Assembly (NCBI GenBank): GCA_017499595.2
Contig: CM039002.1
Span: forward strand, 1,984,001 to 2,048,000
DNA: 64,000 nt
Reading direction: 5' to 3'
Origin: Psilocybe cubensis
Lineage: Eukaryota
Shown here piece after piece: positions 1 to 64,000 of this stretch (its first letter is position 1; every line of letters begins with the position of its first letter). A program made the position numbers and the translations under genes. Below the pieces are notes generated by a model. That model ran no database searches. It was given only the letters and a program-made list of their open reading frames with translations, and had not been told where the DNA came from.

Positions 1-263
1 AAATGAAGCCTTTTGGTCGCAGCTTCAGGCTGCTTGGTACCGATGTCAAATTATACCCGTCAATTCGTGAGATAAGGCGAGAAATGCTTAGAGCAAGAAA
101 GGCGAAAGAACTTGTTATTTTGCAAAAAGAAAAATAGTACAGATATTGCAGCAATGTTACAGAACCTTTGTTATTTGCGTATGTGGCTTTCGAGTCTAAA
201 TCAAAACATGATCAGAAAAGCATCGGAGAGTGGATGCAATTTTAATCCATTAGGATTGACGCT

Positions 264-1691
264 TTACGAAGCAGGCTGGTCAGGTTCGGAGACAGCAGCA
301 TCAGACTTCTTTTCCACTTCTATAGTGTCGTCGGCCGGAGAATCAGTTTTCTTTTCTGCACTGTCTTCTGCCGGCGTATCACCAATGGGGAAGTATTCAG
401 GAATAAGAGTCCTAAATTAAAAGAGAGGCCAATATCAAGGTTACATCCCGCAACAATCGAGAAAGTAGAAGTCAAGCACGTACTCGTAAACACCCAGATC
501 CTTGTCACTCCAAACTACGAAAATAACTCTGTCCAGCTACAGGTCCGGTAAGATATATGTTACAGCTAAAATTAATACAAAATATGCCTACCTTGTTGCC
601 GACTTCAGTATCTAAGAATGCTCTGACGGTGTTCAGAGCAATACGTGTGGCATCAACGATGGGGTAGGAATAGATTCCCGTAGAAACCGAAGGAAATGCC
701 TTGCAACAAGCCATTAACACACCAATGTCATGCTGCAACACTCAGAAACGGCGAACCACTCACAATGTGCTTCAGTCCATTCTCCACGGCCAGTTGCAGA
801 CTTGTTTTGTAGCATGATTCAAGCTGCTCGGCCCTCTCCTCAACAAATTTGCTCGAATACACGGGTCCAACTGTGTGGATGATGTGTCGTCTGTTGAAAG
901 AACAGCCATCAGCAACGTCGTTCTATACCCGAGAAGCAACGAGCAAACTGACGCGGGCAGGTTGTATCCTCGCGTGATCTTGGACTCTCCAGTCGCGCAT
1001 CCATTCAATCCACGACCTAGAATTACGAAAATCACGAGTAAAGTCAGTGAGATTGCGAATGCGAGATAAAAAACAAACACCAGTCAGATAACTCACATTC
1101 CTCCAGAAGCTTCGGCCCAGCTGCAGAGTGGATCGCGCCGTCGACTATGATAGCACCGAACACCCATGAGCACCCCGATCGCGCAGATAATCACAGGGCA
1201 GAAATGTACAGTACCTCCCCCTCCCCCTGTGTTCTCGACGCGTCAGTAGATCCCCAACCAACCAGCAGTCCACAGCCGCAAGAAAGCAACGCACCTAGCA
1301 AACTGCGGTTGGCAGCATTGACAATCGCGTCGATCTTGAGCGTGGTGATATCGCCCTGACTATGTAGACAGACACGCAAAAAAGTCAGCGAGTGGACGCG
1401 TTTCGGCGAGCTTGCAAGTCGACAAATGATGCCGATCCGATGGCAAGGTCGATCACAGCAGCTCGGTCATACGCACAAGAGGGCCACACGGTCGAGGAGA
1501 TCAGGTCGCACTGGGTGCCGGAGCTTATCAGCTGCCAGCTTCTTGAGCACGGCTGTCTTGTACAGGTGCGCGACTGTGTTGATGTCGCTGAGACGCACCA
1601 TGTCGTCGTCGATGTCAGAGTCTACAGAGGATATGCTAGCTGGCGAGGGCGGCGAGACCGGATCGGCGGGTGGAATGTCATCGAGAGACAT
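264..1691 (-). CDS. Macro-domain protein (MacroD-type ADP-ribosylhydrolase / O-acetyl-ADP-ribose deacetylase), multi-exon
   Basis: Spliced minus-strand exons give [63 protein letters not shown]. ATG at 1691; stop after DQPAS at 264. Confidence 0.9.
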
Positions 1692-2242
1692 GGTGGTTGG
1701 AGTTTCAAGAAAGACAAGTGGCACAATCAGACCGCATGCATACCAAAAAGGAATGACTATTGCTAAATGCTATGTAGGAGTACATTGTAGGATGCATGCT
1801 GCTATGGCGAATAACACCAATACGGTGTCGATGAAAGGCGCCAGCGCACTGAGAATAAGTAGAAATCATGCGAAAAGCGTGTACCCGAATACTAGTTATC
1901 CAATCCAATGCGAAAAGAAAAGAGTATCATGATGAAGAGTGCTTATCCGGGAGAACTACGTAAAAAAAGGGAGACATAGACAAGAAGGAATGCGGGTGTA
2001 TATCTAGCAGAGATATGATTAATGGTATCCTGTGTTCCTCACACGGAGCTTGTTGGGTTTAAGTAAAGTCCAGAAATCGCGGTTCGCGTGATAGCAATTA
2101 GCGCGGTATAAAAATAGGAAGGGGCAGGCGGGGGTAAAGTGGGAAGAAAAAACAACTTGATAGATCATAACGGCCATTTTGCACCACTCATGGAAAAGAG
2201 TTCTGAGCGCGCAAATCCAAAACACGTGTGGTTTCGTAGAAA

Positions 2243-3994
2243 TCATGAATGGCCATGGCCATATGCGCCATTTGGCAATGGAGGATGGTGGTGCCGATCA
2301 TCGCTTTCCAACATTGGCGATCCGGCCTGTGACCGTTCGACGACAGTCGCTGTAGGCACGATAGTCTGTACAGTGCCTGTCACCGAGTGGGCGAGCATCG
2401 TCCGGTCAGTGTTGTCCATATCGGCACCAAGTGCGACAATGGGCTGATTGTGAGGATAGTACGACATCCGTTTCATGCTCGTAAAGTTGTAGACGGTAAA
2501 TCTAAAAGTGTATACGGAGATAAAAATAAAGTGATAATGGTTTGTAAGTGAAATGTCAATCAGAAGGACAAGGGTAGAATGCGTACTGTTCTTCAAGCTG
2601 CCTCAGCTCCGGTTTCATTTTCTCGAGGTCTGGATTAGCCTTTCGTTTAGAATGCGTCAGTGGTTTCTCGACCATCAAGAATTCGTCGAGTTCGTGCGAG
2701 ACATCAAAATTGGCTTGCTTCATCTGCAAAGAGACGTTGGACGTCAAGACACGGTGGAAACCAGGATACCAACAAAGATGGAAGACTCACATCAGGGACA
2801 AAAACAGGTTGACATTCCTTGCTTTCCAGATTATCCCAGTCAATGCCAGCAAACCAAGGATGTCGTCGAATGTCTTCAATACCCTGACCATCTGGACGAC
2901 AACCTAGACGTGTCGTGGGATCACGGTCAATAAACTAGACACAGGTCAGATGGGTATCGGAAACGATGCAAAAACAGTACGTACACCTTTGAGAGCGGCG
3001 ATGCCGTCTTCACTACATCGCTGGGCTGCATTTTCAGGGAATCGTAAAGGATCTTTGAGGATTGAATGGGTCATCTTTTCCGTACTCCGGCCATCGAAGG
3101 GTCGTTTGTGGAAGATTAACTCGTAAGCGGTGACACCGAGACTCCACCAGTCGATGTGCCAAGTATAACCCTTTTTGCTGACAACCTGAGGAGCCATGTA
3201 CGCCATGCTCCCTGCTACACTTGTGTGGAGGCGTCGTTCGGAATAATGAATAGCCACATTAAAATCTGTGATGTGGGCGTGGCCCATTGCATCCAAAAGA
3301 ATGTTGTCGGGTTTCAAATCCCTGTGGAAACTGTGTGAGAACGAGCGAACAAAAGAGGCGCTGTGGGCTAGGGACTGGGACTGACCGATGAATTATGCGT
3401 TGGCGGTGGAGGTATTCCAAAGCACATGATAGTTCCGCGACCCAAAAACGTACGACGGATTCTTGAATATAGCCTTTACGCTCCAAGTGGACTAAGAAGA
3501 CGAAGTAGAAGAGAAGATAAATCACATAAACGCATGCTAGAATTTTGCTTGACGTACATCGTAAATCGCCACCAAGCATCAAGTCCAAGACGAAGAAGCA
3601 GTTCTCGTCGTCTTGGAAGGCATAACGCAGATTGACAATAAAAGGATGATCAATCTATGTGGCACGGCGAAAGATGAGCCAGGAAGTCCGAGGAAGGGGC
3701 ACATTTGTGAACCCGACTATACCTCTTCTAGCAGTCTGCGCTCCTGGATAATGTTGGCGACGGCCTTTTGCCTCAGGCAACGGGCCTTGTCGATATACTT
3801 GAGGGCATAGAGTTTTTTGGAGCGCTTATGCTCGACGACCCGCACCTGGGGCCAATCAGGGGAATGAAAGATGACGAGAGCGAAGAGATAAGTACCTTGC
3901 CAAACGCACCCTTGCCAACGGCACGGTGAAGATCGAAGTGATAGAGATTGACCTCACCGTCGAAATCGACGGGCTCAGAGAAGCAGCATCCCAT
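2243..3994 (-). CDS. AGC-group Ser/Thr kinase, YANK/STK32-like, multi-exon
   Basis: MGCC N-terminus; VGKGAFGKV; LDLMLGGDLR; IIHR-DLKPDNILLD; ITDFN; SVAGSMAYMAPQV; IDWWSLGV; NFDVSHELDEFL C-tail. Confidence 0.9.
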
Positions 3995-4237
3995 ATCGCA
4001 TGCCGTGGAGGAGGAGAAAAAGGAAAGGCAGGAAGATGGATGAGGGTTAAGAGACGGGGAAAAACAAGAATAGTCGTATTAGGACGGGAGACGGTGTGCT
4101 ATTTTCATCGCGCAAGGCAACTTCCGAGAGAGGATGTTCTTGATCCATATCGGGCAGGAGTGGAACAATAAAGATGTGCTTATTATAGCCTGGCCTGCTG
4201 CCCTCTTGTTACTCTTCTGGCACAACTGCCGTTGGCA

Positions 4238-7200
4238 ATGGACCCAGAGACGCTGTCCATTCGCCCTCCTACCACCGACCTTGCCTCTGTCAGAGTATTC
4301 CCCCTCATACCAGCTCTCAGGCGCGACATAACGGTGTGTATTTCTCATCGAATTTACATCGAGTCGCCTGACCACCGACCCCTCGCAACAGGAAACAATT
4401 GGTACAGTGCACATGCACCCTCCAGCACACCATCGCTGACCTCGCCACAGACAGCGCGCTCAGCTGGGAGTGAGTATTCTCCATCTCGCCAAGCACCACA
4501 GGCTTATCAGCACCAGCCAATTGACCGCCGCAGACATCAACTTCTCCATAGTCCGTCCCCTCGTCAACAAATATGCCCGTCTCCGCAACATGGCCGTCGT
4601 CTACGCGACTCTCGTCGTCCGTTCTTATTTCCTTTCCGCCTCCGAGTCTGACTTGGCGTTCTCGGGCGTCATGATCGCTCGTGCCAATCTCGCCGAGATC
4701 ATGGCAATGAAGCTCCTCAGCCGGTTCGCACATGACTACATCCAGCTCGTCGCCGTCCTAACTACAACATGGAACCCACTCGTCGGCGCGTCGCGTTCTG
4801 TCGTAGAAGGCGTCAAGTTGGCTCTGCATGCACACGACGACGATGTCGACTCTGCACAGAGTGCCATTGAGGTGCTGGCCCGTTGCAGCCTTCCCTTTTC
4901 TTGTGATCTAATGCTGACCCGAACCGTACCTGCAGATGGCCATATCAACCAGTGCCAAAAACTTTCTTGCATCTCCCGTGACACAACAAGTCGTAAACGA
5001 CATCTACTCCGGCCGAGTCGTGTTCTCCGTAACAGCCCACCGCTCCATTCTCGCTGACAACTACAAGCCACGAGCCATCGAAATATACAACCCGCACAAC
5101 GCGCCTTTCATTAACCACTATCGGTGTGTCTCATCAACATCATCCCCGTGTTGAATCTAATCCCCAAAATCGCGATGGCTAAAAATAGCCTTCGCGTGCC
5201 CAAGTATCGCACCTACCTCGACTTTTTCAATTTCACGTTGTTGCTCCTGATATTCGTACTTTGCCTTGCGAGTGCGTGTTCTTCTCGGAATCTATCTCCT
5301 AGATGGCTGAACAAGTTTAGATCATGACAGGACCAAGCTGAATTTCTGGGAGGTAGCATTCATCATCATGGGGAGTGCATTCGCATTGGAGGAATACACC
5401 GCTTCCACCGAACACGGCTGGATCAGTAAGTTTTCTATTATACCAGTACCAGTACGTATCTCCTCTGACAACAATCTCTCCAAGTTTACATCGCTAGTGT
5501 GAGTTAGACGTCATTCCGATATAGAACCCGACCTTGACACGGTATATTGAATTGAACCGTAGATGTGGAACGTCTTTGACTTTTCCTTCATCCTTGTGTT
5601 TCTTGCCTACATCGGTATGAGGATCCACGGGCTTCGGACCGGCGACTGTAAACCTCTCTTTTACCTCGTCCACTCAATCCTTCCCAATGTTAACTGTATG
5701 TAAAAACAGCGGCCTTGTGCGATATGGCATTCGATGTTCTCGCGTGCGGCGCGTGTGTCCTGTTCCCCAGGTACTCGTCTCGTCTCTCATAGCAATACAT
5801 ACACAGAACCTCACAGAGCTCACAACAAAACGCCCTTGTTCCAGATTAGCTTTTCTCGCGGTTTCGAACCAAATGATTATACTGTACATACCAAAATTTC
5901 TCACCAGTCCGAAAATATGACCTTTACAAACATACTTACCAGATCGCTACGCGCTATGATCGCCCAATTTGTATTTTTCATCTCTATCGCTGCTATCTGT
6001 TTTTCTGGGCTGCTATTCACACTCTGGACTCTCGGTGCGTTTCGTCTTCTCTCCACCCTCTCCTTTGTTTTCCTTTGCTAACGACATCCCATCAACCACA
6101 GCAAACGACAACCCCACCGGCGCAACGCAATGGACATTCAAATCAATAGCCTGGCTAATGGTCCAGATCTGGTTCGGAAACACCTACCTAAGCTTCGCAG
6201 AAGCAGCGAGCTTTCACCGCGTATTCGGTCCGATTCTGATGACGATGTTCGCAGCGCTGGCGAATACGCTTTTGCTAACGAGTACGTACTTTATTTATTT
6301 TTTATTTTTATTTTTATTTTTTTCCCTTTTTGTTCGGGATTAAAGGGAGCCGCTGAATTGAGATGAAATGTAGTTTTGATTTCTATACTTTCAAATACTG
6401 TTGCGAGGATTGATGCAGTAAGCCTTTTCGGGTCTTCTTCCTCGTTGAAGTGTTCTTGACTTGATTATGCGGTTGTAGAATGCAACGCAAGAGGTCAGAC
6501 CGTATCCATCTCCACCACGCATCTTTCTCATTCCTCACATACCTGATACCTGATACATCCAGTACCTCTTCCAATACACAATAACAACCATCGAAGGGTA
6601 CGTCCTACCATCCCCCAAAAAACACACAACCCGTCCAAATCCCTAACGTCTAACATTTAACCTTTAACATCCACCCGCACACACACAGCGTCAAATCCGA
6701 CGCGCTCTTCTCCTACCAACCGCCCTTCAACATCCTCGCCTTCCTAATCCTCAAACCACTCTCATACACACTCACCCCGCGCGCTCTCCACTCAACCAAC
6801 GTATTCCTCATCAAGCTCACCTCGCTCCCGCATCTCTTCCTCATCGGCGCGTACGAGCGGTATCTCGTTAGTGCTAGTGCCAGTGTCGACGGCGGTGGCA
6901 GAGGAGGAGGAGGGGGTAAAAGAGCGGTAGGGACGCTGTTCCATCGCTTACCGAGGCAGATCAAGTATATGCCGTTCGTGGAGGCGCTCGTGGGATCGTC
7001 TGCGGGGGAGCTGTATGATGCGATTTTCGAGCTGTGCGAGGATGGGGAGGGGGAGTATAGTATTTTTGGAGAAGACGCGGAGGATGGGGAGGGTGGGGGT
7101 GGGGGGAGGCCTGCGCTGCGCTCGGTTGATTCGCGGGAGACCGTGGCGGATGCTCATGTGGGGAGGAAAAAGGCGGGTGCGCGGCGGAGTAGGAGCAGAT

Positions 7201-8207
7201 CGATGAATCCTAAATCCCGCGTGCGCGGGCCTGCGGGCTTCGATCAGCAGCAGCAGCAGCCGTTAGTGAACATCGTCAGTGCAGACTCGGAGGCTCCGTC
7301 TATCTCACCTGTACTAGCCACCACCACCACCACCGCTACCACGAGACCGCACCCAAGACAACGCGCGACGAGCGCCATGTCGCCTTCTACACCCGTCCAC
7401 CACAGCGACTATCCACATGTAAGCGCCAGCGGGAGCGGGACCGCACTCGCCTCTACAGCGTCAGCAGGAGGAGGAGGAGTAGGAGCAGCACCGGCAGCAG
7501 GAGCAGCAGGAGCAGGAGGAGCAGGAGTAACAACCCTCTCACCCCCCGACTCGCCAAGTGTAGTTCTCACGACGGAGCGCAGCCCGCTGATGCGTCTTTT
7601 TGGCTCGCGGTTTCCTTCTTTGACTTCATCCACCTCGTCCGCGTCCGCGGCGCAGTTGCACGGGGGCGGGGTGTTCCCGCCGTCTGCATCGAACGAGTCG
7701 GCGCTTAATGTTAGCACTGGCGCCGGTGGTGGTGCTGGGCTGTCGGTGCAGACACAAAACCTCAATCCCAATCTCGCTGCACACTCACACTCACACTCAC
7801 ACGCGCAAGCACAAGCAGCACAAGCAGTCCAAGCACAAGCAGCACAAGTAACACAAGCAGTCCAAGCAGCGCAAAGCACCGAAGCGAGCGTGAAGCACAT
7901 CGAGGCGCTCCTGGAGACAGTTGGGAAGTTGCCGGTGTATAAGTTGAAGGAGGAGATGAAGGAGTTGCAGGTTAGTCGCTTTCGATCTCTGTCACTCGAT
8001 CACTCTCAGTCTTCTCGTCGCGTCGCGTCTCGATCTCTGTCTTCTCACCTGTCTAAATTTATATGTGCTAATTGACGCGTCTGAATTGAAATTTTGAATG
8101 AACAGGATCGGCAAGCGCGGATTGAGAATTTGCTGCTGATGCTCACGCGGGGTATGCGGAATGAGGCGTCGTTGTCTGCGACGCCTCATAGGCAGAGTAC
8201 GTTGTAA
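4238..8207 (+). CDS. TRP/Yvc1-like cation channel, multi-exon with several microexons and a low-complexity C-terminal tail
   Basis: SAIEMAISTSAKNFLASPVTQQVVNDIYSG; LRVPKYR; several hydrophobic segments; pore-like WLMVQIWFG...FHRVFGPILMTMFAALANTLLLT; VKSDALFSYQPPFNILA; C-terminal coiled EEMKELQDRQARIENLL. Confidence 0.8.
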
Positions 8208-8382
8208 TCATCATTTTTCTGTATTTTTATGATATAAAAATACACATCCGTCTCCTGGTATCTATCGTGTAAGCTAGCAGTAGCACTGTGCGTAGACCAA
8301 GAAAAGAATAATAGGTACCAACCAAGGTACATTAGTGCCAAAAAAAAGCTAGTAGAAAGCATATGCATCAAAGACAAAACTT

Positions 8383-9674
8383 TTATATAGTAGTGTTGTA
8401 CCCCCAAGCGCGCAAGTTGTGCTTGACAAGCTCGGCGACCATAAGCGACGGTCTCGTATGCTGGGGCTGGAACTTGCTCGCTGCAAGCCCACGGACAAGC
8501 CAGGCCTCGACGAGAATATTGCCCCATCCAAGCACCCAAAGCATGGACCACATCCATCCCCAAAACCCACGCACCTTCCTCCCCGTCACACTCTTGAACG
8601 CAAACTCCAACACGGTGCCTACACCCATCATCAAAAAGAAGCCCGCGGCACCATAAAAATCCGTGCCCCGCCCCATCCCCCACAGACCCCAATAGTGCAA
8701 TAGGCCCGAGACGAGGAACGCACCGGCCACGCCGCCCAAGCGGCCGAAGAGGATGTATCCGGGGTACCCGCCGAAGGCGATGAAGTTGTGGCGGAAGAGC
8801 TGGTGCCAGCGGAGGCTCCAGAAGAGGTTGAGGGAGGTGGTGAACCAGGGTGCGTCGAAGAGCGGGGGCCACTGGTCGGGTGACTGGCGGAGGAGGACGA
8901 GGCCGATGAGTGTGGCGGTGTAGTAGAGCAGCTGGATGGCGTGGTAGACTGCCAGACCGGCGAGGAAGCAGATGAAGGACGAGCGGAGGTAGCGGAGGGG
9001 CGCGGGGAGCGCGGGGTCGAAGATGGACGCGCCGAGGGGGTTGGAGAGGTCGCCGAAGGATTGCACGGAAAAGAGGAGAAAGTCGAAGAGGTGGTAGTGG
9101 AAGAGGAGGGAGAGGAGGGAGGAGAGGATGAAGGAGGGCGGGTGGGCGGTGTTGCGGCTGTCTTTGGTGACTTTGAGCCCTGTGGACCAGGACCAGCCGA
9201 TGCCGCGCAGGCTGAAGAAGAGGTCGAAAGAGTCGAGGATGAGGCCGTTGGATTTAGCGCGCTTGTACGGCTCGAGCTGGAAGGTCCATATCGTCGCGCG
9301 TATGCCCAGCGTGATCATGGCCAGCTTGATTAACAGTCAGGGGGAGGAGTGGGCAGAGGAGATGGGATACGCACAAGGAGGCCTTGGTTCATGTACACCA
9401 GGCTGGGTTCCTCTGCATAGCCCTTTGCTAGATCTATCTGGGTGGATGCTTTGAATGTTGTATAGAGGGTTATGGGCAGCAGAGCGAGGCGGATGGGATA
9501 TGTCCGGGGGATGAGCACGAGCAGGCCGGTGAGATAGTAGAACAAGATGGGCGGCAAAATGTCTTGTGTGAATGTGTGCACTGTCAGCGGCTGGCGGCTA
9601 GCTGGGTCGGGTATCCTGCAAAGACAGTCAGCGAGGGAGACAGAAAAGAGAAAATCAACCAACCAGGCAGACAT
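8383..9674 (-). CDS. Membrane-bound O-acyltransferase (wax synthase / MBOAT_2 family)
   Basis: LRGIGWSW; WPPLFDAPWFTTSLNLFWSLRWHQLFR; AFLVSGLLH (catalytic His). Start is 9674 or 9689. Confidence 0.88.
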
Positions 9675-9787
9675 GGAGGAGAGAGCCATTGCAGCGCAGT
9701 CATTGTCGATTCTTTGGGGGCGCTGGCTAAATATAAAGCGCGATCCCCTTCCGGCTAATCAAGCGCCGTGCTTCTCCTTCATCTAGT

Positions 9788-10923
9788 ATGGCCATATACA
9801 GAGACCCAAGCATCCGGCCAAGTCTAGAGCCACACAGATATCACATCCAAGACCACGAGCGCCAATTCTTTCTCCTCCTCACCGGCATCAAAGATGACCA
9901 GCAATTAAGGGGCCATATCTTGGCTGTCCAGCAAAAAGCCTATCAGGTTCACACTATTCTTTTCCAATTCACATCAGCTCACCCTCTTCAAGATCCACAG
10001 CTACGCCTGCATCCGTCGTTTTTCTTTCATCAAGTATACCCTTTCCCAATCCAATATTCCATTGCTCATTCTACCAGACTCAAGATTGCCCAAATTCCGG
10101 GATACTACAACGCACTCAAGCTACTCGACAAACGCACAGATCCCATCCTCCTCGATCTAGGCTGCTGCTGTACGTCATCTCTCCTCCCTCAAACACACTC
10201 TCACCTATTTTTCAGTTGGAAATGACATAAGAAAAGCAGTCGTCGACGGCTGGCCCGTCCAAAATGTTATAGCCTCCGACCTCCGCCAAGGTAAGCCAGA
10301 GTCACCCACAAACACACACAACACGCTAACTCACCCCTCCAACAGAATTCTGGGATGCAGGCCACGAGCTCTTCAAATCCACCCCCGAGTCCTTCCCAGC
10401 AGCTTTCATCGCAGGCGACATCTTTGACCCCTCCATGCTCGACATCGACATCGACATAGCACCAACCCCCACAGACAACGATATCCGCCCACTCACCTCC
10501 CTCACCACCCTAACCCCTCTAAAGCACCGCGTATCCGCAATCCACGCCTCCTCCTTCTTCCACCTCTTCAACGAGGACCAACAGCGCTTGCTCGCACTGC
10601 GCCTCGCAGCGCTCCTCCTCCCAGAGCGCGGGAGCATCATCTTCGGCCAGCACGGCGCGCGCCCGGAGAAGGGGTTCCGTATCGAGGTTGCGGCCAACTC
10701 TTCCGCAGACGCAGAACCCAACCCCACCAAACACGCAATGTTCTGCCACTCCCCCGCAAGCTGGAAACACCTCTGGGAACAAGACATATTCGGGCCCCAT
10801 CAACCCACCCGCGTCAGAGTCGACGCCGAACTCCAGGAAACGACGAATGAACGCTGGGATTTCGAGGATTTGGGCACGAACTTGAAGGTTTACGTTATGA
10901 ATTGGTCTGTTGAGGTTATTTGA
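9788..10923 (+). CDS. Class I SAM-dependent methyltransferase (AusD/AdrK-like fungal family), multi-exon
   Basis: ILLDLGCC.GNDIRKAVVDGWPVQNVIASDLRQ; EFWDAGHELFKSTPESFPAAFIAGDIFD; IHASSFFHLF. Confidence 0.85.
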
Positions 10924-11532
10924 TTTGCATTTTGGATTTTGGGATCGTCGGCGTTGGTAATTTGAGGTAATTTTTGCAAGAGGCGGGCGGAGGCATGTGA
11001 ATTATTGATATCGATATACCTTCCGATCCGGAGTTTGGGTTTGAATTTTGTCATCACCTTTCAATCCCGGTTTTGTTTCGTTTTTCGTTTTCCGTTTTTC
11101 GTTTTCCGTTTTTCGTTTTTTCGTTTTTCCCTCATCGTTTCCCTCAGCCTTTTCCTCATCCTTTTCCTCACATTCGCGTTGTATTACTTAGTTGTAGTTG
11201 TACCATCAGTTATCGGAGGATACAGCGATCATTCCAACCAGACGAACATTCAAGTTATCTCAAGTTATGATCGTTCAAGTAAAAGTAAAAGTATCAAGTT
11301 CAAGTAAAAGCACAAGTACCAAGTACACCACAATTTCTTTTCTTCAAAATGTCGTAGACTCGTAGACTCGTAGGCCGTACAGTGACCGGTACCGGTGATT
11401 TTGAGTTCTCGCGATTCGCACTGGCAATGGCAATGGGATACAACCTTGACCCTCTTTTTTTTTAAAAAAAAAATTTTTTTAACCGTGTTTGTCCATCCTG
11501 TATTCGCTGACATTTAATCGCTTCTTTTTCAC

Positions 11533-11726
11533 TATGGGGGACCGCATTGGACAATATTAAATAATAGGTGTGATTTAAAAATATCAGGCAGAGCTAGGAA
11601 AACCTGAGTCATCAGCAAAAAATCTACCCGTCTACAAAAATACTGCCATCATTTCAAAAGTACTAAAAAGGAAAATTCTGTGGAATGGCCAAAAAGTCTA
11701 GTTTGTAACAAAAAAGTCGCCTCTGC
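11533..11726 (+). repeat. Left TIR of outer element
   Basis: Reverse complement aligns to 28572-28772 with scattered transitions and one small indel. Confidence 0.9.
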
Positions 11727-13094
11727 TGATAATGCATAAGTTCTTCTAAATTGTATTTGGAGGCTAGTTGAGTTCTTGGCCTTGGTAGCCATCTTTGCCA
11801 ATTTTTATTACTGTGCAGTAAATCTACAAAACCCAATGTTTTAGGTAGATCTAAATTTAATCAAATCATTTGGTTAAAATTTGGGAGACCCAAAAACATT
11901 TGGATAACATTTAAGTTGCATTTGAGAGCCCCCAAAACATTTAGGGTTCACCCAATGTTGACACAATGATATGTTTTGCATATTTCTACTCCTGGCAGCC
12001 ACTTCATGTATTCACACAACAGGATGTAACAATTCATTGAAAAATTTTATTGAAAAAGATTCAAAACAACAGAGGCTACTACGGTTGGCGAGACAGCTCA
12101 GGTCTATTTCAGCTTCGATTTGCAGATTTTAAGGGTTACATCTGGGGTCTCTGGCACCGCTGGATAATACCAAACACTTCTATATCGCTGTCTGTGACAG
12201 AGTCAACGGCTTGTATTATCGAATGCCGTCCGACCTCGGACAACATACAGGGGGTTGCTCTAGGTATGAGGAGGTTTTTAAGTTGTCAAAAACATACATG
12301 ATGTACAAACAGATACAATTGCAAGTAAATCAACGTAGTACTAGTATGTGCTCGATGAAAATAATACTACTTTACATCTACAAGTTCGTCAGTAGCCTGG
12401 TGTTATGGTAGAGGACAGCTCCGGAGGCCGTAGGGTTGGGGGTAAATAACCGGTCATGTGAATAATGACGCAAAGCCGGGGACTACAGCCAGTGGCAGGC
12501 TGATGGTGTGCGTCATCACTTTTGGAGAGCACAAGCGGTGTTTGCAAAAGTGAATAAGTCTTTTGTTCGCCCGGCCATGTAACGAATAGGTGAGTAGATT
12601 ATTCTCAAAATAGTGTCGAGGTTTACTAGAGCCTATTTTTTCCATCTAAGATGCGCTGTTGTGCCAACCAAATTTCCTTGCTCTCATGGAAATTTGAATC
12701 ATGTCACCGCCGTTGGGTTGGTGCGAGGCTTTCAAATTTCATGCATGAATCCCAGGCTGGGAGGTATGAGACCCTCTACTGCTTTTTTCCGCCTCTCATA
12801 CCTGCTACCTTGCCAGCCAAAACCCTACATGTACAGCTTGTTGTGTATGTTACCCAATACTTGAAACCGCCCATAGCTGCTAGGATAATGTCGGAAGAGT
12901 GATTTTGCTGCGGAGAATATTGGTTGGAATCAAGGTCTGTCACTATTTACTTTTCACATCCTCTCCCTTCTTCTCGAAAATGGCTACCCAGGAATCCTCA
13001 TGCCTGGGCATATACTGGGCAGCCAGCATTTTCTTACTCATTCACTTCACCCTCGTGTTTGTCATGGCTGATTCTACTTCTCACTGCTGCCAAT

Positions 13095-13510
13095 AACTGC
13101 CGCCGCCATCGCCGCTCGTCATCACTACCACTGCTTGTCATCATCACCACCACTTACCACTGCTTGTCATTGCCATCGCCGCTTGCTGTCACCACCCACT
13201 ATTGCTATTACACTTGTAATAACTGCTCGTCATAGCCGCACCCCATCACATTCACCACTGTTTTCCACCGTTATTCCTCATAATTGCTCATTGTTTTGCT
13301 CCTGCTTATTGTTCCGTCCCTGTTTGTCATTTTGCTACTGTTCATTGTTCCACCACTGCATATTATTACCACCACCGCTACTTGTCACGACTACCCACCG
13401 CGGTCCGCTTGTCATTCTCGCCGTCACTCAATGTCGCCAACTCTTATTGTTGTGCACCACTGCTCGTTGTGCACTACTTCTTGTTTTGTCATCACCCCTT
13501 GTTGTCACCG
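13095..13510. repeat. Degenerate low-complexity repeat (CAC/CAT/GCC/GTC-rich)
   Basis: Recurrent caccac/ctgcttgtcat-like units; produces spurious ORFs in all frames. Confidence 0.55.
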
Positions 13511-14282
13511 CTAATGCTCAATATTACTTTGTTAGATTTTTATTTCCAAGTCTTGCTGTGCTATTTGTTCAAAATACTTTTATTTTTTTTGCGTTGTAAG
13601 GCATGCAAAATGTTTTGAATAAAAAACATAATATTCCTTGCACCAACCAACAATAACAAAACAGGCAAAACTCATAGAGCGCCTGAAGTCAACATCGTTG
13701 GGAGAGATACGTTATCTGCAAAGATAAGATTATATATGGTCACATGACAATTGCACGCCAAATCAGATAAGATTGAAGGTTCACAATTATTGATCAGTAA
13801 CCAGCACAGCCATAGGAGCAGCAATCAGACAGCGCATAGCCTCATATCTAAAAATAGATAATCAGCACAGCCTATTTGATGTGTTGTCAAGGCAACATTC
13901 TTGAACATTCCATTGACTAATAACAATGACACATATTAGTAATCTCCTGCTCGGCGCTTAGTGAACACAATAGAAACGCTTATAAACCACCATCCGGCGC
14001 TTACTTGCTCTGCCAAAAGTAGCCAGAACAATAGAATTAGGATTGGTAAGAGGTTTAGAGTTTAATCAGCCTATCCCTATATGGAAATCACTATTGTGAT
14101 TATGTAAGCTTAGGAAAAGGTATATAAAGGCTCAGAAAATTTTGGGCAGTAGCTAAGTTTCCCTTTTCAATAGCACCCCAAAACTTGCTCAAACCCTGTA
14201 ATTGCTAGTTATTTCTTGCAATAAACTTATACTACTTAAACTCTGCGTGTCTGTTATAACAATCAAGTTCAGTCTAAACCAA

Positions 14283-14560
14283 TCCGTCAGTTCCGTCCGT
14301 CAGTTCCGTCCATCAAAATCCGTCCGTCAGTTCTGTCCGTCAGTTCCATCCGTCAAGTTCCGCCTGTCAATCAGTCAGTCAGTTCCGTCCGTCAGTTCTG
14401 TCCGTTAGTTCTGTCCGTCAGTTCTGTCCGTCAGTTCCATCCGTCAGTTCCGTCCGTCAGTTCCGTCCGTCAATTCCATCCGTCAGTTCCGTCCGTCAGT
14501 TCCGTCCGTCAATTCCGTCCGTCAGTTCCGTCCGTCAGTTCCGTCCAACAGTCAAACCAA
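14283..14560. repeat. Tandem minisatellite, about 13-bp unit CCGTCAGTTCCGT
   Basis: Roughly 20 units, most homogeneous at 14385-14545. Confidence 0.92.
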
Positions 14561-14900
14561 CCGTCAAATTGCCACTTTAAATACTGAGCTTTAGGTGTGT
14601 TACTCAAATATAAAATTTTACTAACAAATATTCTTTTCAGATTAACTTCCTTAAAACACATTAAATATTTCTACACATACCTGCCTCTAATTGCACTTGA
14701 GAAAACTTGTGGAAAACACACCAAATTGATTAAAACCTTGAATCCATCGAACAACTGGAATAATCTGATATTTGACTATCCGGTGAAACCCAGGTGAACT
14801 TAAAAATCACGTTGACAGCGTAAGCATTCTGAACGATACAATTTTTTAGCAAAACATACAAAATGGTACTGGAAAAGGTCTACTTCAAACCCTAATTAAT

Positions 14901-17424
14901 CTATTCGGTAATAAAGGAGAGTTTACTCTTTTTGGATCTTTCTTTTTCAGGAGAAGATTCTCGAAGAACGATGTGCTTCAGCTTCAAGGCTTTGCACACC
15001 CAATTCATGTCCTTGTTGCATAAGGTCCTGTGTTCCTCAAGAAACTGTTCAATCTTGCGAGCACCACCATCTCAGTAAACAGGGGATTCTGTGGTTCTGT
15101 TTACAATAGTTAACATTTGAGAATTAGTACAAGAATTAAGCAACCGTGAACGTACGAATAATATTGTGGGTCAATTAGACACATGATTCCTTGTTTATCT
15201 CGAGCGCCTATGCAAAGTTTGTTTCAATTTCTGTCCATGCTTGGTACACATAATCTTACCTTGTAAATCACAAAACAATAGCTGATTGTCGGAATAGACG
15301 GCACTAAAATGGGCAAATGCATGAATGGCTTGGGCGAGGTGATCTTCAGGATTTTCTGCAATGTTATTTCCAGTAAATTTTCGGATTCCTGGATCTGCCT
15401 CTCCACAAGAAAGTAGGAGAGTAGCAATAAAGTATGGACAAGGCAGTGGAAAACCATCTGAAGCGGGTGATGGAACAATTTCGCCAAAGATTGAAGAAGC
15501 AAAGTTAAAATAAAAACCTTTTATGTGCCTCATTTAATCGCCACAAAGAATTTCAAAAGAATAAGCGCTTACGAGAAATGGTTTTCATGTTGACTTGTAT
15601 TGCAAGTTTGTCAAATTCTGCCTTAAATGCGTCCCCTTGGCATAACAATTTGTATTCCTCCCGAAGCACATGTTGTGCCGTGGAACTGGAAATACCAACT
15701 GGTTGAGTTAATACATATTCCTTTCCACCAAATTGTGCCTGCAATGAGGGATTATCAATCATCTGTCATCAAAATTAGAAGGTGCACATACATAGATTCC
15801 CCTCTTTGTAAACCCTTCTCCAATAAATCCCGAGTCTGATTTTGAATGCCATTTTTCGGCAATTTCAATTGTTTCTTCAACCATCTCTTTAGTCCATACA
15901 AGGTGACCCGTCTGAATATCATACGTCACAGAAGTCCGAATAAACTTATAAGGAACCATCTGCACGTTTCTTGTCCAGCTACCAGTATTATCTGAGGCTT
16001 TCATCCGTAGCCATGCGCTTTTCAAAACTACCACCTGGTCCTGCGAGTTAGTAGCTTTAGCAGAAAATAAAGCACTACGGGACCCGTGTGCTTCCTTTCT
16101 CAAGCGACGAGAAGAGCCTGCAGGTATGCTTCGTTTCCTTTTGTTCCCCAACAAAGCCAGGCTTACACCAAGACATTCAATGCCATCGGAATCATCATCA
16201 TCTGACAACACACTGCCGCCTCCACCATTAAACTGTGTATTATATTTTTCTATTAGTAGACTGATTAAATTGATATATCACGCTTACTCACCACCTTGGT
16301 CTTCTCGTATGTTAGTCGTATATCAATTTCACGATTTTCAAGCTTCTTCTGACTACCAATCTTTTTTTTCAAGAATTCTTCTTTAAAAAGAGTCACCATA
16401 GATTTTGCTTGGTCAAAATGCTGAAGAGACGAGAATCTAGTCTGATTCTCTTGGGCATAGACAGAAACATTTGCCCTGTTATTCCTGTCAATGCAGCCCA
16501 TAGTCACAAACGACAAAATGTGCAAGGCATACCAAGTAAGTTGTTCTGTTCCCGGATGCTTTGCTTCAAAATCATCCCTAATTCGTAACAGAATCTTGTC
16601 AAAAGCAAGCTTCGTTGAAATGTCGGGATCAAATCTTTCAATAATTTGAAATTCCTTCATCTAGACGGAAATAGATTGTTAGACATTGAAGGTAAAGCAT
16701 AGTCATGTGCCAAAAAAGCATACTACAGGCATACCTGGTTGAGCTTGTTTCTATTTGACTCCTACAAGCAGGCCGTAACACGGATACCGTTATCGAGTAA
16801 CTTGGCTTCTTCTTTCTTAGCCTTTCTTACTGCTTGAATTTTAGCAGCGGAATCAAGATTACGGTTTTTGCTTTGAAATCCAACCAATCCCGGACTTTTA
16901 TAGGCAATTGGGGTCTGAGCTAGACGTGTATTTGAAGCCTTTTTCATATGCTCGCTAGCTGCCTCCATAATGGAATCTACTAGTAAGTTTTCTGACGGCA
17001 TATTTTGAACGGTGGCATCGTCTTGTGGTACCTCTTTTTTAAAAATAAGCTCTGGAACACCAGGTAGGCCTAAAATGCTAGTAGGAATAGCATCGGCTTT
17101 CTCTAGTATGTTTGTTGTGAGTTATCATATTAAAGATAGATTGACAATGGCAGTCAAATGGTACGTACTATAGTGTTTGATACAGATCTTACAGATCGGA
17201 TGCTCAAGACCTGGAGTCACAAGTCCGCATCCGGCACATTGTAGATTATTCTAGCAAAAGTTTGATTAGAAGAAAAGGTTACTAGTAAATAAGTTACTGA
17301 CCATCAAAGTATATAATTGTAATTGTGAAAGTCCTGCGCGTTTGCCTAGGCATTTTCCACATTTTTCATTTGGTTCCAGGCGAGGAAAGCTAAAGCCACA
17401 TCCACCAGCACAAAATAGGGTCAT
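14901..17424 (-). pseudogene. Alpha-kinase (MHCK/eEF2K-like) with N-terminal Cys-rich putative Zn-binding domain; two in-frame stops
   Basis: N-term CAGGC..CGKC..CAGC..CKIC; kinase motifs FIGEGFTKRGIY, RKFTGNN, IHAFAHFS, LLFCDLQG, CLIDPQ, Y*DGG, H..LC...VC..L. TAG at 16762-16764 and TGA at 15072-15074. Confidence 0.82.
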
Positions 17425-17643
17425 AGTAAGGTTACAAGGACGGTTTACACCAGTGTATGTTTGAACCTAACAATAGACTATAAAAAATGAACTTTGTTTA
17501 TGTTCACCAGACCTGAACCGTTCCGAGATCTGAGCTCAACGGAGACCTGATCTATCCTTCTTAATAAGGAATGATTAAATTGTATTCAAGTAAGTATTCT
17601 CAGAATTTAATTGACTTAGACGCCTACAAAGAATTTTGTTTAT

Positions 17644-19209
17644 CTATGGAAAAAGAATAGGAAGCATGCGTCCAAAGATTACCCAAACATTTCCCAAGGT
17701 AAGACGGTCAGAAAATCCTAATGAGTCAAATGCTTTCTGTGCTTCGTTAGCAAATTCAGCGGATACAAAGCTCAAGAGCTCTTCGCCTCCCATCTTCTCC
17801 TTAATTTCTCGAACCACATCAAGATCAACCGGTTGAAGACAATTAATCCCTCCCCATCTCTCCGGAAATAAAAAAGCCTCATTCCGAGAGCAACCAGATG
17901 GGCCTGCCTTTTTGGAATCTTTACGCATGCGAACACCATTTTGGAACTCCATAAATTGATCAAGCTCGCACTGTAGCATTCGTGGCCAAAGCCAAAGACA
18001 TAACTGCCTATTAAATATAGTAAATTAGAATGTGCCCCAGATGAATTAGAATCAAATAAACATACTTTTGACGGATATCATCTGGATTATACAGACCGGC
18101 ATCAATTCCTCGGTTGAAAATGATAACTGCATTGTTTCCCCATTTGAGGCGAAGGCGTAGCCATGATCTCTCAATTGAAATATTATGTACACTTCGAAGG
18201 TAAACATGTGCCGGCAGTTCTGAGGAATCCAAATTCGCTTGAAATGCATTTCTATATCAGGATAGGCAAACTCGAAACGCTGCAGTAGTACACAAATATA
18301 ATACTAAGCATACCGCAAAGCATTGATTAATCCATAGAGTTGAGTAGTCTCAGAGCCACAGTCTGTTGTGAACTGAAGCGGCATTCCTAAAGCAAAATAA
18401 CAATGTAAATGTTTATGATAGAATACATAATTGAAAAATCTGGACATACCACCCATTTTTTCCACAAGAACCAGAAATAGGTACCCTATAACTGTTGCCA
18501 AGCGATTGCTAGGAACAACCCAAGCTCCAATCCATTTAGAAGTTGCATCATCAACAACACCCCATATTGGAAACCCAATGCTGTTGAGTTTATTGTGACC
18601 ATCACCGGACCAACGCTCATTGATACCAATCGGTGCTTTCCTAACCCGGAAAACCTTCTTTGATGTCGGTTTCCGAAGATCAAATCCGTCAGGATCTTGA
18701 ATGTGCATGATATCGGAGACAAAATCACGGGGTAAATGTATCCCATAATTGCTGGCAATGCGAGCACGAATTGTGGAAACTCCACGTCCTTTGCTAGGAT
18801 CGTCATTAAGCTCAAGAATGATATACTGAACTTTCTCCGAGTAAGACATTTCTCGTTGGTTGACTCTACTTCCAACCAACCCAAGGTCATTTCGGCGCCT
18901 CTTAACAGTAGAAAGGCTGTATAATATATCCATTGTTTATTAGTAAAAATTACAACTTTTAGTTCAAATACAAATATACCTTATTTTGAGCCCTAGCTCT
19001 CTTTCAAGATGGGAAGGAATATCCTTCACTGCGACCAGTTCTCGGTGATACCACTCAAATGCCTCACGGAGTTCGACGTCATTGGCATCGGCTAGTCACA
19101 CAAACAAGACTTGAGCACAAATAACAGAAAACAAAAAATCATTGAAATGTTACTCACGGACTTTAGCATATTGATTTTGACCAATGGGATTTTGATTATA
19201 CGATGACAT
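17644..19209 (-). CDS. Integrase-core (IS3/IS481-like) DDE transposase, 6 exons, no stop seen
   Basis: MSSYNQNPIGQNQY; HTH-like ERELGLKISLSTVKRRRNDLGL; WSGDGHNKL (D1); PLQFTTDCGSE (D2); SVHNISIERSW (E); WLWPRMLQCELD. Confidence 0.85.
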
Positions 19210-22200
19210 AATTCTAGACAGGACATTCAAACATTAGCAAGACAGGAAAAATTTATAATAGAAACATACCTAATTCACCAATGATAGAGTAGCAGCGGTA
19301 ACAAGCTAGTAAGTGGCTGTTGCTGTGGACTTGTCGTTTCATTGCCCAGTATATATAGGAAAAACAGCATAAACAATTTGACTATTCTTTCAGAAATTGA
19401 CGGACTTGAAGTCTCAAACCCAATGCCCAAATTTCTCAAAGTCCAAAGTATTACGTCCTAGAATGGATGCAGAGCGCGGTAGAATGCAGGCTTTGAGAAA
19501 TTCTTAATGAGCAAATTTTTGCTCCGTGCAACGTGCAATTGTTCAAGAACATTTCTTTGCACACATTATTAAGTACAGGTAAGAGAAGAGAGGTTTATCT
19601 TGCTACTAGAAACCTCATATCCTTGTGCAATTAAATAAAATCGGACTCTTACTCAGCACCGGTCAAGGCATAGAAGCTCAGAGTACCAACAATGGACTCA
19701 TACCCTTGTGCAATGCGGCAGTAAAGTCAGGCCATTAGTGAATTTTAGAGCACCAATGGCTGACTCGTGTCTTTGCATGGTGCAGTAGAATCAGGCCATT
19801 ACTGAGCACAAATAAAAAGTGGAAGCATAGAGTGCCAACCCGGCCAATATGTTGACGTTCTAAAGATGTACTTTCTCACTAATTGCCGCCTGTTTTATCT
19901 AAGTCCCACTTTCACCTTGCTCGTTCAGCCACATTACCTTGCTTGTAATTATTTGTAAACTGATCGATACAATATGAGTACAAGTTCTTGATGCCTTTCG
20001 GTCTTTGGGTACGGAATACGCACGACGGCGGGGTGAGAATACACGGTGGCAAAATCACCGAGTGTGACAATAAAAGTGGGTATACAGAAGACAGATAGGA
20101 GACCTGTATTACATACACGGACCCCAATGCCAAAAATACGCGATTCGAACTTCAAATCAGACCTGAGCTGTCCCGCCAACCGTAGGCTACATAGAAATGA
20201 CTAGGAGAAAACGGATTCAAGTTCATAAAATCTGGGCGCTGGGAAAACGTTACGGAGTCACGTGATTGAATTGACGTGCTACAAAATCTACACCGGTTGA
20301 TGAGTCACGGTCAAGTAAACGTAAATATATGCGCATATATGTACCAACAAGGTGACCAGAATGGGTTTCTGGTTATTAAATACACTCTAGAGAAGGCAGT
20401 AATTAAGGCAGAGAGAAAAAAGCCATGAAAAGGTATAAAACAGTCAGTTAGGCTTGTGTGATGAAAAAGAGAGCATGTCTTTCACCTTTTGAGCTCTATT
20501 TACAGTTATGAGGTGCAGAAAAAGAGGCATAGCAATGTTGATTGAAACCAGAGAGCACCGTAGTCAGAGTGGTGGACATGAAAGGGTAGAAAAAAAGCGA
20601 CTTGGGCATGTCTCAGATTCTTATGCTCAAAACGGATGTTCAGTCTCCAATTTAATTTGTCAGCAGAGACGGGCCTCTCTAATTTATTTTTCTTGAAGTT
20701 AAATTTCCCACGTACATGTAATTCTTATGACAATGGTGTTGTATTGGAAACAACCTCCCAGTGTCATACGTATTACGTGTGGTCAGTAAAATTTCTTGTA
20801 CCTAAATCATTTTTAACATATTTGAAGCCCTTTAATCATTTGTGTCAGCAAAAAGTTAAACTCAATGTTTTATTCTTTGTTTTTATTTTTAATCAATTGT
20901 TCCCTGCAAGTTTTATGGCAAACAAATCATTAAGAGATAAATGTAAGTACATGGAATATTTTGTACTGAACTTTGAGGTGTATAAATGTTTGTGGAGCAT
21001 TCAAATGCTCTCCAAATGTTTTGTGCACCTCCAAATTTTAGTGAAATGTTTTTGTGTAACTTAACATGTCATGAAAAACATTGACCTGCTTAAAAAGGCA
21101 CAAAAGGCATTTGGATATCTGGTCACTTTTGCCGATGTAGATGTCCATACTGGCAATGCAGGTATAGACCACAAAAATGAGGAGATCAAAAGTCTCTGCT
21201 ATCGTTATGTTATCCCTTGTTCCTCTGAGGCAGATGCTTGGTATGTCTTCCACTAAAAAGACCTAGACACCAAAATGTTAGCTAGATGTGCAATAAACCC
21301 AAAAAGTCTGAAGCCTGACATTGATTTTTTTACCATCAACAGGCAATACTTTGGACCTAGTAACACTTTTTAAAAAATGTAATGACCTTTGGAGCCTAGA
21401 ATCTTACGGTGGGTCTTCTGCCATTTTATTGACTAAACCTACAACATGTTTAGGGAATGGGTGTCTGGTTCCATTCAAATAGTTGGCCAGATAGTTGCGC
21501 ATCAGTATGATAAAATTTGATTGGCAGTTTAAACAGGTGTTTCTTGGTTGGATATACAAAATTGTGATTCTGCTTAACAGTTGGGTAGGGGATTTCAATT
21601 TCCTACTGCAAGCTTCCAAAATAAGTGCCTTGGAACAAGATTTCCAGGTATATATAGATAAAGTCAGTAAAAAGCAGCCAATAGAGACACTTGACCAACC
21701 TCTCCAAAGGTAGATAAAGGACAAGGGAAAGGGATAAGTAGCCCCTTTTTGAAAGCCTAAAATTCAGGGAAGCAATCAATCTGGTCGTGTTTTAGACCAA
21801 AAAAGCAGCCCAGAACAAGTGCTTCCTTTAGAATTGCTCTTTGCTCAGACATAAAATTTTGGATTGACTAGGATTTTATTAAATGTAATGTTAAACAAAT
21901 AAGTAAAAAAATAAACCTCCATGGATGTCCCAGTCAATATCACTCTGATAGTCTAGGTCAGAATGGAGTTAGTAGTATCAATAGACTTTGCAATATTGTC
22001 AAAAACAGATGCCCAAGCACTGTTTAGAGTAGGGTATAGTTTAACAAGCCATTTCCGGTCAGAAATAAAAGAATCAATGCCCTCAATTGCGAATTAGAAT
22101 AGAGCAGAGCTCAGACAAGATGGAAGAAAATAGACCTTGTAAATAATAAAGGCCAACACAACTCTGAGAATGAAATACTTATTTTGTATTTCTTTGGTAA

Positions 22201-22874
22201 CCAATAAAGGTTCAGACAAAATAAAGAGAGTATTGTAGTTGTCATCAAGTTTTGTAAGCAACGACTTTGAAATTTCTTTAAACATTATTACTAAAACTTT
22301 GCAAAGAACTCCATTGCCATAAGCATTGTTTGTAACCCTTTCTCTATAGATTGATAAGCCCCAAAATATAACCCTCCAAAAAAAACTTACGCGCAAATAG
22401 TCCAAAACTTGAATTTAAATATGTCTTGCAATGTGCTCCCGGTTGTGATACATCTGCAGAAAAAGAAAAAATTCAGTAGTGCTATGGTTGTATAATAAGC
22501 TGGGTAGTCTTGTTGACTGCCCCCCTATTTTATTGCTCCTGTAGCTTCCTACCAAAAGTCAGTAGGTTTTGTAGATTTTTTAGTCATATATGTAGCTTTT
22601 GTAGTCTTCTGTAATTTTAATAAATAGTATAATATTAATCTATAGGTACTACATTGCTAACTATATATTTTTATGCACAATTTAATATTGAGTAAAAATC
22701 ATTAATAGGGCAGTTGGTATCATTAATATCTTTATTAGCCATTCTACTCCGTCCAATTAGCTGACTTTGGATAGTAAGCCTCCATCCAGTCTAACAACAT
22801 ATTATACCTCTATCTAACTCTCTTCAACTTGTCTACTATTAGAATCTGTTAAGTAAATAATAACAGAAAAGATA

Positions 22875-22945
22875 TGGTTAAGACTAGAATCGAACCAATG
22901 ACTCCCAAGTATGTTGCCAATACTTTACCACTGAGCTATATGACC
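22875..22945 (-). pseudogene. tRNA-like sequence (degenerate)
   Basis: GGTCATA-TAGCTCAGTGGTAAAG (A box) ... ATTGG-TTCGATT-CTAGT (T arm/B box) ... ACCA; acceptor and anticodon stems mostly unpaired. Confidence 0.6.
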
Positions 22946-23130
22946 TATAAATAGATTGAGAGTTATATGTCAATATCCACTATTGAATCCATTATTTAGA
23001 CTCTGTGTTGTGTTTGTTAATATTGACATTAGTATTGTTGTTATTCCACTTATTCTATTCCATCTAATTCCATATCATAAAATCCCATAACTCAATTGAC
23101 ATTTACGCTATAGTCCATATTGTTTTGTAA

Positions 23131-23202
23131 AGTCTTATGGTCTACTGGTTAAGGACAGTCTATTTTTGGCTAAGGTTGATGGTTCAATCCTTGAGCAGGC
23201 CA
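23131..23202 (+). pseudogene. tRNA-like sequence (degenerate)
   Basis: TGGTCTACTGGTTAAGGAC (D arm/A box) and GGTTCAATCC (B box) at tRNA spacing. Confidence 0.5.
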
Positions 23203-23771
23203 TTTATTTCGCTCGCAGACTACAAAGTCTATAAGTATATTGTAAGTACTACTGTATGTTGCATGGGCCTTGATTATATAGTTTCCATAAATTACTGTAT
23301 ATTGTGAATACAATGTATTAAACCTATGTAATGAAAATATATTAGATAATGATGTTATGTAAGGCTACTAAGTGCAAAAAAGGCTACTGGAAAGTGTGGT
23401 TACTACGGTGTCTACTGTAATATAGGTGTGTACTACTGAAAAAAACCTTTTCCGCTGATGTATCAAAGGAAGAGTAACACTTGCTTGTCTTTGCAAGAGG
23501 GCAAATAAAACTTTGGTTGAGACACAGCAATACCTCTAAAAATCCTACAGCAGCATCTCAAACGGAATCTGCGGAAATATCAAACATATAATGTTCCACT
23601 TCTGTTGCACAATGCAACATAATAAATGATTCCAAGATACAAAAGTCCTTGCCATTGAATGCAGAAATGATTGGGGCAGGATTAAAGACAGCGGGAATTG
23701 CAGGGTCTCTATTGGAGGAGGCGGGTTCAGGACTTTCCACAGAAACAGGACCAGAAGATGCAGGACTCGTA

Positions 23772-26700
23772 GCTTCCAACCAAATCAAACGGTCAAGGTA
23801 ACTGGTTACAAGGCGATTTGTTATCTTACCTATAATCTTTGAAATGATTCATTTGAGTTACCTGGCCAATTCATTAAGTCTGCCTGCCAGAGTGCTGATT
23901 TATTTTATAACTCTACTACTTGCTTATGTATATTATTTCATTTCATTCTGGTGTGCTTTCATTAACATTAATTCATTTTATTCTGGTGCGATTTCATAAA
24001 TATTAATGCATTTCATTTAACTGGTATGATTAATCTTATCTGTGATTATGCAAGAATCTAGCACTATTTTTGATTCAGGAACTCGGACTAAATATATTAG
24101 AATTAGGTCTGATAGCCATTACATCAGGGCCCTGTCCCTGCCCCTTCCCTTAGCTCCTGGCTCTATAAATAACACTCATCCTATGCTACTTTTGTGCATT
24201 GCTGGCAATGGATTGGGCGCTTTTGGGGGCATTTCTGGACCGTTTCCCTTGGTTTTTTTTGATAGACCTATAGTTTTAAAGTGTCCCAATCCGAATATGA
24301 AATCAAAATTGCAATATCTTTACTCATTATTGTGTAATTAAGCGTACAATGTTTTGGCCAAAAAGCGCACCTTGAATAGCACCCTCCAGGGGTTGGTATG
24401 CACCCTTTTGACTATGCCATTATTTATTATTTATGTTAGACGGAGTACATGCCAAGTTTCAACTCAATTGAAGCAGTGGAACCTATTGAACTAGGATGTG
24501 CACCCTACCCCTCCTCCTACCCCTTGTATAAATGCCTTCCTGATCAGATAAATTCAGGCCCAACTAGGGCTGGGTAGGCGCGCATTATACCAATTTTTAG
24601 AGCCCAAAATCATGGTGCAACTCTAAGATTTAAGGGTACTACCTCCCATCTTCTCCAGAATTTGTGTATTTTATTATACCATAGGATGGGCTCTCAGACC
24701 ATTAAAAAACATGTAGATCTACTACTAACAGTACATAGAGTCCAAAATTTACCCTTAAAAGCCCTCTGCAGCAAGAGAGCATACTGATTCAAGGGGGGGT
24801 ATGAGGACAGGTATGGTAGGTTATTGATCAGGCCATATCTCTACAAATACTTCGTCATAAATCATGTTCTTGACGTCTACAGATACCTATAGATGCCTCC
24901 TAAATATCATTTTCAGTGCCTAAAAAGATCCATCCATTAGATGAGACACTGCAGAGAGAATACCAATCTTCATCAAAATGCACAGTATTTTCGCATTTAC
25001 CATATATAAACATTCAAGATCAGGAAATATAAAAGCAGGATAGTATAGCCCCAAAATGTAGCTTTCCAGAACATCAAGAATGTTGTGCATCGGACCAGTG
25101 GGTGTTGAGATATGGAAAGAAAGGTGTTGAAGAACCCATTAGAGACCCGGATGGATATTGGCCTTTATTTATGCTTTGTTTGTGGTCACCTCTTTGGCCT
25201 TTCTCCGAGATACATTTTGACATATCTCAGCTCATACTAATCGGATTTCTATGCGGCTATATACCACAGATAGGTATCATTTAGGGCTACACAGCCGTAT
25301 AGTTTATGTATTTTATAAGAGTTATCTTTCACATCATATTTCGCTTTTCCTCCATTTTTGAACAATAATGCTTATTCTTCTTGTACCATCTTGTTAAGCG
25401 TTCTGGCCATTTAGCAGCATAAGTATAATATGTAGAGGACCTTGGTAGCTATCTGTGAATGTAAGGTATGTGCATTTTGGTGAAGTATAAGCGGTGATAT
25501 GGTCATATTATGTTGCATATCCAATACCTTCTTATTAGCCTCATAACCAAGGTGTTCCCCATATTCCAGAATGTTTCAAAGGTATGTATTGCATCTGTGG
25601 TACTATATAGAGCAGATTTACATACCTATATGTGCTGGGAATGGCCATTCTATCCCATAATAAAATATACAAATTCTGGAGAAGATGGGAGGTAGTACCC
25701 TTAAATCTTAGAGTTGCACCATGATTTTGGGCTCTAAAAATTGGTATAATGCGCGCCTACCCAGCCCTAGTTGGGCCTGAATTTATCTGATCAGGAAGGC
25801 ATTTATACAAGGGGTAGGAGGAGGGGTAGGGTGCACATCCTAGTTCAATAGGTTCCACTGCTTCAATTGAGTTGAAACTTGGCATGTACTCCGTCTAACA
25901 TAAATAATAAATAATGGCATAGTCAAAAGGGTGCATACCAACCCCTGGAGGGTGCTATTCACATATTATACTTATGCTGCTAAATGGCCAGAACGCTTAA
26001 CAAGATGGTACAAGAAGAATAAGCATTATTGTTCAAAAATGGAGGAAAAGCGAAATATGATGTGAAAGATAACTCTTATAAAATACATAAACTATACGGC
26101 TGTGTAGCCCTAAATGATACCTATCTGTGGTATATAGCCGCATAGAAATCCGATTAGTATGAGCTGAGATATGTCAAAATGTATCTCGGAGAAAGGCCAA
26201 AGAGGTGACCACAAACAAAGCATAAATAAAGGCCAATATCCATCCGGGTCTCTAATGGGTTCTTCAACACCTTTCTTTCCATATCTCAACACCCACTGGT
26301 CCGATGCACAACATTCTTGATGTTCTGGAAAGCTACATTTTGGGGCTATACTATCCTGCTTTTATATTTCCTGATCTTGAATGTTTATATATGGTAAATG
26401 CGAAAATACTGTGCATTTTGATGAAGATTGGTATTCTCTCTGCAGTGTCTCATCTAATGGATGGATCTTTTTAGGCACTGAAAATGATATTTAGGAGGCA
26501 TCTATAGGTATCTGTAGACGTCAAGAACATGATTTATGACGAAGTATTTGTAGAGATATGGCCTGATCAATAACCTACCATACCTGTCCTCATACCCCCC
26601 CTTGAATCAGTATGCTCTCTTGCTGCAGAGGGCTTTTAAGGGTAAATTTTGGACTCTATGTACTGTTAGTAGTAGATCTACATGTTTTTTAATGGTCTGA

Positions 26701-27623
26701 GAGCCCATCCTATGGTATAATAAAATACACAAATTCTGGAGAAGATGGGAGGTAGTACCCTTAAATCTTAGAGTTGCACTATGATTTTGGGCTCTATAAA
26801 TTGGTATATTGCGCGCCTACCCAGCCCTAGTTGGGCCTGAATTTATCTGATCAGGAAGACATTTATACAAGGGGTAGGAGGAGGGGTAGGGTGCACATCC
26901 TAGTTCAATAGGTTCCACTGCTTCAATTGAGTTGAAACTTGGCATGTACTCCGTCTAACATAAATAATAAATAATGGCATAGTCAAAAGGGTGCATACCA
27001 ACCCCTGGAGGGTGCTATTCAAGGTGCGCTTTTTGGCCAAAACATTGTACGCTTAATTACACAATAATGAGTAAAGATATTGCAATTTTGATTTCATATT
27101 CGGATTGGGACACTTTAAAACTATAGGTCTATCAAAAAAAACCAAGGGAAACGGTCCAGAAATGCCCCCAAAAGCGCCCAATCCATTGCCAGCAATGCAC
27201 AAAAGTAGCATAGGATGAGTGTTATTTATAGAGCCAGGAGCTAAGGGAAGGGGCAGGGACAGGGCCCTGATGTAATGGCTATCAGACCTAATTCTAATAT
27301 ATTTAGTCCGAGTTCCTGAATCAAAAATAGTGCTAGATTCTTGCATAATCACAGATAAGATTAATCATACCAGTTAAATGAAATGCATTAATATTTATGA
27401 AATCGCACCAGAATAAAATGAATTAATGTTAATGAAAGCACACCAGAATGAAATGAAATAATATACATAAGCAAGTAGTAGAGTTATGAAATGAATCAGC
27501 ACTCTGGCAGGCAGACTTAATGAATTGGCCAGGTAACTCAAATGAATCATTTCAAAGATTATAGGTAAGATAACAAATCGCCTTGTAACCAGTTACCTTG
27601 TATGAAATGATTTGGTTGGAAGC
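23772..27623. mobile_element. 3852-bp foldback-type non-autonomous element with TA TSD
   Basis: Arms 23794-25433 and 25961-27600 (1640 bp) are near-perfect inverted copies; mirror ORFs all sum to 51394. Outer 16-bp termini GCTTCCAACCAAATCA. TA at 23770-23771 and 27624-27625. Confidence 0.93.
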
Positions 27624-28571
27624 TACTAGTGGATGCAGAAGAAAGAGGGCGGGGGATACCTATTAGTGATGAAGTATAAGATGTGTTTGTACAAATTGAT
27701 GTGATGGATATATCAGAGTCATAGCTATTGTAGATGTCATTGAGACCCGAACCACTTGCAACTAGAGCGACATTTGCGCCTGAACCACTTGCAACTGGGG
27801 CATGATCAATACTAGAACCCCCAGCAATCGGGGCGGCATTGCGCAATCCTTGGCAAGAGACTTGCCTAACCGGAGACACTGATGCATGACTACGTCCCGA
27901 TAACATGCTACCTGAGGATGTGGCAACGGGTGTCTGCTCGTCCAAACATTGGTTATCGGATTCTGGTATTTGCCCAGTACCTGTACAATGTAGACGACAT
28001 CCATGGAGATAGTCTTTGTTCCAACTTTCATCAAGTTTTTCAATGGACAGAGAGCAGTTGTTGGTATGGTGAGGGAGATAGTTCCCTCTTTTCATACAAG
28101 CAATGACCTTGTCTGCATAACACTGATGAATGGTGTTGGTGCTGTCAATACTCCCCACAAGCCAAAAACCATGTTTGGGACCTTTTGGAAACAAAGTTTT
28201 AGCAAGCACTATGTATATGGATAAGAAGAAAAGACGACGTACATATCAAGAGCAATGGAAACTGTCTGTCCAGGTCTGGATGTATGAAATAATTCTTTGG
28301 CCGACTGACAAGCTTTCTAAGACTGGCTAGTGTGAAATCGTTGGGTGAACAGACTGTCAACGGTGTCATTAGATGACCTTGGCCTCCCTCATGGCCTAGG
28401 TGAATGAAGTTGAAAGGCAAAGAGTAGTATTTCTCCAGAAATTCTTTGTATAAGCCACCCACAATCCTCAATTCACTTGGATGCTCGGCGCAAGGGAAAC
28501 TGAATCAATTGCTTGAGTTGATGAATAAAAGAATTATATTTCCTTTTTAAGACTTTTCAGCCTGCACGGTT

Positions 28572-28786
28572 GCACAGGCGAAGGCTTTTTTGTTACAAAC
28601 CAGACTTTTTTGCCATTCCTCAGAATTTTCCTTTTTAGTACTTTTGAAATGATGGCAATATTTTTGTCGACAGGTAGACTTTTTGCTGATGACTCAGGTT
28701 TTCCCAGCTCCGCCCGATATTTTTAAATCACATATGTACGTTATTTAATATTGTCCAATGCGGTCCCCCATACACGGTCCCCTATA
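28572..28786 (-). repeat. Right TIR of outer element
   Basis: Ends ...GCGGTCCCCCATA CACGGTCCCCTATA; inverse of 11533-11726. Confidence 0.9.
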
Positions 28787-29382
28787 GTACCTTAAGCTGG
28801 CTTAGATAATTGATACACCACAAGAAAACGTCAACTTACAGTCAAATGTTTAAAATGTGTATAGTGTCTGACAAAGGTACCCAAAAGCCAAGAAGAGACG
28901 AGAAAACCCGGCCTCCAGTCCCGATGCAAAACAGTCACGGTGAAAGAGTCAACAAGTACAACCGGCGCTTAACTTTCCACATCCTCTGAAAAATTAGGAC
29001 AAATACCAGGATAAATAAATGATATATCAATACCATGTTTCGACGGTTGTTATAACAGACCAACAAAAGCCAACAAACGGTGAACACGAAGGTTTCCATC
29101 GTCCAAAGACTCGAAAGAAAGAAAGAAAGAACGATGATCTTATAATTCTTATTCGACACAAGCCATTGATTTGAATTAAGCGCAGTCTGGACCTGGACCT
29201 GGACCTGGATTGTTTGGAGTACAAAGAGGTATAAAATAACGAAATCGGTATGTAAGATGGAGTTTGAAAAAGCAGGAACGATATCGATAGACCAAAGTAC
29301 TTAGTAGTAGTTATCTCTTAGTCAACACACGATGTCGAGGCTGGTTTCGCCTTATCAAGCACGCTTTCATCGAATCATCGAA

Positions 29383-30820
29383 TCATTGAATGAGGATCAT
29401 CCAAGCCAAAATAAAGTAGAACAAACTTATCATCATCATCGTCATCTTGTCAGTACTAGTCCCATGAAAGATAATGCACAAGGACTCACAGGAGAGGGTA
29501 TACAGCCAGCAAAATGCGCGGCTGGTCGATTTTAGTTCCGTCCAGGAAATTCACAGAGGCTATTGTAAATAAAAAATAAAAATAACTTGTAAGAAAATGC
29601 AAACAACATCAGTAAAGTGAAGTGGACGGACCCCAGATGCACCATGCCCAAGCTAACAGAGCCACAGGCGCGCGTATCCATATAACATGGACAAAGCACG
29701 AGATCAAAGCTGCGATGTCCAATGGGGCGATGCAGTAACCGAGGACGCAGAGGCCCTGGAAGAAAGAGCTGTAATGAACGAGGTCTTATGAGGATTGTCG
29801 GGAAAAAAGCAAAGCAAAGTAACGACGGGTTCTTACACTCTTCCGCCAAGAAGCTGCCATGAACGGTGTAAGCGTTGACTGCCTTTAAAGAAAATGGGAG
29901 GTTTACCTTTGCTTGAATGGTCACGGCCAACGCTCCCATTGAACAGATGACGATGACACTAGAAAAGACACCCAGAGACTGCGATTTCGGAGCCTAAGGT
30001 TGAGAATGAGGATTAGTTGATAACGCACGTTAGTCTGAAGGAAACGCACATTAATACTCAGCATGATTCCTAGACACAAGCAGAGCAGTAAAGGACCCCA
30101 TAGATCCCAGTCTCTGTGGTAACATAACTTGAATATTATCCTCCAAACCAAAGTCGATAACAACCGACCTTAGAACTTCGCGTCCACTAGACCGACGTGG
30201 ATACAGAACTTGAACGAGCTTGGAATAGATGGAGAGCAAGTCCCGGGCCTGTCAGGAAACGTCAATTTAGCAAGGAACCCATCACAGAGGGCATAATACT
30301 CCGCCGTACAATGGTCGTCGTTACAGGCTCATCCAGCGTATCCCCTCCAGAATACCTATCCAAAGTCTTGTGAGCGAGATCCATTGCGCATCACTCAGAA
30401 CGGAGTTGAGATGAGTGCAGCGTACCGCGTCTCCACCTGCACACCTCCCACCGTCTGGCGGTTTGCCGCCCTACCGGCGTTCTGCGAGCTCGAGCTTCCG
30501 ATGTTGCCTGAGAGCGCGGCGGCGGGGTTGGGGCTCGCAGGCGCCCGTCCGTTCGATGTGCCGGGGGCAGCGAGCTGCTCGGGGACAAACGTCGCGCGTC
30601 CCTTGCCCTTGTCTGCAACGGGAGACTGGGCAAGTCCAGGATGAGAGAAGCCGGGAATATCATCGTCGTTCAGGTCGTCGTCGTCATCTAGTACATAATA
30701 CCACGGACGTGTGGTGTGAGTGTGAGCGTGCGGTACAAGTATGCTTTTTCAACCCGGTTACACCGTACCTGCTTGGATGAACTGGGAGCTCGCGGTGAGT
30801 GGTGTCCTGATTGGGTCCAT
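29383..30820 (-). CDS. Yip1-domain Golgi membrane protein (Yip4/YIPF6-like), multi-exon
   Basis: YSGGDTLDEPVTTTI-ARDLLSIYSKLVQVLYP; DWDLWGPLLLCL; SFFQGLCVLGYCIAPL; ILLAVYPLLLFYFILAWMILIQ*. Confidence 0.9.
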
Positions 30821-31029
30821 GGAGGGCAGTTGTAGTGAATATAGCCTTGCCACGCTTCAGGCTTGAGCCTGATGTCGGGCATAGTCACGTTTAGCGGAGT
30901 TGCAATCTTTCCCAATTAGGAAGACTGACGCGTCGCCTTTACACTTTCAAAGTTGTCCTTGGTCTCATAACCCAAACCCTTCACTCTCATCCCATCTCCC
31001 ACATTCACAACCCATAACAACACTACATA

Positions 31030-32664
<1,635 letters not shown>

Positions 32665-33537
32665 ATTACTTTTCCGTCTTTTCTTTCCTTGTCGTATTTA
32701 CTTGAGTTGTTCTTTTCATTTTTTTTTCGAATGATACATACATAGTCATTCTTGCATGCATCTATTCTGAGATTCGCTGTGCTCGCGATAAGGATAAGAA
32801 TCTGGGTGGGCGGCGCTGTCAATCCAAAAGGCTGCATGAGTTGTGGCTGGAGATAACGTCAACAGCACATCGAAGGTGCGGTGCAACCTGCCTGCAGGGT
32901 GCGGCATGCTTACAGTGACACAAGAACGGTGGAATGCGGAAGCATATCTAGCATTAATGCACACAGGGGCTGGTATACTACATAAAATATAGTACGTCGA
33001 AGTCTAAGTATCCGTGATGGGGCTGTAAACACATTTAAATACTTGTCATGGAGTCCACTATATGATGCTGTACGTTACGGTAATGGATTGGAGTGCGGAT
33101 CGTGAATGGGACATGATGAAAGGATGGAATTGAGGAAAGAGAATAAAAATAAAAAATCGGAAAACGTGAAAAGGGGAAAGGAGAAAGGGTAAAAGGTATT
33201 GATGGGGCGGAGGGGGGGTACAGTACGAATTGTATGTGGAGATATTGAAAAGGGGCCTTTCCGAATGCAAGGTATTTAATAGTACACTGTACTTTAAGAT
33301 AATAAGAAAGTGGATAGGTGAGAAAGATTTTCGTTTGGGATAATGTAGATCTGTCCGTTTTTGGTATTTCGTCGTAAAATCCCCCATCGGCCGCGAGTAG
33401 AAACAAGGGTGTAAAGAACTCGGGGGTGGTCGAGGGAGTAAAGTGGAAGAAAAACGCGAAAAGTGTGCAGATGATTTTTTGGTATATTATAACATACGAG
33501 AGATCAAAAAAAGAAGCCATGGGCACGATTTCAGAAA

Positions 33538-35913
33538 TCACGAAGGCAGCAATCTGAACGCAGAAAGAACCAAGTCAGCAAAGCACACGGGCACAAAAAC
33601 CCGCACATAAGCAGGAGAAACAAAGGAAACAACAACAGCAAAATAACAGACAAACTCACCTCAACCACACCTTCCCACCACCGCTCTTTTCTCTGACGAG
33701 CTCCCACACCCGGCGGCCACCGAGCGTCTTCCCCGCAAGCGCATCAAGCAGCACCTGCTTTCCCTCCTTCGTGCCTTCATACTCCAACACCCACTCTCCA
33801 AACCACCCATCGCCCACCTCGCCCTCGCTCTCGTCGCCCATACGCATACGCACCACGCGCGCGGTCCACGCAAAGCGGCGCGCGAGCGCATAGCCCTTCG
33901 GACTGTGCGGGCTCGGCACCTTGCTCGTCGAGTGCACGAGCGTCAGCTGCGGCACGTCGTCGCACACAGGCAGCTTCTCAATCGCAAAGCACATATTCGC
34001 GTGCGGCGGGAAGATATGCGTGTAGTAGAACGGCGAGGGCAGGCTCAGGGGGTCCGCGAGCGGGAGAAGGTCCGGTGGGGTGTACGGCACGAGGACCTGC
34101 CCGTTGAAGATGAGCCATTTCTTGCCGCTTTGCGGTGCGGAGGAGGGTGAGGCGGAACCTGCACCGCTGCCGCTCGCTGAGCTCCCACTCCCGCGCCTGC
34201 TCCCGCGCATAAGCTGCGGCTGCGACTGGCTGCGCAGCCTCGAAGACGGGTTTTGCAGCGTGAGATTCGACAAGTCCTCGTCCGAAGACGGGTCTTCCGG
34301 CGACGGTGGGATGTACCCTAGATTGCAAACCACATCGCCTGTTGAAAGGTGCTCCCAAAGACCAGACTCCTCCAGCTGTTTCTCGCACTGCACAATGTTT
34401 TCATCGTCCAGCTTCGCGCACGGCACGAACACGCGCAGGATCGGTGCACGCGTGCGGCATGTTGCGAGCACCAAGTCGTGAGGCGAGCTCGCAGCGTGCA
34501 CAGAGCCCGAAGACGACGAGTGATGGCTCTCGCGCATCTCCGCAATGGACGGCGGCCCCGAATTCGAGCTCTCACTCGACGCATCCGCGCTCGCGCTGAT
34601 GGCGAAGCGCCTGCTCGGGCGCTTAAGGGCACCGAAGTCCACGGAGACCTCACGATGGCGACGCCAGGTGTGCGAGTAGATCTTGAGCGTCTTTGGTTCT
34701 TCCGGGGGAGGAGGGGAGATGCCATAAGCGTTTTTGCCAAAAATAGAAAGTCTTCTGCCCTTGCGAACGGATGGGGGCTGTATGGACGACATTGACATCA
34801 TCATCATGCTCGACAGCCTGTTCGCGGACGGGCCGCTGCCGTATGGGTGTACCTGTGCTAATTTTGGCGACGCCGCAGCCATTCCAAATTCACCTAGGTG
34901 TGCGTTATCATCTGTCCTGCTGGTGATGGTGTTGGAGGGCTGGGACCGGCTGTGCTTGTGCTTGTGTTTGTGCCTTGTTGTGCGCATGGTTTCCAGGTCC
35001 TGGGCAATTGATGAGGGCGACTGAGGCTGGGCGGGGGCATAAGCCAGGGGAGCTGGAAAAGTCAGCTCGCGCAAGGTCTGGACTGGGGAAAACCGGGACT
35101 TTGTTCTGATTTCCTCTGGCTCTAATGGCAACGGGAGCGAGGAGCTGTGCACGAGGGACTGGAGAAGCAGGACGAAGCGCGAGTGGGCCTGTGTGAGTGC
35201 GACTAGCTTTGCGGTGGCCTCATCGTCCTCGAACGTCGGGAACAAGGAGGTGAGGATGCGCAAGGCGTGGGTGGGGTATCGATGCGGCAGAACCTTTTGT
35301 GAGATCACTGGAGAATATGAAATATAATTAGTATGTATGATGAAGAATGTATTGGTTCGAAGGAGAGAAAAAAAGATGGGATGGGAGCGAATGGCCGTAA
35401 AAACGCGACGGACATACATAGGAGATCCAGATCGTGCACTGATACCTGGACGTCTTGGTACTGATTCATGTCCCGGACCCGCACAGCGTAGGCGTACCCA
35501 GGGACGAAGCGAGAGAGGACGACGTCGCGCAGAGCGGGGTCCTGGAAAATAGCGCGAAGGGGTTTGCAAGTAGATAAAACGGAATAGACATCAACCCAGT
35601 CCATGTGGGCGAGGAGCGCAGCGAGTATAGGAGGGTTCTTGAGGAGGGCGAGGAGAGAAGAGGGGGAATTAAAACGAGGCATAAAGCTGGAAAGGGTTCG
35701 GACGACTGGAAAAACGGTCGTAGATTGTCGGGCGGTGGAGGAAGAGGGCAGGCGTTGTTGTGTCTGAGAGTTCCGGCGAGGCTCAGGAATAGCGGGCAAG
35801 GGTCGCGCTAGATGGAGGGTTCCTGGCCCAGAAGCGCCGTCGGGTAACTGTTGGAGTGGGTATCTGGGCGACGCAGCGAGGGTTGTTGTCGTTGTAGAGT
35901 ACATGGAGGCCAT
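33538..35913 (-). CDS. Hypothetical protein, 3 exons, possible degenerate F-box-like segment near the N-terminus
   Basis: Long ORFs joined by GT-AG introns at about 35417 and 33659; [34 protein letters not shown]; globular-looking blocks [19 protein letters not shown]. Confidence 0.75.
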
Positions 35914-36137
35914 GTCTGGGGTTGTCTGACATGAGTTGAGGATCAAGGAGCCATTCCTCTCTTGGTCTCCGTCCACCATTTCTGACGCCCGTGAATGAGT
36001 TCACCGCACGTGACCAAATATCATGCCGTAATCAACCGTCTCTTTGTAGCGCCCTTTTCGTGGCGTGCGAACTCGCCACACACCACCGCTCCAGCAACAA
36101 CCACACCAACACGCATCACCACTGACATTGGCACTCC

Positions 36138-37496
36138 ATGGTCCGTCTCCTCATCTTCTCCTTCCCCGCCGGCATTCTGATGCTTTTCGCAGGGTCTTGA
36201 TCTTGAGCGTGAAGTTTTCGGTGGTTCAGAGTCTGAGCTCTCAGACGAGGAGGAGGGTTAGTGTCTTTGTGTTTTCAAGCGCCGCAGCTCACTCACGGGC
36301 ACCTCGCAGACTACCAGCAGCAGCACCAACAGCACCAGCAGCAGCAACACTACCACCAGCCCTCTCCAGCAAAGCAACGCCCGTCTGTCTCAGCGCGGGA
36401 CGAGTACGAGTCCACCGGCGGCGACTCTGAGGATGACTATCAGCAAGAACGGCCCGCCGCGGGCAAGACTAAAAAGCGCCTGAAAAAGGCAGCAGATGGT
36501 GGTGAGGGCAAAGTGCAGAGGAAGAGGAAGCGCAAGGCGCCTGTTGAAGTAGACTTGGCAGACCTGCCCCCTGAACAAGGTAAGTATTGACTTGCAAATT
36601 TTATTCCTTGCATTTCCTGACATGAAGTCCAGCCAGCAGAGCACGCCTGGACATGCGACTGGATGAAATCTTGAAAACCAAAAAGTCCAAGCCAAAGAAA
36701 AAGAAAAATGAAGAGATTCTGGACAACTTTGCGGATGATGAAGTTGCAAGGTTAAGAGAGGCGATGAATAATGCAGCTGAAGAAGACATCCGGGCCAACA
36801 CCGAAAAGATGCCAGCCACATCAAAGCTTCGACTGTTACCAGAAGCAATGGACACCTTACGAAAGTGCGTATCTGATTGTTGAAAAAGTAATTCGCGTGT
36901 AATTAAACATCTCTCGTGGCTAAATTAGAGCATCGCTCGCACAGTCTATGATCGACAACAACCTTCTGGATGCAGTCAGACGGTGGTTGGAACCACTACC
37001 TGATCGGTCGCTTCCTGCCCTGAACATCCAGCGCGAGTTCTTCAACATCATCAAGAAGATGGAGTTTATCGACAGCTCTGTGCTGAAGGAATCCGGACTT
37101 GGACGCATTGTACTGTTCTACACCAAGTGCAAGCGTGTGACACCAGACATCATGCGTACGGCAAGCGACCTCGTGTCGGCGTGGTCTCGCCCCATCATCA
37201 AGCGGTCGGCGTCGTACCGGGACCGCGTCGTGCCGGTTGCGCAAGAGACGGACATGGATGCGCGTGCAGGGGAGCGACTGAATACGATTCTGGCGCGTGC
37301 GAAGGAACAAGAGAAGGGCCGGGTGAAGCGCAACGCGGTTATGATCCCACAGCGTGAGCTAGGGACATACACGGTGGCGCCCAAGATGAACGCAGGAATT
37401 GGACGGAGCAATGTGAGCGTGGATGTGGACATTGAGAGGCGGAGGAAGAATGCAGAGCGATTGCGGAGTCTGACGCGCAAGGTGAGCATGAAGTAG
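36138..37496 (+). CDS. IWS1: Transcription elongation factor IWS1/Spn1
   Basis: AAEEDIRANTEKMPATSKL; IDNNLLDAVRRWLEPLPDRSLPALNIQ; LKESGLGRIVLFY; WSRPII. ATG-only first exon. Confidence 0.93.
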
Positions 37497-37874
37497 AAGC
37501 TGCCAGCTTGGCGTGTGTATGTATGTAGGGATGTATGTTATAATTATTCTTCTCGCGTAACGCCTCATGCCTTGCCATCAAAACGCTGCACAACACGTTG
37601 CTGGCGATCCCGAAAGGAAAACAAAGCCTCTGCTCGCTGTGCTGGGCGACGCACTGGGATTGGCGCTGTGTGTCGAGCTTTGCTGAGTTAATATCATGCA
37701 GGCCACGAGGGAGAATGTCCATATCGGGACAAGCGGAGAATGAAAAGTGGTGTTGTGGAGTGTTTGTTCTGAATTACTCCCCGCGGTTGCGCGCTTGAGC
37801 TGTTGTCGGTCCCTGCTTCCAACGACCAAAGCCAGCCCACTCATTTATTATTTTTCTCTATTTTCCCCTCCGCC

Positions 37875-40263
37875 ATGCACTCGTCGCGTCGCACACACGC
37901 TCCCGCTCCTCTCGCCATCGTTCTCCCCCATCCCCAGCTCAACTCCCGTCGCTCTTCCCTGCTTTCTCTCAACTCTGCCGCTTCCCCCCATACGCCTAGG
38001 AGCTGCTCCTCCCCACTGCCTCCCGTCTACTACCAGCCCTCTGCCAACAGGAACAGCACTGACAGCTGGAACAGCTCAAATGCCGACGACATGGATGTCG
38101 AGTGGAAGCAGGAGCACGTCCTTCTGCTCTCAAGAGTCCGTATTTTTTCCGTTTTTCTCGCGTTTTTGTACTCACAGTCTTTCTCGCGCAGACCCTAGAT
38201 GCTTTGCCTGCCCACCTTGTCACTCCTTTTAACGGTTCAGTTCCCCCTTCTAATCTCCTTGACAAAATCGCAAGGGGCGTCTCAAATGCAAAGGGCCCCG
38301 CAGAGTGGCCGTATTCCATACGCGCAACACGCGTCAAGCTGCTCGAGCTCGCCCGCAGTCATGCCAAAGAGGAGGCTCTTGCAGAGCAGCGCCGCCATGC
38401 CATTGCCGAGGAGGTCGAAATTAATGACGACTCCAATTATTCTTATTTCCACAACGGCGAAGAGAAACCTTTGACAGGCGTCGGTATCGCGCCCCGTCGT
38501 CCCCTCTACCGCCAGTCTAGCATGGACTTTATCAAACCTACGCTCTCTGAAATCAAGAACAATTCTGCTATTGCAAAGTAAGTCTTCGTATCTCTTGCTG
38601 ATCTCTGGCGAACCTACTGGTTTGGCTTTCCTTTCATCTCCCTTCCCCCCAACCCCACCCTTTCATTGTTCTCTTTGTCCCTGTACCTTCATCTCCGCCC
38701 GCGGATCCTCATCATAAACAATTTTCCCCCTTCGATAGGCTTTCTAGTCGCCTTCAACGTACTGATCGGATAATCCCCAACCCGAGCTATCACCCATATT
38801 CCCGCATCCCCCGATCCCAGCAAGCAAACCGCAGATCTTCTTCCCCACCCCACTCGAATGATGTCCCCGCACTCATCAACCAGTCTTCCACCCCTAGCTC
38901 CACCACCCTCGACAGCTTTTCTACCCTCTCCTCATCCGCCTCGGCGCCCCGCGTGCTACGCCGCTCGGCCTCCACGCTGTCTTCCGGCTCGCTGCTGAGC
39001 ACCAGCAGCAACGGTATGTCTCTTGCTGACCCGCGCATCCAACGTGTCAGGCGTTCGGACTCGTTCTGCTCTGGCCCACCCGCCCCGCCACCGAAGGACA
39101 CCCCTACGCTCCAGCGCGCAGGGTTCAAGCGTGCGCCGTCGTACGGTGCGCTGGCTCAAGAGGCTAGACAAGAGGCGATGGCAGCCGAGCGTGTGCATGC
39201 CCGGAAGCTGTCAGGCTCCTACCCCTCCTCGGACGAGGAGGAGAAGGCGCGTACAACGAGGGCAAAAAAGGCAAAGACCAAAGTCGGCGCGGCGGTGGTA
39301 TCTGCACCGGTGCCTCCTAGTCCGTCGGTGGTGTCGCCGCCGAGCTCTGCGCCGCCTTCCCCCGGGACGGCACCGTCGTCGCCTGTTGCGGTGAAGACGC
39401 CAACGGGTGCGACGAAGCCCAAGTTGGCATCTGCGATCCCAAAGCCCCGTCTCAAGGGTGTTGCTGCGTTGGCAAAGGAGGGAGAGGGTGCTGTGAAGAG
39501 TCCAAAGGCAAACAAGCTCTCGTCGCCTGCTTCGATTAATAAGGCGGACGGGAGTGCGAGCAAAAGCAAGACAGGCAAGGTGGACAATAAGGATAATCTT
39601 ACTTTGCAAGACAACAAGGCAAAGTCCCATCCTAGAGCTAGACCTCCTCCCATGAACCTGCAGAGGAATCCAAGCATGTTCGGCGCCGAGCTGCCGCCCC
39701 TGCGTGCAACAACGCAGAACAACAATAACGCCCCACGCTTGCCGTCCTCTCCACCATCTGCATACCGTGGGCCCCTTGCCGCCCCATCCAAGATGCGCTC
39801 GCCGTCGCCCGGGGCCGTCCGCCCGCTAGCCCCCGCAGCCACCCTGTCCGGAAACGCAAACGGCAATATAATAGGCGCCAGCGCATTGGCCCTCGCCCCC
39901 GCCGCGCCCGTGCTCGGACCCGCCGTTGGCGCCCATGCATGCGCCTACAACTCGCACGTGACGCGGTCGCCGGCCGTGATGAGCATGGCTGCTGCTGATT
40001 CGACGGAGCCTGCGAGTCCGGGTCCGGGTGCGTTGTCGCCTGCGCTGACGCTTGTGATGACGCCGGAGGTGTCGCCCAAGGTGCGCACGCTGCGCAGGGT
40101 GAGGAGGCTTGCGCCTGGAGGGAGGAGGATATCGTTTGGGAGTCTGGTTGCGCCGGGAGAGGAGGGTGAGGCGGAGAGTCAGGGTGCGGGGTTGGGGTTG
40201 GATGTGGGTGCGAGGAGTCCGAAAGGGATGGGGTTGTTGGGGAGTGCGTTCCAGTTGCATTGA
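37875..40263 (+). CDS. Hypothetical Ser/Pro-rich protein, 3 exons
   Basis: MHSSRRTHAPAPL; introns at about 38136-38190 and 38578-38738; TLDALPAHLVTPFNGSVPPSNLLDKIARGV; long final exon ending GSAFQLH*. Confidence 0.75.
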
Positions 40264-43200
40264 GGGGGAGGAGTGACGAGCACGTCGTCGTGAGGTGTAG
40301 AAGGTGAGAGAAGGGATCGAGGAGGGAAGAGGAAGAGGAAGAGAATGTATCGAGGTTGGAAGGTTTGAACCTCCGACGACGACGACTTCAACAACGAAAA
40401 AATAATTCCAGTATAGAATCTCAACATCAGCTGGAGGAAGAAGGAGAAGGAAGGAAGGAAGGAGAAGGAGAAGTTTACTTCAGGAGGACAAAGCGGAGGG
40501 ATGGAGGCTCGCTCCTGGACTGTGTATCACCATCAACAACAATTTTTTTCTTCTTTCGAACAAAGTGTCTCTCTCTCTCGTGTAACACCACCAATTCGCC
40601 AAATTCGCCATTCCATTCCAATTCGACATTCGACATTCGACTTTGACTTCAATGCCGACAATCGACGGCCGACGAAACTACGAAAAACTTAAAAATTTGA
40701 CCAACTACTCGGGATGGTTTCATTTTTCGTTACTCGCTGGTTTTCGCTGGTTCGCTTCGACTGCAAGCATCGTTTCATTCGACTTCGACTTCACATCGAC
40801 CACACATTTTTCCCGACATTGGCAACCCTCTCAACAGCAATCATCAACAATACATCTCTATCTCATACAATTTTTTTTCTCTTTTTTCTGTTCAATTTCA
40901 AGCAACGACCGAACAACAACAATTTAGCAATCAGCAATCAGCAATTTGACTCTGACTCAAACTTTGCATTTTTTTTTTGGCATTCCCCTTGTTCAATGCT
41001 CCATCACCCGCCGTCCCATCCATTCATTGCAAGCCTCTTTTGCGACTCGTTTTCCCCACCCATCACTGTCATCTTCCCGCTGCGCACCAATCTACCCATC
41101 CTACACCGACACTGAGCGTATTGATATCATCATAATGCTTATACACGGAGACACCCTGCTTTTCCCCCTTGCAAACATCACTCGCATACACGTACATGCA
41201 TATGCTCTGCTGTCCTCTTGCGCAGAGGCAATTCAATACTACTTGACAGTTCCGTGCCCTACCTCTCACCCTATACTCGACTCGCAGTTGCACACCCTCG
41301 TCCAATCACAACACCACACATATCACACTTGATCGCCGCTTTGTATTATCTCCATCTCAACATCGACTTACTGTGCACACTAATCCCCTGTGCATAACAT
41401 TTCTGGGACCTTACTCTTGGAATGCTATGCGCGTCTCAATTTTGTACGCGCCCAAACAGAGCTTTCGTCGCTCGGTCTTTTTCCTTCCTCTCTCTCTCTC
41501 TGTCTCATTTTCCCTTTTTTTTCTCTCTTTTTTGACTCAACTGGAACTGTTAACTTTTGAAACCATTGGAGACACCTCATGTTGGCATTCTCATTGTCAC
41601 TCTTTTTTTCTTTCTTTTTTTGAACCTGTATTACCACCCATTCTGAAACTCACTGACCCCACACACTCCCTCTGTCCTATATTTTGTGGATTCTGGAAAC
41701 ACATTATTTCTTTTTGTTGAATCCATAACACGCTCCTTTTTGTATCCTCTTCGAACATTTATCATAAACTACCTAACACCTCTTTGCCCCCTTCGACTTT
41801 CCCTTGTCTTCACCTTACTTTTTCATTCGTATTCGCATTCGCGTTTCTGCTGATTCATTACTCACTGTCTTTTCTTTTCTGCGCCCCCATCACATCCTTG
41901 TCGGGCGTCTTTGCCTCCCTCTTGTGGGACTGGCATCGGTCCTCTCATTTTGTCTCACTCACTCACTGTCTTTTTTTTGTCTCTCGGTCTCGGTCTCTCT
42001 CAACACTCACTCATACTGTCTCGTACTGCATCCATACAAACCCCCGGAATCTCTCGCTTTGGACGAGCGTGTAACACCAACAACAACAACATTTCCTCCT
42101 CATCACCATTGTCATCACTATCCCCCCTCAATGATGATAACTACAACACACACCCGCTAGGCTCGGCTTGTCCCTTTTTTCTCTCTTGGAGAACAGAAGA
42201 TAAAGAGCAGTCTAGTCTGCATTTGCATTGATACGGGCAGCTCAGGTTTGCCTTCTAACAACAACCCTTTTTTTCGACTCCTGCGTCACCAGTGAACTCG
42301 TGTTCATCATTCCTCTTCATCCCACTTTTTTTGCCTGTGCTCGTTTTCTGTTTCATTTCTTTTTGAAAATCTTTTGAATTTCGTCTGTGGATTCCATCTT
42401 ATTCGGCGCCGCTCTGTTACCTTTGTGCTGCTGTCGTGTTTGTTTACAATTGAATCCGTACATCAGTCGTGTACTTTTCTGATTTTTTAGTATCTGATTC
42501 TTTTTCTTTTCCGATGTTTCTTTCATTCGGGCTTCTTATTCTCAGCAACCCCGTTTCTTTTTGTAACCCCCCCTTCGCCCTTTTTCCCTCGTTCTCCGTT
42601 CTCCGTTGACGCTGGTGTTGATTGGGTCGTTTCATCCCTCTGGCTAGCTTTCGGTCTGCCTTTATTATATACATTGCTTGACTTTACTTTTTCTTGCTGC
42701 TCTTTTTCTCTTTTCTCTCTCTCTCAATCTCGGTTTTGTGTCTCTCTCTGTCCTCTTTTTCTTTTTTTTTCGCGTACACTGCGTATCTACCGTGTTCCTT
42801 ACATAGTTTCATCTATCAAATTTTCACATAATGGGTTGTGCTAATCTTCCCTTTCTCGAATGTTTTTTTTGGCGTGAGGATAATGTGAGAAGTCTGAATG
42901 TGAATATTGTGTGATGGGCACTGCCCGTATGAATGAGGGAGCAACACGGTTGTTACGGCTCGTGCCAAATCGGAAGGAGGCAGGCACATCCGACGAGCCT
43001 CGAGGGCGTTTCGTGGGTTCATTGTCGTAAGTGTTCATATGCAGAATGTTGTTCCGGGACCAGGTAGGTAATGCGCTGAATAGCTGTCATTTAGTGGGCA
43101 GAACCTTTGAGAATTGATAAAGGCGTATTTTCACGTAAGAATGTATAATGTCTTGATGGTACACTACGCCAGCGGGTGTTAGGGTGGAACAAATATGGAA

Positions 43201-44304
43201 CTCCTGTAATGCATTGTAAATTGCTCGCCAGGGCCAGCAAGATGGCCGACGGTAGTCTACACAGCATCGAGTGTATTCCTCACATAGATTCCACCCATAG
43301 ACACTGGTATGTACGCACTATGCTCAGGTTTGCGCTAAGACGGAATAAAAAATGTGGGTTGTAGATGATTGTCAGTGTCCTCGATGCTGTAGGCCGTGGG
43401 CTCGTGTGCAGTGTAGCGTACGTGCGGCCAACGTGCCCATCCGTGAAGACCCTGAGAAAACGGAGATGCCGTTACTTGGAATGTTGAAAGGCAGTTAAAT
43501 TTGTGAAGGCACGGGCGGAAAGACAGCGCTGGCAAAGATGTTAATTGACGTAACGAATCTGGAAGAAATACGACCATGTGAGGACCCAGCGGGACGTTCA
43601 ATCAAACCAATATATATCGCGCTTCCAGTTCGTCGCCGGGCAGAATTGGCGTGTAGATCCTTGCAAAATTGCTGAGGAATTGTGGATATAAATGATGCTT
43701 GTTATTCTGGGTAGTGGTTCTCGCGGCATAGTGGTGTGGAAATCCTAGAACCCCGCTGTAGGTATTTACTAACCCATATCCATACTGTAAGGAGAATTAG
43801 CCGGATAAATTGGGACGCCACAAGGAGACTGAAGGTTTCGGGAGCTGAGAAGACAGTTGCAGGAATATTGGACCAGCAGAAAGTGCTTGATATGCCGAGT
43901 TACTTGAGAGTGAGTCGTCTAGAAGCATAGTGTGTTGACCAAGAAAATAAGCCTCAGATATGACTCGCGTCTTGTAAAGGCTCAAGGGAAACGAACGGAT
44001 GAAACAGGAAAGAAGAACATATAGTCCGGTCGGAAAGCTTAGCACGGTTGAACACTGTCGGCATTCGTTAGTACGTTGAAAATATCTTTACCAGTTTTGC
44101 AAATATGAATCCAGCGCCGTGAAAGGATGCTTTTATAATGTTTTTCCTCTCGTTTCTATTGCTTTTATTCACGAACTACACCAGTTCTAGTTTCTGACAA
44201 GTCAACGAATGCCATCAGTCAGTCAGTCTATTTAATGGAGAATAACAAGGAAACACACAATATGTCCCAGATCTACTGCAGCTATTCTGGCCTTCCAACC
44301 CTCT

Positions 44305-44623
44305 TCATGCCTCAGCGTGCATCTCAGCAGCTGCTTCAAGGGCCTTTTGCCGCCGTTCTCTAAGTTCTGCGCGCTTCTTGGCAAGTACTTCAGATGACCG
44401 CACGTCCCATTTGTGAGCAAGATATCCAGCAAATCCAAATGCGCCCATTGATATCAAATGTCCTCCGGGGTCTGCAAAGGCATAGTAAGGCTACAGGCTG
44501 ATGAGAAAGTGTTCAATAACAGGACGCACTGGAGTAGAGATTGCGTCCTTGAATGGACAATTGTCCCATTCTCGCCGCAAGGCCAACAAATGAGAAGCCT
44601 ACGACAGTAGAAAGTAGCGGCAT
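44305..44623 (-). CDS. NADH:ubiquinone oxidoreductase small accessory subunit (fungal 14-kDa / NDUFC2-like), 86 aa, 2 exons
   Basis: Exons 44623-44530 and 44471-44305 with a GT-AG intron give MPLLSTVVGFSFVGLAARMGQLSIQGRNLYSNPGGHLISMGAFGFAGYLAHKWDVRSSEVLAKKRAELRERR... Confidence 0.8.
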
Positions 44624-44863
44624 TTTATGGTATAATTAGGGAGGACAACGACGACGACGATGACCGCAACGACCACAGGTTGTTCGGAGATTCGTGGTTC
44701 GGCTGGCCAAGCATGCGTATACAGATAGCACAGCCTCATACGCGATAATATTGACTTGAACACATCTTCAGTACCTTTTCCATTCATTTGACTATTGTAC
44801 TTCTGTTCGTCCATTCCTCTCTGAATCTTAGTCTATCGCCTCATCTATACTCAAATCCATTCA

Positions 44864-45921
44864 ATGGCTGACTCTTTATCTGATGTACCATCAGCGACCG
44901 CCCAGAAAATTGCAATCGCGAAACAAAAGAAAGACGCAGGAGACCAAGCATTCAAACTAGGAAATGTGAAAGATGGTAAGTGCTGTATGATAGCTGAAAT
45001 ACGTTGTTCTGAATATGCCCAACATAGCATTAAAATCTTACCATGAGGTGATCACATTGTGTATCATCCCCTGGCTGTTACATATATCTGACATGTACTT
45101 CTGGTTTAATCAGGCGCTCATGTATCTGTTAGGACTGGATAAGTAAGATGGATTTACAAGTCCAATATATGAGATTAAAGAATGCTCGATCTCTAGGAAT
45201 GCACTGCAGAACATCAGTGGTCCTTCCAGACCCGCCGACCCTGCTTCTTCGGATCCCACTAAAGGCGCAGCAGTGAAAGAAAAGACAGAGGTATAATATA
45301 CCCCAGTCTACCCAGTACACAAAGACTCATGGCATTACTCAATTGTTACTCAAGGTCGACGATATCTTGGAAAAGATCTACGCTAATATGTCTGCCTGCC
45401 ATTTGAAGAACCAGAATTGGAGGAGAGCTGTAGAAACTGCAGACAAGGTCTGTCGCATACCAAACTCTTAAATGTCTGTATTAAATGATTCGTTGTTAGG
45501 CCTTGGCGAAGAATGAAAATAATTACAAGGCAATGTTCCGTAAAGGAAAGGGATTGGGCGAGCAAGGCTTTTTTGAAAAGGCCCTGAAGATCCTAGAAGA
45601 TCTCAAAACAAAGAACCCAACAGGTAAGATTCATCGTCCAACTATCGATGACTCATACTGATGCCTTGATCAGATGGCCCACTTGTTGACCAGGAAATTG
45701 CTAGGTTACGTGCTATCGACGAGGAGCGGGAACGTGTCCACAAAAAGAAAATGAAGGGTGCGTCTACTCATCTCTGCGGTCCTTCTGGAGTATCCCGTAC
45801 ACTAACTTGTCAAAAAGGTTTCCTTAACAAGGCCGAGAAGAAGGGAGAGGCATTATTTAATGACGATGCCGCGATACCCACGGAAAACAAAGGTAGCTTC
45901 ATCGAAGAAGTGTCTGATTAA
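44864..45921 (+). CDS. TPR-repeat protein (TTC9/FKBP-TPR-like), multi-exon
   Basis: AKQKKDAGDQAFKLG..ALKSYHEALMYL; IYANMSACHLKNQNWRRAVETADKAL..NENNYKAMFRKGKGL. Confidence 0.88.
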
Positions 45922-47165
45922 ACGCATCTCCTAGTTATCTTGCGGGGTCTCTTCACTTTCTGTCGCTGTCTTGTTGCTTTGCACCATCTGTATCAATATC
46001 CTGGTCATTTTCATTGACGATTCCATCGCTGGAACAATTCTCCACACCAAATCGGAACTCGTATACCAACTGTAATACAATTACTTCTTCGTACATTCTT
46101 TGGTCACGGTCTCCCAAGCCTGTTAATATTCATTTACTTTGGGATCAAGTCAAGCTGACAACTTCTTTGTTGACAAAGTCGTCCACATTGAAACCTCCTT
46201 CTGGTTGTTTGACAACACCAGCCTTCTCAAGCACGCTGTTGCAAATGCAAAGTTCATTCAGACCCGCCTTGAAGCAAGAAATTGATTGGAGCTTACCTGA
46301 GGGTGTCCGAAATAACCGTTGTGGGTATTTCTGAACAACTCTGAGGATATTTGACGGTTTTTAACCAAGCCTGTTGTATATGACACCTCAGATAAACAGT
46401 ATAGTTTTGGATGCACAGATTCCTACCTCAATATCCTCTCTGGGATACCCGAATTTTTCTTCAATAAACGCCACATTTTTGGTTGATCGTGATTCTTCAG
46501 AGTCGAATCCATTTACGAAAGTTGTTAAACCGTCGAGGAAAGCTTTGGCGTCTGATGATTTGGCCCGCTCTGGGTGTGCGGCAATAAGCCACGATGGCCA
46601 AGGTGTAGGGACTGAACCAATCTGATTTCATTAGCATTAATTTGAAATAACATTTAATCACTTACAAACCGTGCTTCCCCAGCATCGACGAACGGTTTGG
46701 TCGTAAACCACTCCCACATGAATGCACTCGTGGAGCCATCGTTTACAGAGTCAAGCAGACCGCGAATATCATTGTTCACTATTAATTGAATTTATTTAGA
46801 TTATTCCCTGCAAAATACCAGCGTCTTACCTTTAAACTTCAAGTTATCTGTTGGCCACCCTTGTTGGAGCGCCATGACATATGCCATAGTGTAACTCCCG
46901 CTGCGTTGCGGTAAGATTAGCGCATTTCATCATCTTTCACATGAAAATACCTAACCTTCCGTATCTTGAAATACCTATTGTAGTGTCCTGCAGGTCAGAG
47001 ATATTTTTGAACGCCGAATTGGTCCCTGTGATCACTGCCCTGACACACGAATTGTCCAAATATTAGTGTATCTTCTTAACATTAGTCACTCTCGAACATA
47101 CCAGTTTAAAGGGGTTGATACGAAGCTCCCCACTAGTTTGTATGCCTTAGATCCATTGGCTATTC

Positions 47166-47582
47166 TGTGAGATATTCAATACGCAAACGCATCGAGCACT
47201 CGGCGCGCGTACGATAGCCCTGCCCAGGGCATCCACAAACCGCCACAAGTATGTACATCTTATTATCTGTATTATACCTTTTGTTCTGTACATTCTCGGG
47301 CGCTTTCGCCACTATTCCATTTTGGTTTCTCAGTTATTCTACTGTATATACTCCGTGTTTCATAGTTGTTACTATCTATGTACATTAGCTACACGCGCAT
47401 ATAAATGCGCGTGCTTCGTTCTCTCGAACCTCAGTCGTTCTGTTCGAACACGACTGAGGTGAGATTCTATTATTTGTTTCTTATTTACTTCTCACTTACT
47501 TTGTACAAAGCTCGTATTAGGTATTTACTCAATATCAGTCGTTCTGTTCGAACACGACTGAGCTCGTATTAGTTTTCTTACA
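47166..47582 (+). repeat. Copia 5' LTR
   Basis: No difference from 58660-59076 seen by eye. Confidence 0.96.
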
Positions 47583-47594
47583 GGTTATGGGCCC
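47583..47594 (+). promoter_or_regulatory. Copia primer-binding site, half-tRNA-iMet type
   Basis: GGTTATGGGCCC immediately 3' of the LTR, as in Drosophila copia. Confidence 0.8.
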
Positions 47595-50500
47595 CGGCCC
47601 CATTGCTTAAACTTGAATTAAAGCCTTACCTCGTGAATTTCTGTACCTACTGTCAACATGTCTGCTGTAACCACTACTGCCGTGCTCTCGGACACGCTGC
47701 CGTCGTCCATTCCAAAGCTGGATGCTACGGGCGTGAATTGGGCCATCTTCCGGGTCCGTTTCCAGGACGCTGTTGAGGCAAAGGGTCTCTGGGACCACTT
47801 TGACGGCTCGTCGACACGTCCTGAGGTGTCCGACGTGTCTCCTGCTCCTGTGGTTGTACCTGCGACCGCCCCCGAAAGCGCGCCTGCCACCTCTGCCGTG
47901 GTACAAACAACGCCAAAGCCCTCTGCCGAGGACCTTGCCGCACAGCAGAAGTGGGACAAGGACGAGTTGTCGGCGAAGTATCTGCTCACGCAGAAGATTC
48001 CCGACTCGACGCTAATGCGTGTGCACTCGAAGCGATTCGTCCGCGAGCGCTGGGAGGCTATTGTGGCCGAGTATACGGAAAAGGGCGCATATGCGCAGAC
48101 GGATCTTCGAACCCGATTCCTCGAGTCGAAGTGCCCCGACAAGGGCAACGTTCGCGAGTTCCTCGACAACCTGCGAGTGAAACGAGAGGAGCTAGCTTCT
48201 GTCGGTGTTGATATCGACGAAAAAGATTACCGTTCCGTTATCATTTCGTCCCTCCCCATCAACCTGTCCAATTTCGCATCTAACCAACTCGCTTCGGCCC
48301 GTTTGTTTGCCCCGACAAAGACTCTGTCTCCTGACGTCCTTATTTCTCTCATCTCCGAGGAATTCGAGCGTCAGAAGACGCAGCGCAGCCGACGCACGGG
48401 AAAGTCGAAGGACGATGACAAGGACGAGGCCTTGTCCATGGGTGTTGCGTCGTCGAAAGGCAAACCGGCCGGGAAATCGACCTCGAAACGCGACTCGAAG
48501 CCGCGCGGCGCCTGTTATAACTGTGGCGAGAAGGGGCATTTCAAGCGAAACTGCCCGAAGCCGCTGAAAGGCGAGAAGTCGAATGACAACTGGGCAGGCA
48601 ACAAGAAGGCCGGCGACGTACACGCCGTGCTCGAAACGGAGTCTGACAGCGACGGTGTGCATGCTGTGTTCATGGCGACTGTTTCGGAGGCAGACTCTCT
48701 GCCGGATCTCCAGTCTGTGTCGAAGACGGATTCGGAGAGTGAGGGGGAGGCGGATGATGAGGGTGAGGTCGCGTTGATGGACGGCGATGACTTTTCGGAG
48801 GTGGGAAGTGATGCAGGCGACTTTGATGACCCCGCGTGGGACTCTGATGAGTTTGCAGAGCTGTTGGACGACGTCGAGGAGGGTGCGCACGCTATAATCG
48901 ATGAGATTAGTGCGACGCTCGATGCTGCAGCCGCTAATCACGCACCTCGAGTGGAGATCTATGACTCCGGGTCCACTCGCCACATCTCGCCCTACCGTGA
49001 GGACTTCGATACCCTCACGGAAACCTCTCCCCTATCCCTACGTGCTGCAAACAAAGGCGAATTCTGTGCTACGGGGGTTGGATCAATGACTATTGATGTC
49101 CCAGACGGGGTAGATGTCAATAAACTGACACTTACCGAGGTCCTTTACTCGCCGGAGGTAGGGTACACCCTCATTTCCATCGGACGGCTCGACCAGAATG
49201 GCTTTTCAGCCACGTTCGGCAATGGCAAGTGCACCATTACCGGCCCCGAGGGCGAGCGCGTGGGCAGCATCCCCATCAACTCGAAGGGGATGTATCGCGT
49301 GGCACATGAGGCCGACGCAGCCAATGCTGTGGTCGAGCAGATCACGCTCGACCAGTTCCACCGTCGAATGGGCCATATTGCGCCCGAAACGGCGAAGCGC
49401 CTTGTCGAAAAGGGCTTCGTGACTGGTGTTCGTCTTGCCACAGCCTCGAACAACGAGGCCTTCTTTTGCGAATCATGCGTCTATGCAAAAGCGACGCGGC
49501 GGCCGGTGGCGAAGGAACGAGGTGGTGAGCGAGCGGCGGCGTTTGGCGACGAGATCCATTCAGATCTGTGGGGACCTGCACCGGTAGAAACAAAGGGTGG
49601 TAAGCGCTACTACGTCACGTTTACAGATGACGCTACGCGACTCACCCGATTGTACCTGCTCCGTCTCAAATCCGACACCTTCGAAGCCTATCGAGAGTAC
49701 GAGGCTTGGTGCGAGACCCAGTTTGGTGTTCGCATCAAGTGCCTGCACTCAGATAAGGGTGGCGAATATGAAGGGAAGGCATTTGTTGCTCACCTGAAGA
49801 CCCGAGGCACCATTCAGAAACAGACCGTCCACGACACACCGCAGTTTAACGGCGTCGCGGAACGGCGTAACCGCACCATCATCGAGCGTGTGCGTGCGCT
49901 TCTGCATGCCAGTGGCCTTCCGAAATCATTGTGGGGCGAGGCATGTCGTCACGTCGTCTGGTTATTGAACCGCACGTCCACGAAGGCGCTCAAGGGTGTG
50001 ACACCCTACGAGGCCGCATTTGGCAAGAAACCCGACCTCAGCGAGCTGCGCGAGTTCGGCGAAAAGGTGTGGGTGCGACTGGAGACGGATGCTATGAAGC
50101 TGGGTGGGCGGGTGAAGGAGGGACGATGGCTGGGCGTTGACGAGAAATCAAAGGGTGTGAGGGTGTACTGGCCGGATAAAAAGACAGTGACGGTGGAGCG
50201 TAATGTCTATTATGACAAAACACTCTCGTCAGTCTCTCGTCTCGAGGGGGAGGAATGGGAAATAGTCGAGGCGAAGACAGACGGACTCACCGACAACCAG
50301 GCTGCAAATCAGCCTATCGAAACTCCCGCAGAACCTCAGGAAACCCCTACCGCATCCCAAGCAACACCTCGCGTCGAAATCGACCCCGATAACGCCACAG
50401 ACAGTGCCTCAGAGCCCGAGGCACGTCCAAAACGTGCTCGAAAGCCCACCCGACGCATCCGCGACATCCTCGAAGGCGTCGGTGTCGCATCCCATCGCCC

Positions 50501-50952
50501 GAGTGACCCCAGAATCACCAGGGGCATCACGGTACCCTCCACCGAACCTCCTGCTCCCTCGTCTTCACGATCCGTCGATGTTGAGGGGGAGGATGCATCC
50601 CTCCTTGCCGAATACAATGTCGTCGAGTACGACGACGTATATGCACTGGTGGCTGATGTTGCGGAAGCAGAGGCGCTCGAACCACGGTCGTTGTCGGAGG
50701 CGAAAAGGCGCCCCGACTGGTTGCTGTGGAAGGCTGCAATGGATGAGGAAATGGAACTGCTGAAGAAAGCAGGGACGTGGGAGATTGTTGACGCACCTGA
50801 GAACACGAATATTGTCGGTTCGAAATGGGTGTTTCGCGCGAAAAAGGACGCCGCGGGCAATGTCGTACGCTACAAGGCGCGTCTCGTCGCGCAAGGCTTC
50901 TCCCAGGTGCCGGGGTGTCGACTATTTCGACACGTTTGCGCCCGTTTCGCGT

Positions 50953-51402
50953 TGTCAGGGCAACACTATAATCAGTGTGACAAGGCCACCAACAAAGATT
51001 AAGCAAGAAAGAGAAAGAGAGAGCAGAGGGAGAGTAAGAGAGCAAAGAGAGAATAAGAGAGTGAGAGAGATTCAATGGTTCTAAGAGATCACACCAATGA
51101 TAGTGGATATCCTAAGAGATTGAAGCTGAAGCTACAGCTACCTACAAGTCCAGTATTTATACTCTACAGCTATTCTAGAATATTCCCTACATTACATCAT
51201 AAAGGAAGGTTAAAGAATAAAAGTGACATCATATAGAAAAAGGATGAGTAAGACTAGGAATCATATAGAATTTACTAGAAAGAAGTGGAGCAAGAAGGCT
51301 GTGATGAAAGAAATAAACTATCTAATCAGATAATTGATAAGATAATGAAAGGATAAGATAATTCTGTGAAGATAAAGAGGGGAAACTGGAGAAACCCTGA
51401 CA
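50953..51402 (-). repeat. Gypsy 3' LTR
   Basis: No difference from 56896-57345 seen by eye. Confidence 0.96.
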
Positions 51403-54400
51403 TCACCCCCTCTCTAAGGCACATTTTCCACAATGTGCACATGGATGGGTTAGTTTAGAGGGTTTAAGAAGAGGAGGAGGTTCAGTAAAGTTAATAATAG
51501 GAGTGAAAGAAAGTCTATCAAAGGTCACAGCAGAAATCCTTCTAGGTGCTGAAGGATGTTTGGCATGGAAGTCCTTGATAGCCTTAGAAGCATTTTTCAA
51601 ATGCTCTGCAGGCTCCCAAGTGCATTCTTCATTAGGATAGTTCTTCCACTTGACCAAATATTGAAGTTTGTTTCTAAAAAGTCTGCTGTCCTTGATAAAT
51701 TCAACTTCCCACTCAGGATTTTCTCCTTGAATGACAGGAGGTGGTCTAGAAGGAGGCTTTCTTCCTACAATATCTGGGTAATAAGGTAGAAGTTTAACCA
51801 CATTGAACACTGGATGGATTTTCATGGTAGATGGCAGCTTAAGCTCATAGGCATTAGGGCTAATAACTTTGGTAATTTTGTAAGGCCCATATCTTTTATC
51901 ATCCAATTTCTTGGAGGGCCTATCAGTTTTGAGGTCCTTGCCATCTAACCATACCAAATCCCCAACTTTGTACTGAGTTGGAGTACCTCTGTGTCTATTA
52001 TAGAATTTAGCCATATCATCAGCAGCTTTTCTAAGTGCAGACTCTGCTTCTTTTCTGGCTTCTTCCATATTTTTCACAAAGGTATCCACAGTGTCCATTT
52101 TACTATCTCTAAGGGGTTCAGTGCCCATTCTGGGATGTCTGCCATTATTGAGCATGAATGGTGTCTGCCTGGTTGAAGCCTGAACTCTATTGTTATAAGA
52201 GAATTCAGCTAGAGCTAACCATTCAACCCAATCATCTTGTCTATGGTTTATAAAGAGTCTAAGATACTGCTCAATTTCTTGGTTAACTCTTTCAGTCTGA
52301 CCATCAGTTTGGGGATGGTAGGCTGTAGATGAGGCTGTCTGGATACCAAGTATTGAGTTGAGTTCTTTCATAAACCTTGAGACAAACTGTGGACCTCTAT
52401 CACACAGAATTTTAATGGGTAAGCCATGGTGTTTCCAGATATAATCTCTGTATAGTCTGGCTGTCCCTTCAGAAGTGACTTCATCTGTAGTAGGGATAAT
52501 GTGGATCATTTTACTAAGTCTATCCACAACCACCATAATGGCATTATACCCTTGACATTCTGGTAACCCCATAATAAAGTCCACAGAGATGCATTGCCAG
52601 ACATCAGAGGGAATCTCAGTAGGAATTAAAAGGCCAAGAGGTTTGGCTGGAAAGGTTTTGGTTCTGTTGCATCTATCACAACCTCTGGTATAGGCTGCAA
52701 TAAAATGTGACATTCCTGGCCACCAATAATTCCTAGAGACTAGCTCAATTGTCTTCCATTTCCCTGGATGTCCAGCAATGAAGGCATCATGGTGCAGTTC
52801 CACAATCTTTCTTCTAAGATCTTTGTCCTTGGGAACATACACCTTCCCCCTGTAGAGAATAAGGCCTTGTTCTTCTGACCATTCCTGTCCTTCAATCTTC
52901 TTGGTAGAAGATTTCTTGAGCTCCTGAACTGCCTTGACCACCTTTTCATCCATCTCCTTAGCTTCTCTAATCTTCTTAAGAAGATCATTTTCTGCACCAG
53001 TAATGGTAGCATGGCCCTGCTTGAGAGCCTGGATTTTAAAGTAGGAAGGTTTGAGGAGAACTACATTTTGGTTATCATTCTCTCCCTTTTTATGATCTGG
53101 TCTCCTAGACAAAGCATCTGGCTTAAGAGATCTTTTACCAGGCCTATGATGAAGAGTAAAATCAAATCTGGACAGGAAGAGTGACCATCTGGCTTGCCTT
53201 CTGCTGAGCTTTTGGGCAACCATAAAGTACTCTAAGTTTTTGTGGTCTGTCCAAATCTCAAAGGAATGTTGGGTTCCTTCAAGATAATGTCTCCATTCAT
53301 CTAGTGCTCTGATAATAGCCAGCATCTCTTTGTCATGGATCTCATAATTCCTTTCTACTTCAGATAGACTCTTAGACATAAAGGCTACAGGATGCCATTT
53401 CCCATCTGATCCTTCCTGAGATAAAACAGCCCCAGTAGCATAATCTGAACTGTCTGCTTCAACTTTATATGGCTTGTTATCATCAGGGAAAATCAAGACA
53501 GGTGAAGAAGTGACTTTCTTCTTTAACTGGTCAAAGGCTTCCTGCTGTCTAAGACTCCATCTCCAGACTGTTCCTTTCTTTGTCAATTCATGAAGGGGCT
53601 TAGCAATGTCTGCAAAATCCTCTATGAACCTTCTATAAAAATTAACAAATCCCAAGAATGATTGGACATCCTTGACATTTTCAGGTTCAGGCCATTTAGA
53701 AACTCCCTCTACCTTGACAGGATCCATCTCAATCCTGCCTTGTGAAATGATTAGTCCAAGATATTCAATCTTTTCCTTTTCAAATTCACATTTCTCTGCT
53801 TTAAGGTAGAGTTTGTTCTGTTCTAAGATTTGCAGAACTTGCTTGACTACCTCTCTATGATGATCAAGAGTCTCAGTGAAAATTAAAATGTCATCCATGT
53901 AGACAATGACAACATTTCCATCAATGAGCTCAATAAAGATATCATTCATCATAGTTTGGAAGGTAGCAGGACTATTGGTTAAACCAAAGAACATGACCAA
54001 TGGTTCAAACAGCCCTCTATTGGTTCTAAAGGCTGCTTTCCATTCATCTCCCTTTTTGATTCTGACATTGTTAAATCCCCACCTAACATCAAGTTTGGTG
54101 AAGTATTTGGCTTTGCTGAGTTTGGTGATGATGTCAGAAATCAATGGAAGGGGGTAGGAGTTCTTGATGGTCATTTCATTCAGTTTCCTATAGTCCTGGA
54201 CAAGCCTAAGAGATCCATCCTTCTTCTTGACAAAGAATACAGGGGAGGCCATAGGTGACTTGGAGGGTCTAATCCTGCCAGACTTCAGATTTTCCTCTAA
54301 AAAGGCATCAAGTTCCTTTTGTTCATTGGGAGAAAGAGGATAAATCTTGGATCTGTAAGGTTCAGAACCAGGTTTCAGCTCAATAGCATGATCCCAAGGC

Positions 54401-55290
54401 TTTCTGTCTGGTAGCCTATCAAAAGATTCCTTTGAAAAAACACCTTTAAACTGATGATAGTGCTTAGGAACAGTTTCTTCAAAGGTTTTCTTAGGGGAAT
54501 CAGCTTGCTGATGAGACTCTTCTGCTAATCTTTGAGACATAGTAGAAGTAGCATTAATAGACTGCTTCTGAGGATGAAGGTATGAGATAAAAATTCTATC
54601 CTCAGGCTCAATCTCAGAATCAGAAGAATCTTCAATAGAATCATCTTCTTCTTCATCAAATTGAGGGAGTTTCCTCCTTTTGACTGCAGCTATTCTCTGC
54701 CTCTTTCTTCTGGCTCTTTTGGCTTCCATTTGGCAGTCAGAGGGACATCTAATAAACTGGACATCCCCTGTCTTCCAATCAACATCTGGATTATGGTGCC
54801 AAAGCCAAGTATGTCCAATGATAGCAGATTTGTCTCCCAAGTCACAAACAGCAAAGGTGGCCCTTTCTGTATGGTTTTTGTGTACCATAATTAAGTCTAC
54901 TTCCTCATGGATAGAGCCACTCTTGTTGAGAGTACCATCAACATTATAGACTGGAATGGCTCTAGGAAGTTTCCTTGTGTTGAGATTATGATACTTCACA
55001 AAACCAGAATGCAGAAAGAGGCCAGTAGCTCCAGAATCAAGCAAAGCATCAACAGATAACCTTTTCTCTGTGTCCATTGTCTTTAAGATGACAGACAAAT
55101 GGGTAGAGGTTTTAGGATTATGGTTGAGGATGTAGATCTTTTCAGGGAAGGTAGAAAGAGAGGAAGAAGAAGACATGATTTCTGCACCAGAATCTGAAGA
55201 CTGAGGATCAAGTCTGTCAATTTCATTTTCTAGTACATTAAATCTATTCCATTGGGACATGTCTTTCACCAATGGTGCTTCTAAAAATTT
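51403..55290 (-). CDS. Gypsy Pol (PR-RT-RH-IN-chromodomain), in the -1 frame relative to gag
   Basis: LLDSGAT; YMDD; EADSSDYATG; H..GHPG..CDRC; ISVDF, CDRGPQF, TDGQTER; GPY; chromodomain EWEVEFI...YLVKWKNYPNEECTWEP. Confidence 0.96.
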   Translation of the reverse strand, partial: KFLEAPLVKDMSQWNRFNVLENEIDRLDPQSSDSGAEIMSSSSSLSTFPEKIYILNHNPKTSTHLSVILKTMDTEKRLSVDALLDSGATGLFLHSGFVKYHNLNTRKLPRAIPVYNVDGTLNKSGSIHEEVDLIMVHKNHTERATFAVCDLGDKSAIIGHTWLWHHNPDVDWKTGDVQFIRCPSDCQMEAKRARRKRQRIAAVKRRKLPQFDEEEDDSIEDSSDSEIEPEDRIFISYLHPQKQSINATSTMSQRLAEESHQQADSPKKTFEETVPKHYHQFKGVFSKESFDRLPDRKPWDHAIELKPGSEPYRSKIYPLSPNEQKELDAFLEENLKSGRIRPSKSPMASPVFFVKKKDGSLRLVQDYRKLNEMTIKNSYPLPLISDIITKLSKAKYFTKLDVRWGFNNVRIKKGDEWKAAFRTNRGLFEPLVMFFGLTNSPATFQTMMNDIFIELIDGNVVIVYMDDILIFTETLDHHREVVKQVLQILEQNKLYLKAEKCEFEKEKIEYLGLIISQGRIEMDPVKVEGVSKWPEPENVKDVQSFLGFVNFYRRFIEDFADIAKPLHELTKKGTVWRWSLRQQEAFDQLKKKVTSSPVLIFPDDNKPYKVEADSSDYATGAVLSQEGSDGKWHPVAFMSKSLSEVERNYEIHDKEMLAIIRALDEWRHYLEGTQHSFEIWTDHKNLEYFMVAQKLSRRQARWSLFLSRFDFTLHHRPGKRSLKPDALSRRPDHKKGENDNQNVVLLKPSYFKIQALKQGHATITGAENDLLKKIREAKEMDEKVVKAVQELKKSSTKKIEGQEWSEEQGLILYRGKVYVPKDKDLRRKIVELHHDAFIAGHPGKWKTIELVSRNYWWPGMSHFIAAYTRGCDRCNRTKTFPAKPLGLLIPTEIPSDVWQCISVDFIMGLPECQGYNAIMVVVDRLSKMIHIIPTTDEVTSEGTARLYRDYIWKHHGLPIKILCDRGPQFVSRFMKELNSILGIQTASSTAYHPQTDGQTERVNQEIEQYLRLFINHRQDDWVEWLALAEFSYNNRVQASTRQTPFMLNNGRHPRMGTEPLRDSKMDTVDTFVKNMEEARKEAESALRKAADDMAKFYNRHRGTPTQYKVGDLVWLDGKDLKTDRPSKKLDDKRYGPYKITKVISPNAYELKLPSTMKIHPVFNVVKLLPYYPDIVGRKPPSRPPPVIQGENPEWEVEFIKDSRLFRNKLQYLVKWKNYPNEECTWEPAEHLKNASKAIKDFHAKHPSAPRRISAVTFDRLSFTPIINFTEPPPLLKPSKLTHPCAHCGKCALERG

Positions 55291-56390
55291 TTCTTTTCCT
55301 CATCTTTCTGCTCCTTGCCTTCCAAGATTAATTTCCCAAAGTAGTCAGCCAGTTCTTCATGGGTCATAGCATTGATGTTAACTGATGACCTGCAGTTTAC
55401 AGCCTTATGACCAGGTTTTCTGCACTTGAAGCAAACAATTGGCCTAACTGACTTCCATCCAGAGTCAACCTCCATGGGAACTACATCTGGTTGCTTTGCC
55501 TGAGCACCAAAGGTCCTTGAGCTGCTGTTGGAAAAGACTGGAGGATTTGGAGTAGGCTTAGGAACAGCCTTGGGAGTTGGGGCTTTAAGGAAGGGAGAAG
55601 AAGAGGAGGAGGAAAGAGACTTGGTAAAGGCCTCACTCTGTCTCCACTGCCTATCTAGCCTAGTACTCCATTTAATCCATCCATCCAAGGTTTTGGGCAT
55701 GTCAGGAACATAGTAGACTGCATTCCTAAGATTTTCATTAAGCCCAGCCTTGAATTGGTCTACCAAAGCAGCATCATTATACCCAGTATCTGAGATCAGA
55801 GCCCTGAAGCTAGCAACATACTCATCAGCAGTCTGTCTGCCTTGCTTGAGCATGTGCATTTTATGCTTAGCTGTGTTGGAGGGGTCTGGATCTGCAAACA
55901 CTTCCCTAAATTCATAAACAAAATCAGCCCAAAGACCTTCTTGGGACTGAGCATTGTCTATTACTTTAGTCTTCTCATATGCCCACTTCCCAGCAGTACC
56001 TCCTTTCATATGAGATAGAGCACAAATAACTTTCTGAAAGTCATCTGTAATCCCTTTCCCATAGAAATATAATTTAAGCTGACTGAGGAAGTTTTCTGCC
56101 TTCTCCATAGAACCATCAAATGGATCTGGAGGTGAGACTTTAATGGCAGAGTGTGAACAGGAAGGGGCAACATGAGGAGTAGGGAAAGAGTGAATATCTA
56201 GAGCAGCAGGTGGTGGTGGTGGTGGTGGTGATGGTGACTGACTGACTGGTTGCTGAGGGTGTGGTGGAGTGGATAATGACTGCTGCTGCTGTCTAAGAAA
56301 ATTCAACTCTTGGGTAAGGAGCTGGACCTGATGCATGAGCTCTTCCACAGAAGGAGTGGTGGGAGGCAATTGGGAGGGGTCCATGTCCAT
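55281..56390 (-). CDS. Gypsy Gag
   Basis: PPDPFDG; LKQGRQTADEYVASF; FKAGL; PMEVD; Zn knuckle CFKCRKPGHKAVNC. Confidence 0.95.
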   Translation of the reverse strand: MDMDPSQLPPTTPSVEELMHQVQLLTQELNFLRQQQQSLSTPPHPQQPVSQSPSPPPPPPPAALDIHSFPTPHVAPSCSHSAIKVSPPDPFDGSMEKAENFLSQLKLYFYGKGITDDFQKVICALSHMKGGTAGKWAYEKTKVIDNAQSQEGLWADFVYEFREVFADPDPSNTAKHKMHMLKQGRQTADEYVASFRALISDTGYNDAALVDQFKAGLNENLRNAVYYVPDMPKTLDGWIKWSTRLDRQWRQSEAFTKSLSSSSSSPFLKAPTPKAVPKPTPNPPVFSNSSSRTFGAQAKQPDVVPMEVDSGWKSVRPIVCFKCRKPGHKAVNCRSSVNINAMTHEELADYFGKLILEGKEQKDEEKKNF

Positions 56391-56895
56391 GGGTAGGGGT
56401 AGGTAGGCTCTCTGATGTGTGTGTGGGAGAAGCTATCTACTGAAAGTGCCCTTGAAACTATACTAAGTATTCTAAAAAAAATATCTATCTACTGGATACC
56501 CAGTTGTCACACCACTCAGGGCTCTAAACCTAGGATCACAGGGTTACTGGATATTTCCTAGACCACCAAAAACAGAACACTAGTAGGACTGTGTCTGCCC
56601 CAACAGTTGGTATCCCTATCTACTAAGTTCACACACAGCACACAACAGAGAGTAGGAAAGATGATGAGCCAAAGGTCTTGAGGAAAGGTCTTGAGGAAAG
56701 GTTTTGAGGAGGATGTTGAAGATTGGTGGAGATGTAGAGATTGGTAAGAAGATTGGTGAAGAGGTTGATGAAGAGGTTGGTGGGTTGGAAGTGGAGGAAG
56801 AAGGTTGAGGTGATGGTGTTGAAGAGGTTGAAGAGGTGAAGAGTTTGGTGTTGAAAGAGAGATGGTGGAGTTGTCTTGAGAGAGCTTCAATCTTC

Positions 56896-57345
56896 TGTCA
56901 GGGCAACACTATAATCAGTGTGACAAGGCCACCAACAAAGATTAAGCAAGAAAGAGAAAGAGAGAGCAGAGGGAGAGTAAGAGAGCAAAGAGAGAATAAG
57001 AGAGTGAGAGAGATTCAATGGTTCTAAGAGATCACACCAATGATAGTGGATATCCTAAGAGATTGAAGCTGAAGCTACAGCTACCTACAAGTCCAGTATT
57101 TATACTCTACAGCTATTCTAGAATATTCCCTACATTACATCATAAAGGAAGGTTAAAGAATAAAAGTGACATCATATAGAAAAAGGATGAGTAAGACTAG
57201 GAATCATATAGAATTTACTAGAAAGAAGTGGAGCAAGAAGGCTGTGATGAAAGAAATAAACTATCTAATCAGATAATTGATAAGATAATGAAAGGATAAG
57301 ATAATTCTGTGAAGATAAAGAGGGGAAACTGGAGAAACCCTGACA
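56896..57345 (-). repeat. Gypsy 5' LTR
   Basis: Contains TATAAATA (57104-57097 on minus strand); followed by a non-tRNA PBS. Confidence 0.96.
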
Positions 57346-58659
57346 CGCGTCTTGCATCGATCCGGGCAGTACTTGCTGTTGCTGCCATCAACGACTACGA
57401 AATTCAGCAAATTGACATCAAAGGAGCGTACCTGAATGGAGTCCTCAAGTCCGACGAAATCATCTACATGCGACAAGCGCCTGGTTACGCTGTCGCACCC
57501 TCATCCTCCTCTACCCCGGTCTATCGTCTTCGAAAAGCCCTGTATGGTTTGAAGCAGGCGGGTCGGCGTTGGTACGAACGGCTCGTCGAGATAATGGTGA
57601 AGCACCTCGGCTTCTCGAGGTGCGCGGTCGACCAGGCGGTGTTCGTGAGGAAGGGAGGGCGAGGAGACTTGGTCATCGTGTTGGTACACGTTGATGATTG
57701 CACAATCGTGGCAACGCGGACTGAGCTCATAGCTGAGTTCAAAATTGCGATTAGTCAGCACGTTGATATCACGGATCTAGGCAACATACACTGGCTCTTG
57801 GGCATCGAGATCATCCGCGACCGCGCTGCGCGTCGCATCTACCTCTCCCAACGATCGTATATCGACTCGATAATTCGTCGATATGGCCTTCAGGACCTCA
57901 AGCCCGTTTCCCTGCCTATGGATCCGAACGTACGACTCACATCGACACAATCCCCGACTACCACAGCTCAATTTGCAAAGATGCGTGATGTCCCGTATCA
58001 TGAAGCGGTCGGATCGCTCATGTACGCGTCACTCGGTACGCGTCCCGACATTGCCTACGCTGTCCAGACCGTCTCGCGTTTCTCGACGAACGCCGGCGAA
58101 CCTCATTGGGAAGCGGTAAAGCGAATTTTTCGCTATCTGAAGGGCACGAAGGATCTCTGGCTGTCATATGGAGGACAGCAGAGGGAGTTAGCAGGGTACG
58201 CAGATGCGGATGGGAGCATGGCCGAGGATCGGCATGCTATCAGCGGGTACGCTTTTATTTTACACGGTGGCGCAATCTCCTGGTCGGCGAAGCGACAGGA
58301 GATTATTTCACTCTCAACAACCGAATCCGAGTATGTTGCAATTACTCACGCCGCGAAGGAAGGATTATGGCTACAATCCCTCCTCAAGGACCTCTTCCCA
58401 TTGACTCTCGACACCACCGTCTTATTTTCCGATAACCAATCCGCCATCGCGCTCACGAAAGATCATCAATATCACGCTCGCACGAAACATATCGACATAC
58501 GCTTTCATTTCATTCGATGGATCATTGAAAACGGTTCGATTCGCCTTGTCTATTGCCCGACCAACGACATGGTCGCCGACGCATTCACGAAGGCGCTTCC
58601 GTCGCCTAAAGTCAAGCATTTCGCGGCCGAGCTTGGGCTCGTATCCGTTTGAGGGGGAG

Positions 58660-59076
58660 TGTGAGATATTCAATACGCAAACGCATCGAGCACTCGGCGC
58701 GCGTACGATAGCCCTGCCCAGGGCATCCACAAACCGCCACAAGTATGTACATCTTATTATCTGTATTATACCTTTTGTTCTGTACATTCTCGGGCGCTTT
58801 CGCCACTATTCCATTTTGGTTTCTCAGTTATTCTACTGTATATACTCCGTGTTTCATAGTTGTTACTATCTATGTACATTAGCTACACGCGCATATAAAT
58901 GCGCGTGCTTCGTTCTCTCGAACCTCAGTCGTTCTGTTCGAACACGACTGAGGTGAGATTCTATTATTTGTTTCTTATTTACTTCTCACTTACTTTGTAC
59001 AAAGCTCGTATTAGGTATTTACTCAATATCAGTCGTTCTGTTCGAACACGACTGAGCTCGTATTAGTTTTCTTACA
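58660..59076 (+). repeat. Copia 3' LTR
   Basis: Preceded by PPT at 58651-58659 and followed by TSD TATTC. Confidence 0.96.
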
Positions 59077-59793
59077 TATTCCAGTGATAAGAGGATCCGT
59101 TAATGCACTATGTGTTTGAGGTTATTATGCAGACCTCTTGCTGTCTTTGAATGAGACGTACATTGCGATGTCAATCTCATCGTTGGTCAGCCGTGATATC
59201 AATTGGCCGGTTCCACCTGTTTCAAACTTTCAGAGATGTTGCGACCCATAGTCAACTCTCACTCACTTGGGCATTCTACAAGAGTAAAAGTCTTGCCAGC
59301 ATCCTGCTCAGCGAATTGAAGGAGAGGGCTTGAGAAGTGCTCTCGGACTAGTGGTGTTGAGATATTTTGTGTTGTAAATCATAGGAGTTTATGCTCACCG
59401 TATCCAATTCTAAGAGGCATATTAACTTGGAAGACGGGGGTAGAAATCGTATGAGAGAGAATGCTCACCAATCTTTATCATCACGCAAATGCACCAGTCA
59501 GCTTAATCTAATCTTAGATGGTTATCACGTTGTAACATGATGCGAAATGTCATTCCCCGTGATTTTTCCGTAACGTGTTTTGGGTGAGGGCGTGACAAGC
59601 TCGTGTTCTAATTTGAACCAAACTCAAGCTAAACTTGAGCTTTCGCCTCCTTTCAGAGTTGTATGATCAGCTGCGGATTGACGGTATTTCACCTTGCTGC
59701 ACACATCTTAAAACTCAGAACTCTTTCCAAACTTAGGGTCGACTTATAATACCATTCCTGAGTCATCGCTTGGACCACCCATGACTGATTTCA

Positions 59794-62700
59794 ATGAACG
59801 GCATTGGGAAAATCTTGACCACTATGTCGACTTCCGATGACTTAGCTCCTTCTGTGGCGATTTTGAAGAGATATTATGGCTGTGTAAAGGGCCTGCAAAA
59901 CTATTTGGCAGATATTTTGGAACTTAACGGCCGTCGTCTTGACCCCAAAGAGTTGCTCAGTGACGATGACTCACAAAGCTACCTCCAACTTTTATCGACA
60001 TCATACGTAGGAGTCAAGAATCTAACTTCTGGTAAAACCTTTCGGGTTTTCATCCCAATGCTTGGCATGAGAGAGGTATGACGCCTACACCTAGTCAGCG
60101 TATGACGAGCTCAATATAGGTGTATTTTAGGTTCTCGACTACGCCCAAGAACGATTGTTCAGAGAGAAACGTGCTAAAAACATCATTACTTCTGGTTATC
60201 GACTTGTGAGTATCAAACTTTCGGAATGTGTTATATATGATTTCACTATGCCATAGGCTTCACATGCAAATGACAATGGGAAGAAAGGGATGGCTCGGAT
60301 GGGAATCACCAATTACTTCTTGAACACCGTGATCACTGCACTTCAAGCGGAGGAGTGGGAAAACTTGCTTTCTCGGTGAGCTGTTTCAATTTATGAGCAA
60401 CTTATGAACCTAATTATATATATATATATAAGTATTGGCGAAGATGCAATGTTACATCTTCTCACAGAGACTTCGATATATGTCTCTCTCCCAAATGGAT
60501 GCCTATGTCAACTGACAGGGGAACCTTTAATCAACACAGCGCCCCCAGCCTACAATGATGAAAGCCTTCCAAAGAAGATGACACAGAAACGACTTCACGA
60601 AAATGCCACTGACACTCACAACGAAAGGCCCGCCAAACGGCTAAAGCTCGAATCTAGTGTCGCTCTTCCCAATTCAACGAAACCTTCTGGGAAACGGTGT
60701 GTTTGCAAGTTCACTTTCGATTTCTTTGTTTCTCATATATAATAATAAACCAATCTCAGAACCACCCCCATCGATATTTCTTTTATCAGATTCAGAATTT
60801 TCTACTCCAGGCCTATATCCATACCCAATAGCAGACGTATCTTGGTCGGGTTGCCCTTAAAGCGTATGTTCACACAATTGAGATATAAACTCCATCTCAT
60901 TTCAGTTATCTAGACGTTCTCAATCGAATAAGCCCTTGCTATATTGTAAAACCCCCCAATCTTGCTGGCCAGCCCTCGGTGGACGACTCGCGTCAAAACG
61001 CAGAGAATGCGCGGAGACTCTCCAAATACGTTTTCGCGCGTCAGTACGGTCTGTCAAATCCTTTTAAAACTAGCGGAGGTTCTTCTCCTTTCTACGGGGA
61101 TTATCTCGACAGAGAACTGGAAATAAAGGTACGCTTCCGCATTTCGTATCCGAATTAGTTGGACATTTATTTCATTTGATCAGTCGAAAGGGTCTTGTAA
61201 AACCCCACAACGATTGAAGGGCATTCTGCCAGTCCTCGAAAAATTGATCAGACGACATTCTAGATGTGGCTATATACCCCTCCGAGACCTCACTTGTCCT
61301 TCAAAGGTCTGCTCAGATCAATGGAGATATATTTAAATCTTGAATCATGTCTTTTAGATCAAGACCACCGGTTCAAAGGACTTTGATAGCAGTGTCATAC
61401 TGGTAAGGAATTCGCATATTTTCATTTGCTTTAGGAAAGGTTAATTCATAATTTTACATTTTTAACACAGGAAATGATGTCCGAGAATTCTATACAACTG
61501 AAATCGCAACTTGTAACCGGTCAAGGGAATATCTCGTATGATTCTTCTGGGAACCCCATACCGGCTTTCGGCCTGACGCAGGCGCAAAAACATGCCAAAC
61601 AGAAACCACGGTTTGTGGAATTTGCTTGCAGCCACCTCGAGGTACGCGTTAAAAGTTGTGCATCTGCTCACGGTTGCACTCATGGCATGTTAGGTTTTTC
61701 GATATGTCGCGCTGGTTACGAAAGCTGTCATTCCAAAAACGTTTTGGGGGTCCAAAGCGAACTTCAGGCTGGTCTTGGGCTGTACGTACACGCCTCATGT
61801 TCCGCATGGCTGTTTTGCAGACACTTACAGAGTCATTTAAGATGTAAAGGAGTTTATAAGTTCCCGAAGATATGAAACATTCACTTTGCACCATGTTCTC
61901 CAGAAATTTAGCATAACTGCTTGCGATTGGCTCGCCCCTTCTAGTCCAGGATTCTTGCAGCAAGGCAGGGTCTCCGTTTCCGATGCCGTCAAGCGCCGCC
62001 AATTATTGGAAGATTTTTTGTTTTGGTATTTTGACTCTTTCGTGTTGCTATTGCTCAAGGTAGGTATCTTTCTCAAGCATACTATATTGCTTGACTTGTC
62101 ATCTGATCATATGCATGCTAGACAAATTTCTACGTGACGGACTCCTCTGCTTTCCGTAACAATGTTCTCTATTTCAGACATGACGACTGGGCAACCTTAT
62201 GCGCTCCGTTGGTTGAAAGGTTGACATCTGTTACCTTCGAAAAGCTTACAGATGTATGTTTTGTTTTCCTTATATCCTAATACACTCATCAATTCTGTAT
62301 TCTTTGTACTCAGGAGGAGGCAGCCGCCATCTTGCGACAACGCAAATTGGGATTCTCATTTGTACGCCTTCTACCTAAAGAAACTGGTGTCAGGCCTATT
62401 GTCAATCTTCGAAGAAGGAAAGCGTCAGCAAAGGTATTGTGTATTCCTTTAAATATACCAATATGCACCAAATGCATACTATCGCAGGGCTCCTATGGCA
62501 ATGAACAGTCGATCAATCAGATCCTCCAAGGCGCCTTCAGTATTTTGACCTATGAACGGGTACGTAGTTTGCTTTTTTATGTAGTCTTATGTCGTATAAT
62601 TGGTTTTGACAAACTTACTGTGCCCAGAGTAACCAGCCTGAAAATCTCGGAGCGTCGATCTTCAATTATAATGATATATGCCTGAAGTTAAAAAAGCTGA

Positions 62701-64000
62701 AAGCCAGTCTTCCGAGAGACTCGAAAGGTGGATTGTGAGTCGAATCACCACCCTATGTCTTAACAAGTTACTAAGAATCGAAGTAGACCCAAACTTTACT
62801 TTGTGAAGCTAGATGTCCAGGCCTGTTTCGATACCATTGACCAAACAAAGTTGCTGCACGTTATACGCCAGCTGATATCAGAGGTACAGGGAATTTCTCT
62901 GATTAAGTTTTGAAGGGAATCTTATAACTTATTAGGATGTATATATGATTCAAAAATACGGACAAGTACGGTCGTTAGCTGGCAAAATCAGAAGAATGTT
63001 CCTCAAGAAGGCAGTTCCTGAAGGTGCGATTGCTTTTTCCAAGATCATGAAGTGACAAAGATTTATTTCTTTGCACATAGATGACCATCCTCATTTCATG
63101 CGTTATGCTGCTGACCTGGCTGGCTCCCTTCGCGATGTAATTTTCGTGGACCAGGTAGGCTTCATGTTTCATTCTGAACTTTGTCGACGTCCTGACCACA
63201 ATAGGTGGTTTATCCTCTTTCTAAGAAGCAGGAAGTTCTACAACTTCTCGAAGAACATATCACCGAAAATATTGTCAAGGTATCTTTCTTGCCTCGTGTA
63301 ACTGAACACTGATGGATGTAGACTGTTCTTAGATAGGCTCCACATACTATCGTCAGATGGTCGGCATTCCACAGGGATCCATTCTTTCGACTATATTATG
63401 CTCTTTCTTCTATGGAGACCTCGAAAAGAGATTTGGAAAATATACTGAAGATCCACATAGCGTGAGTGCAGCAAAATTTCACGTAAATATTATCTAACCA
63501 AAGGTATAGGCCCTTCTGCGACTTACTGATGATTATTTATTTGTTACGACAAATCTCGAGTCTGCGAAGGGATTTTTAAACATGATGAAAAAAGGTTCGC
63601 CGGCTAGACATTTCCGGTTAGCAACGAAGGCTGATATCTTTGTAGGTCATCCGGAATATGGATGCTTCATCGCACAAGACAAAACTTTAACGAACTTTGA
63701 ACATGGTGACCATACGCTGAATGTATTGGACCTAACTCAAAAATGTGTGTGTTGTCATATTTTCAGAACATCCTCAATTTTTGACGGATTAATCAAGCTT
63801 TTCCTTGGTGCGGCCTTCTGATTGGAATGCAAGACTTATCAGTTAGGGTGGACTACAGTCGATACAACGGAAGCGGTAAGCGATTCATGATCCTCTTTTC
63901 TTTGAAGAGTATGATTTTGAGCGTTATCACGAGCAGGAATCGGAAGCACGCTAACCGTAGACAGAGGCCGACGCCCTGGCGTATCTTTCATCTACAAGAT
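59794..64000 (+). CDS. TERT: Telomerase reverse transcriptase, many exons, runs off the window end
   Basis: TEN: KNIITSGY, WENLLSRIGEDAMLHLL..CLCQLTGEP; T motif FYVTDSSAFRNNVLYFRHDDW; RLLPKETGVRPIVNL; motif A YFVKLDVQACFDTI; B' GIPQGSILSTILC; C LLRLTDDYLF; E FPWCG. Start is 59794 or 59824. Confidence 0.96.

Follow-up and report, generated by a model that had tools for sequence, protein, structure and literature searches.

In a 64,000-nucleotide stretch of Psilocybe cubensis DNA (the window), we identified an 8,105-bp element at 12080–20184 (8,117 bp including both copies of its target-site duplication, TSD) that we read, with high confidence for the interpretation as a whole, as a cut-and-paste (non-replicative) transposon of the IS3EU kind in which a zinc-ribbon alpha-kinase is a conserved second gene and accessory factor, and of which the present copy is old and decaying. 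The features of the element and their basis are listed below, where TIR stands for terminal inverted repeat and 5' and 3' refer to gene orientation.

12074–12079, no strand: left copy of the TSD, GGCTAC (sequence; single copy at the empty site in reads and contig)
12080–12105, plus strand: TIR at the 3' end of the element, starting with TACGG (end comparison)
12106–13589, minus strand: 3' non-coding part of the element, no conserved open reading frame, single-copy depth (the same as over the genes)
13590–14817, no strand: 1,228-bp segment with TG..CA ends, absent from one contig of run X5 (joint from 13589 to 14818; depth 3–7 times higher)
14283–14546, no strand: tandem array of 20 copies of a 13-bp unit inside the 1,228-bp segment (repeat search)
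14901–17424, minus strand: alpha-kinase gene, a pseudogene here (homology-guided model, Pfam, family comparison)
15072–15074, minus strand: in-frame TGA at the Trp of a conserved YWDGG (W in 10 of 10 homologues covering the column)
16762–16764, minus strand: in-frame TAG at a conserved Trp (W in 10 and Y in one of the 11 homologues covering the column)
17509–17552, minus strand: three inner-TIR motifs, 17 bp apart, GATCAGGTCT, GCTCAGATCT and GTTCAGGTCT (same orientation as the 5' TIR)
17644–19209, minus strand: transposase gene, intact, 417 aa (gene model, homology, protein match)
19210–20158, minus strand: 5' non-coding region from the TIR to the transposase ATG (sequence comparison)
20159–20184, minus strand: TIR at the 5' end of the element (end comparison)
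20185–20190, no strand: right copy of the TSD, GGCTAC (sequence; empty-site joints)

The two TIRs form a 26-nt pair with one mismatch and give the element TAC..GTA ends (TACGG..CCGTA), with weaker end-to-end similarity extending to ~51 nt at 83% (to 12130 on the left side). Within the 64-kb window, the 26-mer with up to three mismatches was found at just these two places, where 100 shuffles gave an expectation of 0. Run X11 had 54 raw reads, with 26 start places, that joined 12072 to 20184, skipping 8,111 bp (8,105 + 6) with 7 letters common to both sides of the joint, and a contig of run X6, in which depth was zero over 12385–13515 and 15024–19924, passed from 12079 directly to the sequence of 20191–20206. 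These joints are a precise empty site with a single GGCTAC and independent proof of the insertion. The flanks of the element are themselves repeated 8–13 times, placing the element inside another repeat, so that paralogous copies of that repeat, and not the allelic site, may be the source of the empty-site reads; even if paralogous, they demonstrate the insertion and its 6-bp duplication. The 8.1-kb span, the one-mismatch TIRs and the GGCTAC duplication proposed in a first-pass annotation of this DNA agree with both the sequence and the empty site.

The same insertion was present in run X2, whose contigs span both junctions with 0 differences, and in run X5, where a contig spans the right junction and divergence inside the element is ~1.1%. 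Depth over the genes was 10.4 versus 9.8–10.2 in the flank for X2 and 13.4 versus about 12–14 for X5. Three runs had the element at single-copy depth and a fourth did not show it. This genome therefore gives no sign of expansion, and the first-pass suggestion that such a module could explain enlarged alpha-kinase families in basidiomycetes is a conjecture here; the element is found in some of the sequenced runs and is missing from at least one. Single-copy depth and the lack of a second TIR copy elsewhere in the window would also suit a host gene pair flanked by a chance inverted repeat, with no mobile element involved, but we consider this extremely improbable: chance predicts 0 matches for the 26-mer pair, the exact empty site with one GGCTAC appears in both reads and a contig, and L016 and L022, two of the related complete loci, hold a single family at separate sites, each flanked by a 5-bp duplication of its own. 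The chance arrangement is refuted by the empty site together with ten unrelated metagenomic contigs that carry the same two genes between TACGG-headed, TIR-bounded ends.

The transposase gene has six exons (19209–19158, 19091–18980, 18916–18450, 18386–18314, 18251–18066 and 18007–17644) separated by GT..AG introns of 58–66 nt, with its stop codon at 17644–17646, and the 417-aa model is identical to P0001, an annotated P. cubensis protein. P0001 matched the Pfam integrase-core family rva_4 (E = 4.3e-9, 36.8 bits, cut-off 26), which bears out the spliced integrase-core DDE gene first read from the DNA, and its score against rve (20.5 bits) was under the cut-off of 32.6. Single transposase exons had no match in Pfam; the rva_4 match came with the full protein. 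The catalytic residues D160, D219 and E262 were invariant in an alignment of 19 relatives. The N-terminal 150 residues contain no Cys/His cluster, and hence no HHCC motif upstream of the core. A profile of the 19 transposases had no match among solved structures at E ≤ 1, and matches in NCBIfam were weak and sub-threshold (ISNCY, 5e-4 to 9e-3; IS3, 8e-3), falling in the N-terminal part of one relative. From what holds for the family, the transposase, with its three catalytic residues and a helix-turn-helix-like N-terminus, would recognise the TACGG-headed inverted repeats, and a staggered cut at insertion would have duplicated GGCTAC.

Published passages give IS3EU termini as TA..TA with TSDs of usually 6 bp (PMC10045372) and those of fungal IS3EU families as TAYGG..CCRTA with 6-bp TSDs (PMC12730594), traits with which the initial IS3EU assignment agrees. 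As far as these passages characterise the superfamily, the likeness takes in the DDD/E integrase-core transposase without HHCC, the TACGG..CCGTA ends, the 6-bp TSD and the two proteins; the placement rests on termini, TSD, domain and literature, and the relation to curated IS3EU transposases is one by description. For the TET-carrying IS3EU families of rusts, TIRs of >30 bp are reported (PMC12730594), in comparison with 26 nt and a less similar continuation to 51 nt here. Some close relatives of the window element have 5-bp TSDs, unlike the 6 bp usual for IS3EU. The statement that these elements have two proteins reportedly originates with Kojima 2019. Passages in print state that 'IS3EU transposons encode two proteins' (PMC8232023) and that rust IS3EU families have 'transposase and alpha-kinase genes' (PMC12730594, Kojima 2025), so the novelty of the pairing is lower than had been assumed, and the agaricomycete IS3EU families described here as new may already stand in the supplementary tables of PMC12730594.

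The kinase ATG (17424) lies 219 bp past the transposase stop on the same (minus) strand, placing the two genes in tandem. The kinase coding sequence (17424–17302, 17250–17169, 17102–16735, 16660–16533, 16475–16292, 16232–15792, 15738–15573, 15517–15260, 15207–15156 and 15096–14901) comprises 665 codons and a final stop, with two CxxC..CxxC zinc-ribbon motifs at the N-terminus and an Alpha_kinase domain at the C-terminus of the product. P0031, the annotated 472-aa version of the kinase that is exactly encoded in the window, matched Pfam Alpha_kinase (PF02816) with E = 3.1e-10 (40.9 bits, cut-off 21.3), one kinase exon alone scored 33.6 bits against the same family, and the kinase family profile matched the solved alpha-kinases 4kuj (8.7e-9), ALPK1, TRPM7 (1ia9), MHCK A and eEF2K. 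The zinc-finger alpha-kinase that the first-pass annotation had placed about 220 bp downstream on the same strand is thus present, but two in-frame stops among its 665 codons had been overlooked. The P0031 model bypasses the TAG by an intron and ends at the TGA, which cuts off the C-terminal H..C..C module. The kinase family keeps DLQG, DPQ and the C-terminal His/Cys module; the window kinase keeps CDLQG and DPQ, and the His of its DPQxH has become Tyr (DPQYY). In TRPM7 and MHCK A, the C-lobe motifs DLQG and DPQ and the C-terminal His/Cys module have roles in catalysis and zinc binding. No open frame covers the full homologous length, and the two nonsense codons make the window kinase a pseudogene. 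These two mutations and the 1.2-kb foreign segment in the 3' part, which probably represents another repeat nested in the element, show that the copy is old and decaying, with its TIRs and transposase intact. A dead kinase beside an intact transposase also means that the kinase is not needed for the persistence of the element.

The HAFAHFS, CDLQG and DPQxH motifs and the H..C..C tail align with those of cellular alpha-kinases (TRPM7, MHCK A, eEF2K, ALPK1), from which the transposon-encoded kinase differs by its N-terminal double zinc ribbon and a region of ~300 aa without a Pfam family; the N-lobe is too diverged to align with solved alpha-kinases. A survey of fungal kinomes reports a single Alpha_kinase domain in 30 fungi, with no word on transposons in the passages concerned (PMC2838846).

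We then examined the linkage of the two genes in 80 metagenomic loci found by the transposase profile. With a kinase match threshold of E ≤ 1e-5, the kinase was directly 3' of the transposase in 41 loci, of which 23 were tandem (same strand) and 18 convergent. Another 38 loci were too short to judge, leaving 42 informative ones, that is, the 41 and one (L021) with at least 1,500 bp downstream; in L021 no kinase match reached the threshold, and what is left of a degraded zinc ribbon stands where the kinase would be expected. Complete TIR-bounded elements enclosing both genes were found at 10 loci with 23–26 of 26 TIR matches. TACGG heads occur in all 10, but in L010 and L070 the inverted repeat runs past TACGG, which is not the terminus there. 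Among the related complete elements, TSDs were exact at 6 bp in one and at 5 bp in three, and four had no clear TSD. Among annotated genomes, Flammula alnicola and Pholiota molesta have merged transposase and kinase gene models collinear with the window, Tephrocybe rancida and Ephemerocybe angulata have adjacent locus tags for the two genes, and Rickenella mellea has both on one 8,930-bp contig.

The first-pass annotation had called for a kinase–transposase co-phylogeny and for a check of the kinase in other TIR-bounded copies. All ten complete metagenomic elements hold both genes, and the trees were congruent: in 'quick' trees of HSP-stitched pseudo-proteins (25 rows; 22 of the 41 loci, chosen by the analyst), 11 of 22 splits were common to both genes, compared with a mean of 0.26 and a maximum of 2 in 1,000 label shuffles, and the Mantel r of 0.63 was reached by none of 2,000 permutations, a congruence that would also arise if both genes just followed the host phylogeny. 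As far as sequence comparison goes, linkage and tree congruence show that this agaricomycete IS3EU lineage has the kinase as a conserved second gene, co-inherited with the transposase. The two-gene module proposed at the outset is consistent with this linkage, and the term 'passenger' used for the kinase understates a co-evolving core gene.

The spacer between the two genes of the window element carries the three inner-TIR motifs about 85–130 bp upstream of the kinase ATG. When elements were scanned away from their ends, on either strand, with their own inner TIR 22-mer, the best internal match was in the transposase–kinase spacer in 4 of 4 complete tandem-type elements and, when all seven tandem elements whose 5' TIR is known are counted, in six, three of the seven having been picked because a TIR match had already been found in them; the spacer makes up just 0.6–2.8% of the scanned positions. 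The match shares the strand of the 5' TIR, lies 86–142 bp before the kinase start and tracks family-specific TIR letters (19/22 in L062 and 15/15 in L034). No consistent internal TIR copy was found in convergent-type elements, where the best matches were 13–16 of 22 at scattered places. The inner-TIR copy upstream of the kinase suggests control of the kinase by the transposase.

The kinase would be an accessory factor at the level of the element, with candidate substrates in the transposase itself and in host chromatin or silencing proteins, and in tandem-type elements its expression would be tied to the transposase through the upstream inner-TIR copy, a putative transposase-binding site. We tentatively extend this, at somewhat less than even probability, to a view in which the basidiomycete IS3EU lineage has the alpha-kinase wired to the transposase as a core gene, and the element would be a self-regulated two-component transposon whose kinase acts on either the transposase or silencing factors of the host. 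The spacer site of the tandem type would then be a cleavage-incompetent version of the inner TIR, changing in step with the genuine TIR, and in the convergent type the kinase would face the 3' TIR itself. With a TIR or a TIR copy before each gene, the transposase would bind in front of both, and it might switch the kinase on or off together with itself, or the site might act as a transposition enhancer.

A host kinase captured once by an ancestral element and carried passively since, with no role in the life cycle, could also give such a pair, the internal TIR-like sequence being a relic of rearrangement from convergent to tandem. This would suit the window kinase, with two nonsense codons and a lost His beside an intact transposase and TIRs, and enzymes such as TET/JBP are described as passively transferred in other fungal transposons in part of the literature (PMC12730594). 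The existence of both gene orders (23 tandem, 18 convergent) means that rearrangement happened, and inversion of the kinase with the inner 3' TIR segment would be expected to place such a motif, in this orientation, before the kinase. A neutral gene, however, should decay everywhere, yet full-length kinases of 560–700 aa are annotated in many genomes, the kinase is kept in 41 of 42 informative loci, and its core motifs are invariant in 10 relatives whose column identity averages 42%. The kinase tree also mirrors that of the transposase, and the internal motif follows the TIR differences of L062 and L034, unlike a relic. We consider passive carriage quite unlikely.

A further reading, which we rate as rather unlikely, is that transposition requires the kinase as a cofactor in direct contact with the transposase, through binding or phosphorylation, a role like that of the helper proteins in bacterial insertion sequences with two genes. 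The two genes are almost always linked and diverge together, and the motif upstream of the kinase resembles a transposase site; both observations are consistent with such a role, as is the proposal in a 2012 meeting report, in the passage concerned, that conserved host-derived proteins in DNA transposons regulate transposition (PMC3520738). The kinase–transposase contact would nevertheless be a putative one, and this genome's sole full copy combines a dead kinase with intact ends and transposase. The related Styx also moves in Zymoseptoria with a different gene set, in passages that mention no alpha-kinase (PMC10853768, PMC8232023). Structure prediction for the Tephrocybe transposase with the neighbouring kinase (residues 60–622) scored 0.01 and 0.03, where the mark is 0.34, and these values bear neither way on binding.

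Among the closest published systems are the TET/JBP-carrying IS3EU elements of rust fungi and Tuber, which in the relevant passages of PMC12730594 share the ends, the TSD and a transposase and alpha-kinase in one element, but have the two genes oppositely oriented with the TET/JBP gene between them. The window element, in contrast, has tandem genes 219 bp apart, no third conserved gene and an agaricomycete host. No rust protein was among the 120 listed of 129 transposase relatives, and all named ones were from Agaricomycetes. A third conserved gene was sought in the 5' and 3' non-coding parts by tblastx and blastn, and none was found for the window element: 12106–13589 had no match to other elements in either search, and 19210–20158 had no conserved match beyond close relatives. 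The only matches of a 5' or 3' part were among members of the L010/L050/L070 clade, in which the stretch concerned contains the N-terminal half of the kinase, undetected earlier. In convergent relatives, the gene ends are −24 to 417 bp apart, too close for a TET gene to fit between them.

The passages on Styx/REP9 of Zymoseptoria (PMC10853768, PMC8232023) describe a similar element of about 7.9 kb that has TIRs, 6-bp TSDs and several genes, among them one for an integrase-type transposase related to IS3EU, and that is present in some strains and absent from others. Styx, an element of ascomycetes, differs in having four genes, two of them genus-specific, and in being active today and multi-copy, whereas the window element is single-copy and decaying. 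Intons are reported, in the passage concerned, to have IS3EU ancestry and five to six proteins, the extra conserved ones being proposed to regulate transposition (PMC3520738), compared with two conserved genes here and tails without conservation across elements. The TET/JBP-carrying Kyakuja/Dileera/Zisupton and Plavaka elements of Agaricomycetes are likewise mushroom DNA transposons with an enzyme gene thought to act against host control, but, according to the same passages, with another transposase superfamily and another enzyme; TET/JBP genes are said there to move between superfamilies (PMC12730594), whereas the kinase of the window type tracks its own transposase.

The window provides a cleanly bounded example of IS3EU with a documented empty site, and the comparison set indicates that the kinase is almost never lost from the lineage, co-diverges with the transposase and, in the tandem type, appears to lie behind a copy of the element's end. 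To our knowledge, IS3EU has been little studied, the role of an alpha-kinase in a transposon has nowhere been stated and the second gene has been named in print just in passing. The vague notion of a passenger gene can be replaced by a testable regulatory circuit with a candidate transposase site before the kinase. The model of P0031 illustrates how gene callers conceal pseudogenes via invented introns around stop codons, and in mushroom genomes many a gene annotated as 'alpha-type protein kinase' probably forms one mobile element together with a gene annotated as 'integrase core domain', each being half of it.

The element is a genuine IS3EU-type DNA transposon with an intact transposase gene and a dead kinase gene, and it is single-copy and polymorphic among the sequenced runs. 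Its sequence, read between the two copies of GGCTAC, starts with TACGGTTGGCG and ends with the reverse complement of the same. The terminal inverted repeat (TIR) arms identified by a repeat finder are 26-27 nt long with 96% complementarity, and end-to-end similarity continues more weakly to ~51 nt at 83%. When the TIR 26-mer was searched for with up to three mismatches, just two sites were found in the 64 kb, where none was expected (100 shuffles). [quoted passage not shown] The first-pass annotation, which had proposed an IS3EU-like transposon with TIRs, a GGCTAC TSD, a transposase gene and an alpha-kinase gene, was right in its structural reading.

Features of the element (positions within the window)
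12074-12079 and 20185-20190, TSD copies GGCTAC, by direct reading of the window
12080-20184, element proper, 8,105 bp
12106-13589, non-coding region at single-copy depth
13590-14817, probable nested insertion of 1,228 bp with TG..CA ends, in the 3' part of the transposon
14283-14546, 13-bp tandem array of 20 copies, within the 1,228-bp segment
15074-15072, minus strand, in-frame TGA at the Trp of the YWDGG motif (Trp in 10/10 covering homologues)
16764-16762, minus strand, in-frame TAG in a column with Trp in 10/11 and Tyr in 1/11 covering homologues

We compared four public sequencing runs (X2, X5, X6 and X11) with window positions 10500-21800 at 90% likeness. Among the raw reads of X11, 54 reads with 26 start places joined 12072 to 20184, skipping 8,111 bp, the length of the element together with a single TSD copy; at this joint seven letters fit either side, matching the expectation for GGCTAC plus one base. 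A contig of X6 passes from 12079 straight to the 16 letters of 20191-20206, and its depth of 70.6 versus ~62 is about single-copy. The depth of X6 was zero across 12385-13515 and 15024-19924, and the share of sampled words was 0.10 in X6 and 0.09 and 0.07 in two further runs of its study. The filled site was recovered from X2, whose contigs span the left and right junctions with 0 differences, and from X5, in which the right junction is spanned by a contig and 39 differences (~1.1%) occur in a 3.5-kb piece within the element. Depth over the transposase and kinase genes equals that of the unique flank (10.4 versus 9.8-10.2 in X2; 13.4 versus ~12-14 in X5), so the element is single-copy at 90% likeness or above. 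Most differences among the runs were transitions, C>T and G>A being the commonest.

In each of the four runs, the depth of the immediate flanks (~11825-12079 and 20185-21134) exceeded that of unique sequence 8-13 times. The element thus sits inside another repeat, and some or all of the empty-site reads may stem from paralogous copies of this repeat and not from an allele; in both cases, these reads display the uninterrupted target with one GGCTAC. The host repeat is ~1.2 kb long (11825-12079 plus 20185-21134), with loose ends (11825, 21137) and a joint between 11824 and 21135 in three X11 reads, so that it looks like an insertion too; comparison of its ends revealed no inverted repeat. Another repeat copy lies at 28572-28700, matching 11601-11726, just left of the element, at 91% on the opposite strand. 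G+C content was 0.51-0.62 at 8500-11000 and 0.31-0.45 elsewhere in the profiled 8-24 kb, bar one bin of 0.49; the 8500-11000 region also has strong GC-skew swings and long ORFs at 10519-11001, and is probably a host gene. Within the element, the non-coding region 12106-13589 had no match in related elements. The segment 13590-14817, which is absent from one X5 contig and has a 3-7 times higher depth, probably represents another repeat that inserted later and may be a solo LTR or other small element.

The transposase and kinase genes are both on the minus strand. The transposase model comprises six exons separated by GT..AG introns of 58-66 nt, and its 417-aa product is identical in every letter to the database protein P0001, named by its source as 'Integrase core domain-containing protein, Psilocybe cubensis'. 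Single transposase exons as queries matched no Pfam family; the integrase core proposed in the first-pass annotation was recovered with the whole spliced protein, which matches rva_4 (E 4.3e-9, 36.8 bits, cut-off 26), with rve below threshold. Across 19 aligned relatives, D160 (WSGDGH), D219 (TTDCGSE) and E262 (HNISIERSW) do not vary, and the window protein has all three. The N-terminal part of the relatives matches HTH_21 and HTH_32 weakly in Pfam, and the transposase contains no HHCC motif. Three annotated relatives (P0017, P0009 and P0011) are fusions, which could reflect merged gene models or additional cargo; among them, the Mycena venus model also has a GATA_AreA domain and two Athelia models are extended N-terminally by 400-500 aa of unrelated sequence.

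The kinase starts 219 bp beyond the transposase stop and is laid out as two N-terminal CxxC...CxxC zinc ribbons and a C-terminal Alpha_kinase domain. The predicted kinase identity held in the profile search, where the annotated 472-aa kinase P0031 matched Alpha_kinase of Pfam (E 3.1e-10), and separate exon-level matches were also obtained. A profile of ten relatives matches the solved alpha-kinases 4kuj, ALPK1, TRPM7, MHCK A and eEF2K, with the C-lobe motifs covered. The frame guided by twelve homologues has 665 codons, two of which are the in-frame stops, and the conserved His of DPQxH is replaced by Tyr. P0031 is encoded exactly by the window, but its model begins at an internal Met, uses an invented intron to skip the TAG and terminates with the TGA. 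The window copy of the kinase is a pseudogene with its C-terminal H..C..C module cut off. Both stops (16762-16764 and 15072-15074) are coding-strand G-to-A changes of TGG.

We then scanned 80 metagenomic loci, found by the transposase profile, with 11 kinase proteins at E<=1e-5. A kinase lay directly 3' of the transposase on the same strand (tandem) in 23/80 loci and in convergent orientation in 18/80, while 38/80 were too short or cut. Only one locus (1/80, L021) had a complete transposase 3' end and at least 1,500 bp downstream with no kinase match at this threshold, and it carries a frame-shifted zinc-ribbon remnant where the kinase is expected (E 0.84). Relaxing the threshold to E<=1e-4 added a kinase first exon in two of the 38 short loci. 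The transposase-kinase gap in same-strand loci was 142-464 bp, with one exception of 1,642 bp, and gene ends in convergent loci were -24 to 417 bp apart. On the question, raised in the first-pass annotation, of whether the kinase is always present, the loci long enough to judge comprise 41 with a kinase and one, L021, with a decayed remnant. Ten loci are complete elements of 4.9-10.1 kb, in which both genes are enclosed by TACGG-headed inverted repeats with 23-26/26 matches. Among them, an exact 6-bp TSD was found for L062 and exact 5-bp TSDs for L016, L022 and L023, with no clear TSD in four; L016 and L022 are two insertions, at separate sites, of a single family. Given 6 bp in L062 and the window, TSD length is not fixed in the group. 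In L010 and L070, of one convergent-type clade, the inverted repeat goes at least 18 nt outward past TACGG, so the true termini there differ from the TACGG head. Among annotated genomes, the merged transposase-kinase models P0007 (Flammula alnicola) and P0074 (Pholiota molesta) are collinear with the two genes of the window, the two locus tags are adjacent in Tephrocybe rancida and Ephemerocybe angulata, and the two genes share one contig of 8,930 bp in Rickenella mellea and a contig of equal length in Phlegmacium glaucopus.

Trees were built by 'quick' IQ-TREE searches for the window, the two merged models and 22 of the 41 linked loci, picked for the longest kinase matches, with locus sequences stitched from tblastn segments; 19 linked loci were outside the trees (L007, L009, L015, L022, L026, L027, L034, L037, L042, L043, L046, L047, L048, L054, L057, L059, L077, L078 and L080). 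The co-phylogeny proposed in the first-pass annotation yielded congruent trees: 11/22 splits were in common (label shuffles: mean 0.26, maximum 2, n=1,000) and path lengths correlated at r = 0.63, which 0/2,000 permutations reached. On the transposase tree, gene orientation required 4 changes, against a mean of 7.5 after shuffling; on the kinase tree it required 2 (0/500 shuffles as low). This congruence indicates that the kinase has long been in the company of its transposase, and common host ancestry could add to the signal.

The first-pass annotation had missed three copies of the inner TIR motif, 17 bp apart and oriented as the 5' TIR, in the transposase-kinase spacer (17509-17552). With TIR positions 6-27 of the respective element as the query, we scored every position on both strands, avoiding the ends. 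The best internal match fell in the spacer, which makes up 0.6-2.8% of the positions scanned, in 4/4 complete tandem-type elements (window, L003, L023 and L062). It did so too in 2/3 further tandem loci with a 5' TIR (L034 and L047; one position was higher in L018), although these three were picked because their TIR match was already found, and L018 and L047 seem to belong to a single family. The spacer match covers 15-19/22 letters, lies 86-142 bp ahead of the kinase start and tracks family-specific TIR letters, without the terminal TACGG. Convergent-type elements had no such consistent internal copy; their kinase faces the 3' TIR, which is ~460 bp off in L016 and L022, for instance.

A literature search combining 'alpha-kinase' with transposon terms turned up PMC12730594 alone. 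This paper already puts an alpha-kinase-bearing IS3EU in print, so the two-gene form is known and the first-pass annotation had overrated its novelty. Not found in print were the agaricomycete form with tandem genes and no TET, the near-universal kinase linkage, the transposase-kinase tree congruence and the internal TIR copy upstream of the kinase, although Repbase entries and the supplements of PMC12730594 may cover some of these. The spacer TIR copy is a putative site for transposase binding upstream of the kinase, and this conserved TIR-like site is the most interesting lead.

Follow-up and report, generated by a model that had tools for sequence, protein, structure and literature searches.

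Transposons of Basidiomycetes are deficient in CG and hypermutated from CG to TG (Clutterbuck 2017, Fungal Genet Biol 104:16, as cited in PMC11451569). In the available excerpts of related papers, 5-methylcytosine (5mC) of Pleurotus is predominantly CpG and located in repeats (PMC6191308), DNMT1-RFD and DNMT5 are in use in Basidiomycota (PMC13297926), C-to-T change in repeats and transposons of Tricholoma matsutake is biased to CpG (PMC6980582), and a CpG signature is tied to Masc2-type Dnmt1 (PMC4352252). The preliminary description of the DNA analyzed here had likewise placed agaricomycete 5mC chiefly at CG sites in repeats, in agreement with the excerpts of PMC6191308 and PMC13297926. A RIP-like pattern was absent in the three Agaricomycotina species examined by Horns et al. 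(2012), as excerpted. Microbotryum retrotransposons are subject to TpCpG hypermutation, and the target is scarce where its change would be non-synonymous (Hood et al. 2005, via PMC3318451). Excerpts also describe Basidiomycota DNA transposons that carry TET/JBP (PMC12730594; PMC13297926) and the tobacco element Tnt1, which keeps its CG/CHG sites heavily methylated and whose escape from silencing is attributed to internal sequences (PMC3316501). Our literature search found no description of an intact CpG-free transposon, although Clutterbuck (2017) may contain similar elements, and it returned nothing on the methylation or transposons of Psilocybe cubensis. CpG depletion of basidiomycete transposons is already known; an intact, high-copy and fully CpG-free element is a new form of it.

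We analyzed a 64,000-nucleotide stretch of P. cubensis DNA (the window), in which a Gypsy element at 50953-57345 (6393 bp, 41.0% G+C) contains no CpG compared to ~267 expected from its base composition. As the preliminary description had claimed, CG is absent from every part: 13.4 CpG were expected in each LTR, 19.1 in the leader, 60.0 in gag, and 158.3 in pol, with zero observed throughout. The gap without CpG is bounded by a CG at 50950, within the left CGCGT, and another at 57346, where the right CGCGT starts, and it coincides to the base with the ends of the element. The second-longest CpG gap in the window is only 364 bp. Across 44,820 other 6393-bp intervals the median was 325 CpG and the minimum 68.

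The Gypsy element is nested in a Copia that had been called CpG-rich, and the ratio of observed to expected CpG (o/e) was indeed 1.21 in its left part (47166-50952) and 1.41 in its right part, versus 0.00 in the Gypsy element and 0.94 in the window minus that element. Being CpG-rich, the Copia, which is the one further young transposon seen here, shows that the loss of CpG does not extend to every element of the P. cubensis genome. The Copia's LTRs are 100% identical, its target site duplication (TSD) is TATTC, and 102/111 of its Arg codons are CGN. One correction to the earlier reading of the Copia is a single additional G at 50909-50912, which most reads from a second strain lack.

Other dinucleotides in the Gypsy element do not mirror the missing CpG. 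The surplus of TG plus CA was +137, well under the 267 missing CpG, and enrichment of CT plus AG was greater. GpC had an o/e of 0.81. With a TpA o/e of 0.69 and a CpA o/e of 1.14-1.22, there is no ascomycete-type RIP signature (i.e., CpA to TpA bias and TpA excess). Relative to what characterizes a CG-hypermutated copy, the element shows the strong CpG deficit (o/e 0.00) but none of the damage, namely stops, lost Arg, or a TG/CA surplus matching the loss.

Judged by its sequence, the element is an intact, Tf1-like Ty3/Gypsy chromovirus. It occupies the minus strand, which amends the orientation given earlier. The claim that it is intact and young stood up: its LTRs are identical at 450/450 positions with termini TGTCAGGG..CCCTGACA, both open reading frames are open, and Pfam pol domains are present (Table 1). 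The reported CGCGT duplication was also found flanking both ends. In pol, Pfam placed RVT_1, RT_RNaseH (residues 606-712), Integrase_H2C2, rve, a Tf2-type SH3 (SH3_Tf2-1), and Chromo in this order, with landmarks at protease DSG (residue 88), reverse transcriptase YMDD (467), and integrase HHCC. The protease is recognized from the motif LLDSGATG (pol 86-93), whose D88 is invariant in 48 sequences; the Pfam search of pol returned no protease match in this copy, while PF08284/PF13975 are present in some relatives. Gag matched Ty3_capsid (E=3.3e-10), Retrotrans_gag (E=3.7e-9), and zf-CCHC (E=3.5e-4).

Table 1. Features of the Gypsy element and the enclosing Copia (window positions).
Feature	Position	Strand	Remark
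Copia enclosing the Gypsy	47166..59076	+	LTRs 417 bp (47166-47582, 58660-59076)
TSD, left copy CGCGT (Copia sequence)	50948..50952		last CpG before element
3' LTR, 450 bp	50953..51402	-	TG..CA, 0 CpG, 36% G+C
Putative polypurine tract AGAGAGGGGG	51406..51415	-	just upstream of 3' LTR, overlaps pol end
pol frame, 1298 aa	51403..55299	-	0 internal stops
Chromodomain, pol residues 1197-1246	51562..51711	-	Pfam Chromo E=2.5e-15
Integrase, H2C2 zinc-binding residues 825-882, core rve 902-996	52312..52827	-	Pfam
Reverse transcriptase RVT_1, pol residues 357-518	53746..54231	-	Pfam
Heptamer AAATTTT, putative frameshift site	55284..55290	-	directly precedes gag stop codon
gag	55281..56390	-	first Met = residue 15 of open frame 55281-56432
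Primer binding site (PBS), putative self-priming type, 11 nt	56883..56893	-	starts 2 nt past 5' LTR
PBS-complementary site in 5' LTR	57060..57070	-	putative transcript start (R); 3' LTR equivalent 51117-51127
5' LTR	56896..57345	-	100% identical to 3' LTR
TSD, right copy CGCGT	57346..57350		first CpG past element

Several of these features recall the Tf1/sushi group of chromoviruses, which includes Tf1/Tf2 of fission yeast and MAGGY-type chromodomain integrases. Shared with that group are the Ty3/Gypsy domain order, the Tf2-type SH3, and the C-terminal chromodomain with cage aromatics; a putative 11-nt PBS complementary to an internal LTR site would fit self-priming of the Tf1 type. Unlike Tf1, which has a single open reading frame, gag and pol are split here by a putative -1 frameshift: a shift at AAATTTT would carry the gag frame into pol (..EKFLEAP..). 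The 11 nt of the PBS (element positions 453-463) are the exact reverse complement of LTR positions 276-286, for which we estimate a chance expectation of ~0.004. The leader has neither a tRNA-type (TGG) PBS nor exact self-complementarity from the first base after the LTR, the match beginning 2 nt further on. There are no tRNA genes in the window and hence no local tRNA for comparison with the PBS. The closest PDB sequence matches of the chromodomain were the chromodomains of CDY1, CDYL, SUV39H1, and HP1. Its W/W/Y positions align with F/W/Y of CDY1 (EWEVE/KWKNY versus EFEVE/RWKGY) and with other H3K9me-reading chromodomains. It has the aromatic cage positions of the HP1/CDY type and may, as the preliminary description proposed, steer the element into other transposons. 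CpG absence was not described as a feature of the Tf1/sushi group in the literature we searched.

The absence of CpG from the coding sequence is visible in its codons. AGR encodes Arg at all 92 positions, and TCG, CCG, ACG, and GCG never occur, which answers the suggestion that Arg, Ser, Pro, Thr, and Ala codon usage be inspected. Avoidance extends across codon boundaries: junctions of an NNC codon with a following GNN codon number zero versus ~91 expected. C-ending codons precede non-G codons 316 times and G never, the third base before a G-initial codon being T, A, or G. Third positions are 37% T and 26% A. Lys and Arg make up 10.0% and 6.0% of residues, compared to 6.4% and 8.3% in distant relatives. 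Arg was retained at 25/31 columns having a consensus Arg in CGN-using relatives, with just 2 changes to H or Q. C-to-T deamination of CGN cannot yield AGR, so exclusive use of AGR speaks against decay. Together with the identical LTRs, the lack of stops, and a TG/CA excess (+137) far under the number of missing CpG (267), it excludes decay after insertion, in agreement with the preliminary description. Based on composition, with its modest TG plus CA excess and its Arg kept, the CpG-free state is better described as an old equilibrium than as fresh decay.

We compared the element to relatives at 101 loci with DNA among the matches listed, having 32-61% amino acid identity. A comparison of CpG content in homologous elements had been suggested, and it could be made for these 101 loci, none of which was both CpG-free and intact; the closest relatives, at 60-85% identity (P0003-P0052), lie outside it, searches of genome contigs and viral contigs for relative DNA gave none closer than 60%, and the matches listed from metagenomes were at 40-60%. 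Among the 101 loci, loss of CpG went along with decay (Spearman rho -0.69 between CpG o/e and stops). The 17 relatives without stops had a CpG o/e of 0.63-1.29, and all 46 with a CpG o/e below 0.6 had at least 2 stops. The most frequent class of stop was TGA opposite an Arg of the Gypsy element (81 in CGN-using loci and 32 in AGR-using loci). The nearest relatives with DNA, among the matches listed, use CGN. Dead copies in another genome (G001) had 0-2 CpG per 6-9 kb and 24-43 stops, implying that mutation alone is able to strip CpG fully.

Raw reads of another strain (X20) had a depth of ~1490 on the Gypsy element versus 37 on its flanks, corresponding to ~35-40 copies, and their loose ends led into many different flanking sequences. 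X20 reads placed on the stretch were mostly at least 99% alike (45,429/72,438, 63%), with a further 32% at 95-99% and 5% at 90-95%. The first class, in combination with identical LTRs, indicates recent and repeated transposition, and the latter two indicate that older copies are present in the genome. The 868 places where X20 differed from the window included 264 C>T and 287 G>A compared to 99 A>G and 101 T>C. Among the 40 differences listed for the flanks and Copia, C>T/G>A accounted for 9 and A>G/T>C for 21. As the excess is found across the whole stretch but not in these rows, the other Gypsy copies have excess C-to-T at non-CpG cytosines. The family is therefore not free of C-to-T change, given that its copies in another strain differ mainly by C>T/G>A off CpG. 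A further C-to-T process may be acting on the family; alternatively, these differences have been read with the wrong polarity.

No run is listed as RNA for the stretch; run X15 is shown to be RNA by its spliced host-gene contigs. It has a single 153-nt contig on the Gypsy element at a depth of 4.4 versus 123 for the host gene, contig depth being a poor proxy for expression. Run X14, putatively RNA, has six short contigs on the element. Near-identical Gypsy contigs lacking host flanks in run X10 were considered as a sign of horizontal transfer and rejected: X10 is a large assembly with P. cubensis DNA at low coverage, from which only the ~40-copy repeat assembles. Among cultivated P. cubensis strains, the family probably still generates insertional variation.

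When placed in context of the CG-hypermutated transposons of Basidiomycetes, as far as they are described in the excerpts, the host group, the dinucleotide, and the presumed cause (CpG 5mC followed by deamination) are common to both, and the decayed relatives in our comparison behave in the same manner. However, those transposons are mutated and inactivated, whereas in this element 0/~267 CpG remain, gag and pol are open, the LTRs are identical, there are ~35-40 copies, and Arg has been switched to AGR codons instead of being lost. A parallel is offered by Microbotryum retrotransposons in that scarcity of a hypermutation target points to counter-adaptation against a sequence-specific genome defense. 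In the excerpted account, those Pucciniomycotina elements have a trinucleotide reduced in part, whereas in this element of Agaricales all CpG are gone from synonymous, non-synonymous, and non-coding positions. Like the Gypsy element, the TET/JBP transposons, as excerpted, are basidiomycete mobile elements whose trait bears on cytosine methylation; theirs is an enzyme removing the mark, and the Gypsy element instead has no site for the mark. Tnt1 is an LTR retrotransposon that can still be induced in the face of host silencing, and its analyzed LTR region has few symmetrical sites; in the available text its escape is not credited to missing target sites.

We favor, with a probability of roughly 0.6, the interpretation that this is a live, high-copy chromovirus family in which CG methylation-linked mutation and selection for function produced a lineage without CG. 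DNMT1-type and DNMT5 enzymes would methylate CpG in Agaricomycetes repeats, where methylated CpG would mutate rapidly to TpG/CpA. Copies bearing CpG would be silenced and then decay, notably through CGA to TGA stops. Only variants with tolerated CpG replacements would keep transposing, those replacements being AGR for Arg, NNT/NNA ahead of G-initial codons, and an LTR and leader without CpG. The end state would be absorbing because, without CpG, there is neither a substrate for CG methylation nor fast CpG decay, which would fit the recent burst. Methylation-linked mutation is thus the presumed driver of the purge. An element without CpG offers no target for CG-specific methylation or CG-to-TG decay. 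With CG-specificity taken from other Agaricomycetes, the element would lack the context of the host methyltransferase on either strand, and we infer that it is currently unmethylated.

Whether the loss also benefits the element is a separate matter. Tentatively, total CpG avoidance may be an adaptation that hides an autonomous element from CpG-only methylation, making it a "stealth" retrotransposon and enabling its burst to dozens of near-identical copies; AGR-only Arg, the CpG-free promoter and leader, and self-priming without a tRNA-complementary site would be its parts. We consider it somewhat unlikely that the state is instead a by-product without benefit, with CG hypermutation and purifying selection having removed CpG from a family still silenced otherwise (by small RNAs, by non-CG methylation, or by H3K9 methylation, which its own chromodomain niche would read) and protected from decay only. 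The scant RNA signal in run X15 for an element of ~35-40 copies, the excess of C>T/G>A differences between copies at non-CpG sites, and the fully CpG-free dead copies in G001, which show zero CpG to be reachable by mutation alone, all lean that way. However, recent repeated transposition is evident from the identical LTRs and from the 63% of reads reaching 99% similarity or more, some strains lack the insertion in which the nest lies, and contig depth measures expression poorly.

The remaining explanations have less in their favor. Recent horizontal arrival, wherein the CpG-free sequence evolved in another host with much stronger CpG loss and lately invaded P. cubensis, would account for the family being young and uniform, for the many relatives of 60-85% identity in other assemblies, and for a composition of 41% G+C and no CpG that is unlike host genes and the resident Copia. 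We regard it as improbable given the older copies in the genome (32% of reads at 95-99% and 5% at 90-95%) and the finding of the stretch with its flanks in runs under several organism labels; the origin of the CpG-free sequence would also still need explaining, only in a different host. Very improbable is selection unrelated to DNA methylation, whether on RNA (CpG-sensing defense, stability, or translation) or through general A+T drift, even though the element is rich in A+T, its codons tend to end in T (third positions as above), and Lys is enriched over Arg. Drift toward A+T gives no zero, as is apparent from a GpC o/e of 0.81 and from the C-ending codons that occur freely before non-G. The U3 of the LTR, which at the 5' end exists as DNA only, is likewise CpG-free, and we know of no CpG-sensing RNA defense in fungi, which counts against selection on RNA. 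The chance of an assembly or sequencing artifact is negligible because, in several runs, independent reads and contigs agree with the element to at least 99%, and CpG is normal in the flanks.

CpG loss in methylated repeats is usually interpreted as the scar of a successful host defense; completed in a functional element, it may become immunity. If the favored interpretation is true, the element would be exposed to neither CG methylation nor fast CGA-to-TGA decay and would mark an endpoint of the arms race against a defense that reads a 2-bp motif. Should the Gypsy element be unmethylated within a methylated Copia, one locus would display both the reach and the limits of CG methylation in Agaricomycetes. 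If avoidance is also an adaptation, the family would be a natural test of CG methylation as a restraint on transposons in mushroom-forming fungi. Filters that use CpG o/e to identify old, dead repeats would misclassify such families.

Elsewhere in the window, 20700-28500 is an A+T-rich, CpG-poor block with 1670-bp inverted arms. The mismatches between the arms (12 substitutions and 1 indel) lack a CpG pattern, and neither tblastn with Gypsy/Copia proteins nor tblastx with the 101 relative loci detected transposon homology in 10500-29500. The Copia interrupts a spliced host gene within one 90-nt exon. Its insertion site is empty in the X20 reads and in an RNA contig of run X15, and the exon that holds the Copia-Gypsy nest is uninterrupted in these other strains.

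The Ty3/Gypsy chromovirus at 50953-57345 (hereafter Gypsy; 6393 bp, 41.0% G+C) contains no CpG, compared with about 267 predicted from its base composition. Expected counts were 13.4 for each LTR, 19.1 for the leader, 60.0 for gag, and 158.3 for pol, and every observed count was zero. The CpG-free gap is bordered by a CG at 50950 and another at 57346. Both sit in copies of the CGCGT target-site duplication (TSD), so the gap matches the ends of Gypsy to the base. No other stretch of the 64-kb window goes without CpG for more than 364 bp, and the other 6393-bp segments (n = 44,820) had a minimum of 68 CpG and a median of 325. The surrounding Copia element (47166-59076, plus strand) had observed/expected (o/e) CpG ratios of 1.21 to the left of Gypsy and 1.41 to the right, and the window minus Gypsy had 0.94. 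These counts bear out the preliminary description of an element lacking CpG across 6.4 kb and nested in a CpG-rich Copia. An assembly artefact was rejected as the source of the CpG-free sequence because other runs supplied independent reads and contigs that agree with it at ≥ 99%.

Gypsy is oriented on the minus strand, and its features are collected in the table below. The LTRs and reading frames are as identical and as open, respectively, as the preliminary description had reported.

Features of the Gypsy element, in window coordinates
Feature	Position	Strand	Basis or content
LTRs, 450/450 identical, TG start, CA end, CGCGT on either side	50953-51402 and 56896-57345	-	
gag open frame, first Met at 56390	55281-56432	-	Ty3-capsid domain and CCHC knuckle
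Putative frameshift heptamer AAATTTT (X XXY YYZ form)	55284-55290	-	frameshifting inferred
pol, 1298 aa, without stop	51403-55299	-	domain search
Polypurine tract AGAGAGGGGG	just before 3' LTR	-	sequence
Putative self-priming primer-binding site, 11 nt, 2 nt past 5' LTR	56883-56893	-	complementarity

The 3' end of gag reads ...AAA AAT TTT TAG, and a -1 shift at the heptamer would lead exactly into the pol frame (..EKFLEAP..). The pol product comprises a protease motif (LLDSGATG), reverse transcriptase (YMDD), RNase H, integrase (H2C2 and core), a Tf2-type SH3 domain, and a chromodomain, with its catalytic residues at positions that do not vary across 48 aligned sequences. By sequence, the chromodomain's top matches among solved structures were CDY1, CDYL, SUV39H1, and HP1, and its W/W/Y residues aligned to F/W/Y of CDY1. 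No tRNA-type primer-binding site was found next to the 5' LTR. All 11 nt of the putative self-priming site are reverse-complementary to LTR positions 276-286 (~0.004 chance matches estimated), a layout described for self-priming Tf1/sushi elements.

One host ORF in the window matches a Psilocybe cubensis protein at 100% identity. Raw whole-genome reads from another strain (X20) gave a mean depth of about 1490 over the Gypsy interior versus 37 over unique flanks and 40 over Copia, which implies about 35-40 copies of Gypsy. Hundreds of these reads exit the LTR ends into differing sequences, indicating many insertion sites. Among 72,438 reads on the stretch, 45,429 (63%) were at least 99% alike, 32% were 95-99% alike, and 5% were 90-95% alike. 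Copia has a TATTC TSD and LTRs identical at 417/417 positions. Together with the nested Gypsy, it splits a 90-nt exon (47101-47160, 59077-59106) of a multi-exon, spliced host gene on the minus strand. Position 47160 was joined directly to 59077 in 30 X20 genomic reads and in a spliced contig (depth 123) from an RNA run (X15). Hence, the Copia site is empty and the host gene uninterrupted in other strains, and the nest is very recent. A G run in the window's Copia (50909-50912) has one G more than in 18 of 28 X20 reads, so that either the frameshift is real or the assembly contains a homopolymer error. Removing the extra G, Gypsy, and one TSD copy leaves a single open frame of 1538 aa; with the extra G, the frame is broken 20 codons past the junction. 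An assembly of 618 Mb (X10), recorded under a different organism name, has contigs over most of Gypsy (50952-56923), at 1-11 differences per 281-1330 bp, but none over host flanks. The simplest account is that P. cubensis DNA is present there at low coverage, so that assembly succeeded only for its multi-copy repeat.

Codon usage argues against recent decay as the origin of the CpG-free state. All 92 Arg codons of Gypsy are AGA or AGG (AGR), none is CGN, and TCG, CCG, ACG, and GCG are likewise unused, as a check of Arg, Ser, Pro, Thr, and Ala codons proposed in the preliminary description revealed. No C-ending codon precedes a G-starting one (about 91 expected), while 316 precede non-G codons. 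Copia exhibits the opposite pattern, with CGN in 102 of 111 Arg codons and 209 C|G junctions. Deamination of CGN yields Cys, Trp, stop, His, or Gln, but never AGR, so recent decay cannot account for the AGR state. Surpluses of TG (+79) and CA (+58) account for only half of the CpG deficit, and enrichment of CT and AG exceeds that of TG/CA. Where CGN-using relatives have a consensus Arg, Gypsy retained it in 25 of 31 columns; His and Gln each took its place once. In comparisons with distant protein relatives, there were seven R-to-K and no K-to-R replacements. The preliminary description's rejection of post-insertion decay thus stands, and the CpG-free sequence is an old equilibrium under selection.

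Relatives of Gypsy illustrate what CpG loss otherwise entails. Among 7998 scored candidates, 2391 matched pol at E ≤ 0.001, the best being 84-85% identical; matches from a named organism were to Lyophyllum shimeji at about 55% identity. At the DNA level we compared 101 more distant loci (32-61% identity), none of which combined absence of CpG with intactness. In aligned pol, 17 loci were free of stops, and their CpG o/e was 0.63-1.29; all 46 loci with o/e < 0.6 had at least two stops, and o/e was negatively correlated with stops per aligned residue (rho = -0.69). The commonest class of stop was TGA opposite an Arg of Gypsy (81 in 72 CGN-using loci and 32 in 28 AGR-using loci). The latter form one clade of metagenome loci (L089, L051, L096, L060, L048, and 23 more) using AGR for 80-99% of Arg; they are Lys-rich (11.5% K), have CpG o/e of 0.13-0.67, and are all broken. 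In a FastTree phylogeny of 219 of 222 sequences (three were left out for low occupancy), this clade was not sister to that of Gypsy, whose nearest DNA-bearing neighbours among those listed use CGN. Judging from these sequences, CpG-poor coding may therefore have evolved repeatedly in the Gypsy group. Two loci with intact-looking pol (L081 and L082; 59-61% identity, CpG o/e 1.2-1.3, 0 stops) lie on short contigs of a Pyrinomonadaceae-labelled MAG and are likely fungal contamination of that bin.

Mutation alone can fully erase CpG, but it leaves wrecks, as evidenced by G001, a record of 6.65 Mb that is labelled as the chromosome of a bacterial MAG. At least 105 Gypsy pol matches of about 41% G+C lie in it, at about 4.38-6.65 Mb. 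In the 13 that were examined (L083, L102-L113), CpG counts ranged from 0 to 47 over 5.5-9 kb, and each had 24-43 stops, TGA for the most part; for example, L106 has 0 CpG in 5910 bp and L083 has 2 in 8962 bp. The record looks like mislabelled eukaryotic, probably fungal, repeat-rich DNA.

In Pleurotus, 5mC falls mainly on CpG in repeats (PMC6191308), Basidiomycota use the methyltransferases DNMT1-RFD and DNMT5, both CpG enzymes (PMC13297926), and C-to-T change in basidiomycete transposons is CpG-biased (PMC3318451, PMC4352252, PMC6980582). The best-supported explanation is that CpG-directed methylation and C-to-T pressure, filtered by selection for transposition competence, pushed the Gypsy lineage, by adaptation, survivorship, or both, into an absorbing state free of CpG. 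In that state, CG methylation would find no substrate, and nonsense mutations would lose their fastest route. CG deficiency of basidiomycete transposons is already established, with Clutterbuck 2017 reportedly the key paper. In our full-text literature search, which did not encompass that paper, no element was described that is at once intact, autonomous, high-copy, and entirely CpG-free. Gypsy can be viewed as the finished and still living outcome of a process whose other known products are its casualties.

C-to-T and RNA evidence speaks against the stronger claim, that Gypsy is methylation-proof and unsilenced. Where X20 reads depart from the window, C>T (264) and G>A (287) dominate over A>G (99) and T>C (101). 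This excess was absent from the 40 listed difference rows, all in flanks or Copia (9 C>T/G>A versus 21 A>G/T>C), which suggests that C-to-T changes at non-CpG positions are numerous in other copies of Gypsy. Moreover, X15, which its spliced host contigs at depth 123 confirm to be RNA, yielded only one 153-nt contig on Gypsy (depth 4.4), while the 3' part of Copia had contigs at depth 16-30.

Elsewhere in the window, an A+T-rich block (21000-28000; 32-41% G+C) has CpG o/e of 0.15-0.54 and TpA close to 1.0, and long ORFs are few in it. No homology was found between it and Gypsy, Copia, or the relatives' DNA loci. The block holds a 1670-bp inverted repeat whose arms (23765-25433 and 25961-27630) are 99.2% identical across a 527-bp spacer. 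A tandem array of about 20 units of 13 bp lies at 14306-14578.
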